A DNA stretch of 64,000 nucleotides, taken from NCBI GenBank assembly GCA_001643675.2, contig LSRY02000031.1, positions 1,135,393 to 1,199,392 on the forward strand, written 5' to 3'. The position numbers and the translations under genes were made by a program. The notes beneath the pieces are model-generated. The model worked only from the letters and a program-made list of their open reading frames with translations. It was not told the origin of the DNA and made no database searches. Of the stretch, positions 1-64,000 are shown in pieces; position 1 is the stretch's first letter; the number at the start of each line of letters is the position of its first letter. Source of the DNA: Monocercomonoides exilis PA203 (Eukaryota; Protista; Preaxostyla).

Positions 1-1050
1 TTGTTGAATTTAGCATTGAAATCTCCTCATTTGCCGCTTTCATTTTTCTAATTTTTGAAATCGACTTTATAACCTTTAACAAATATATGTGAAGCACTTT
101 GTTGAATAAAAATTGCAGATACATTTTCAGTTATAAAAATGCTTCCAATATTTTTTTGTAAAAAATTTTGAATTAAAACGTTGTTATGGTTCGACACTTC
201 GATCCGAAAATTCCTGTTTTAGCTTTCATTTTTTTTCAAAAGAATATGAATGTAGTTCATTGCAATATGTGAGAAAAGTATGAAAGAGAATGAAGGGTTT
301 TTGATGGTTTATTTGTTTAAAAATATGATGAAATTGTTGATCGCGCGAATATTGCAGAATATATTTCTGTTGATTGATCAATCCCTCTGAATTCAAATTT
401 TGTTTCAAATATTTTGTAAAAATTTGCTTTGTATTGCACTAATTATCTAATATTATATTAATTAATTTATTTTATTTTTATCAAATGCATAAATTATTAA
501 AAGGATTTGAATACATTTTTTAAAGGTTTGGTTGAAAAATAAGACTTTAAAAAGTTGTGACTTGAAAATGTGATGAGACTTTTATATTTTTGGAATTACC
601 GTCTGAGAACGTTAATGATGGATTTTCTTGACTCTGACTTATTTAAATTTTTGAATATTTTTTGTTTTTGTGATTTTTGTTTTTCAAATAATATATTTTT
701 TTGATATTTTTCTTTTATCTTATGTTATTCGATTTGTAGGTTTTAAAAAAATAGAAATTATTTTGTAATTTATTGATTATTTTCATTTCATTTTGGAAAA
801 AAAGACAAAAGAAACACTCAGAAAGATAATTTTGGGATTTGATGATTTAATCAAAATTTTGATCGAAATGGAAAGCTTCAAGAAATAAAGATTAACAAGG
901 TTATGTTGAATAAATATAAAAAAATTAAAGCAGGAAAACAAATAAAACGAAAATATCAAGAATAATAATCTAATGAAAGGAAACACCAAAATATATTATT
1001 CTATGAAACAAAAAGATAAAATTCACTCTTAAAAAAATTCACCTTTGCGA

Positions 1051-2388
1051 CTATCGCGAATCTTCAGCTAAAAGCGGAATCCTTTCAATGCTTTCAGACT
1101 TCATCGAGGTATCTGGCCTATTTTCAGTCTCAGTTGGCTCGGAGTAATCAAACCAGTATTTCATTTTTATAACTCTGTTGTAGACAAGCATTGACAGCAC
1201 AAGAACAGCAAAGCCGCCTGCTTGCATGTATGACCAGTTGGTCCATTTTTCTCCATATTGCGGATGGCCCGAATAGTAAATAATCAGCTGGGTGACCCAA
1301 ATGAACAGCGTACGGAGAGCTTCAAAGATGGTTCTATGAACAGCTGTCAGCTCAGATGTGACAATCATCCCACCGTAGTTCAGAAGAAGGATTGAGATCC
1401 AATACAAACCGCTGAACGCCAACAGCTTCCCGCTTGTGCACACTCGGTAAAATGTATCGTGTGTGTTTTCATATCTTCCATTGTCCGAACCAGGGATGAA
1501 GTGGAAGATTGGAATGAAGCAGAAAATGCTAAGTATCATGCCCCAGAATCCTTCCATACCCACAACAACCAAAGGTGGTTGAGAAAGATCAGACAAAAGC
1601 AATTCTTCAACGATAATTTGAATTGCCTGAATCACTTGCGAGCCAATCACAAACATGCACCCCATTAATTGATATCCCCATCCTTTATATTCCGAGTCTT
1701 GATCATCATCTCCTCCAATGACTGATGCAACTCCAACGAGAACGAGTGCAGTGCAGCAAAGAGCAACACCAATCCACTCGAAAGGTCTCAATTTTCTATG
1801 TCTGAAGAAGACAGTTAAGATGGCACTGAAAATAACCATGCTTCCTCGAAGCATTTGCATCACGGACACCTTAATAAAAATTAACCCTGTTGTCATCAAC
1901 GTTGTAGCCAAAAGATCACATAATGCTGGAAGTGCGATCATAATTAAACCCTGAAAAAAAATGAAAAATGAAAATAATTTTAATAAAGCCTCGAAAAAAT
2001 AAAAAATATACGGTAACGTTGGATTTTTTATTTGTAGAAGAAGATGGAGATTGATCCCCTTCGTAACTATTGACTGAATAATCATTTGGATTTCTTTCAC
2101 GTTTTGTTGGAATAAGAAGTTCAGATATTTGATACCACGGATAGCATATGGACATGGCGAAGAACATGAGAATAGATTGGTACATTGCTTTGCTAAATTT
2201 TTTCACTTGGCCATCCATTCCAGGAGTTTTTGTGTCGAGCATAAGTTTTGCTGCAACCATCGTACCTGTTCCAAATATCATCATCAGGGCAACTCCAACA
2301 AAAGCCTAAATATGCATAATATATAGATGTTTGAATGCATTTTGAAATAAATGATTTGAACCTTTTTGGTGAATTTCTTTTGAGCCAT
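1051..2388 (-). CDS. SLC35F6-like drug/metabolite (nucleotide-sugar) transporter, 3 exons
   Basis: Manual splicing: ATG 2388 (MAQKKFTKK), intron 2306-2361, exon AFVGVALMMIFGTGT...KAMYQSILMFFAMSIC, intron 1951-2011, then GLIMIALPALCDLLATTLM...QMLRGSMVIFSAIL...VVGMEGFWG...HRTIFEALRTLFIW. About 10 hydrophobic helices. C-terminal ERIPLL fits the [DE]xxxLL sorting motif. Confidence 0.85.
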
Positions 2389-2505
2389 TTTTTGTTGATC
2401 AAGTACCGAAATAAACTTTTTCAGTGGTTGAAATACAATTGCAAAAATAGTTAATTATGTGTAAAAATAATATTCAAAAATTACTTGTTCAAACAAAAAT
2501 GTGTT

Positions 2506-5237
2506 CTATAATTTCTTCTTGGACATTCTTCCTTTCTTTTCTTTTAATTTACTATGCTTTTCCTCCTTTTCTTTTTCAATATGTTCCTTCATGGAACTAA
2601 CAGATGTTCGTAATGCGTCTTGTTCTAAAGTCCCTTCCTCTTCTCCTTCTCCTCCTTCACCTTCACCTTCACCTTCACCTTCACCGGCTGTCTGTTCTAA
2701 TTCTTCTGCATCAACCACTGCATCGAGTGGATCAACATCGGGTATTCCACGTGCTGCTCGCAATTCGATAGAAAATGCATTGGAAAACAGATCCTCTTCT
2801 GCCATTGCTTGTTGGTCAGCCATCTGAAATAGAAAAAGGAAAAGAAAAAAATGGGAGGAAGAGGAGGAAGATGAAGAAGAAAGAAGAAGAAACATAAAGT
2901 GTAATTATAAAAATTCAATGATTGATTGGAATAAAGCATTTCATTTGAAGAAAAGATTGAATAATGCAGTTTATAATGAAACAACAGGGGGAATAAATAT
3001 AAATGAAAAAATGAAGAAAAAAGAAATTAATAATAAAAAATAAATAAATAAATAAATAAATAAAATTTCTCATCCAGCAAGCACACCAATTGCAGCACAG
3101 CCGGCAGCCATCTCCCTCTCTCTTTCTTTGCTCTGATGTCTTCTCTCTGCAGCTCACTTCGGCTGAGCTGCTCGTGTGCTCGTTGAGCATCTGCTGCTTT
3201 GCGGGCTTCGAGACGCTCTTGTGCTTTCTGCTGGGCTTGGCGCATGAGATCTGAGAGAAATAGGAGAGGGAAGGAGAGAGGAGAGAGGAGAGAGGAGAGA
3301 GGAGAGAGGAGAGAGGAGAGAGGAGAGAGGAGAGAGGAGAGAGGAGAGAGGAGAGAGGAGAGAGGAGAGAGGAGAGAGGAGAGAGGAGAGAGGAGAGAGG
3401 AGAGAGGAGAGAGGAGAGAGGAGAGAGGAGAGAGGAGAGAGGAGAGAGGAGAGAGGAGAGAGGAGAGAGGAGAGAGGAGAGAGGAGAGAAGGTAAAAGGA
3501 AAAAAAAGAAAAGAGAGTGTTTTTATTGCAGTTAAAAAGAAGATTATTATAATAATAATTTTGCCATTAAAAAAGAAAAGAAAAGAAGCTTTCAAAGACA
3601 AACCAGCAGCCAAAGAGCGAGCGGTTTTCTTCTTTTCGATCTTTTCTGTGACTGAATTTTGCAGCCACGGCAGAAAAGTTGACTCAATTTGGTGTTTTGT
3701 GACAGTTGTGAATGGAATGGTTGAAGTGGAAGAGGAAGAGGAGGAAGAGGAAGAAGATGAAGCTGAAGAAGAGGAAGAGGAAGAAGAAGAAGAAGAAGAA
3801 GCAATTTGTGTCGCATGCTGATGAAACTTCTTCTGTGCAGCGATTCGAAGTGAGAGCATCTGCAATTGAAAATTTTATAAAATAAAATAAAAATAAATAG
3901 AAAATATCGATTAATCCACGATACACAGAGGACAATTGTGCAATGCAATAATCTCTCTGAAATAAAAAAAGCATTCAACGATTCAACACTCACTCTTTCT
4001 CTGTCTTTCTTAATTATTGTCTCCTCTTTTTTTTCTCTCTCTCTCTATCAATCAAACTGATATTCTTGCTTTGTGTTGCGACTGGATTCTCTTCTGAAGA
4101 ACTGCTGAATGAAGCATTTCTGCCTCTCTTTGTCTCTCTCTCCGCTCAAATTCCTGTTCTCTGCGCTGTGCTGAGTCTTCCCACCTCTCATTCTCAACAA
4201 GCTCTGCATTCCGAAGATGCTCATAGTTGTCCTTAATAATAATAATAGTTATAATTATGATTAATAATTATAATTGTTGAATTTTTGTGTGAAGAAATTC
4301 AGAAAAGAAGAATATGATTGTAGTAAATAATTCCATAAAATAAATGGAAAAAAAATTATTGGAAGTAAAACCCTTCTTTCTCTCAATCTGGCCAGCTGAA
4401 TGTCTTCTTCAAGTTCCAAATCAGCTTGCTGCAATGCTCTTCCAACCAAAATCTCTATAAATGGAACGACTTCATAATCAAAATCAAATAGTTCTTTGTC
4501 GTCCGTTTGTGTTGATTCATCTTGTCCGTATGGTGGAGGAACATATTCAGGCGTTGGTGGACGTTCAATTGGCGTTGGGGTAAGTTCGTCTCCTGGAATG
4601 ATTTCATAAACATCATCTTCAAGCTCATTGTTGTTAGTCTCCATCTCGCGTGAAGATGATAATGAAGAAGAAACGGATTGTCTCACAGCATTTCGCTCAA
4701 CTTTTTGCGTAAGAGAAGCTTATTATGCAGTTAATGAAATTTACAAATGTTTCATTTAATCAAAATTAAAATTTAAAAAAATATTACTAACATTTTCCGG
4801 TTGTTGAAGGCGAGCCTCTTGAACGAACATTGAGATTTGACTTTGGTTTCGTTGTTGAAGCCACTTTGCTACTGCGTGTCGCAAGAAATGAAGGTTGTTG
4901 CTTTCGTTCTGGTGCTTGGTGAACGAAAGATTTTTCGTGCAATTCTACGGGCTGAAATTTTGCAAAATATTTTGAAAAATAATCAATTCTTTAAAATCAT
5001 ATTTTCCATACTCTTGAATAAGTGTTTCCTCGATAGATACGAGGATCACTCATCATATTTTTTGGTTTTCTGGAATTTGAAAATTTTTAGCGTTTGTCAT
5101 GAAGAAAAAATATAACAAAAATAAAAAATTCTTGAAAATAAATTTCAATGAATATACTCATCGGGATTACGATAAGGAGCGAATCCTCCCACGGACCGCT
5201 TTGAACCTGAAGGTATTTGATTACTCATTGAGCCCAT
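2506..5237 (-). CDS. RSPH3: Flagellar radial spoke protein 3, multi-exon
   Basis: Exons encode KPKNMMSDPRIYRGNTYSR and ERPPTPEYVPPPYGQDESTQTDDKELFDFDYEVVPFIEILVGRALQQADLELEE, typical RSP3 motifs. Putative ATG at 5237. Acidic C-terminal exon ends at 2506. Internal exon boundaries are approximate. Confidence 0.85.
3274..3488. repeat. (GAGAGGA)n heptamer tandem repeat, about 30 units, intronic in RSP3
   Basis: Directly visible. On the minus (sense) strand it forms a very long pyrimidine tract just upstream of the acceptor near 3252. Confidence 0.95.
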
Positions 5238-5580
5238 ATTTAATTTTATCATCGAAATGAAACATCTTTGTTCAAAAACATTGCACTGTTGTGACAAGTT
5301 ACTTATCCGACATTTGTGATCTGTTCTAAATGGAAAAGTGAATAAAAAAATGAATGGATTGATCTATCCATTATTAAAGTGTTGATTATTGAGTAAATTC
5401 TTTTGATGGAACCAGCGAAAAACACGTTTGTCATTTTTCTTTTTTTGAAATGCTTAATAGCATTCTTATGTATTTGTTATTGACAAATGTTATGATCTGC
5501 GAAACTCTTCTTTTTGAAATAAATTTTTCTCCGTCTTGTCAATCCCCTTCGTTTGTCCATTTTGAAATGCTTGAATTTGT
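5238..5580. promoter_or_regulatory. Putative bidirectional promoter, RSP3/CDC48
   Basis: 343 bp AT-rich gap between divergent ATGs at 5237 (-) and 5581 (+). No motif identified. Confidence 0.45.
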
Positions 5581-8118
<2,538 letters not shown>

Positions 8119-8572
8119 ATCTTTCAATATATATATTTTTTTGGCAAAAAAATTAATAATTATAATTTTTTTTATAAAAAAGAAAGAATTGAAAAGAAAA
8201 AGAAATATATAAATTTAATAACTGTTTGAGGGTGCGCGTGGAGGTGATAATTGTTTTTGTTCTATTTTGCAAACTTGTGGTTTTCCACATTGTTAATACG
8301 CAAATACTTTTTTGGATGCTTTTCAAACTGTTGAATTGAAATTGAATATTGTGATACTTTCATCATACATTTGGGCTTTTTTTTTCTTTTTAAGCGAAAG
8401 AAGGGGGAAAATAAATATTTTTTTAAAGTAGTTTCCCAATTAAAGTTTTATATGGAATAAAAACGAAAATAAATTGAAAACAAAAATAACTCAAAATTTG
8501 TAACTGAAATAACAATACGCAAAATTGAAATAAATATGAAAACGAATGATTTGAAAACGCATGAAGAGTGTC

Positions 8573-9212
8573 TCACGTGCAATGAGTCACTGTTTTACAG
8601 TTTCCATGAGAATCACATTTTTTCGTTGAAACGCATTTTTTTCCAAATTTGCTTGCTTTATCAAAGCTTCCAAAAGGGAAGCTAGATCCTCCAAAGTTAA
8701 ATTGCGAACCTCCAAAAGAAAAATGAAATCCACCGAAATCAGCAAACGGATTTCCATTTCCAAATGGATTCCATTCTGAAAATGAATTTTCTTCTGAAAA
8801 TGAATTTATTTTTTCTGTTGATCCCGTTGCATCATATTGTTGACGAGAAGTAGGATTTGAAAGTACTTCATAAGCTTCGCATGATGTATTCAAAAATGTA
8901 ATTTTAAGTTTTATATGAATGAATAAATTTTCGCAGAAAAAACAAAAACGAACAAAAAATATATCATAAAAAGAAAATAATTAACAAAAAAAATTAAAGC
9001 AAACCATTTCCTATTTCTGCAAATTTCTCATTTGCATGCGGGTCATCCTTGTTTCTATCTGGATGCATTTTCAAAGACAATTTCCGATAAGCTTGTTTAA
9101 TCTCAGCTTGAGACGCTGTTTTTGGAACACCCAATACTTTATAAAGATCTTTTTTCTTTTCCGCTCTTGAAAGCCCAAATAATAAAACAAAAAGAAGTAA
9201 ATTAACAAGCAT
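8573..9212 (-). CDS. ER-targeted J-domain protein (DNAJB9/ERdj4-like), intron 8875-9004
   Basis: Signal peptide [18 protein letters not shown]-domain with HPD (LKMHPDRNK...FAEIGN|[15 protein letters not shown]), G/F-rich region, short Cys-containing C-terminus. Confidence 0.85.
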
Positions 9213-9448
9213 AAAATTACTGTAAAATAAATGCTTGTGATCTTATCCTGCAATAGTTTTATTGATGTTAATAAAAAATGTGATGAATGATTAATGACAA
9301 AACTTTTATGTTCACAAACAATAATAATAAAATAATTTTATGAATATTTTTCTTTTAACCATATTTATATTTTGATGTTTGTTTTTGTTATTTTGTTTAT
9401 AATTTTGTCTCTGATGCATCTATTAAACTAATTTTTCAAGATAAAAGC

Positions 9449-10577
9449 ATGATTGTTTTATTGTTTTTGATAGGGATATGTAATGCGTTGTATCGAATTG
9501 ACGGACGTGAATACGACTTGACAAATCTTGCAAAATCTGGGTTTGTTACGCAATCATTTCTATGATTCTTAAATTTTAAAACGTATTCAGAACAGACTAT
9601 TATAAATATTCAGTTAATGATTCAACAGTTTTCTGGAACTTTCGTTCTGCAGTCAATCCACAAAAAATTGACTCTTGCTCAAATGAGGAGCAAACTTTTG
9701 TGGCATTACAGGTCAAAAATGCTTCAAATCCCACGCATCTCAAAAATGCAGAGCAATGCTGGCCGATTGCTCATACATTACCGGAACGAGTTGAAGTCAT
9801 TGGAAAACATGAAGGACTTCATTTTTATTGTATGTTATTGTGCCTTTTATATATTTTCATTTTATTTTGCTTTAAGATCATCACAACAGTGGAAATGGAG
9901 CATTTCACATATATCTCCGCTGCAATAAGAAGAAGCTGAGCATCGTTGGTTCAAAAATGTTTGGAGGGATATTTTTATTTGTTTTTATTTTTAACTATTT
10001 GAAACATGCACTATTGAAGATCCGAAGATGAGTGGAGTGTCGATTTTAACACGAAAAATGGATGCCCACTTCCCATTCCATTAAGCTTTGGAAGTGTTGC
10101 TCTGATCGTATTATCTTGTCTTCTTGCTCTTTATCTACTTGTTGGTATTTTCATACAAGTATGTCTGCTGCTTCGTTTTGAATTAAATAATTATGTTTTG
10201 TTTTAATTTTTTTTTTAAACTCATAGGCCGTGTTACATGGAAAGAGAGGACTAAAAATGCTTCCCAATTGGGAATTCTGGTCAATGTTGCCTGGGTTGGT
10301 GATGGTATGCTTATTTTTTAGAATTAATGAACAATTTATTTGAATGACAATAATGTTTTCTTATGAATATTACATATTTTTTCTTGATAAAAATGTTAAA
10401 AAAAAATTTCTAACATTTTATTTTTATTAGGACGCATTTCGATTTATGTTCTCGCCTTGCTTTGGAAAACGCAAAGATTATGTGGATATTGATAAAAATG
10501 CAACTCCAACACAAAATGTCCCTCCTTCAACAAATCCATATGATACAGCAGAAAGTGCTGAAATACATTCTTTATAA
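9449..10577 (+). CDS. Cation-dependent mannose-6-phosphate receptor / ATG27-like type I membrane protein, about 6 exons
   Basis: Manual splicing: signal peptide MIVLLFLIGICNA, YDLTNL, VFWNF, IYLRCN, FNTKNGCP, TM LSFGSVALIVLSCLLALYLLVGIFI, tail GKRGLKMLPNWEFWSMLPGLVMDAFRF, YVDI motif, stop TAA at 10575-10577. Confidence 0.8.
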
Positions 10578-10817
10578 ATATTGAATCGAATAAAACAAAT
10601 CTAACAGTAGTTTATGGTTGGTAATCAATAAATTTCGAAAATTTGCAAAAATCATGAAGTAATTCTTCTCTCATTTGTATATATTGCGCTTATCTTTAAA
10701 AATTGTTGCTTCTCATTATGTATATATAAAGGCTTAAAGTCTGCATCTTTGCATTCATTTCATTTTCATTTTAACATATCCAAGATGTTCGCATGTCTCC
10801 TTTCGTTTTGGCTTAAA

Positions 10818-11437
10818 TCATTCGAGCATTGCTTTTTCGTACATTTCCTCTGAAATAGGTTTCTTTGGGATACATCCCATTGCTTCGCCAAGGCAAGCAG
10901 CAAGTTGATGTTTACACTTGTTATTTTATTTAATGAAAAGTTTTAATAAAAAACAAATTAAAAAACCAACAAAATAAATTAAAAGATGGACTTCAAACTA
11001 ACGGTGATTCCTGCCTTAATATAACAGAAAACATAAATGACGGGCATGTGCAAAAATGAGTGAAACACAAATATTCTTCATTTTTCCCTTCCATCTGATT
11101 GAAATTTTTTAAATTTTCGTATAACAATTTAAGTAATGCAAACCTGATAAAATGATCTTCCTGAAGGGGCTAATAATTCTGTTATTTTACCTTCTTCTAA
11201 TATTGTTAATGCCTCCTGTGCAATTTTCTTGAAAATAAAGTAAAGCCTTTAAGTTTTAAATAAAACGAAGCAATCATATGTGATTTTGTCACAAATAACA
11301 AGTGAAATAAAAATAATATTGATATCTCTGAAGAAACAATGAATAAACCCCAAAAGAATCTCATTTGTTAAACATCCATCATTCTCTTTAATTTGTTGAA
11401 ATAATGCTCTTGCCGCAATTCCTACGATTGAATTCAT
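10818..11437 (-). CDS. ZSWIM7: SWIM zinc-finger protein SWS1/ZSWIM7 (Shu complex, homologous recombination), 4 exons
   Basis: Spliced protein MNSIVGIAARALFQQIKENDGCLTNEILLGLYFIFKKIAQEALTILEEGKITELLAPSGRSFYQMEGKNEEYLCFTHFCTCPSFMFSVILRQESPLCKHQLAACLGEAMG...; SPSGR-like motif and CxC-x16-CxH SWIM finger match ZSWIM7 as I recall it. Confidence 0.88.
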
Positions 11438-11551
11438 AATTGCTATAATAGGTATCGAACGTTTGAAAGAAATTTGTTCTTTACAAGAAAAGCACACAAA
11501 AATAATTATTCGACAAAAATCATAAAAGATTTTATGGGGCAAATATTATGA

Positions 11552-12654
11552 ATGGCACAAAGTGATTTTCAGCTTACAAAGAAGATAAGAGAGGATTTTG
11601 AAAAAGCCAAAGAGTGTGAAAACTTTTAATGATAATTTTTTGTTTTGATATCGTAAATATATTAGATTTGCTGAAGTTTGTGAATCCTATTTTTGTGATA
11701 ATATTTAGCTTTTTTGAAGAGTACTCATAAAGAAGATATTGATTGGATAAAATCCAGAGTTTCATTGGTTGTTTCCTCTATTATGTGAGTAAGTGTTCAT
11801 GATTGTTCGGCTAGACCGAGGATTTTGATGATTTTTTTGATAATTACATTTATGTTATCATAGCTTCAGGATTCAGGTTTATGCGTATATTTCTTTTTTT
11901 AACTTTAAATTATGTGCAATTTTCTATTTTGAAAATGATTTTAGAGCCATGGTTGCTGCGAGAATTTCAAAAAAGTTATTTGAATGCAAAGGAGATATGG
12001 ACAAAATGAGAGAAATTTTCAAAAACGAGAAAAAACTTCAGGCCATTAAGGATGTGTGGGATATGAAAAAGGATTGGTCTAAAATAAGATCTGTTTGCTG
12101 TTTATTATCATATAAATACAGATATTTCCAAACTTAGACAATAACTGATGTAGATTCATTAAAGCAATTTCCACGAATTGGAGATATTGTTAAATATCAT
12201 CTTGCTCGTAACATTGGTTTATCTACATCTTGTTTTATTTTGTTTATTGTAAAATTTTTGAATGTTTTTTTTTCTAAAAAAAAACGGGATAATTCAGGAT
12301 TAATAAGCTGTGGAAAGCCAGATGTTCATCTTGTTAGATACTGTGAAGGTTATAATTGGTTTGTGATTTTATATAATAGAAGGCATTGAACTATTTTAAT
12401 TTTGCAATATTGAAAAAACACTTCAAGTGATGATCCTCATGTTCTGATTAATGCATTATCAAAAGAAGTTTGTTGAATTTTTCGTTTCAAAAAGAAGGTA
12501 TATATAAAGATTATTTGTAAAAATTTTTATATATCAAATAAAACAGGTGAACCTTCTGCCTGGAACTGTAGATTTTATACTTTGGATTTGGCTCAGCCAT
12601 GGAAAAGGAACAAAAAAAGCTGCATGTTGCAATGGGGGATATCCTCTTCGATAA
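11552..12654 (+). CDS. Helix-hairpin-helix (HhH-GPD superfamily) DNA glycosylase-like protein, about 8 exons
   Basis: Spliced protein includes YIYVIIASGFRA...DSLKQFPRIGDIVKYHLARNIGLISCGKPDVHLVR...GTVDFILWIWLSH. This gives the HhH motif, the downstream Asp-x-His and a C-terminal DxxLW, similar to archaeal/bacterial Ogg-type glycosylases. The first intron boundary is uncertain. Confidence 0.72.
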
Positions 12655-12792
12655 ATTTAAGTATTCAAAAAATGCTACTTTATTCTTTTTTTTTTTAATA
12701 TAATAAAATATTTATTGATTTTTGTATAGTGAGTAATGGTAGAAAAGATTTTTTTTTTAATTTTTTATGTATATTTGGAGCAAAATTCTATC

Positions 12793-12828
<36 letters not shown>

Positions 12829-12844
12829 TTTTACTATCGTATCA

Positions 12845-13235
12845 TTTCAAGTCTCACATTCTTATGGAGGAAAACATTCATAAAAATCAAAAATTATTGA
12901 ACAATATTTGATACACCAAAAATAACTCTAAGTCGAAAACTTTCATTCAAAGTCGAAAAAATTGCAAACGAAATCGAAAAACTTTCAAGAAAAGTCGGAA
13001 GTTAGAAAATTTTCAAAATTTCGACAAGTTGACAAAATTCAATAAAAGTCAAAAAACATTTTTGTTGTTGAAACATCAACGATACTTATTATTTTAATGA
13101 TTTTTCATCGCTTTTTCAATATGTTTTTGCGCTTCCTTTTGTTCGAGTGCAAATTTATAAACATGAGAAGAATTCTGACATAATCTTTTCTCATTTCAAT
13201 TGAATGTACACTTCTTTTCAGAAAATTTTACAAAT

Positions 13236-13278
<43 letters not shown>

Positions 13279-15470
13279 GGAACCAATTTTCTGAAGAATG
13301 ATGAGTGCAGTATTGGCTATCTTTTTTAGTGTTTTTTTATCATTAAATTCTCATCTCTTTCAAAATGAAGCAAATGTTTTAAGTCAAGTTTCGAATCGAT
13401 AAAAAAGTTTATGTTTGGTTCGATATTGTCAAAATTTGCAGAAAACTTATTCACAAATATTGTGAAAAATATTTGGGATATTCTTTTTTAAAATTATAAC
13501 TTTTTTCGCGGTGTTAATTTTTGTAAGGTTATTAGTAGGGTCAACTTTTTAATGGGGCTTTTTCTTTTATTGGCACTTTTTTTTTGTTTTTGCATGCCAG
13601 TCATTCAATAAAACTTAATGAACCACAACACTCGGGCGAGGGTGTTTATAAAACAAATCCATTAAATTACAGGTTTGTTTTTTAAATTTTGTTTAATTTT
13701 CGTAGAGATATGTGTGATTATATTTGAAATCAAATTTTTTCATTCAAAAATTTCAGTAAAAATATATTTCTGAAATATCAAATAAAGAAGTTGAAAAGTG
13801 AATAGGCTTATTGAAGACATTTTATTCTTTGATTTAAAAGAACCATTTGTTTTTAAAAACATTTATCATGCTTTTTTACTTTTGAAAAACAATTTTCTTT
13901 TATAAAGCTGACAATCTTTGAAAACTGATACCCCGAAAAAAGTTATGATTTCAAAAATAATCACCCATATAGCAATTTTTTATTTATTTTGAAGTGACTT
14001 TTTTCAGCCGAGGAAGCATTTCACAAAAATAAGAAATCCATTTTTAAAATCTACTAGCATTATCCTTTTTATATTCAAAATCTTAAGTTTAACAACTTGT
14101 TTTTTCTTTATTTTTTCACATTTCAATTTTATATCAACATGCGAATACAATTTTGAAAATTTCTTTGTTATTAAAATGAAGTGTTAAAAATAAAAATATG
14201 ATATTATAAATACACACTCTTATTGAGAAGTGTGAAAAAGGTTGAACATAAAAACTTTCTATTTGCATCAAACAAATGAATGGTCACAACATTGAATGAT
14301 CTGAGATCAAACTTATTCTATTTTGATGTGTTTGATGCAAATAGAAAGTTTTTATGTTCAACCTTTTTCACACTTCTCAATAAGAGTGTGTATTTATAAT
14401 ATCATATTTTTATTTTTAACACTTCATTTTAATAACAAAGAAATTTTCAAAATTGTATTCGCATGTTGATATAAAATTGAAATGTGAAAAAATAAAGAAA
14501 AAACAAGTTGTTAAACTTAAGATTTTGAATATAAAAAGGATAATGCTAGTAGATTTTAAAAATGGATTTCTTATTTTTGTGAAATGCTTCCTCGGCTGAA
14601 AAAAGTCACTTCAAAATAAATAAAAAATTGCTATATGGGTGATTATTTTTGAAATCATAACTTTTTTCGGGGTATCAGTTTTCAAAGATTGTCAGCTTTA
14701 TAAAAGAAAATTGTTTTTCAAAAGTAAAAAAGCATGATAAATGTTTTTAAAAACAAATGGTTCTTTTAAATCAAAGAATAAAATGTCTTCAATAAGCCTA
14801 TTCACTTTTCAACTTCTTTATTTGATATTTCAGAAATATATTTTTACTGAAATTTTTGAATGAAAAAATTTGATTTCAAATATAATCACACATATCTCTA
14901 CGAAAATTAAACAAAATTTAAAAAACAAACCTGTAATTTAATGGATTTGTTTTATAAACACCCTCGCCCGAGTGTTGTGGTTCATTAAGTTTTATTGAAT
15001 GACTGGCATGCAAAAACAAAAAAAAAGTGCCAATAAAAGAAAAAGCCCCATTTAAAAGTTGACACTAATTGAGAAATGATGTTGTGTTAAAACGTTTCAT
15101 TCAACACAACTATTTCAAGAACAAATGTTTTTCCTTTTTCCAAGATGAAAATTTTTCAACACATCTTTTTTCTTTTTTGTGGTTATTTGCCAATATTCAA
15201 AGAAAATTATTCATATCGAGAATTATGAATAAAAAAATATCATTTCAAAAATAATCACACATTTTTATAATAAAAAAACAAACATTTTCTTCTCTTGAAT
15301 TATCTTTATTAAACATTTATTTTTCATTAATAGAATTTCGATTTCGATTGAAAGTTTTTTGATTTCGTTTAAAAGTTTTTCGATTTAATTGATTGATTTT
15401 CAACTTTGAATAATTTTTGGTGAAATGGGACAATATTTTTGCAATTATGAAAAAAACTGAGATTTGTTCA
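12845..15470. mobile_element. Putative non-autonomous foldback-type element with nested inverted repeats
   Basis: Diverged outer inverted repeats (about 12845-13000 vs 15335-15470) contain about 20 nt subrepeats (AAGTCGAAAAACTTTCAA-like) and enclose a near-perfect inner palindrome. No ORF and no target-site duplication identified. Confidence 0.45.
13540..15063. repeat. Near-perfect palindrome: arms 13540-14274 and 14329-15063, 54 nt spacer
   Basis: Paired coordinates sum to 28603 at both ends. For example CACAACACTCGGGCGAGGG (about 13624) pairs with CCCTCGCCCGAGTGTTGTG (14961). One mismatch seen near the outer edge. Confidence 0.97.
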
Positions 15471-15502
15471 AAACTTTTTCTCCAAACTTATCATTATAAA
15501 TC
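15422..15502 (+). repeat. Dispersed repeat also found at 51357-51437 (+) and mirrored at about 50276-50356 (-)
   Basis: GAAATGGGACAATATTTTTGCAATTATGAAAAAAACTGAGATTTGTTCAAAACTTTT vs GAAATGGGACGAAATTTTTGCAATTATGAAAAAAACTGAGATTTGTTCCAAACTTTT. Confidence 0.9.
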
Positions 15503-15871
15503 TTTCATTTCCATGTCAAAAAAATATAGAAAAATTCTAAATTTGAGAAAAAATGTTTATATGAGTTGAATGGAACAAAATTCAGAAAGCAAAAAATTTC
15601 ATCCCAAATATTTATCAAAAAAGGATTAGATCAACATTTTATTTTGATAATCTCTAAAGGAAACATAACATTGAACAAAACAAATCTTGTCCACATCCTA
15701 TTACGTGCTCTTTCGATAAAATTTTTAACTAATAATTTAACAAATTATATGATTTTTCATTTATAAGCTTTTTTTGAAATATTTAATGGATCTAACCTAA
15801 AGTTGATTTTTTCTTTTTGAGATCATATTGTTTTTTGTTATTTGTGGTATTAAACGGAACTGCAAATCACA

Positions 15872-17887
15872 ATGACAGATGATCAGCTGCAAAATGAAGA
15901 GGACATTGCTTTAGAGCAAACTATGAGCCTTAAAACAAAAAGGAAGCGTTCATTACGTCTTGCTTCAACAACGCCTCCTTCTTCTCCACAACATCGACAA
16001 TTTTCCATTGAAGATAGTACAAACGAGAGAGTCGAATTAAAGCCTCAAAAGACAAGAAAAATTGAGCAAGAAGATATTGGAGGAGTTATTATATCATCGG
16101 AATCTGTTGCACAATCTTCTGTTCCTTTGCCAAAATCACCACCTTTAAAAAGACCACACATTACAACATTTTATGAAAAAATACAGAGTAAAAAGAGAAC
16201 TCAACAAGCAGGAGCTCCTCCACGTCCGAATTCTCCGCCATTTGTTATTCATACTTCTACTCAACTTCCAGTTGTTACACCTCATCCAGGAAGAAATCCT
16301 TTTGCTGTTCAGAATAGTAAATCCATTGTCCTTTCTCCTCCTCAATCACCGTTGCTTTATCAAGCAGCAACAACAAATTCAACGCACGTTTCATCTTTCC
16401 CCGTTATTTCAAACAGTGGATCTCAACAGAAAGGTTCACAACAGGTACCTTTGTTGCAGTCATCTTCAAAGCACCAAACACAAGCACAGATACATGCAAC
16501 AAGGCAAGCTGCTCTAACACAACATATTTCGAACGAACAAGCACAATTTCCTCATATTCACAAAGGAAGCGATAAAGTGAATGAAAATGATAGTTCAAAG
16601 TTTGCTTTTCAAACTCCAATTCAGAGGTCATCATCAGATGGCAAAAAAGCCGGAGAAACTTTTGAGGCCAGAGGAAATCATGAAAGAACCAAAGATTACG
16701 CCGCAAAGGAGCAGCAAGTGCCCAAAGAAGAAGTGCGCAAGGCGAGCCAGCAGCAAGCGAAAGACCGCATTCTTTTTTCGCCGTCTTCATTTCAGCTCAC
16801 GCCGGCCATTCACCAAGCAGCTGCACATTCATTTCAGACAGCCATTTCACCACAGACACAGACACAGACACAGACACAGACACCTTCAATAACAGCAACA
16901 CAAACACAAACACAAACACAATCAATTGCACAGTCAATCACACATTCAATGACACAGCCACAAATACAGACACAAATGCAGACACAAGCACAGGCGCAGT
17001 TCCTGGCGCCGCTGCAGATCCAAACAGCACAGGGCTCAAGTAATAATAATAATAGTAATAGTAATAGTAGTAGTAATAATAACAATACTGCTTCTAACAA
17101 TGTGCATCAGGCATTTGACGAGTCAGAGATTGCATCGTTGAAGGCTGCGATTCAGTCGTTGATTGTGTGTTTATTTTATGTATTTTGTATTTCTTTTTTT
17201 CAAACAGTGGTTTTGGAGATGGAGCATAGAAGAACATTAATTAATTAATTTATATATTTCTGAAGAAATTTTTTTTCTCCATTTTTCTATTTTCTATTTT
17301 CTATTTTCTATTTTCTTTCTTTCTTTTTAACTTTTAATCTTTTCTCAATCCATATATCTTATCCCTTACTCAACAGGCCGAGAAAGAAGTACTTGAAGAA
17401 AGAGCGAAGAAAATTGAAAGAGAAAAAGCAGAAGCCGAACGAGAGAAAGAAGCTGTGCAGGACGAATTGACTAACACATCACTGACACTTCGGACTTGCA
17501 TAGAAGTTTGCATTTTATTTTATTTTATTTTATTTTATTTTATTTTATTTTATTTTATTTTATTTTATTTTATTTTATTTATTTATTTCATTCTTCGTTA
17601 TTTGCTTTATTCGTTCGTTCCTTCTTTTCTTTCATTCTATCTTTCATTTATCCATTCATTTTTCTTTCTTTCTTTTTCTTTTCAATTTTTTTCGTTTTCC
17701 ACTTTTCTTTTTAATGATGAATCTTATTCTTCTTCATTTTCTTAGCAAAAAATGGATATTGCTCGCAAAAGCGAGCAAGCTCAAAAACTGGTGTGAAAAA
17801 TAGCATTTTTTCGTTTCGCACACATATATTTCATAAATTTTTTCTTTTCTTTTCTTTTCTTTTCTTTTCTTTTTTAAAACTTAAAAA

Positions 17888-17926
<39 letters not shown>

Positions 17927-19041
17927 ACTCACTCACTCACTACAACTTCACAGATGAACCAGAAGTTGTGTGAAGAGGTGATTATCGTAGCCACAATGGA
18001 AGAACAACAAAGAAGAGCTGCTTTGCGTGAAACAGATCAAAGACTGGGATATGTCACTTATCAAAGGTGTGTGATGTGGAGTTATATTTGGGAATTTATT
18101 TTGAAAGTCTTTTTATTTTTTTTTATATAATTTTTATTTTATTTTTCTTTTATTTCTCTTATTTTATTTTCTTTGCCTTTCTCTTTATTTGTTTCTAACA
18201 CACTAAAAAAAAAAAAAACCCTTATTTGTCTTCTTCTCTTCTTCTTCTCTTCTTCTTCTTCTCTTCTTCTTCTTCTCTTCTTCTTCTTCTCTTCTTCTTC
18301 TATCAGAATTGGCTCAACAGGCACAGAAGTCTGGGTCGATGGCAAGCATTTCCGTGACTTGATGATCCAAAAAGAAGAAAACGAACGAAAAATTGCTCTT
18401 TTGAAAGAGGAAGAGAAGATGATTAAGCAAAACATTTCTTCGATTGCTTCTTCTTCTTCTTCTTCTTCTTCTTCCTCATCTTCTTCATCTTCTTCCACAT
18501 TCACTTCATCAATATCATCATCATCAGCATCACCTTCACCATCACCTTCATCACCTTCATTTCATTCGTCGTCATCATCATCTTCCTCTTCTTCCTCATC
18601 CTCATCATCATCTTCCTCCTCTTCTTCTTCTGTTTTCCCTTCTTCCTCTTCTTCTCCTGCTCCTTTTTCGCTTTCTTCTTCCTCTTCTGCCATCACTTCT
18701 GCTAACACAACACCCACAAATTTGTCTCGAAGCAATTCATTTCAATCAGGTGTGAGGAATTTAAGAGGAAAAGAAAGAGAAAGAAAAGAAAGAAAGAAAG
18801 AAAGGAAAAGAAAGAGAAAGAGAAGAAAGTTATTATTAATGCTTATTAAAAATTCTATTGCTTTTTGTATCAAATAATATACACTTTGTAATGATTCCTT
18901 TCGTTCAACCTCTTTAATATTCTTTTCCCTCAATTTCTTTCTCAATCAATTTATTATTTTCCCCTTATTCTTCTCCTTCAACTTCTTCTTATTCTTCCTC
19001 CTCCTTCTCCATTATTCCCCTTTCTTTTTCCCTTCGCTTTA

Positions 19042-19090
<49 letters not shown>

Positions 19091-21928
19091 CTTTCCCTCC
19101 TTCCCTCCCTCCCTCTCTCTCTTTCTCTTTCTCTCTCTCTTTCTCTTTCTCTCTCTTTCTTTCTTTTCCTCTCTCATTTTATTTCTTTATTTCTTTCTTT
19201 CTTTCTCTTCATTCAGTCATCCAATCAGCCGAGTTATACATCCAATTGGATTGTGTTCAAAGAGAGCTGAGAGAAAGGCAGAAGAAGACTTTGCAATTGG
19301 AACAGAAGCAGATGAAGTTGGAGGCAAAAAAGGAAATGCATATCAGAGAGACAAGGAAGGCGAGGGAAGAGGTATGAGAATGAAGAAGAAGAAGAAGAAG
19401 AAGAAGATAATGAAAAAGAAAGAAAGAAAGAAAGATGAAAAGAAAAAAATTTTTTGTGAAAATAAAGTTTTTTTTCTTTTTGAGCAATAAAGTTTGTAAT
19501 TTTGATTTTATTTTTCTTTTATTTTTGTGATTCTGTTTTTTTCGAACTTTCATTCTTCATTTCTCTTCCCTTTTTATGTTACCATTTCTTTCTATTATTT
19601 ATTTATTTGTTTATAATTTTTATTTTAATTATTATTATTCTGTTTTTTCTCTCATTCATTTATTTATTCATTCATAAATTTATTTATTTATTTTATTCCA
19701 TCCCAAGCTCTTCTCTTCCTTCACCGTTGGCTCCGTCTTCCTCCGCCGCTACATCATCCTCAGCCTCATCGGCAGCGGAGGTTTTTCTTCTGTCTACAAA
19801 GCGCGAGACATCGAAAACAACTGCTTTGTCGCTCTGAAGGTGCATTCGATGCAGCGAGGGTGGAATGCGGAGAGGAAGGAGAACTATGCAAAGCACGTGG
19901 TGAGGGAGCTGACGATACAGAGGGAGTTGAAGAACAGACATATTGTGCAGTTGATAGATGTGCATGTGATGAACGAGGATATCATTGTGGCAGTGTTGGA
20001 GTACTGCGAAGGGGGAGATCTGGAAGGGAGGATGAAGCAGAGGCTGGTGGAGGCGAAGAGGAAGATGGAGGAGGAGAAGGAGTGGAGGAAGAGGAAGGAG
20101 TGGGAGGAGGAGGAGTTTGGGGTGGAGAGAAGAGAGAGGGAAAGGGAGAGGGAAAGGGAGAGGGAAAGAGAAAGAGAAAGAGAGAGAGAAGGAGAAAGAG
20201 GAGAAAGAGGAAGGATGGTGATAGAGGAGGAAGGAGTTAACAGTGGGAAAATGCAAAGGCAGATAATTGCACCAACGGCAACTCATTCAATGGTAGGTAT
20301 GATGGATGAGAGAGAAAGAAATGCTGATGATAAGAAGCAGGCTATGCAATCATCATCATCATCTTCATCTTCTTCCTCTTCCTCTTCTTCCTCTTCCTCT
20401 TCCTCTTCCTCTTCCTCTTCCTCTTCCTCCTCTTCTTCAAATATCAGCAGAAGTGGTTATCTAAATGACAATGATAACAATGATAATAACAATGAAAATA
20501 ATAATTATAATAATCACAATGCAAAAGAATCTTTTTATAACCACAACCACACTTATAGCAGTAGTTCAGCAGAAACACTTCTCTTCAGTGAAAGTGAATG
20601 CCGAAGCATCATTGGGCAAGTGATGCTTGCTCTTGTGTATCTGTCCCAACAGAAGAGGCGGGTGATCCATTATGACCTGAAACCGGCGAATGTTCTGTTT
20701 AAAGAAGGGAACAGGGTTTTGATATCTGATTTTGGCTTGTCGAAAGTGATGGAAGGGAGCGAAGAGAGCGATATTGAGCTGACGTCACAGGGAGCAGGGA
20801 CGTATTGGTATCTGCCCCCTGAGTGTTTTGTGCAAGGTGTGTGGTTTTGAGAGAAAATATGTAAATAAATGAATATGTTAATAAATGAACATATGAATAT
20901 GAATATGAATATATATTTGTGTGTGAGAGGGAAGAAGGAAAGGAGTGAGAGAAGGAGAAGGAGAAAGAGAAGGAGAATGATTGATATCATTGCGTTCAAA
21001 TAAAGTTCTGGATTTTTTCTATTTAATAATAGTAAAACTTTTATATCAAATTTATATTTTTTTTGTTTTATCACTTTTATTAATAATAATCTTATTTATA
21101 ATTGCTTTTTTAATTTATTCACAATTATTCTTTTCATCTTCATCATCACTTTCCCTTCCCCCCTCCCCCCCCTTCCTTTAGCCGCACCTCCCCCCACCGC
21201 TCCGATCTCCTTCACCCTCTCCCCCTCTGCTCTTCCATCCCCCGCTTTACCTCATCAGCCTTCTTCTCTTCCATTCAATGCCAACAAAATCGAGCCCAGA
21301 ATAAACAACAAAGTGGATGTGTGGTCGGTTGGAGTGATTCTCTTTCAGCTTCTCTTTGGGAAAAGGCCGTTTGGACACACACAAACACCGCAGAGCATTT
21401 TGATCAATAGAACAATTCTGAATGCGTTTGAGGTGGAGTTTCCAGATACAAGGAGGATTTCGGAGGAGGCGAAAGTATGTGTTATGCTATTATTTATTAT
21501 TCAATATTCATTGCTATTGCTATTGCTATTGCTATTGCTATTATTTATTTATTTATTTATTAATTAATTAATATTTTTTTATTTTGATTGCTTGATGTAA
21601 TAAATTTATAAATGCTAATATTTTCAATATGAAAAATTATCACTTTTTTTCCCCCTTTCATTTTTCATTCTTTTCTTTTCCTTTTTTTTTCTTTTCCAAC
21701 TTTTAACTCTAATTATTATTTCAATCAACCAAACAGGACTTTATTCTCCAGTGTCTCAAATACAACCCGTCTCAAAGGATGGATGCAGTCACTTCTCTTT
21801 CCCACCCTTTCCTTTCGCCTCTCACCCACATCCCAAAAGAACTTGTACCAGCAACCACAATTCCGACTCCTCCTTCTTCGCCTCCTCCTTCCTCTTCTTT
21901 CACTTCATATGTGTCAACATTTTCATAA
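15872..21928 (+). CDS. TLK: Tousled-like Ser/Thr kinase, multi-exon
   Basis: Coiled-coil motif RLGYVTYQRIGSTGTEVWVDGKHF. Kinase motifs LIGSGGFSSVYKA, VALKVH, KENYAKHVVRE, VLEYCEGGDL, IHYDLKPAN, DFGLSK, IELTSQGAGTYWYLPPECF, KVDVWSVGVI, KRPFGH. Last exon 21737-21928. Confidence 0.93.
17512..17585. repeat. (TTTTA)n microsatellite in a TLK intron
   Basis: Directly visible, about 14 units. Confidence 0.9.
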
Positions 21929-23003
21929 AACGGATTAATTTCTTTCTTTTCTTTTCTTTCTTTCTTTTTTTTTTTTTCTTTTCTTTTCTTTTCTTTTCTT
22001 TTCTTTTCTTTTCTTTTCTTTTCTTTTTATTTCCTTATTCATGAGTCTTGTTTGAATTTGTTTTGTACTTTTTAAAAAATGAAGATTGTATAAATATATA
22101 TCTATTTTTTTCATGATTATGTAATTTATTTTTAATTTTGTATTTTTTATTATGGCTTAGAGCTCTTAAGATCATTCTTTTTTTTTGTTTTTATCAGAAA
22201 ATATATAATTCTTATTGTAACATATTTGATTAAATGTATCATCCAAATGCTGTTTAATTATCCTCCGCTTCAATTCTGTTTTCTTTTCTTTTCTTTTAAT
22301 TTGCAGATCTCGTGCAAAGTTAATTTAGACACAGAAAATAATCGACTTTGAAGAAATTAAAATTGTAATTATTTTTAAGTAATTATCTTTAATGAAAAAA
22401 CGGAGAAATTCGAAAAGAACAAAATTTCTTCACAGTTAAAGACAGATTGTTTTAATTATCATTATTTTTTTTTCCCCATCAAAACCAAATTGAAATGGTT
22501 ATTCTTTGAAGAAATAAATTGGATTAATGATAAGCATTTATTCACAAAGAAGAGAATGGAAAGTGAATAAGAAAGGCAGTTATAACTCTCTTTTTATTCA
22601 TTTCAAATCATTAACAATAAAAATTTGCTGGTTCTTCAAACTAAACAACTAGTAAACTTTTGATTTCAATTTTTTTTACAAGATAAATCCAAAATTCATG
22701 AACGCAATTGTTATTTTCACCAAAGTGAATACCTATCAGAAAAAATAGCCGACAATAGAAACAACAACCTCAGTCATAAAAAAATCCAAATGAACGTTGA
22801 AGAATAAGAAATCATGAGCTGAATTGAATAAATAGGATAATAAATCTATTGTGAAATGGATAAATAAATAAAATAAAATAACAATAACAATAATAACAAT
22901 TAAACAAAGATTAAAATAAAGAAAAAGAATAAAAAAATATACACCTTATTTTGTAACCTTATGGAAATTTTGTGAATGAAAACAAAGATATAGAAAAGAA
23001 AGG

Positions 23004-23004
<1 letters not shown>

Positions 23005-23050
<46 letters not shown>
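23005..23050. repeat. Poly-A tract of about 46 nt
   Basis: Directly visible, intergenic or 3' of the UBL gene. Confidence 0.9.
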
Positions 23051-23052
<2 letters not shown>

Positions 23053-23414
23053 AATTTAAAAATTAAAAGATCAAACTGTAGAATTCCAAAATTAAAAATT
23101 CCAATAAAAATAAAATAAAATAAAATAAAATAAACTCACAATTTACATATTGAAGTGTCTTATAAATATTTTTAGATCTGTATAATTCATCTTCATTATT
23201 TTTTATTAAAAAAATTTTTTTTTCAATTTTCAAACAAAAAATGGAGAATAAATAAACAAGTTAATATATAAACAAAATAAAACTTTTCAAAAACAAGTGA
23301 TCAAATAAAATAAAAATTTAATTCAATTCAATTCAACCCATCCCAACTTAACCAATCCCAACTCAATCTTTCTCAATCAAATTTCACATAAAACTTCACA
23401 TAAAAACTTCATTT

Positions 23415-26400
23415 TTACTCCTTCTTTTCTTCTTTTTCTTCTTTTCCTTCTTCTTCTTCTAATTTATCCTTATCAGAATTATCTTCATTTCTTCTCTGCT
23501 CTTCTCTTGCTGCTTTTGTGGCTGACAACAAGAAATGCTGCAAAAGCAACAGATTTCGCTTATATTCAATAGACCTGTTTTGTTGGTTTAGATTTTTATC
23601 AGAAGAATTAGAAGAAGAATTAGATTTATCAGAAGAAGAAGAAGAAGGAGGAGGAGGAGGAGGAAGAGAAGAAGAATTAATAGAAGAAGAAGAATTATCA
23701 GTAATATTATCTGAAGAAGAATTTGAAGAATCATTAGAAGAAGAAATAGCAGAATTAGTAGAACCATCGCATTTATTCATAACATTTCTGCATTTACCAG
23801 AAGAAACACCTGAAAGACGATAATTATTATTATTAATATTATTATAATTATCATGATCATAAGAACGACTAGAATACATAGGAAAACGAAGAAAATCGGG
23901 AAAATCTGATTGATAATAGCCATTGCTCGTATCAATATCACCATAGATGTTTATATTACTATCATTGGATTCGCTATCATCATCATTATCAGAAGAAGAA
24001 GAAGAAGAAGAAGAAGAAGAAGAAGAAGAAGAAGAAGAAGAATGAGAAGAAGAATGAGAAGAAGAAGAAGAAGAAGAAGAATCTTTAGGAATCATAAGCT
24101 TTTTCAGTGTTTCCATTGCTTCTCTGTATTCCTGTGGAAAACCTGCATATTCATCTGAATTTTGTGTTTGTGAAGAAGAAGAAGAAGAAGAATTTGATGA
24201 TGAAGATAAGGAAGAGGAAGAGGAAGAGGAAGAGGAAGAAGAAGAAGAAGAAGAAGAAGAAGAAGAAGATGTTGATGATGAATTTGAAGAATTAGAAGAA
24301 AAAGAATTAGAAGAACGACTTGAAGCAGTTGCAGTAGTAGAAGATGATGATATTGATGATGAAGGATTAGAAGAAGAAGAAGGTGGAGGCGGAGGAGGAG
24401 GAGGAGGAATATGAGATGAAGGAAATATGAAAGAATAATTCTGATGAGGAGGAGAAAAAGAAGGAGAAAGAGAAGAAAAAGAAGGAATATGAGAATTATT
24501 TGAATTCATTCCAAAATTAGTTCTAAATATATCTTCAACTTTAATATCATCATCATCATCTTTACAAACATAATTATAATAATATTCATTTATTTCTTCT
24601 TCAAAATCTTCTTCTCCTTCTTCTTCCCCTTCCCCTTCCCCTTCCCCTTCTTCTTCTTCTTCTTCTTCTTCATCTGCAATAATCGAAGCTAAAGAAGAAC
24701 TAAATGAAGAATTCAAAGAAGAAGGAGAAGGAGAAGAAGGAGAAGGAGAAGAAAGAGGAGGAGGGGTGGAAGAAGGAGAAGGAGGAGGAGGTGTGTCTGG
24801 AAGAGGAATGGAGTTATGAGAGAAAGAAATGCTTGAAGGGACAAAGGGAATTTTGGATGGGTCGAAGATGGGGGAAGAGAAGGAAGGGACATAACAAGGG
24901 AAGAAAGAAGGGAAAGAAGAAGAAGGATGAGAAGAAGAGGAGGGGGAAGAAGAGGAGGAGGAAGAAGAAGGATTTGACGATGATGATGATGAAGGTTTTG
25001 AAGAAGGAAGAGAAGAGGAAGGAGAAGGAGAAGAAGAAGATGATGAAGAAGAATTAGAATTAGAATCAGTAGTAGTAGTAGAAGAAGAAGATGAATTTGA
25101 AGAAGAATCAGAAGAAGGAGGAGGAGGAACATTCGGATAAGCAACACGAGGACACGGAGGATTCGAATTAGGAGGGTAATAAGTGATTCCTTTGATGCTG
25201 AATTTGAAGTTCTTTGACAACCCAGGCATTCTTAAATGTCCTATCTGTTGGTTGCTGAAAGGAGGAGGAAAAGTAAATTTGATCGGTTTTGGCTGAGTTT
25301 CGGTTGTTTGTGAAGAATTAGAGGAATTAGAAGAATTAGAAGAACAAGAAGAACAAGAAGAATTTGATGATTTTATTGGATTTGTTGGATTTCCTAAGTT
25401 TGTTTGGTTCATTGTATTTATTGAGTTTATTGATTCCTTTGTGGAGTTATTAGAATTGCATTCAGAATAAGAATAAGATGGTTGTTTGCTTGATTGATTG
25501 GATAATTCACTTGAAGAAGAAGAAATAGAAGAAATAGAAGAAGAAGAAGAAGAAGAAGAAGAAGAAGAAGGAAGAGGAGAAGAAGAAGATAGTAAACGAG
25601 TAGAATAAGGTTGATGAATGTTGTTTGGCTGTGCTGAAGAAGAAGGAAAAGAAGAAGAAGAAGAAGAAGAAATAAAAGATTTAGATGAATTAGAAGCATC
25701 ATCATTATCAACAGGGGAAGAATTATCTGAAGAAGAAGTTTTTGTTGAAATTGCAGCTGAAAATAAAGCGGATAATGGAGAAGATATGGAAGAAGAATTG
25801 GAAGAAGGATGAGAAGAATTAGTAGAAGAAGAATTAGAATTAGAAGAAGACTGATTCAATGAAGAACGAGCTGTGACTGCAGCTAAACGCTCTAAGGCCA
25901 TTCGAAAGGCTTGTGAAGCAGAAATATTAGAAGAAGAAGAAGAAGATGATGATGATGAATTTCCTTTGTTCTGTTGTTGTGTTTGTGTATTTTTACCTTG
26001 TTCGGATTTGTTTTTCGATTTTTTGTTCTTTTTGGATCGTTTTCCCTTTTTAACTGAATTTTCTGGTTTTTCAGAGATAGAAGAAGAAGAGGAAGAAGAA
26101 GTAGAAATTGATTGATTAGTTTGCTTGTAATTATCTGAAGAAGAAGAAGAAGATGAAGACGAAGGAGGAGAAGAAGATGAACAATCACTCAACAATTTTT
26201 GCTCTCTTTCACTGTTTGCTCCGTTATTTGCCATCGATTTAGCCTTCGCCTCATTCTCAATCGTACTTTCTGGCTGTGTTGGATCTCTTTTCTCTTCTTT
26301 CTTTTCTTTTCCCTCAAAATATTCCTTTTTTTCTTCATTTTCTTCATTTTCTTTGTTTTCTTTATTTTCCTTTTTCTCTCTGTTCTTCTTTGCAGATAGC

Positions 26401-27278
26401 TCTTTCTCGGTCCTCCCATCGATTCGTATCGTGGGCAACTCCTTCATCGCATTGCACTCATTGTAAATAAGCGAGCGGCTGACTGGATCATGTATCTCTA
26501 TGTGCGGTATTTCAGCACCGGAAGATGATATTTCTCTAACAGTGCGCTGTTGGATAGAAGAAGGAGAAGGAGGAGAGGGAGAAGAAGAAGAAGAAGAGGA
26601 AGGAAATAGTAAGTGAGGCTGTGCCTGGCTTGATGGCTCCTTTGAACTATTCATATGCTTTTGATCCAAACTGCTTGCTTTTGCAGAAGATCTTTGAGGT
26701 GAACAGCTGCTCGTTGGGGATAAACTTTCACCAAAATGACGTGTACGTTCTGAACCAATCAAACCAATCCAATCCAAGCTCACACGATCGAGCGATCTGT
26801 AAAGAAGTGCTTCTGAATCTGGCTGAGAATATCCACCAAATATGCTTGGATGCGGCTCTATTTTAGTGTATGCTGATGAAGATATTTTTTCATCCAACAT
26901 TATATTATCATTCATATCTTCGTTTGCATCAGAAGCATCATGCTCAATTTGTTTTGACGAATTATCTTTCTTTGCAGTTGTTTCAAGAGAAGATCTATTC
27001 ACTTTTTTGTTGGAGTATTTACTATCTTGCTTCATTTCATCCATCTTTTCTTGATCCCCATTTTTAAATCCAAGATGAATAATAACGCCATCTGATACTT
27101 TATTAGATGCAAGAGTGCCATTTGAAAGCACCTTTCCGTTGAAGATCAATGTTTGCTTGTTTTCTGGAACAGAAATCTTAAAAGCAATCTTTTCTTTAAG
27201 TTGTTCAACTGTTTCCTTCTCTTCACATTCAATTGCACAAATATTTGAACCATATGAATAACGAACTGAGATCTTCAT
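23415..27278 (-). CDS. N-terminal ubiquitin-like domain protein with a very long Ser/Pro/acidic low-complexity body
   Basis: 1287 aa ORF. First about 72 aa (ETVEQLKEKIAFKISVPENKQTLIFNGKVLSNGTLASNKVSDGVIIHL) is a type II UBL without the GG motif. The rest is mostly TCT/TCA repeats. Confidence 0.75.
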   Translation of the reverse strand: MKISVRYSYGSNICAIECEEKETVEQLKEKIAFKISVPENKQTLIFNGKVLSNGTLASNKVSDGVIIHLGFKNGDQEKMDEMKQDSKYSNKKVNRSSLETTAKKDNSSKQIEHDASDANEDMNDNIMLDEKISSSAYTKIEPHPSIFGGYSQPDSEALLYRSLDRVSLDWIGLIGSERTRHFGESLSPTSSCSPQRSSAKASSLDQKHMNSSKEPSSQAQPHLLFPSSSSSSSPSPPSPSSIQQRTVREISSSGAEIPHIEIHDPVSRSLIYNECNAMKELPTIRIDGRTEKELSAKKNREKKENKENKENEENEEKKEYFEGKEKKEEKRDPTQPESTIENEAKAKSMANNGANSEREQKLLSDCSSSSPPSSSSSSSSSDNYKQTNQSISTSSSSSSSISEKPENSVKKGKRSKKNKKSKNKSEQGKNTQTQQQNKGNSSSSSSSSSSNISASQAFRMALERLAAVTARSSLNQSSSNSNSSSTNSSHPSSNSSSISSPLSALFSAAISTKTSSSDNSSPVDNDDASNSSKSFISSSSSSSFPSSSAQPNNIHQPYSTRLLSSSSPLPSSSSSSSSSSSISSISSSSSELSNQSSKQPSYSYSECNSNNSTKESINSINTMNQTNLGNPTNPIKSSNSSCSSCSSNSSNSSNSSQTTETQPKPIKFTFPPPFSNQQIGHLRMPGLSKNFKFSIKGITYYPPNSNPPCPRVAYPNVPPPPSSDSSSNSSSSSTTTTDSNSNSSSSSSSSPSPSSSLPSSKPSSSSSSNPSSSSSSSSPSSSSHPSSSFPSFFPCYVPSFSSPIFDPSKIPFVPSSISFSHNSIPLPDTPPPPSPSSTPPPLSSPSPSSPSPSSLNSSFSSSLASIIADEEEEEEEEGEGEGEGEEEGEEDFEEEINEYYYNYVCKDDDDDIKVEDIFRTNFGMNSNNSHIPSFSSLSPSFSPPHQNYSFIFPSSHIPPPPPPPPPSSSSNPSSSISSSSTTATASSRSSNSFSSNSSNSSSTSSSSSSSSSSSSSSSSSSSSLSSSSNSSSSSSSQTQNSDEYAGFPQEYREAMETLKKLMIPKDSSSSSSSSHSSSHSSSSSSSSSSSSSSSSSDNDDDSESNDSNINIYGDIDTSNGYYQSDFPDFLRFPMYSSRSYDHDNYNNINNNNYRLSGVSSGKCRNVMNKCDGSTNSAISSSNDSSNSSSDNITDNSSSSINSSSLPPPPPPSSSSSDKSNSSSNSSDKNLNQQNRSIEYKRNLLLLQHFLLSATKAAREEQRRNEDNSDKDKLEEEEGKEEKEEKKE

Positions 27279-27459
27279 TTGGAAAGAAAAATATCACTTT
27301 GAACACAAATTTGCAAATTGATCAAAAAATACAAACAAAGGTTATTGACTTTTATTCATTGAAAATTCACAAGAACCTTGCAAATTATATTGTCGCATGT
27401 TGAACAATGGTGGAATGATGATTGGAAAAACTTTTATACATTATTCGAAAATTTCCAAA

Positions 27460-30400
27460 ATGGAAAATGAACAAAAAACGCCTCAATCGCTGTGTAAGCT
27501 GTCTAAAGCAGCGATATCTGAAGCACATCTTCATTCATTTAACAACAAGATGACGCTCAGCGATTTTGAGGAAGGCTTAGAAATTGGAAGTGGTTCATAT
27601 GCAAATGTTTGAAAATAATTGATTTGTGATTTTCATGAAATTCATAACTTTATGATTTCATAATTTTTGTATTTAATTTTATTCAAGGTGAAAGTTGTGT
27701 CAAATAAGGCTGATGGAAATACATATGCTCTTAAAGTATTCAACAAATACAAAATAAAAAAATTGAACAAACTTCCAACAATTGAAACTGAATTTAACAT
27801 AATGAATCGACTTTATCATCCAAACATAATAAAACTTTATGCTACATTTGAAGATAAGAGAACTATTTGTTTGTTATCCTTTAAAGCTAAAAATATATCA
27901 CAATTCTTTTTTAAGCGCTTTTACTTGAACTAGGACTTGATAACTTGCTATCACTTTATTCTGAAGAATTTTTCGTATGAATGTTATGATTTGATAATTA
28001 TTTTATTGATTGCTGTTTTACATCACAGGATCACATAACTTATGATATTATTCAATTTTGTGCTGCAGAAATTCTTCTTGCAATCGAACACTTGCACAAC
28101 GAAGGGTTATTTTTCTTTTATTTAAATTGGAAATCGATGATTGTAATTCTTTTCTTATTTGTAGAATACTGCACCGAGATTTGAAGCCAGAAAATGTAAT
28201 TATTGGAATGAACGGCCATTTGAAACTCACTGATTTCGGTACAGCCAAGGACATCCGAGCAGAGCGGCAGCGAGTGTTGGCAGAAGCAGAAGCAGAAGCA
28301 AAGCAACAAAACAAAGATAGCCAAGGGAACAACTCTGATCCACACAAGAATTCATCATCATCGTCCACCACTCTTCAATCCCCACTTTCTTCTTCCTCCT
28401 CCTCCCGCCGTTCAGTCCGCATCGCCGCCACATACGTCGGCTCTCCACATTATATATCACCAGAGGTGCTTCTGTCAAAGGGGGCAACAGAAGCGTCAGA
28501 CATGTGGGGGTTTGGCTGTGTGCTGTTTTTTCTGTGTGCAGGAGAGCCTCCGTTTGAAGGGGAAAGCGATTGGGATGTACAGAAGGCGATTGTGGAAGGG
28601 ACGGTGATATTCCCAGAGGAGGTGGAGAGGTGGAGAGAGAGGTGGAAGGAGTGGGCAAGAGAAGAGAGGGAGAGGGAGAGGGAGAAAGAGAAGGAGAAGG
28701 AGGAGAAGAAAAAGGAGGAGGAAAAAGAAGAAAAAGAGAAAGAAAAAGAGAAGAATGGATCTTTGACTGAAGAAGAAAAAGAAGATTGCAATTCACAAAC
28801 TGAAATCAACAGTAACAACTCTATAACAGAAGATTCTGAAGAGCCTATAAATAAATCTGTAAATGCTCCTTCAACTTCTTCTTCCTCTTCCTCTCATCCA
28901 ACTCTTATCCCTCCCTTCCCCCCATCCCCTCCTTCTCCTTCTCCTTCCACTTTATTCTTCACTCCAGCTGCAGCTCACCTCATTTCTTGCCTTCTTTCTG
29001 TTGACCAAACAAAGCGATATTCAGTCAAAGAAGCGAAAAAACATCCGTTTTTCAATGGAATTGACTGGGAAACGCTGTCTTTTTCGCCTTCTCCTCTGCA
29101 GAATTTAGTGGAGAAGATAAGAAACGAAGGATTTTGGGGAGAAAGAGAAGAGGAGGAAGGGGAAGGGGAAGCGGGAGGAGGAGGAGGAGGAGGAGGAGGA
29201 GGTGTGATTAAAGAATGGATTGTGGGGAAGAATGAAATAAATGATAATAATCCATTGAACGAAGAGGGGTTGGTGAATGAAAGAAAAGGAGATATTAATA
29301 CAGCAATGAAAGAGAACGAGATGAAAGACGGATTGAATGGGATGCATGACAAAGAAAAAGGACGTTCATCATCATCTTCTTCTTCTTCTTCATCACCTGC
29401 TTCTTCCTCTTCCTCTGCTTCTTCTTTCTCAAATTTGAACGCAGCAAATAATTCCATCACCTCCAAAGATAATGTTGACACTCAAAATTCTTCAATTTCA
29501 TCATCATCATCATCATCATCATCTTCATCATCTTCTTCTTTCACACCCTCAAACACCTCTCAAACACCTCATTCTTCATTCATACCTTCAATTTTGCTTA
29601 CACCCACTGCACATCCTAATGATATAACACCATCAACCACATCCACATCCACATCAATTTCTTCTTCTTCTTGTCATCCTCTTCCTCCTTCCTCTTCCTC
29701 TTCTTCTTTCTCCTCTCTCTCTTCTCTTTCTTCTTCTTCTTCTTCTTCTTCTTCTTCTTCTTCTTCTTCTTCTTTCTCTTCCACTTCTTCATCTGCTCAA
29801 TCGCAACCACCAAAACTCCGCACATTTCACTTCTATCCCCATCGTCGCCAACAACCACACGCAACTTCATTCTCTTCTTCTTCAAATTCTTCTTCTTCTT
29901 CTTCCTCTTCTTCTTCGTCTTCTTCCTCTTCTTCCTCTGCTTTGTCTTCTCTCTCCTCCATCAACAGCTCTTCTCAGCCTCATCCAACAATGCCTAAAAC
30001 TTCAGGTTTTGTGAATCCATCTTCTTCAACTTCTTCTTCTTCTTCTTCTCATTCACTTCAATCTCCTCTTCCTCCTTCCTCTTCCTCTTCTTTTGCTTCA
30101 TGTCACAGCAATCTTTCGTCCATCCCTTCTTCCATTCCTCTCCCAACAATTCACTTCTTCTCACCTTCCACATCACCCACTTCCCCTTCTCATAATTCTT
30201 CTTCTTCTTCTTCTTCTTCTTCTTCTTCTTCCTCCTCCTCCTCCTCCTCCTCCTCCTCCTCTTTCTCCTTCCCTTTCTCTCCCACCTCTTCTCCCAACAC
30301 ATCTCCTTCTATTTCTCCCTCCACCACTCCTCCAACAGTCCCTCTTTCTCATTCAATTCCTCATTCATTCCCTTTCACCCAGCCTTCTTCGCCAACCGCC

Positions 30401-31693
30401 TCTTCTCCTTCTCCCTCTCCTTCTCTCGCCTTCTCCAACCTCAGACGCTCAGCTTCTTACAGCAATTCATCATCATCATCATCTTCTTCTTCAACATCTT
30501 CTTCTTCTCCTTCTTCTTCCTCTTCCTTTTCTTCGTCATCTCCTTCTTCATCCTTCTCTTCCCCTTCCCCTTCCTCTTCCTTTTCTAACCCTCGCCATTC
30601 TGCCCCTTCCAGAAACAGTCCTTTTCCTCAGCCTCAATTCGTCGCCCTTTCAAAGCCCAAAGCATCAAAATCACTTCAACAAATACACTTTGCTTCATCT
30701 GGCTCTTCTTCATACACATCTTCTTCATCATCCTCATCTTCTTTTCCTTCTTCTTCCAATTCATCTTCGTCATCATCATCATCTTCTTCATCTTCCTCCT
30801 CTTCCTCTTTTTCTCCTTCACTAGTGCCAATTTCTTCCTCTTCCTCTTCCTGTTCCTCTTACACATCTTCTTCTTCTTCTTCTTCTTCTTCTTCTTCTTC
30901 TTCTTCTTCTGGCCTTCTCACTTCTCCATTCAAACACCGTTCAATTTCTCCTTCATCTCCCACCCCTTCCAAACCAGGTGGTAATATTTCTTCATCTTTT
31001 TCTTCCTCTTCCTCTTCTTCCTCCTTTTCATCATCATCATCTTCTTCTTCTTCTTCATCTTCTTCTCCTTCGCCGACAACTTCTCCTTCTCTGAGCACAC
31101 AGGCTAATTCATTTGTTGCACTTTCTTCTCCTTCGCTGGTGCCAAATTCTTCTGCTTCAGTAATTTCTTCTTCTTCTTCTCCTCCTTCGACTTCTCCTTC
31201 ATTAGTCCCAAATTTCACTTCCTCTTCTTCCTCTTCTTCCTCTTCTTCCTCTTCTTCCTCCTCCTCTTCTTCTTTAAATCCAATCCCTCCTTCCCTCTCA
31301 TCCCTCAACCAGCATTCCTCTCTCTTGGCCTCTCCCTTCCAAGCACAGCCAGTCAGAAAGCGCACTTCTTCTGTCTCTGTCATTTCTTGCTATTCTTCTC
31401 AAACGGGACACCACAATTCAGCGATTGCGCATCAAGGAGAGATTGAAATAGGACAGAAGGAGGAGAAAGAGAAAGAGAAAGAGAAAGAGAAGGAACAGAG
31501 AAGAATGACGAATGAAGCAGAAACGGAGGAAGGAAGTGAAAGAGACAAAGGGTTTGAGTTGCCTAGCGGAGGAAGTGGAAGTGGAAGTGGAAGTGAAGGA
31601 GGGAAGAAGGATGAGCAGAAGGAGAAAGGAGACGAAGAAAGCTTCGATAAGATGAAAGCTGCTCTTTCGAGAAGAAGAAACACGAATTGCTGA
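27460..31693 (+). CDS. AGC-group kinase, PDK1/Pkh-like, with long poly-Ser tail; 5 exons
   Basis: Spliced: DFEEGLEIGSGSYAN|VKVV...YALKVFNK...HPNIIKLYATFED...S|LLLELG...|QFCAAEILLAIEHLHNEG|ILHRDLKPEN...LKLTDFGTAK...TYVGSPHYISPEVL...SDMWGFGC...KHPFFNGIDW. Alternative upstream ATG at 27397. Confidence 0.85.
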
Positions 31694-33351
31694 AGAAAAA
31701 TGAGATTTTGAATTTTGAATTTTTTCATTTATTTTTATTTCTTGTGTGTTGTTTGAAGTGGAAGGAAGATATCAGTTTTTGAGAACTTTTTTTCCGTTTG
31801 AAAGATTTTATCCTCTTCAGATTTTTCTTTCATATGCATCAGCAAATAATCTGACCCATTTCAACCACTCCGTTTTTATATTTCTCCGTTTCATTCATAT
31901 TTCCTGACAACTGTGTTATTTTCCCTATAAACAATGCTTATTTTCCTGTTATTCAGCCAACCCTTCTTTGATGCCATTTCCTTTATCAGAGCTGTTGCCG
32001 TTCCTCATCTTCTTAATGTTCATGCAATTGGGCTGATGACAATTGCTTCATCATTGCCATCGAACACGTTAAGAGCACATTTTTTGTCTTTCCATCTTCA
32101 TCCTCCTCATCCACTTCTATTCCACTGCGCTGTATTTCTCTTGCTGCTCCGGCTGTTTGTGTGTAGTCCTGAGAAGGAGTCGAATGGATTCTTATCAGTC
32201 CTGCCACTGAAGGAACTCCAGCACACGCCCTTCAAACTGAAGAAGACATCATCAACAGATCGAGCAGATGAAAGATCAATCGAAGCACGCTCACCACATC
32301 TGCTGCTCCAACTGCAAAAGAATATGCTCCCCCACAAACTCGATGCCCATTTTTCTTTGTTCATTTTGTTCATTCAGAAAGCAGCAGAAGAGAAAAATTC
32401 GGAGGAGAGGAATCGTCTCTCAACGATGTAACATTTCAAATCCAACTCATCATGGCACGATGTGATATAATTCTCCAAATGATTCAATCTCTTTCAATGA
32501 TGAAGAATGAAGATCGAATGATGAGCAGTTGCCTTGGCCAAAACATTCTGCAAATGGAATTGATGTCCAATGGTACACTCGCATTGCGATGTTCCAGAAA
32601 GGTTGATAACAGAAAGAAATGGAAAAATAAATACTCATTTTCTGAAGACTGATCCAGACTTTTCTGTTCTTTTCAGCTGAAAACAAAATGACAAAGGAGG
32701 AGAGAGAGAGGAGTTTGGCTCTGAGAGAAGCGAGCGAAACAGAAGAAGGGAAGATAAGGAGGAGGGGGGTGGGGGAATGTGTTCATCGATCCAACAGCGC
32801 AATAAAACAAACAGAGAGACAGAAAATGTCACTTCCTCCAAACATATGGAATATGGGTTCTTCCACATTTCCCTTCTGCTCTCATTTTCAATCAACATTT
32901 GATGTCTAATCCATTCATTCTAATCTGAGAGACAATTCTTTTTGATTCCTTTTGCTTGTGAAAGGTGTCTCAAAGAGCTCTGCTCAAAGCATGTGCCTAT
33001 TCCACATGGGATGTTTGTGATGTTAGTTTGATTTTTTTTAGGGAAGCCTTCTTTGGCTGTCTCATGGACTTCATTTGGTGGAAAGCACAAGTCATTCATC
33101 AAACAAAACCATCACATTGACATTCATTTCGTTTTGTAATTTCTCATTTTGAGTTCTCTCTTTGAAGATTTCTTGTCTTTCACATCTTCAGAATTGAATT
33201 GTTATCTTTTGGTTTCAAAACAATCTCTTTCGTCTTCATGTCGAAATTGAAGGACACTTTTTTTATAGTGCTTTCGTTCTCATGAAAACGTTTGTGAAAT
33301 AAGTGAAATGTTTGTTTTGATGAATAATTTTGCATTTATTGTTGTTTTCAT

Positions 33352-33390
<39 letters not shown>

Positions 33391-33655
33391 AATATTTGAA
33401 TTTGTCAATAAGATTTATTTTTTGACAACACATTTCACATTCTTTTTTTATTGTTATCATTTTTTGTGTCAGATCAAGAATTCCAAAATAAGAGAGTTCG
33501 TTTTGAAGAAAAGAAACATACCTTGTGCATATCTGCATTTCATAATTGGAGACTTTTGTTTACAATTTCGTTTGAGGAAGAAGCAGTTATTCTGAGATTC
33601 AGCACCAAATAAAGAGTTCACATTTGCGATTAAAGCAGAACAAATAACGAACGAA

Positions 33656-35122
33656 ATGAATATCTCTGTGATTGGCAATGAAGTTGATGAATTGCAAGAG
33701 CCAACCCCAACCGAAAAGTTTTTGAGTCTGTGCATTGTTTTTTTATCGTAATATTACTCAACTGCATGCTTTTTTTTTTTCAAATGATTCTTGAAGAAAT
33801 GTTTTGTGAGCTGGAGCATTGCACAGAAATTGAACAGAAACGGATAATCGAAGAGATGAATAAAATTGTTTATGAAATGAATGAAGAGGAATTCAAGTCT
33901 GTTTTCACGAAAGAACTGTTTTACAAAATGAACAAAATGATTGAAGATAAGAAACTGTCAATGGGAAATGTGCTTTTATTATTGAAGCATGTTGGATATT
34001 ACAAAGTTCTAAAAAATACATGGAAACGCAGCTTTGAAAAATCTTCGTTGTGCCAAAGATTCGAACAGATGATAATTGCGGAGAGCAAAAAAATGGATGA
34101 AAAGGATGAAAAACTTCTTGTCGATCTTTGTGAATGCTATCTTTTGTTATACAACGGAGTTCCATCTTTGGATTTGATTTTACTGTGTATTCCTAACCTT
34201 CTTAAAGTTGCATTGAAGAAGGCAGAAGACGAGGATACCCAAAAGGAAGTGGAAATGGCTTTACTATGTTTGAGTCGCATTGATGATGGAATTGTATGAG
34301 AATTTCTATTTCCTTTTTGATATTGTTGAATTGCATTTTCCTCCTTTTTAAAAAAAGGTTATAAGACCAAAATTGTATTTGAATGAAATCAAAGCTATCA
34401 TCAAATATCACCAAGAACACAGAAATCTGACACGACTCGCCTATCAGTCTGCTTGGCGTTTTTTGTTTTATCGATTTTTCAACGACAAAAGCTTGGAAAA
34501 AGTGATTACAAATGAACTACGTTTTGCAAGAGAAGCAACAAGAGAATTGGAAGAACTGACAGCACGTATGAATTGGAAGAGAAAAGAAGAGGAAGGAAAA
34601 AAAGAAAAGGAAAAAGTGTTTATAATAATGAGGTGTCTCAAAACAATAACGTCTTATTTTCACTCATTCAAATTGTGGAATGAAGAATCTATAGGGCTAA
34701 TTAGCATCATTGCAGATATATTTCGGGCAGCAAAAGACAATTACGGAGAAATATGCTCCTTGTGTATTGAATCCTTTCAATATGCTACAACAAACAAAAC
34801 TGTCAAAGTTGATGACTTGCTGAAAGGCAGAGCAGTTAAAGCGGTTTTGGAGGAGATGCAGAGGCCAACATTGAATGACGAAATGGTATTTCAATGCTTT
34901 ATATTTTTTTTCGTATTATCAAGACGACTGAATGAAGAAGAGAATGAAGCAAATGGAAAAGAGGCAAAAAGAAAAGAGGCAAAAAAGGAGATATATGAAA
35001 AGATGGAAGAGGATGGATACGAAGATGTGGTAACAAGCTTTCACGAAAGACTGGATTATCTGAACAGAGAATTTTTTGAAGAGTTATCGTTGATTATTTC
35101 CGATTATTTTGTGAATGTTTGA
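33656..35122 (+). CDS. Lineage-specific all-helical (ARM-like) hypothetical protein of a multicopy family; introns about 33726-33796 and 34294-34358
   Basis: Joined exons TEKFLKMFCELEHCTEIEQKRIIEEMN...EDTQKEVEMALLCLSRI...LYLNEIKAIIKYHQEHRNLTRLAYQSAW...ISDYFVNV. Resembles a large hypothetical family I recall from Monocercomonoides; not verified. Confidence 0.7.
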
Positions 35123-36308
35123 AGAAATGAAATGTTTCAAATTTTGTTTTTTCACAATATCAATTTTTCTTTTGGGAGTTGTTTCCTTCACCAGCAAACG
35201 GTTGTTTGCAGCCTTATTCAATTGTAATTTTTATTGGATTGACTGATAAATTGTCAGCCAACGATGTAAATGTTTGAGGAAATGAGAGATTTTATTTATT
35301 CCAAACTCAAAAATATTTGTTTTTCTTTTCTTTTCGTTATCTCACAAAAGAGAAAACAAACAGTCATTCGAAGCCTTTTTTTTTAAATCTTTTTTGAAGA
35401 TTTTTTGAAGATTTTTTTTGAAGATTTTTGCACCTTTTCAAAATGAAATGAAGCTAAAAGAAGAATAACATATAACTGTTCGATTATCGTTTCTCTTCAC
35501 AAATCTCTTCCCCACATCAAATGCACTATTTATCACAAGCATAGCGATTTCTTCATTATCCTGCACTCTGCTTCTCGTTCAACATCTTTAAATAGCTTCT
35601 TTCATTCGTTCATTCAATTCATTTTGTAATATTTTGCATTGTCTTCTTTTGATGTTCGACATGTTGCATTGGTTTATTCATAAAGAACGGGCCAAAAATT
35701 TGATAAAAGAAGGAAAAAAAGAGTCGTCTCGGGTTCAAACAGATGACATGCAATTCAAAAAATTATTGTGAAGATATTTGTTCCAATCAGCTCGAACTTC
35801 TGATTAATCTTTCACGTAGATTTTTTTGCATTTTGCGTGCATCGCATTATTAACAAAACGAACGATAAAGATAGCAATTTTTAATGAGCATAATTTATAA
35901 AGATATTTAAAAAACCTCTAAAGAAGCCATATTCAATTCTTTTTTTGATTCAAAAATTTATCATCAAATGTTTTATGAAAATTTCGGAAGAGATTTCGTG
36001 AACATTTGATAAAAATGAAGCTTGATGCAGACCCGTTCAGTTGTTTCAAATTTTTGAATTGACAGAGATGGATAAAAAAATAAGACTAATTTTTTTCTCA
36101 TGCTAACATGTGAAAAGTTCAAAAACAAATTTCGAAAAACAATGATTAGCATTTTTTGAATTAATTCCATATGTCAATTTTTTATAATTATAATTGTTTA
36201 TTAATTGTCTTTTTTTTTTTTTTTTTTTTTTCAATATTAATTTCTTTTATTTTGTAATGACATAATTGATCGATTCTTTTTAAAAAACTCACAAAAACCC
36301 ATCTTATT

Positions 36309-39300
36309 ATGCTTGTGCGAACTTCAATACTCACGATCAAGTTGTTGTTTGTGATTTCTTTGTGTTGTTCCGAAAAGGGCACAAGCAGCAACAAATTCCA
36401 AGGGGTTAGAGAATATTCTTCAAAATTCAAGTTTCGATTTGAAGATGATGCAGAGAAGCACAGCATCACCAAACGCAGCTTGGAAAATAGTTTTTCTCAG
36501 GTGTGGGTTCCATGTAGAAACTCAACAAGCGTCCTCAGTTCGAAGTGTGAAAAATGGATGAAAATGCGATCAACGGTTTTATCCTGCATGAAAATGAAAA
36601 ACACAAGCGCGAATTTAAAAGAATTGGAATTCCGCCAATATGTTGATTTGAGTGTGATAGAAATGGATGGATGCGAAAAAGTGATTTTGTTTTCATGTGT
36701 TTTGAAACAGAACGGGAAAAGTGGAGCGAGTGAATTTATTGTGAACAATGGCGAGTTTTATCTTCAAAATGTGAAGATGGAACTGGATGAGCAGAATATG
36801 ATTCAACACTCGATTGTTTCAGGAGGCGGTGAAAAGGCAGGATTTCTTCTGAGAAGAGGTGCATATTTTGATGGTTGCTGTGCTTCATCGATATGTGTTT
36901 GCTCTCCATCTCCATTTTTGTGCAGCGAGAAGCTGGAGATGGCAGAGGTGACGGATTGCCTTTTCTGCAACATCACAACGCACCACAACGGGAAAGGGTG
37001 TTGCGACAGGACGTTACAGAGAAGCGTTGTGGAGAACTGTGAAATAGAGGGATGCGAGGATGTGTTTGGGGGGAGGATAGTGAGTGGCGCGAGAGGAAAT
37101 GAGTTTTCTGCACGAAATACAACATTCTGCAGAATGACAAGTGCCCACCATGATTCGCATTACACCACGCCCTTTGACGAGTTCACAACAGGAGAAGTCT
37201 CGTTTGTGAACTGCGATTTCGAAAACTGCAGAAGCACAAGCCACGGAGGAGGGGCGATCTGTGTCGGAGGAACAGCCTCACTGTCTGTTCAGAGGTGCAC
37301 ATTCACCAATGTTTCAACAACAGTTGGCAGAGGAGGAGCAATCAACAGCTATTCGACAAGTTCTGTTGAAATAAATGGAGCAAGTTTCACAAGATGCTCG
37401 AGTGATGGTTTCTTTGGTGGTGCTTTAGCAGCTATTAATTCATCTTTGTCCATGGGTTTATGTATTTTTGAGCAGTGTTCATCTTCATATGGAGGTGCCA
37501 TTAATGTGGAATATCAAAGTTATCTCAGAATTATTGGCACAAATTTTTATAACTGCAAAGCAACAAATCAATGTGGAGGAGCTGCTCATTTGTTCTGTCC
37601 ATTTGAAACAGTAAACTTTCTGGAAAACGAGCTTATCTTTTGCTCATCTGTAACACCGGGAGGAGGAATTGACATATATGATAACACAAGAAAGAAAAAT
37701 GTTTCATTTAAGCATTGCTTATTTATATGTAATGAAGTTTTCGGTAATAACAAATATGGCTTTGATGTTTATTTTGGAGATGGATTTTCTTCAATGGTAA
37801 CTTCAGAATGGATAACTGATTCATATTCAATATCCAATAAAACAAAAAGAATATGTTTGTGCAATTTTTATTCATTCGCTTGCGAAAATCCAACATTCCA
37901 TGATGAATGGTTGCCAGTGAGTTCTTCCGAAATGAACAGGATTATTCTTGTGGATGTGAAGCAAAGCACAACAGAATCCACAGGCGATTATTACCTGTGT
38001 GGGGCTGTGTCGCATGAATGCAAGACACTGAAATACGGTGTATCAAGATGGGTGGATTGGCATCATGAGCTGATCAGGGTGCGAGGGGGAACATACGAGG
38101 AGAGCGAGATGGTGATTGCGCAGATGAATGTTATGATAGAGCCGAACAAAGACGAAAATGAGGAGGAGGAGACAGTGACAGTTGTGACGAATGCAGTTGG
38201 GCATGCGATGTTTGAAGTGGAGAGTGGATCGATGCAGATGGCTGGGATGATCCTGAAGCACACCATTTCGAATGAATGCCAGCAGGCGTTGCTGGAGATG
38301 AGCGGCAAAGGATCAGAAGTGAGCTTTCTGAGGTGCGAGATCATGTCTGCAGCGACAAGTGCGGTTGGGCAGCATTCGTATTTTGGAGTGAAAGCTGGAA
38401 AGATGAAGATGGCGCAATGCACAGTGAAGAACATCGAGCTGGAGAATTGTGGGGTGATTGAGTGGGGGAATGGGGGGATGGTGGAGATGGATGGAAGCAA
38501 CTTCTCTAATATCACGCGCAGAGAAGGAAACGGGGCAGTTGTTGGGAAGAATGGGGGAGCAACAGAGAAAGTGTGGATTCAGAACATCAGCGTGAAAGAC
38601 TGTGTGTGTCAGAAAGGGAACGGTGGGGGAATTGAGGTGGTGGTGGAGAATGGGTGTGATTGTGGAATTGGGGGAGCAGGGATGGAGGCAGGATTTGAGA
38701 GATGCAGAGCAGAAGAAGGAAGTGGAAGTGGAAGCAGAAGTGAGACAACAAATGAAAAAACGAGCGGAGGTGGAAACAGGAATGAGGCAGAGGAGGGGAG
38801 GAGAGGATGTGGAGGAGGGATATGTGTGAGAGTGTTGGGAGAGGAAGCAGGGTTCAAGATTGGGGCTATTCAATTTTCCGGAAACAGTGCAGCACACGGG
38901 GAGGATGTGTGTGTGTTTGCTCCGCATCTGGAGAAGGTTGTGACAAGGACAAGCTTTGGATATTACTCTGAGAGAGGGGAGTTCAGTATTGAGAGTGCAG
39001 AGGGGATGAATGACGGATTGCGTGGAGTGTGGGTGCCGCTGGTGTTCTATCTGAGAAGCAGAGAAGGGAATGTGTCAGTGGGAGAAGATGGGACAGATGT
39101 GAGGCCCTGCGGGTTTTCGGAGTATCGGTGTCTGAGCGTGGGATATGCACTTGGACAGCAGTCAGATTGCCACCAGGTGCTGGTGTGGGGAAGCTATCAG
39201 CTGAACGAGAGCCTTGTGCTGGATGATGAGAAGGGATATGTGTGGAGCGGGACAGAAGACATGAGCAAGATGAGGATGGTGGGGAGCAGCATGGGAGTGA

Positions 39301-42300
39301 ACGGGATTATTGAAGTGAAGACGAGCGCCAGACTGAAGAAGTTGAGCATGACGGTTGGAGGGGCTCTGCCATCGACACAGCGAAGTGTGATTATTGTGAG
39401 CAATGCGAGAGCCAGCTGTGTGATTCAAGATTCGTGGATTGGCCCGGAAAGCAGCGTTGGGGAGATTGGGTTTTCGATATTGGTTGTCGAAGCAGGGCAA
39501 TGCACAGCATCGGGCATTACTTTCGAGAAACTGGAGTTTAGTGATCGGGCGATGATTGGATGCTCAGGATCTGGGTCAAAGCTGATCATGAGTACTGTGA
39601 GGATTGAGAATGTGAAATGCAGGAACACAAACGGAGTGATGAATGTGGATGCGTCAGCAGAGCTGACTCTGAGCAACACGACAGTATTGGGGATGGAAAA
39701 TGGAGGCAACAGCGAGTCTGTGATTATTGGAAACCGAGCTCGGCTGGTGATGATAAGCGGGGTGAGTGTGAGTGGTGTTGGGTTGGAAGCAGGAAACGGC
39801 GGGGTGGTGAAAGGAACAATCGGGAGCGGACAGAGGCTGTGTGTGGAAAACAGCAGTGTGAATGGGGAGTGCATGAAAGGGAATGGTGGAGGGATGGAGC
39901 TGAGGCTGGAGAAAGGAGGAGTGGTTGAGATTGGGATGAGTGAGAATGTGGCATTTGCGGGATGTCGGGCTGTTGCTGCGGCAGGAGCCGGAGGGTTTGG
40001 AGGAGGGATGCATGTTGTGCTTGCTGGTACAGCAGATGATTTTGTGGTGAAGAAAGCAGAGTTCACAGGATGCAGCGCAAGCAGGAAGGGGAGCGGGATG
40101 TTTGTGAAGGCGCCTCTGCTGTCAAAAGTGATCAACAGCACAACAATCGGGTTTGGGCCTGACCTTGGGGATGAAGAAGGGCTTGCTGGGGTTGAAGGGG
40201 GCGATGAGTCGTTTTATGTGCCGTTGGTGCTGTATCTGCGGGGAGAACCAGATGTGGTTGCAGTTGGAGGAGGGAATGCGAAGGATTTTGATCGGTGTGG
40301 GTATTCGGGCTATCCGTGCCAGACAATGGATTTCGCATTGGACAGGTGGCAGCAAGACAGAGGTTTGACATGTGTGGTCGACAGGTCGACGAGTCTGTCA
40401 TGCGAGGTTGGTTTTCGAAAGGGGAGGTTCAGCATTGAAGGGAAAGAGCAGAAAGCGGTATTTGTGGTGAATGAGAACTCGGAAAAGGCTCAAGAAGGGA
40501 TGATTGAGCAGAGTGCAGAAGAGACCAACATGAGCAGGATGGAGTTTAGTATGCCACAGCAACTGAATGGCCGAGTGGCGCTGGCAAAGTGCATTGAAGG
40601 GTTGATGAGGGTTATGGAGTGCAGTGTGAGTGTTCGGCTGTCGACGAACATTGAGTTTTCAGTTTTTGTTGTTTCAGGAGGAGAACTTGGGCTAGTGGGT
40701 TTTAGGGTTGATGATGTGATGTTTTCAGGAGGATGGATGGTGAGGGTGATGGGGATGGGAATTGGATCAATGAAGGGATGCGAGGTCATTGATGTGCAGA
40801 GCGCAGAAAGCAAGGAATTATTAGAAGTGAGGGATGGAGGGGTGATGAGAGTGGAGAACACAACTATGGAAGGTGTGGCGGATAGTTTTGGATCGGCAAT
40901 AAGTGACAAGAAAGGAAAGGAGGTTTCAGTGAAGAACAGTTCTATATGTGGGATGTGGAAGGCAGAAGGGAATGGAGGGATGATAGAAGGAGAAATAGAA
41001 AATGGAATGAGGATTGAAGTGAGTGGGGTGAGGGTGAGGAACTGTGGAAGCAAAGCGGGATGTGGCGGGGGGATGAGGATTGTTTTGAAGGGGAGTGGAG
41101 AGTTTGAGTGCAGCAAAATGGAGGGGTTGAGTGAAGAGGAAATGAGGATTGCGGAGTGTGGGGCAGAAGGGAGTGGAGCGAACGAAGGGTGCGGAGGAGG
41201 ATTGATGATTGAGTGTGTGGAAGGAGGAAGTGGCTTCGCCTTGAAGAGTGTAGTGTTTGGAGTTGGAGAGGAAGAAAACAAAGCGAGCAGGGGAGGGAAG
41301 AATGTGTTTGTGAAAGGAGAAGGTCTTCGGGGGCTTGTGAATGTGGAATCATTTGGGTTTGAGTTCATGAAGGAGGTTGGGGGAACAGACCTGAAGGAGT
41401 TAGAAGGATGCGAGGATGGCTTGGAAGGGATAGTGATTCCGCTGGTAATGCTGTTTCGAGAGGCGCCGGAGCGATGCTATGTGGGCGAAGATGGAGAAGA
41501 CACATACGAATGTGGATTCAAGGATTATATGTGCGAAACAATAGAATACGGGGCAGAGCAGCGTTTTGGTGGGAAGAAAGCAATGATGAGGCTGGACAGG
41601 TCGTTTGTGATAAGAAATCGGATAGTGGTTACTGAGCAGGAGATGGAAGTTGATGGGGAAGTGAACGGGTCAGTGATTGCAGTTGAAGGAAGCAAAGGGG
41701 ATTCAGGAGATGGAGTGATTCTGATTGAGAATGCAGCAGTATTTACTGGCCTTCAGTTTTCTGTTGGAGAGCTGTCTGATGTGCCACGAAAGTGCCTGTT
41801 TGAGTGCAGTGGAGGGGAGTTGGCCCTGACAGATTGCTCGATTAACGCTCAGTCAGGAGAAGGCTTGGGAATGGTTGAATGTGCGAATGGAGGAAAAGTG
41901 AATGTCATGAGACTTCGACTTTGCGATGTGGAATTAGGATCGGTGGGAGCAATTGAGGTGAAGGGAAACGGGAGCACAGGAGTTATTGAGTGGAGTGTCT
42001 TTGAAGATGTTAAGACGAGAGGAAAGGAAGGGGTGATAGTTGCGGAAGAGGGTGGACATGTGGAAGTGATGAACAGTTCAGTGAATTGGTCTTCATTTGG
42101 GGACAACAGTGGTGTGCATGTCAGCGAAGGAGCATCAGGGATAATTGTAAAGTGCAACATGAGCGAGCTGAGGAGGGAAAACAGGGATGGAGGAGGAGTG
42201 AGTGGGGTTGCAGGAGATGGAAAGAAGATAGAGGTGAGAGAATGCGAGTTTTTTGATGTGAAGTGCTTGAGAGATATGGGAAAAGGAGGGAGTGTGAGTG

Positions 42301-45300
42301 TGAGAGTGAGGGGAGGAGGAGCACTGGAGTTTGAGGGGAATAGCGTTGGAAAGAGCATGGTGAATGAAGAAAGCGGCGTTGGAGGAGGGGTGTATGTGAA
42401 GTTTGATTCGGAGGAAGGGGTGTACTGGATGAGATACGACAGATTTGAGGAGAACAAGGCGAGTGTGGGAAGAGATGTGTATTTTGAGTGTGTGGGTGCA
42501 AGCAAGATGTTGAAGCAGATGCGATGGGTGGACACGGCTGATGAGGACGAAGAGGAGGAAGAGAAGCAGCGGCTGTGGGTGTATGACAGGAGCAACGAGC
42601 CAGTAATCAATGTGACGATGTTTGCGTTTCTGTTTCCGGCTGGTGCAGACATACTGTTTGTGGATAAAGGCGGGACCAATTTTGAGGAGTGCGGAATACA
42701 GGCAACGCCGTGCAAAGATGTGTCGTTTGGGTTTGAGAAGCTGGGAAGCACGCGAACAACGATACGGATTGTGGAATCGGCAGCTGGGAAGAGCGAGATG
42801 AGACAGAAGGATGAATCGTTGACTCTGCAAGGGAAGAACAAAGCCGAAGTTGCAACTGTTCTTCGGATGGAAGAAAATGGGGGCTTTGTTGTTGAGGGGA
42901 GCAGAAAGATGGAGCTGAGTGTCCAAAGACTGCAGGTGGTTGTCTGTGTTTCTTGGGCGAAAGAAGCTGTGTTTGGAGTTGGAGGAAAGGGGGCAGTTTC
43001 TGTGCAGAATTGTTCAATCTGCGGAGAATTGGGATCAACTTTAAGTGGAGTGGGGAATGGATGGATTGGGAAAGGAAGTGGAGGGGAGATAAGTTTTGTA
43101 TCGGTGAATTTTGAGCAAATGGAATTGGGAGCAGGATGCGGAGTGGCAGAGATGAAAGATGGAAAACTAATTGTGGAGAAGTCTAACATGAGTGGGCTGT
43201 GCGGGAGCGTGGGAGGGTTGATCTGCGGGAGGGGAGAGAGCGATGTGAGTATTCGGGAGACAAATGTGAAGGGATGCAGAGTGTTCGGTGGAAGTGTGGC
43301 AAGAATGAGTGGTGTGTCGCAGATAAAGGTGTGGCAGGGAAGTTTGATTGAAGAGTGCAGGTCCGATGAGAACATGGATGGAGGTGGGATGTGGTGTGAG
43401 CTTGTTGGAGAAAGCGAGGTGATGATAGAGGATTGCAGGTTTTGCAAGTGCATGCTGACGAAAGATAATGGAAGAGGGGGAGGAGTGTTTTTGGATTTGC
43501 AAGAGAGTGCAAGCAATAATTTTGCGTTCAAAAGAGTGACATTTGAGGGGAACACAGGAGCCAAAGGAGAAGATGTGTTTGTTGTGAGCAAATCCTTGAA
43601 TGAATCGATCATAGCAGATCGCTTTGTTGATGTATCTGGGGCTGAGGAGGGTTCTGTCCGGGCAAAGATTGCAGGAATAGACAGTGAGTTTTTTGTGGAA
43701 GAGGCGATTGATCTGTATGAGTTTCTTGTTGAGCGCAGGTTGGGAGAGATCAGAGTTGGAGAGAAAGGATACGACTTTGCAGGGTGTGGAACAGACAAGT
43801 ATCAGTGCAAAACACTATGGAGAGGATACAGAAACATTGATGGATTGGCAGCGAAAAAGAGGCTGTTGATGGATGGAGAAGTGTATGCAGAAGAAAGCTA
43901 CGATCTTTCATCATTTGAAGTGAGTTCGATGCAGGACCAGGAGGAGTCTTGTGTTCGGATTCAATTGAAAAATGGAGAAGGGGTGAACGAATGTGTGTTT
44001 GGATCGTCCACAGTGCTGGAGATGAAGTGGATTGTGTTCAAATATGAGGAGTCATTGGAAGCGGGAGCGGGATGTTTGGTGTATTCCAGTGGCAGCAAGC
44101 TGACTTTGAATCGAAGCCGATTTGAGAATATGACAAGAGGAAATGTGAAGGTGACGTTGGTGAAGTGTTCGAGTGGAGTAGTGATGATGGAAGAATGCGA
44201 AGTGTTGTGCCAGGAGTTTGAGAGTGTTCCGTTTGCGCTTTGGAGCGGAGCGGAAATAGAAGGGTGTGTATTTGATGGTTTGAGAACGCGAAAGAGCATG
44301 AAAGGTGGGGCGATATATGCAGTGCTTGGAAAGGATGGGGTGTTGAAGATGGAAAACAACACGATAGCGAGAAGTGAGTGCTCGAGGAGCGCAGGGAGAG
44401 GAGGAGGGGTGTATGTGGACAGTTTGGAGAGTGAAGCTGAAAAGCCATTTGAGTTTTGCAGAGTGCTGAAACTGGAAGGGAACGAAGCAGCAAGAGGGAA
44501 GAACATGTTCATTGCAGGCAAAGACCTGAATAAAAGTGTGAACAGAGCATCGTTTGGGTTTGAGTATGAGTTAGCTTTGGAAGACAGGAATCTGTTTGCA
44601 GGAAGAGAAGCAGAATCAAAAGAGACGGATCTGATGCGCTATCTGGTGAAATACACAAGCTGGGAGATTCATGTGTCTTCTGGAGGATGGGATGTGGAGC
44701 GGTGCGGATTCGAGGAAGATCCGTGCAAAACGTTCTGGAAAGGGATGGAGCATGTGGAGGCGCTGGTGCCGGAAAAGAAAATTGTTGTCAAAGGAGAAAC
44801 TATTATTGCAGATGGATTTGATGTGACCAACTTCAGGATCTGTTCAGAAGGGCAGGAAACTGGAGAGCAGATGCACTCGATGCTTATTTTTGAGGAGAAA
44901 AACGAGCAGTGTGGAAACACTTCGCTGTTCAACAGAGGAACGTTAGAACTGGCACAGATAGACGTGACTGTGGGTGAACAGTTTGAGAATGAGGAAAAGG
45001 CGATCATTGTCAGTGAAGGAAAGATACTGCGCATGCAAGAATGTGACTTGAAGTCGAAGGCCATATTTTCTGAAGCAGGAGATTATTCGTTTGTTGTAAT
45101 GAAAAGCGGAGGAATTGATGTGGATAGAGTGAGTGTGAAGCAGACGAATGTGATTCGCAGCGTATTTGTGATCTGCACTGGGAGCGGTGAAGGCGAGATG
45201 GGTGAGGATGGGATGATTGGGGTACGAATCAATAGGCTCGATGTCGGTTCAGTGAACATTAGCAGCGGATGTGTGGTGGATGTTGTGTGGGTGGCAGCAG

Positions 45301-48300
45301 AGAGAGGAAATGGAAGAAGCAAAGATGCATTGAGTATTATGGTGAACGGGTCAGAGTTCAGAGAAATTGCAGGGAAAAAGAACGGGGCTGGAGTGATGCG
45401 CTCGACTACAGAAGGGTCAAGAGGGATTGGGATAGAGATGAATGAGAGTGTGTTTGTGGGGTGCAAGGCAAGTGAGTCTGAGCGAGGAGGGGTGATGGAA
45501 GTGGGGCTGAATGTTGGAGGATGGTACGAGGTGAGGAAGTGTGGGATTGAGCAGTGCAGCTGCTCGACAGAAAGGGGAAAAGGAGGGGGTGTGCATTTGC
45601 ATTCATCGGTGCAAACAGGACTGGACTTTCTGTTCCAAGATTCGGTGTTCGTTTCGAACTCAGCGCACATTGGGCGAGACATTTTCATCCTGTGCTTCAG
45701 CATTGCATCCCAGATCAACGAGACGCAGTTCCGGTTTGATCTGCGGGAGTCGCATTACAGCCGGCTGAATGCAGTATATGGGATGGATGAGACAGAGTAT
45801 TTTGCAGAGGCAGTGGACTTGATGGGCTTCATTGTGGTGTATCAATCAGACATAATATTTGTATCGAGCAAAGAAGGAGAGAGAGGCGAAGACACAAAGA
45901 AGTGTGGGATTCTGACACTACCGTGTGCAACACTGGGATATGGGATGGAGCATCTTGCGTTTGAGTACAAGAGCCAGCTTGTGGTGATTGAGGAAGGGAA
46001 AGTGGACAGCGAGATTGATCTGTTCAATGTGAGTGTGACATCTCGATCGTTTGAAGAAGCGGTTGTGAGAGTGGAATTATTTGGAAGGAGCAGCAGAAGG
46101 AGTGTTATTGAGTGTTCAGAATCAGTGACGTTTGCACTGCTTCATTTTGTGTTTGGAGAAAGCACAACAACAGATCACAGCAGCTTCATAAGGAGCGAAA
46201 ATGGGATAACGCGAGTGTCGAATTGCTCATTCAGCAGCATGACAGAAGGAGGTGGGCCGGCTGATGTGCTGTGGCCGCTTGCTGAGGCTGTTTGTGGGGA
46301 GGTTGTATGGGAGAGTGTTGTTGTAAACAATCTGAACTTTCAGAGAGGCATCATTTGGGCAAGCACGATGGCAAGAGTGGTGTGCGACCATGTATCCATC
46401 AGGGATATAGGATTGGGAAAAGAGGGCTTGTTTGATGTGAAAGGGGCAGGAAATGATTTGAACATGGATGAAAAGACGAATGGGGTGCTGGCTGTGAGTC
46501 TTTCGTCAGCAATGAATGTGAGCAGTTTGAGCAACGCCTCTGAGGCACTGATACAGAGTGCATCAAGTGAGGTGTGCATAAGCATGTTCAATTGCACATT
46601 CTCAGATTGCAGATCGGTATTGGAGAAGGGGAGCATGATGAAAGTGGCTTCTTGCTCAGATGTGAGTTTGGACTCATGCCTATTTGATGGAATGAGCAAA
46701 GAAGAGGATGACCATAACAGATGGAACGGCTTCGAAAACGCTATGGAGCTGTGCAGATGGAACGGGTCGCTGATTGATGTGGCAGGATGTGAAACAGCAA
46801 TGAAGTACACCACGATATGGAATTCATGGAAAGGCGGACTGTCCGTATCTGGAGGGAAAACAACAATAGAGAAAGGAGAGTTTGCGAACAACACTGGGCT
46901 TGCGGAGAAGTATCCCTCGCTTCGAAGAAACGCATTGTGTTCTGGAGGAGGGGAGCTGAATGTTGCGAGCTTGAAAGGAGGGGATGGGATAAAAGATAAT
47001 GGCTCGCTATGGTTTTTGAATGAGGGATGTGAGCTTGGCGGAATTGCTTCTGAAAGACTATCAGCATTGTTTATTCCCATATTGAATTCTGTGGAGACAG
47101 AAAGGTCGGGGAGTGATCTGAGCCTGAGATTCAAAGGGCTGCTTCTTCTTCCGTGCAACTTGTCTTTTCGGCTTATTTCGAGTGCCGGAAGTGCAGAATC
47201 TGTGGAGACATATGAGCTTGAAGAAAACGAATTTGTGTCTGAGTCCGAGGTTTGCACATTCATATCATTGGCAAAGATTGAAGCTGCAACAGAAGAAGAA
47301 GAAGTGTTTGTGGCGATTGCATTTGGAAATCATTCATCAGCAAGCTCCACAGAACGCTTCATAGTGAAGAATAGAAGCAAGTCTGAGGCAAGTGGAAATG
47401 ATAAAAGTGTAGAGGGAGGAAAGGAAGGAAAATTTTCATGGGTTTTGATTGTTTGCATTGTAATTGTGGTAATACTGTTAATAGTATCAATAATATTCAT
47501 TGTTCGATGGAAGAAGGTGAAGAATGAAGCAGAAGATCTGAGAGAAATTGTAAACGACAACATCAGAAAGGATCCGAAGGCATTTGAAATGGTGACAATG
47601 GAGATGTCACCCGAGGAGCAATGGAGGAGAGCAGAGAGGGAGGCAGAAAAGAAGAATGAAGAAAGAATAAAGAAGAGGGTGTATGAAAAGACAATGGAGC
47701 ATTCAGAGTCATCGGAGCATTTGTTGAGTGAGAGTGGATCAACTGAATACATTCTGGGAAGAGATTCAGATAAGATTCCCGAATGGGCACTGGAAAAAGT
47801 TGACGAGAAGGAAGAAGAGGAAACAAGGAAAATAACACCATCACCTTCCATTTCATCCATTTCGTCCACAGACACTTCAGACACAGATTCTTCTTTTATT
47901 CATGGGGAGGATCTGTGCCCAACCACCCTCATCGATGTCGAATCTGGTGGATGCAATGGCATGCTCATGTCCATACGAGAAACTGATTGTGGATTTGAGG
48001 GATTCGCTGTTTATGTTGTTGCACGGGCTGAATAAGACAAAAGAGATGGCGATTGGCACACCAAAGGAGAGGGAGATGACAGGTGCTCAGATTCTGTTCT
48101 GGGTTGCGAATGGGGCACTCCATTCATTTGATGAGATGGAAAATCCACTTCAATCATTGACAAATCTGAGTCCACACATTGTGTTGTTCTCAGAGCACAT
48201 GGTGATCACAGTTGCAATGCACTCAGATTGCTCTTCTTCATCCGATGACTCTGATTCTTCATCAATCTCTTCATCAACCATTGTCACCTCTTCCTCTGAC

Positions 48301-48786
48301 ATTTCATTGATGAGCAGGAGAGGAAGAGACTCGCCACCACCTTCATCTGCGTTTGAGGATGATGAAGACAATCGATATGAATGTTTGCGGTGGAAGGCAC
48401 CAGAGCTGCTGAATGGAATCAAGAAGCATGCCACAAAGAAAACAGTTGCGTTTTCAATAGGGATGATGCTCTGGGAGTGCTTGACTCTGAATGTTCCGTT
48501 TGGGGAATATGAGGCAGCGGTAGCTGGGCAGAAGATTGCTAATGGAGAAAGGCCAAACACAGAAATGATTCGAAGCTCCAAATTGTTTGGCGCAGTTAGG
48601 GCATGCCTGTCGCAAGAGGCAAAACAAAGATTGCAGCTGGGTGATTTGAAGAGAGAGTTTTTCCAACTGTTTCCGGCCGGAGCCACAATAATGACGATGA
48701 GTGATGCGATCATCGATGAAGAAGTGTCTGGAGTTATCGAGAGCAAAAGCGGCAAGGGCAGGATGAATGCAGATCAAAAGATATAA
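36309..48786 (+). CDS. Giant type I membrane protein (about 4158 aa): beta-helix/Pmp-like ectodomain, single TM, degenerate TKL-type pseudokinase; one +1 frameshift at 47926-47928
   Basis: Signal peptide, GGAI/FxxC-type repeats, 8 Cys modules, TM FSWVLIVCIVIVVILLIVSIIFIV at about 47432-47505, C-terminal RWKAPELL...FSIGMMLWECLTLNVPF. The inverted copy reads through the frameshift site in frame (CPTTSSMSNL). Confidence 0.85.
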
Positions 48787-51700
48787 GACAGGCACAAGGG
48801 ATTACTATCATCAAGCAAAAGAACCGTTCAATTGGAATGTGAAAGTCAAGTCAACTGGCTTTTGGAACTGAGATCGATTTTTTTTAGTCATCCACACTAC
48901 AGCAAAGGCAGCAACAGTAAAAACAAAAGAATAAGAGCTTATTTCAGATATTGAAATATAATAATTGATCGAATCGCATTCTAAGAGAAAGAGAGAAAGA
49001 AAATATGTATTGATTTATCTTCGAGATTTTTTTCTTTTCTTTTCATTTTCCAAATAATGTTGATTTTTTTAAAAAAAAAAATAAACAACGCTAAAAAGAA
49101 CCTTGTGCAAAAGCACTTTTCATTTCATAACAACAACAACAGAAATTTAATGTTTCAATGTTTTTTTATTTTTTCACCTTCATAATTGTCCATTGACTGA
49201 TGGCTGAAAAATACATTAAAAAAAGTCACCAATGATTGAAATCTACCTTGACTTGGCTTGCACAACTTTGTTGAAGTGTTTTTTAAACATCCACAAATGA
49301 GTTATGAATGATGCCAAATAATACTTGATAGCTGCCATTTTCGAAAATAGAGAATTTTACAGGCAATGCTTCAACCATTTATTATTTGTGATAATGTTCA
49401 GGGCTGCCATCAAGTCTTGTGTTCACTCTTTTTTTATTAATTAAAAATTAGTAATTTCTCGTTGAAAATAGATTTTTATTTAAAAAAATTCAAAACAAGA
49501 ATCAATTTAACGAATCATCTTTCTTTTCTTTGTTATTTTTGCGTTTCATCATTCTCTTTATCAAAAATTTTTATCAAAAAAATATTCAATTTGATCTCGT
49601 TCTTTTTTTCTTTTTCTTTCTTTTTTTTTAAATTACCTCTCAACCATTTGTTCAATTTTTATTTATTTCTTTTCTTTTCTTTTCCTTTCCATTTCCTCAT
49701 TTCGCTTCAAATGCGCTTCACAATTGTTTATCAGTTATTTTTCTGGATTTGACGGACAAATAAAATAAAATTTGTTTCTGAACGAAGAAAGAGGATATTT
49801 TGAAATTATCAATATTTTTCGAAGAAATGGACTAAAATAATTGCGGAAAACACAACTGCACATGAAATCATTTTTTCATAGCAAATTATGTTGTTAAAGT
49901 GTAAATGGAATATGGAAGAAAACTTCATGTGAGTCTCTATCTATCTTTCTTTCTTTTTCTTTCGCTGAATAAGAGTACGATTATAGAACGTTAAATAATG
50001 ATGGCAGAGAAGCTTTGAGTATTTCAAATACTCCTCTGCCAAGAAGTTGGAGAAAGTGATTGTCGTGAGGAATAAATGCGACAATATCGATATTAATTTC
50101 ACTGAATGATTTGCAAATAGACGGAACTCCACATGAAGAATGTGAATAGATGAGAAAAGGAGATTTTTCTATTTGGAACGAAATTTATTGCTTTAAAAAT
50201 TTTATTCCATTGTCCTCTAACAAATATTTTTCTCAATTTTTGGATTTTTCTGTTATAATTTGCATAGTTTCGTTTGATTTATAATGAAATGAATGTGTGA
50301 AAAGTTTGGAACAAATCTCAGTTTTTTTCATAATTGCAAAAATTTCGTCCCATTTCTTATGATAGAGTCGAATTTTTAATGGGACATTATTTTTTGACTC
50401 GTATTTTTTTTTATTTTTGCTTGCCAACTTCTGAAAAGAAGTGAATGGCTTTCAGCTCTTTTATAAACTTTTATAAACAAGTTCAATTCATTTTATTCAG
50501 TGTTTATTTTTTATTTTTATTTTTATTTTTATTTTTTTGATAATTTAAAAAGGATTTTTTCCAGCTTACTGATCATCGCACAAGAAATCAATCACTTGTT
50601 TCATATGTCTAAATTTATTTGAAAAGTTCCTTTTGCTTAATTTTTAAATAAAAATATAAATTTATATTTCGATCACATTTCAGTTCTCTCTATTGAAACT
50701 TCACAAAAATAGAAATAATACAATTGTCAAGATTTTGTTTTCATGACGTAGAAATTTGGTGAGTGGAAACAGTGATTTGATCGAAATATAGCTGATCCTT
50801 TTTGAAATCATATTTTTTCTCTAAAAATATTTGGTTTGAAAATTTGTTTTGCATATTTGTCAGTGAACTTATAAAAGTGATAACACTGTTTTCAAAAAAA
50901 AATTTCGTTAATGCATTTTAAAAATGTGCTTCATTAAACAATTGCAACTTATTAAATACTGGAATGATAACATTCAATTCATTGACAAACGAAAATTAAA
51001 AATTCGAAACCCCGAAATAAGTTATTACAACAAAAATAATCACTCATATGAATTTTTAATTTTATTTGAAAATTAAGCAAAAGGAACTTTTCAAATAAAT
51101 TTAGACATATGAAACAAGTGATTGATTTCTTGTGCGATGATCAGTAAGCTGGAAAAAATCCTTTTTAAATTATCAAAAAAATAAAAATAAAAATAAAAAT
51201 AAAAAATAAACACTGAATAAAATGAATTGAACTTGTTTATAAAAGTTTATAAAAGAGCTGAAAGCCATTCACTTCTTTTCAGAAGTTGGCAAGCAAAAAT
51301 AAAAAAAAATACGAGTCAAAAAATAATGTCCCATTAAAAATTCGACTCTATCATAAGAAATGGGACGAAATTTTTGCAATTATGAAAAAAACTGAGATTT
51401 GTTCCAAACTTTTCACACATTCATTTCATTATAAATCAAACGAAACTATGCAAATTATAACAGAAAAATCCAAAAATTGAGAAAAATATTTGTTAGAGGA
51501 CAATGGAATAAAATTTTTAAAGCAATAAATTTCGTTCCAAATAGAAAAATCTCCTTTTCTCATCTATTCACATTCTTCATGTGGAGTTCCGTCTATTTGC
51601 AAATCATTCAGTGAAATTAATATCGATATTGTCGCATTTATTCCTCACGACAATCACTTTCTCCAACTTCTTGGCAGAGGAGTATTTGAAATACTCAAAG

Positions 51701-54700
51701 CTTCTCTGCCATCATTATTTAACGTTCTATAATCGTACTCTTATTCAGCGAAAGAAAAAGAAAGAAAGATAGATAGAGACTCACATGAAGTTTTCTTCCA
51801 TATTCCATTTACACTTTAACAACATAATTTGCTATGAAAAAATGATTTCATGTGCAGTTGTGTTTTCCGCAATTATTTTAGTCCATTTCTTCGAAAAATA
51901 TTGATAATTTCAAAATATCCTCTTTCTTCGTTCAGAAACAAATTTTATTTTATTTGTCCGTCAAATCCAGAAAAATAACTGATAAACAATTGTGAAGCGC
52001 ATTTGAAGCGAAATGAGGAAATGGAAAGGAAAAGAAAAGAAAAGAAATAAATAAAAATTGAACAAATGGTTGAGAGGTAATTTAAAAAAAAAGAAAGAAA
52101 AAGAAAAAAAGAACGAGATCAAATTGAATATTTTTTGATAAAAATTTTTGATAAAGAGAATGATGAAACGCAAAAATAACAAAGAAAAGAAAGATGATTC
52201 GTTAAATTGATTCTTGTTTTGAATTTTTTAAATAAAAATCTATTTTCAACGAGAAATTACTAATTTTTAATTAATAAAAAAGAGTGAACACAAGACTTGA
52301 TGGCAGCCCTGAACATTATCACAAATAATAAATGGTTGAAGCATTGCCTGTAAAATTCTCTATTTTCGAAAATGGCAGCTATCAAGTATTATTTGGCATC
52401 ATTCATAACTCATTTGTGGATGTTTAAAAAACACTTCAACAAAGTTGTGCAAGCCAAGTCAAGGTAGATTTCAATCATTGGTGACTTTTTTTAATGTATT
52501 TTTCAGCCATCAGTCAATGGACAATTATGAAGGTGAAAAAATAAAAAAACATTGAAACATTAAATTTCTGTTGTTGTTGTTATGAAATGAAAAGTGCTTT
52601 TGCACAAGGTTCTTTTTAGCGTTGTTTATTTTTTTTTTAAAAAATCAACATTATTTGGAAAATGAAAAGAAAAGAAAAAAATCTCGAAGATAAATCAATA
52701 CATATTTTCTTTCTCTCTTTCTCTTAGAATGCGATTCGATCAATTATTATATTTCAATATCTGAAATAAGCTCTTATTCTTTTGTTTTTACTGTTGCTGC
52801 CTTTGCTGTAGTGTGGATGACTAAAAAAAATCGATCTCAGTTCCAAAAGCCAGTTGACTTGACTTTCACATTCCAATTGAACGGTTCTTTTGCTTGATGA
52901 TAGTAATCCCTTGTGCCTGTCTTATATCTTTTGATCTGCATTCATCCTGCCCTTGCCGCTTTTGCTCTCGATAACTCCAGACACTTCTTCATCGATGATC
53001 GCATCACTCATCGTCATTATTGTGGCTCCGGCCGGAAACAGTTGGAAAAACTCTCTCTTCAAATCACCCAGCTGCAATCTTTGTTTTGCCTCTTGCGACA
53101 GGCATGCCCTAACTGCGCCAAACAATTTGGAGCTTCGAATCATTTCTGTGTTTGGCCTTTCTCCATTAGCAATCTTCTGCCCAGCTACCGCTGCCTCATA
53201 TTCCCCAAACGGAACATTCAGAGTCAAGCACTCCCAGAGCATCATCCCTATTGAAAACGCAACTGTTTTCTTTGTGGCATGCTTCTTGATTCCATTCAGC
53301 AGCTCTGGTGCCTTCCACCGCAAACATTCATATCGATTGTCTTCATCATCCTCAAACGCAGATGAAGGTGGTGGCGAGTCTCTTCCTCTCCTGCTCATCA
53401 ATGAAATGTCAGAGGAAGAGGTGACAATGGTTGATGAAGAGATTGATGAAGAATCAGAGTCATCGGATGAAGAAGAGCAATCTGAGTGCATTGCAACTGT
53501 GATCACCATGTGCTCTGAGAACAACACAATGTGTGGACTCAGATTTGTCAATGATTGAAGTGGATTTTCCATCTCATCAAATGAATGGAGTGCCCCATTC
53601 GCAACCCAGAACAGAATCTGAGCACCTGTCATCTCCCTCTCCTTTGGTGTGCCAATCGCCATCTCTTTTGTCTTATTCAGCCCGTGCAACAACATAAACA
53701 GCGAATCCCTCAAATCCACAATCAGTTTCTCGTATGGACATGAGCATGCCATTGCATCCACCAGATTCGACATCGATGAGGTGGTTGGGCACAGATCCTC
53801 CCCATGAATAAAAGAAGAATCTGTGTCTGAAGTGTCTGTGGACGAAATGGATGAAATGGAAGGTGATGGTGTTATTTTCCTTGTTTCCTCTTCTTCCTTC
53901 TCGTCAACTTTTTCCAGTGCCCATTCGGGAATCTTATCTGAATCTCTTCCCAGAATGTATTCAGTTGATCCACTCTCACTCAACAAATGCTCCGATGACT
54001 CTGAATGCTCCATTGTCTTTTCATACACCCTCTTCTTTATTCTTTCTTCATTCTTCTTTTCTGCCTCCCTCTCTGCTCTCCTCCATTGCTCCTCGGGTGA
54101 CATCTCCATTGTCACCATTTCAAATGCCTTCGGATCCTTTCTGATGTTGTCGTTTACAATTTCTCTCAGATCTTCTGCTTCATTCTTCACCTTCTTCCAT
54201 CGAACAATGAATATTATTGATACTATTAACAGTATTACCACAATTACAATGCAAACAATCAAAACCCATGAAAATTTTCCTTCCTTTCCTCCCTCTACAC
54301 TTTTATCATTTCCACTTGCCTCAGACTTGCTTCTATTCTTCACTATGAAGCGTTCTGTGGAGCTTGCTGATGAATGATTTCCAAATGCAATCGCCACAAA
54401 CACTTCTTCTTCTTCTGTTGCAGCTTCAATCTTTGCCAATGATATGAATGTGCAAACCTCGGACTCAGACACAAATTCGTTTTCTTCAAGCTCATATGTC
54501 TCCACAGATTCTGCACTTCCGGCACTCGAAATAAGCCGAAAAGACAAGTTGCACGGAAGAAGAAGCAGCCCTTTGAATCTCAGGCTCAGATCACTCCCCG
54601 ACCTTTCTGTCTCCACAGAATTCAATATGGGAATAAACAATGCTGATAGTCTTTCAGAAGCAATTCCGCCAAGCTCACATCCCTCATTCAAAACCATAGC

Positions 54701-57700
54701 GAGCCATTATCTTTTATCCCATCCCCTCCTTTCAAGCTCGCAACATTCAGCTCCTCCTCCAGAACACAATGCGTTTCTTCGAAGCGAGGGATACTTCTCC
54801 GCAAGCCCAGTGTTGTTCGCAAACTCTCCTTTCTCTATTGTTGTTTTCCTCCAGATACGGACAGTCCGCCTTTCCATGAATTCCATATCGTGGTGTACTT
54901 CATTGCTGTTTCACATCCTGCCACATCAATCAGCGACCCGTTCCATCTGCACAGCTCCATAGCGTTTTCGAAGCCGTTCCATCTGTTATGGTCATCCTCT
55001 TCTTTGCTCATTCCATCAAATAGGCATGAGTCCAAACTCACATCTGAGCAAGAAGCCACTTTCATCATGCTCCCCTTCTCCAATACCGATCTGCAATCTG
55101 AGAATGTGCAATTGAACATGCTTATGCACACCTCACTTGATGCACTCTGTATCAGTGCCTCAGAGGCGTTGCTCAAACTGCTCACATTCATTGCTGACGA
55201 AAGACTCACAGCCAGCACCCCATTCGTCTTTTCATCCATGTTCAAATCATTTCCTGCCCCTTTCACATCAAACAAGCCCTCTTTTCCCAATCCTATATCC
55301 CTGATGGATACATGGTCGCACACCACTCTTGCCATCGTGCTTGCCCAAATGATGCCTCTCTGAAAGTTCAGATTGTTTACAACAACACTCTCCCATACAA
55401 CCTCCCCACAAACAGCCTCAGCAAGCGGCCACAGCACATCAGCCGGCCCACCTCCTTCTGTCATGCTGCTGAATGAGCAATTCGACACTCGCGTTATCCC
55501 ATTTTCGCTCCTTATGAAGCTGCTGTGATCTGTTGTTGTGCTTTCTCCAAACACAAAATGAAGCAGTGCAAACGTCACTGATTCTGAACACTCAATAACA
55601 CTCCTTCTGCTGCTCCTTCCAAATAATTCCACTCTCACAACCGCTTCTTCAAACGATCGAGATGTCACACTCACATTGAACAGATCAATCTCGCTGTCCA
55701 CTTTCCCTTCCTCAATCACCACAAGCTGGCTCTTGTACTCAAACGCAAGATGCTCCATCCCATATCCCAGTGTTGCACACGGTAGTGTCAGAATCCCACA
55801 CTTCTTTGTGTCTTCGCCTCTCTCTCCTTCTTTGCTCGATACAAATATTATGTCTGATTGATACACCACAATGAAGCCCATCAAGTCCACTGCCTCTGCA
55901 AAATACTCTGTCTCATCCATCCCATATACTGCATTCAGCCGGCTGTAATGCGACTCCCGCAGATCAAACCGGAACTGCGTCTCGTTGATCTGGGATGCAA
56001 TGCTGAAGCACAGGATGAAAATGTCTCGCCCAATGTGCGCTGAGTTCGAAACGAACACCGAATCTTGGAACAGAAAGTCCAGTCCTGTTTGCACCGATGA
56101 ATGCAAATGCACACCCCCTCCTTTTCCCCTTTCTGTCGAGCAGCTGCACTGCTCAATCCCACACTTCCTCACCTCGTACCATCCTCCAACATTCAGCCCC
56201 ACTTCCATCACCCCTCCTCGCTCAGACTCACTTGCCTTGCACCCCACAAACACACTCTCATTCATCTCTATCCCAATCCCTCTTGACCCTTCTGTAGTCG
56301 AGCGCATCACTCCAGCCCCGTTCTTTTTCCCTGCAATTTCTCTGAACTCTGACCCGTTCACCATAATACTCAATGCATCTTTGCTTCTTCCATTTCCTCT
56401 CTCTGCTGCCACCCACACAACATCCACCACACATCCGCTGCTAATGTTCACTGAACCGACATCGAGCCTATTGATTCGTACCCCAATCATCCCATCCTCA
56501 CCCATCTCGCCTTCACCGCTCCCAGTGCAGATCACAAATACGCTGCGAATCACATTCGTCTGCTTCACACTCACTCTATCCACATCAATTCCTCCGCTTT
56601 TCATTACAACAAACGAATAATCTCCTGCTTCAGAAAATATGGCCTTCGACTTCAAGTCACATTCTTGCATGCGCAGTATCTTTCCTTCACTGACAATGAT
56701 CGCCTTTTCCTCATTCTCAAACTGTTCACCCACAGTCACGTCTATCTGTGCCAGTTCTAACGTTCCTCTGTTGAACAGCGAAGTGTTTCCACACTGCTCG
56801 TTTTTCTCCTCAAAAATAAGCATCGAGTGCATCTGCTCTCCAGTTTCCTGCCCTTCTGAACAGATCCTGAAGTTGGTCACATCAAATCCATCTGCAATAA
56901 TAGTTTCTCCTTTGACAACAATTTTCTTTTCCGGCACCAGCGCCTCCACATGCTCCATCCCTTTCCAGAACGTTTTGCACGGATCTTCCTCGAATCCGCA
57001 CCGCTCCACATCCCATCCTCCAGAAGACACATGAATCTCCCAGCTTGTGTATTTCACCAGATAGCGCATCAGATCCGTCTCTTTTGATTCTGCTTCTCTT
57101 CCTGCAAACAGATTCCTGTCTTCCAAAGCTAACTCATACTCAAACCCAAACGATGCTCTGTTCACACTTTTATTCAGGTCTTTGCCTGCAATGAACATGT
57201 TCTTCCCTCTTGCTGCTTCGTTCCCTTCCAGTTTCAGCACTCTGCAAAACTCAAATGGCTTTTCAGCTTCACTCTCCAAACTGTCCACATACACCCCTCC
57301 TCCTCTCCCTGCGCTCCTCGAGCACTCACTTCTCGCTATCGTGTTGTTTTCCATCTTCAACACCCCATCCTTTCCAAGCACTGCATATATCGCCCCACCT
57401 TTCATGCTCTTTCGCGTTCTCAAACCATCAAATACACACCCTTCTATTTCCGCTCCGCTCCAAAGCGCAAACGGAACACTCTCAAACTCCTGGCACAACA
57501 CTTCGCATTCTTCCATCATCACTACTCCACTCGAACACTTCACCAACGTCACCTTCACATTTCCTCTTGTCATATTCTCAAATCGGCTTCGATTCAAAGT
57601 CAGCTTGCTGCCACTGGAATACACCAAACATCCCGCTCCCGCTTCCAATGACTCCTCATATTTGAACACAATCCACTTCATCTCCAGCACTGTGGACGAT

Positions 57701-60700
57701 CCAAACACACATTCGTTCACCCCTTCTCCATTTTTCAATTGAATCCGAACACAAGACTCCTCCTGGTCCTGCATCGAACTCACTTCAAATGATGAAAGAT
57801 CGTAGCTTTCTTCTGCATACACTTCTCCATCCATCAACAGCCTCTTTTTCGCTGCCAATCCATCAATGTTTCTGTATCCTCTCCATAGTGTTTTGCACTG
57901 ATACTTGTCTGTTCCACACCCTGCAAAGTCGTATCCTTTCTCTCCAACTCTGATCTCTCCCAACCTGCGCTCAACAAGAAACTCATACAGATCAATCGCC
58001 TCTTCCACAAAAAACTCACTGTCTATTCCTGCAATCTTTGCCCGGACAGAACCCTCCTCAGCCCCAGATACATCAACAAAGCGATCTGCTATGATCGATT
58101 CATTCAAGGATTTGCTCACAACAAACACATCTTCTCCTTTGGCTCCTGTGTTCCCCTCAAATGTCACTCTTTTGAACGCAAAATTATTGCTTGCACTCTC
58201 TTGCAAATCCAAAAACACTCCTCCCCTCTTCCATTATCTTTCGTCAGCATGCACTTGCAAAACCTGCAATCCTCTATCATCACCTCGCTTTCTCCAACAA
58301 GCTCACACCACATCCCACCTCCATCCATGTTCTCATCGGACCTGCACTCTTCAATCAAACTTCCCTGCCACACCTTTATCTGCGACACACCACTCATTCT
58401 TGCCACACTTCCACCGAACACTCTGCATCCCTTCACATTTGTCTCCCGAATACTCACATCGCTCTCTCCCCTCCCGCAGATCAACCCTCCCACGCTCCCG
58501 CACAGCCCACTCATGTTAGACTTCTCCACAATTAGTTTTCCATCTTTCATCTCTGCCACTCCGCATCCTGCTCCCAATTCCATTTGCTCAAAATTCACCG
58601 ATACAAAACTTATCTCCCTCCACTTCCTTTCCCAATCCATCCATTCCCCACTCCACTTAAAGTTGATCCCAATTCTCCGCAGATTGAACAATTCTGCACA
58701 GAAACTGCCCCTTTCCTCCAACTCCAAACACAGCTTCTTTCGCCCAAGAAACACAGACAACCACCTGCAGTCTTTGGACACTCAGCTCCATCTTTCTGCT
58801 CCCCTCAACAACAAAGCCCCCATTTTCTTCCATCCGAAGAACAGTTGCAACTTCGGCTTTGTTCTTCCCTTGCAGAGTCAACGATTCATCCTTCTGTCTC
58901 ATCTCGCTCTTCCCAGCTGCCGATTCCACAATCCGTATCGTTGTTCGCGTGCTTCCCAGCTTCTCAAACCCAAACGACACATCTTTGCACGGCGTTGCCT
59001 GTATTCCGCACTCCTCAAAATTGGTCCCGCCTTTATCCACAAACAGTATGTCTGCACCAGCCGGAAACAGAAACGCAAACATCGTCACATTGATTACTGG
59101 CTCGTTGCTCCTGTCATACACCCACAGCCGCTGCTTCTCTTCCTCCTCTTCGTCCTCATCAGCCGTGTCCACCCATCGCATCTGCTTCAACATCTTGCTT
59201 GCACCCACACACTCAAAATACACATCTCTTCCCACACTCGCCTTGTTCTCCTCAAATCTGTCGTATCTCATCCAGTACACCCCTTCCTCCGAATCAAACT
59301 TCACATACACCCCTCCTCCAACGCCGCTTTCTTCATTCACCATGCTCTTTCCAACGCTATTCCCCTCAAACTCCAGTGCTCCTCCTCCCCTCACTCTCAC
59401 ACTCACACTCCCTCCTTTTCCCATATCTCTCAAGCACTTCACATCAAAAACTCGCATTCTCTCACCTCTATCTTCTTTCCATCTCCTGCAACCCCACTCA
59501 CTCCTCCTCCATCCCTGTTTTCCCTCCTCAGCTCGCTCATGTTGCACTTTACAATTATCCCTGATGCTCCTTCGCTGACATGCACACCACTGTTGTCCCC
59601 AAATGAAGACCAATTCACTGAACTGTTCATCACTTCCACATGTCCACCCTCTTCCGCAACTATCACCCCTTCCTTTCCTCTCGTCTTAACATCTTCAAAG
59701 ACACTCCACTCAATAACTCCTGTGCTCCCGTTTCCTTCACCTCAATTGCTCCCACCGATCCTAATTCCACATCGCAAAGTCGAAGTCTCATGACATTCAC
59801 TTTTCCTCCATTCGCACATTCAACCATTCCCAAGCCTTCTCCTGACTGAGCGTTAATCGAGCAATCTGTCAGGGCCAACTCCCCTCCACTGCACTCAAAC
59901 AGGCACTTTCGTGGCACATCAGACAGCTCTCCAACAGAAAACTGAAGGCCAGTAAATACTGCTGCATTCTCAATCAGAATCACTCCATCTCCTGAATCCC
60001 CTTTGCTTCCTTCAACTGCAATCACTGACCCGTTCACTTCCCCATCAACTTCCATCTCCTGCTCAGTAACCACTATCCGATTTCTTATCACAAACGACCT
60101 GTCCAGCCTCATCATTGCTTTCTTCCCACCAAAACGCTGCTCTGCCCCGTATTCTATTGTTTCGCACATATAATCCTTGAATCCACATTCGTATGTGTCT
60201 TCTCCATCTTCGCCCACATAGCATCGCTCCGGCGCCTCTCGAAACAGCATTACCAGCGGAATCACTATCCCTTCCAAGCCATCCTCGCATCCTTCTAACT
60301 CCTTCAGGTCTGTTCCCCCAACCTCCTTCATGAACTCAAACCCAAATGATTCCACATTCACAAGCCCCCGAAGACCTTCTCCTTTCACAAACACATTCTT
60401 CCCTCCCCTGCTCGCTTTGTTTTCTTCCTCTCCAACTCCAAACACTACACTCTTCAAGGCGAAGCCACTTCCTCCTTCCACACACTCAATCATCAATCCT
60501 CCTCCGCACCCTTCGTTCGCTCCACTCCCTTCTGCCCCACACTCCGCAATCCTCATTTCCTCTTCACTCAACCCCTCCATTTTGCTGCACTCAAACTCTC
60601 CACTCCCCTTCAAAACAATCCTCATCCCCCCGCCACATCCCGCTTTGCTTCCACAGTTCCTCACCCTCACCCCACTCACTTCAATCCTCATTCCATTTTC

Positions 60701-63700
60701 TATTTCTCCTTCTATCATCCCTCCATTCCCTTCTGCCTTCCACATCCCACATATAGAACTGTTCTTCACTGAAACCTCCTTTCCTTTCTTGTCACTTATT
60801 GCCGATCCAAAACTATCCGCCACACCTTCCATAGTTGTGTTCTCCACTCTCATCACCCCTCCATCCCTCACTTCTAATAATTCCTTGCTTTCTGCGCTCT
60901 GCACATCAATGACCTCGCATCCCTTCATTGATCCAATTCCCATCCCCATCACCCTCACCATCCATCCTCCTGAAAACATCACATCATCAACCCTAAAACC
61001 CACTAGCCCAAGTTCTCCTCCTGAAACAACAAAAACTGAAAACTCAATGTTCGTCGACAGCCGAACACTCACACTGCACTCCATAACCCTCATCAACCCT
61101 TCAATGCACTTTGCCAGCGCCACTCGGCCATTCAGTTGCTGTGGCATACTAAACTCCATCCTGCTCATGTTGGTCTTTTCTGCACTCTGCTCAATCATCC
61201 CTTCTTGAGCCTTTTCCGAGTTCTCATTCACCACAAATACCGCTTTCTGCTCTTTCCTTCAATGCTGAACCTCCCCTTTCGAAAACCAACCTCGCATGAC
61301 AGACTCGTCGACCTGTCGACCACACATGTCAAACCTCTGTCTTGCTGCCACCTGTCCAATGCGAAATCCATTGTCTGGCACGGATAGCCCGAATACCCAC
61401 ACCGATCAAAATCCTTCGCATTCCCTCCTCCAACTGCAACCACATCTGGTTCTCCCCGCAGATACAGCACCAACGGCACATAAAACGACTCATCGCCCCC
61501 TTCAACCCCAGCAAGCCCTTTCTTCATCCCCAAGGTCAGGCCCAAACCCGATTGTTGTGCTGTTGATCACTTTTGACAGCAGAGGCGCCTTCACAAACAT
61601 CCCGCTCCCTTCGCTTGCGCTGCATCCTGTGAACTCTGCTTTCTTCACCACAAAATCATCTGCTGTACCAGCAAGCACAACATGCATCCTCCTCCAAACC
61701 CTCCGGCTCCTGCCGCAGCAACAGCCCGACATCCCGCAAATGCCACATTCTCACTCATCCCAATCTCAACCACTCCTCCTTTCTCCAGCCTCAGCTCCAT
61801 CCCTCCACCATTCCCTTTCATGCACTCCCCATTCACACTGCTGTTTTCCACACACAGCCTCTGTCCGCTCCCGATTGTTCCTTTCACCACCCCGCCGTTT
61901 CCTGCTTCCAACCCAACACCACTCACACTCACCCCGCTTATCATCACCAGCCGAGCTCGGTTTCCAATAATCACAGACTCGCTGTTGCCTCCATTTTCCA
62001 TCCCCAATACTGTCGTGTTGCTCAGAGTCAGCTCTGCTGACGCATCCACATTCATCACTCCGTTTGTGTTCCTGCATTTCACATTCTCAATCCTCACAGT
62101 ACTCATGATCAGCTTTGACCCAGATCCTGAGCATCCAATCATCGCCCGATCACTAAACTCCAGTTTCTCGAAAGTAATGCCCGATGCTGTGCATTGCCCT
62201 GCTTCGACAACCAATATCGAAAACCCAATCTCCCCAACGCTGCTTTCCGGGCCAATCCACGAATCTTGAATCACACAGCTGGCTCTCGCATTGCTCACAA
62301 TAATCACACTTCGCTGTGTCGATGGCAGAGCCCCTCCAACCGTCATGCTCAACTTCTTCAGTCTGGCGCTCGTCTTCACTTCAATAATCCCGTTCACTCC
62401 CATGCTGCTCCCCACCATCCTCATCTTGCTCATGTCTTCTGTCCCGCTCCACACATATCCCTTCTCATCATCCAGCACAAGGCTCTCGTTCAGCTGATAG
62501 CTTCCCCACACCAGCACCTGGTGGCAATCTGACTGCTGTCCAAGTGCATATCCCACGCTCAGACACCGATACTCCGAAAACCCGCAGGGCCTCACATCTG
62601 TCCCATCTTCTCCCACTGACACATTCCCTTCTCTGCTTCTCAGATAGAACACCAGCGGCACCCACACTCCACGCAATCCGTCATTCATCCCTCTGCACTC
62701 TCAATACTGAACTCCCTCTCAGAGTAATATCCAAAGCTTGTCCTTGTCACAACCTTCTCCAGATGCGGAGCAAACACACACACATCCTCCCCGTGTGCTG
62801 CACTGTTTCCGGAAAATTGAATAGCCCCAATCTTGAACCCTGCTTCCTCTCCCAACACTCTCACACATATCCCTCCTCCACATCCTCTCCTCCCCTCCTC
62901 TGCCTCATTCCTGTTTCCACCTCCGCTCGTTTTTTTCATTTGTTGTCTCACTTCTGCTTCCACTTCCACTTCCTTCTTCTGCTCTGCATCTCTCAAATCC
63001 TGCCTCCATCCCTGCTCCCCCAATTCCACAATCACACCCATTCTCCACCACCACCTCAATTCCCCCACGTTCCCTTTTCTGACACACACAGTCTTTCACG
63101 CTGATGTTCTGAATCCACACTTTCTCTGTTGCTCCCCCATTCTTCCCAACAACTGCCCCGTTTCCTTCTCTGCGCGTGATATTAGAGAAGTTGCTTCCAT
63201 CCATCTCCACCATCCCCCATTCCCCCACTCAATCACCCCACAATTCTCCAGCTCGATGTTCTTCACTGTGCATTGCGCCATCTTCATCTTTCCAGCTTTC
63301 ACTCCAAAATACGAATGCTGCCCAACCGCACTTGTCGCTGCAGACATGATCTCGCACCTCAGAAAGCTCACTTCTGATCCTTTGCCGCTCATCTCCAGCA
63401 ACGCCTGCTGGCATTCATTCGAAATGGTGTGCTTCAGGATCATCCCAGCCATCTGCATCGATCCACTCTCCACTTCAAACATCGCATGCCCAACTGCATT
63501 CGTCACAACTGTCACTGTCTCCTCCTCCTCATTTTCGTCTTTGTTCGGCTCTATCATAACATTCATCTGCGCAATCACCATCTCGCTCTCCTCGTATGTT
63601 CCCTCGCACCCTGATCAGCTCATGATGCCAATCCACCCATCTTGATACACCGTATTTCAGTGTCTTGCATTCATGCGACACAGCCCCACACAGGTAATAA

Positions 63701-64000
63701 TCGCCTGTGGATTCTGTTGTGCTTTGCTTCACATCCACAAGAATAATCCTGTTCATTTCGGAAGAACTCACTGGCAACCATTCATCATGGAATGTTGGAT
63801 TTTCGCAAGCGAATGAATAAAAATTGCACAAACATATTCTTTTTTGTTTTATTGGATATTGAATATCGAATCAGTTATCCATTCTGAAGTTACCATTGAA
63901 GAAAATCCATCTCCAAAATAAACATCAAAGCCATATTTGTTATTACCGAAAACTTCATTACATATAAATAAGCAATGCTTAAATGAAACATTTTTCTTTT
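37690..64000. repeat. Giant inverted duplication: left arm about 37690-50644, spacer about 50645-51068, right arm 51069 to window end
   Basis: Mirror ORFs, e.g. 50233-50427(-)/51286-51480(+) sum to 101713. The sum drifts to about 101690 at the edge through small indels. The window end matches about 37690. Confidence 0.97.
52922..64000 (-). pseudogene. Inverted second copy of the giant receptor-pseudokinase, split by many 1-2 nt indels; 5' end lies outside the window
   Basis: ORF fragments 52922-54697, 54835-58218, 58657-59613, 59663-61234, 61645-62688 and others match the + copy in peptide. Breaks checked mostly fall in homopolymers and may be sequencing error rather than true pseudogenisation. 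Confidence 0.6.

Follow-up and report, generated by a model that had tools for sequence, protein, structure and literature searches.

Transposon hairpins at the axes of a small and a large palindrome in Monocercomonoides exilis

The window analyzed here is the last 64 kb of contig C27 in the assembly of the gut protist Monocercomonoides exilis (an oxymonad), which was made from nanopore reads of unamplified, sheared DNA with Canu, Nanopolish and Pilon (PMC8767320). Genome searches covered 82,301,135 bp in 101 contigs. Self-comparison of the window confirmed both palindromes described in an earlier note on this DNA, one at 13536-15067 (arms 99.5% identical) and one at 37691-63999 (99.7%). Away from them, an intron-containing gene at 5581-8118, recognized from its sequence, presumably encodes a Cdc48/p97 AAA ATPase, and 33730-35122 is a member of a large hypothetical gene family with at least 38 matches at 69-75% identity. 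The features of the palindromes, in order along the window, are as follows.

13538-15065, no strand: family-A foldback transposon with ends GGGTCAAC/GTTGACCC, TA-flanked; this is the 1.5-kb palindrome
13712-13966, plus strand: MITE M in the left arm of A, ATAT-flanked (filled versus empty site)
14637-14891, minus strand: mirror copy of M in the right arm of A, 254/254 identical to the left-arm M
15427-15605, plus strand: MITE C outside the small palindrome, AAAT-flanked, ~180 bp
36309-48786, plus strand: large surface protein gene, mostly within the left arm of the large palindrome, with a frame break near 47926
37691-50667, plus strand: left arm of the large palindrome, from self-comparison, its extent set by the assembled right arm
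50175-50351, plus strand: MITE C in the left arm, ATTT-flanked; mirror copy at 51362-51538
50365-50602, plus strand: decayed outer arm of a family-A-type foldback; mirror copy at 51111-51348
50607-51106, no strand: hairpin MITE D, interrupted by M, with its centre on the palindrome axis at 50856.5
50790-51045, plus strand: MITE M in the D loop, ATAT-flanked, an element without counterpart at the C64 paralog
51046-64000, minus strand: right arm of the large palindrome, reaching the contig end and including ~11 kb from the 3′ end of the gene, where the assembly has indels

The small palindrome is one copy of a foldback-type non-autonomous DNA transposon, family A, whose members are nearly all arm (~450-bp arms and a ~100-bp loop) and have the same ends at 16 or more loci, the dispersed copies lying in unrelated flanks. 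The genome contains 183 A termini and ~90 or more copies. The window copy measures 1.5 kb rather than the usual ~1.0 kb because the same M is present in each arm. TA stands on both sides of most copies; TA is self-complementary and no empty site of A was seen. An IS630-Tc1-mariner partner was sought among the 108 DDE_3 matches in the genome, none of which lies between the 100 A ends listed. The DDE_3 matches include many open frames of 340-550 aa, one frame of 343 aa is found at a distance of 600 bp from an A copy (C47:833570), and mirrored DDE_3 pairs occur at C18:1274130-1276846, C12:717156-719463 and C1:1944677-1947098.

M, as defined by the alignment of copies from many contigs, is a non-coding element of 255 bp with ~25-bp inverted ends, present in 600 or more copies, with full-length, uniform copies dispersed over many contigs. 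Comparison of filled and empty sites among 18 family-A copies gave one tetramer where M is lacking and ATAT on both sides where it is present, and M carries its own 4-bp duplication in both palindromes; it is a MITE, a passenger that entered two different hosts by independent insertions. Like M, C is an ordinary MITE; both insert at AWWT sites, also within other elements, and ATAT, ATTT and AAAT are among the flanks of M, C and D. A 4-bp AWWT duplication is a criterion of the Sola1 superfamily (PMC3845634), and M, C and D match Sola1-like MITEs in their mostly AWWT duplications, G-starting ends and lengths of 180-260 bp; one D copy differs in having AGAT, and the likeness is a resemblance only. 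A short M-like end fragment lies at 15192-15257, between the small palindrome and its neighboring C copy. Further MITE/foldback families were seen at L025:613-854 and 1061-1310, L038:156-754, L037:2171-2536 and L010:748-2743; the L025 pair combines D-like bodies with M-like ends, which suggests that M and D share a transposase.

The earlier note had described the loop of the large palindrome as a diverged, collinear copy of part of the small palindrome arm, and the alignment is indeed better than that of shuffled sequence (~67-70% identity; global score 24 vs −90 ± 17, maximum −46). The collinearity is that of two M copies over ~255 bp (13712-13966 vs 50790-51045; local score 49 vs 26 ± 4 for shuffles, maximum 41) and accounts for only 256 of the 378 bp of the loop, the remainder being D. 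Beyond M, the weaker similarity that had been proposed does not rise above chance (right flank 36 vs a mean of 27, maximum 40; left flank 23 vs 21, maximum 32). A second shared block, placed at 15422 and 51357, is real, but it is the ~180-bp MITE C at 77% identity rather than an 80-bp block, and its copy at 15427-15605 lies 360 bp outside the small palindrome.

In the large palindrome, arms at 37691-50667 and 51046-63999 enclose a 378-bp loop (50668-51045). The right arm reaches the end of the contig, so that the 26 kb quoted previously is a minimum length. Telomeric repeats are absent at this contig end, and our search of the genome found no other contig on which the right arm continues. In the arm alignment there are 27 gap events, most of them deletions within homopolymers of the right arm, and one substitution; four further substitutions adjoin the loop, and the arms are identical outward of 50644/51069. 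The surface protein has a hydrophobic N-terminus, a G/S/V-rich ectodomain, one transmembrane segment and a C-terminal kinase-like domain that matches PF07714 in Pfam (E 7e-8); the pieces of the gene were searched separately, not as a joined protein, and a 3,908-aa piece gave no Pfam match. A look-up of the two gene pieces among public assemblies returned nothing. The frame break near 47926 is confined to the left arm, the right arm reading through the same place. The duplicated gene belongs to the expansion of kinase-bearing surface proteins, a kinase family noted in the M. exilis genome paper (PMC8767320). On C64, 583 bp (412982-413564) are 99% identical to window 36308-36890, the start of the gene from its ATG, and are possibly a recent conversion tract or the missing outer junction of the large palindrome.

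The centre of the large palindrome is a nest of elements in which, moving toward the axis, C is followed by the decayed family-A arm and then by D with M in its loop. D is ~240 bp long, with inverted ends of ~85 bp and a 4-bp duplication; its end motifs occur 588 times in the genome, of which D makes up about 0.1-0.2%. The palindrome axis coincides with the centre of D to half a base and lies 61 bp from the centre of M, and the folding energy of D is −98 kcal/mol as compared with −38 kcal/mol for M. With its four mismatches kept beside the loop, the axis is the centre of a pre-existing short inverted repeat whose spacer has been retained. The segment at 50365-50602 scores 107 against family A (39 ± 5 for shuffles; nhmmer E 7e-6), and its matches in the genome coincide with A termini; the two palindromes do therefore have a repeat family in common, as the earlier note held, by way of this decayed A arm beside D and not by way of the segment named there. 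The empty site of the C at 50175-50351 is present in a short-read contig, with 4 ambiguous letters.

The reality of the 13-kb mirror was assessed with contigs from four short-read runs of one study, placed on window 48000-53700 with simple repeats left out (49591-49700, 50497-50545, 50637-50676 and two more); from contig make-up, run X1 is taken as Illumina and runs X3 and X4 as 454. Exact arm contigs in X1 have depths of 206-289, compared with 72-82 at the unique D/M junctions and 77-112 at other single loci, giving an arm depth 2.6-3.5 times that of the loop, although contig depth is a rough measure, not raw reads, and hairpin loops can be under-sampled. The mirror could alternatively be a nanopore/Canu artefact, with reads folded back at D, the contig ending there and only a ~1-kb local palindrome being real, and the 98% paralog on C64, which adds to arm depth, lends this some weight. 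When words in common with C64 are allowed for, however, the implied single-copy depth is 88-104 with two arms and 153-175 with one, the latter against 72-112 at unique junctions. Over 48205-49590, a 1,386-bp contig has 0 differences from the left arm, where C64 differs at about 25-29 sites; X1 has no alternative letters at any position and has dropped the C64 alleles at every site, and a 1.1-kb X4 contig (2016) agrees along its whole length. As contigs drop the rarer variant, the window allele outnumbers the C64 allele. Neither a depth step nor a fork appears in the short-read contigs at the old arm boundary near 49600.

The contig end without telomere, the lack of a continuation elsewhere and the 27 gap events with their single substitution are also features that a folded-read artefact would leave, but true inverted duplicates sequenced on nanopores should show errors of this pattern too (PMC7229812), and similar mirrors are contig-internal (on C25, C80 and others). 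The right-arm deletions are absent from the X1 contigs and the 47926 break is read through by the other arm, so the frameshifts look like unpolished nanopore errors, a warning that second arms with frameshifts should, in this assembly, be read as sequencing errors and not as pseudogenes. The short-read contigs shown bridge at most 19 bp past the last arm difference, and it is the nanopore assembly that joins the arms in inverted orientation over 13 kb. The artefact is unlikely on balance; the 13-kb mirror is likely to be real, and contig depth together with the majority allele makes a copy-number gain of the arm probable. A whole-genome-amplification chimera is excluded, the library having had no amplification step (PMC8767320).

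Family A provides a second record of symmetry. Across 18 copies, 350 departures from the consensus are common to both arms of a copy and 46 are private to one; for changes unique to a single copy the numbers are 116 and 19. The arms are 98-100% identical in 17 copies, as against 91-97.5% to the nearest other copy, and are sisters on the tree in 17 of the 18. Private changes form tracts near the tips and the loop, and one copy has arms identical over 1-205 and divergent over 206-387. A further A copy, on C47, also carries M in each arm, inserted where the window copy has it. Within each of these two copies M is identical in both arms, yet between them M is only ~76% alike while the host A is ~90% alike, suggesting two independent M insertions, each copied across arms. 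The arms of family A are homogenized in place, one arm being copied onto the other, and the mirror runs past the element end by ~20 bp in one copy and by 1.3 kb or more in another, on C25. At C25:1692777-1696445 there is a contig-internal perfect mirror on an A centre with arms of 1,835 bp or more, the outer end of which was not reached. Polishing was rejected as a cause of arm identity; arms 5-10% apart would map uniquely, and a 259-bp insertion is not copyable by polishing.

This pattern resembles that of the Galileo/Foldback elements, in which arms are 98-100% identical within copies and 92-97% between them, an excess ascribed to conversion, with repeat extension also proposed (PMC3573991). 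Galileo, however, is P-like, with 7-bp duplications and repeats that extend inward; family A is TA-flanked, consists almost wholly of arm, holds nested MITEs copied whole to both arms and extends outward into host DNA. Cut-and-paste repair can rebuild inverted repeats, as was proposed for Galileo (PMC3573991), and A-arm identity could then arise from transposition and gap repair, with the giant palindromes as segmental duplications of unrelated origin whose arms stay alike through ordinary gene conversion. On that account the common substitutions could derive from master copies outside the sample, but the window A copy has no sibling above 94-95%, the symmetric changes reach terminal and target bases, the mirrors extend into the flanks and the axes fall exactly on element centres. 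We regard it as improbable, more so than the sequencing artefact.

Mirrors centred on elements recur beyond the window. The axis of a ~2-kb mirror on C80 (1554476.5) is exactly on a D centre, that of the C25 mirror is the centre of an A, and D lies at the turn of a palindrome on C64; with the window, four cases, two of them paralogous, make up the axis test, and they came from searches that used the elements as queries rather than from an unbiased census. On C64, a paralogous gene (93-98% identical) ends in a palindrome with ~1.1-kb arms round a D without M. These arms are 93-95% and 88-94% identical to the window arms; C is missing on the left, and on the right there is a C in the other orientation. 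A D-centred palindrome without M implies that the axis is older than the arrival of M, and the divergence of the C64 arms that their palindrome is not a read artefact. C64 and the other axes were judged by match coordinates and identities. Another member of the gene family at 33730-35122 lies ~100 bp past the C64 palindrome arm.

Inverted pairs with equal or near-equal search scores were seen at C75 58358, C36 540821, C32 697838, C10 1446213 and 1299452, C80 1676140, C14 105992 and C25 2419168. They are probably further palindromes, five of them of receptor-kinase paralogs; the window's own pair aside, five inverted pairs were found among 40 paralog hits.

The earlier note had cast M as the nucleator of fold-back and of receptor-gene amplification. 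Its general idea, that inverted repeats make the duplications, holds for the hosts, with axes at D (C27, C64 and C80) or A (C25), and the amplification holds insofar as the arms carry the surface-protein/kinase gene and its duplication appears real in short reads; M is not the cause. Although M occurs in both structures and the palindrome at C80:1674675-1677605 has M at both outer ends, nucleation by M is very improbable and largely refuted, since M lies midway along the arm of the small palindrome and away from the axis of the large one, folds weakly, is missing from the C64 palindrome and is at the centre of a mirror in none of nine dispersed M loci. The M end motif occurs 1,244 times in the genome (0 in the control), or about once per 64 kb, an abundance at which about one M is expected per window and its presence at both palindromes is expected by chance.

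From the nesting, the axes, the homogenization and the outward extension, all observed, we infer a mechanism: the palindromes were probably made by foldback priming or template switching and arm-to-arm conversion at the inverted repeats of the hosts A and D. A break or stalled fork near a long-stem element would start the process; one strand would pair within the element's own repeats and be extended, or the nascent strand would switch template between arms. Short tracts would overwrite one arm with the other, leaving mutations and whole nested insertions in both. Long tracts would pass the element end and copy host DNA inverted, over ~20 bp, ~1.1 kb, 1.3 kb or more, or 13 kb or more, and a second event must stabilize the product. 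At the window locus, a first event at D may have made arms of about 1.1 kb, still visible at C64, after which M and C would have arrived; a recent event beginning inside the D repeat would then have made or re-homogenized arms of 13 kb or more and duplicated most or all of the receptor-kinase gene. The data here do not separate foldback priming from template switching at a fork or from a deletion between two inverted copies of D.

Yeast, mammalian cells and Tetrahymena are systems in which steps of this kind are established (PMC6007334, PMC7467729, PMC10766186). As in foldback priming (at the 42-bp repeat of Tetrahymena rDNA and in yeast and mammalian amplification, PMC6007334, and in yeast foldback inversions, PMC7467729), the unpaired centre of a large near-perfect palindrome is the spacer that an already existing short inverted repeat had, and the original mismatches of that repeat are kept beside the loop. 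The M. exilis case differs in being natural and apparently tolerated in a standing genome, in having an abundant MITE as its seed and an axis that seems to have been used twice, and in its outer junction, which lies beyond the assembly. Inverted amplification with a junction at an interrupted repeat is likewise found in ODIRA (PMC10766186). The repeats of ODIRA are ~5 nt long, its spacers 40-80 nt, and two junctions mark the triplications it gives, as against a stem of ~85 bp, a spacer of 120-380 bp and the single junction seen in M. exilis. Metamonads are without Ku, DNA-PKcs and Ku/NHEJ (PMC8516963), a lack that could raise the rate of palindrome formation in M. exilis. The likely agent, in our view, is the host's own repair at work on transposon hairpins and not a system dedicated to amplification, which makes this a natural instance of a known process.

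The new points of the present analysis are the support from short reads, a paralog by which the axis is dated to before M, and the homogenization of arms across family A, copied insertions included; among the papers searched, none joins Monocercomonoides with inverted and palindromic DNA. Most of what is known about palindromes forming at short inverted repeats comes from engineered yeast, tumours and Tetrahymena rDNA. In M. exilis it seems to be natural and to run on transposon hairpins, the specific element proposed earlier being an ordinary one, and about a hundred family-A copies can serve as replicate reporters of copying between arms, over tracts of a few bases to many kb. That hairpin elements drive gene-family expansion in general is suggested. 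A bolder reading, possible but doubtful at present, is that M. exilis copies arm-to-arm unusually often at every transposon hairpin, seeding mirrors that would be a main route of receptor-kinase family expansion; the cause would perhaps be the lack of Ku-dependent end joining together with tolerance of hairpin ends, and hundreds of MITE/foldback copies would act as standing seeds that mirror neighboring DNA repeatedly. If confirmed by a census, palindrome formation on transposon hairpins as such, without this bolder reading, would explain many of the inverted gene pairs in the M. exilis genome.
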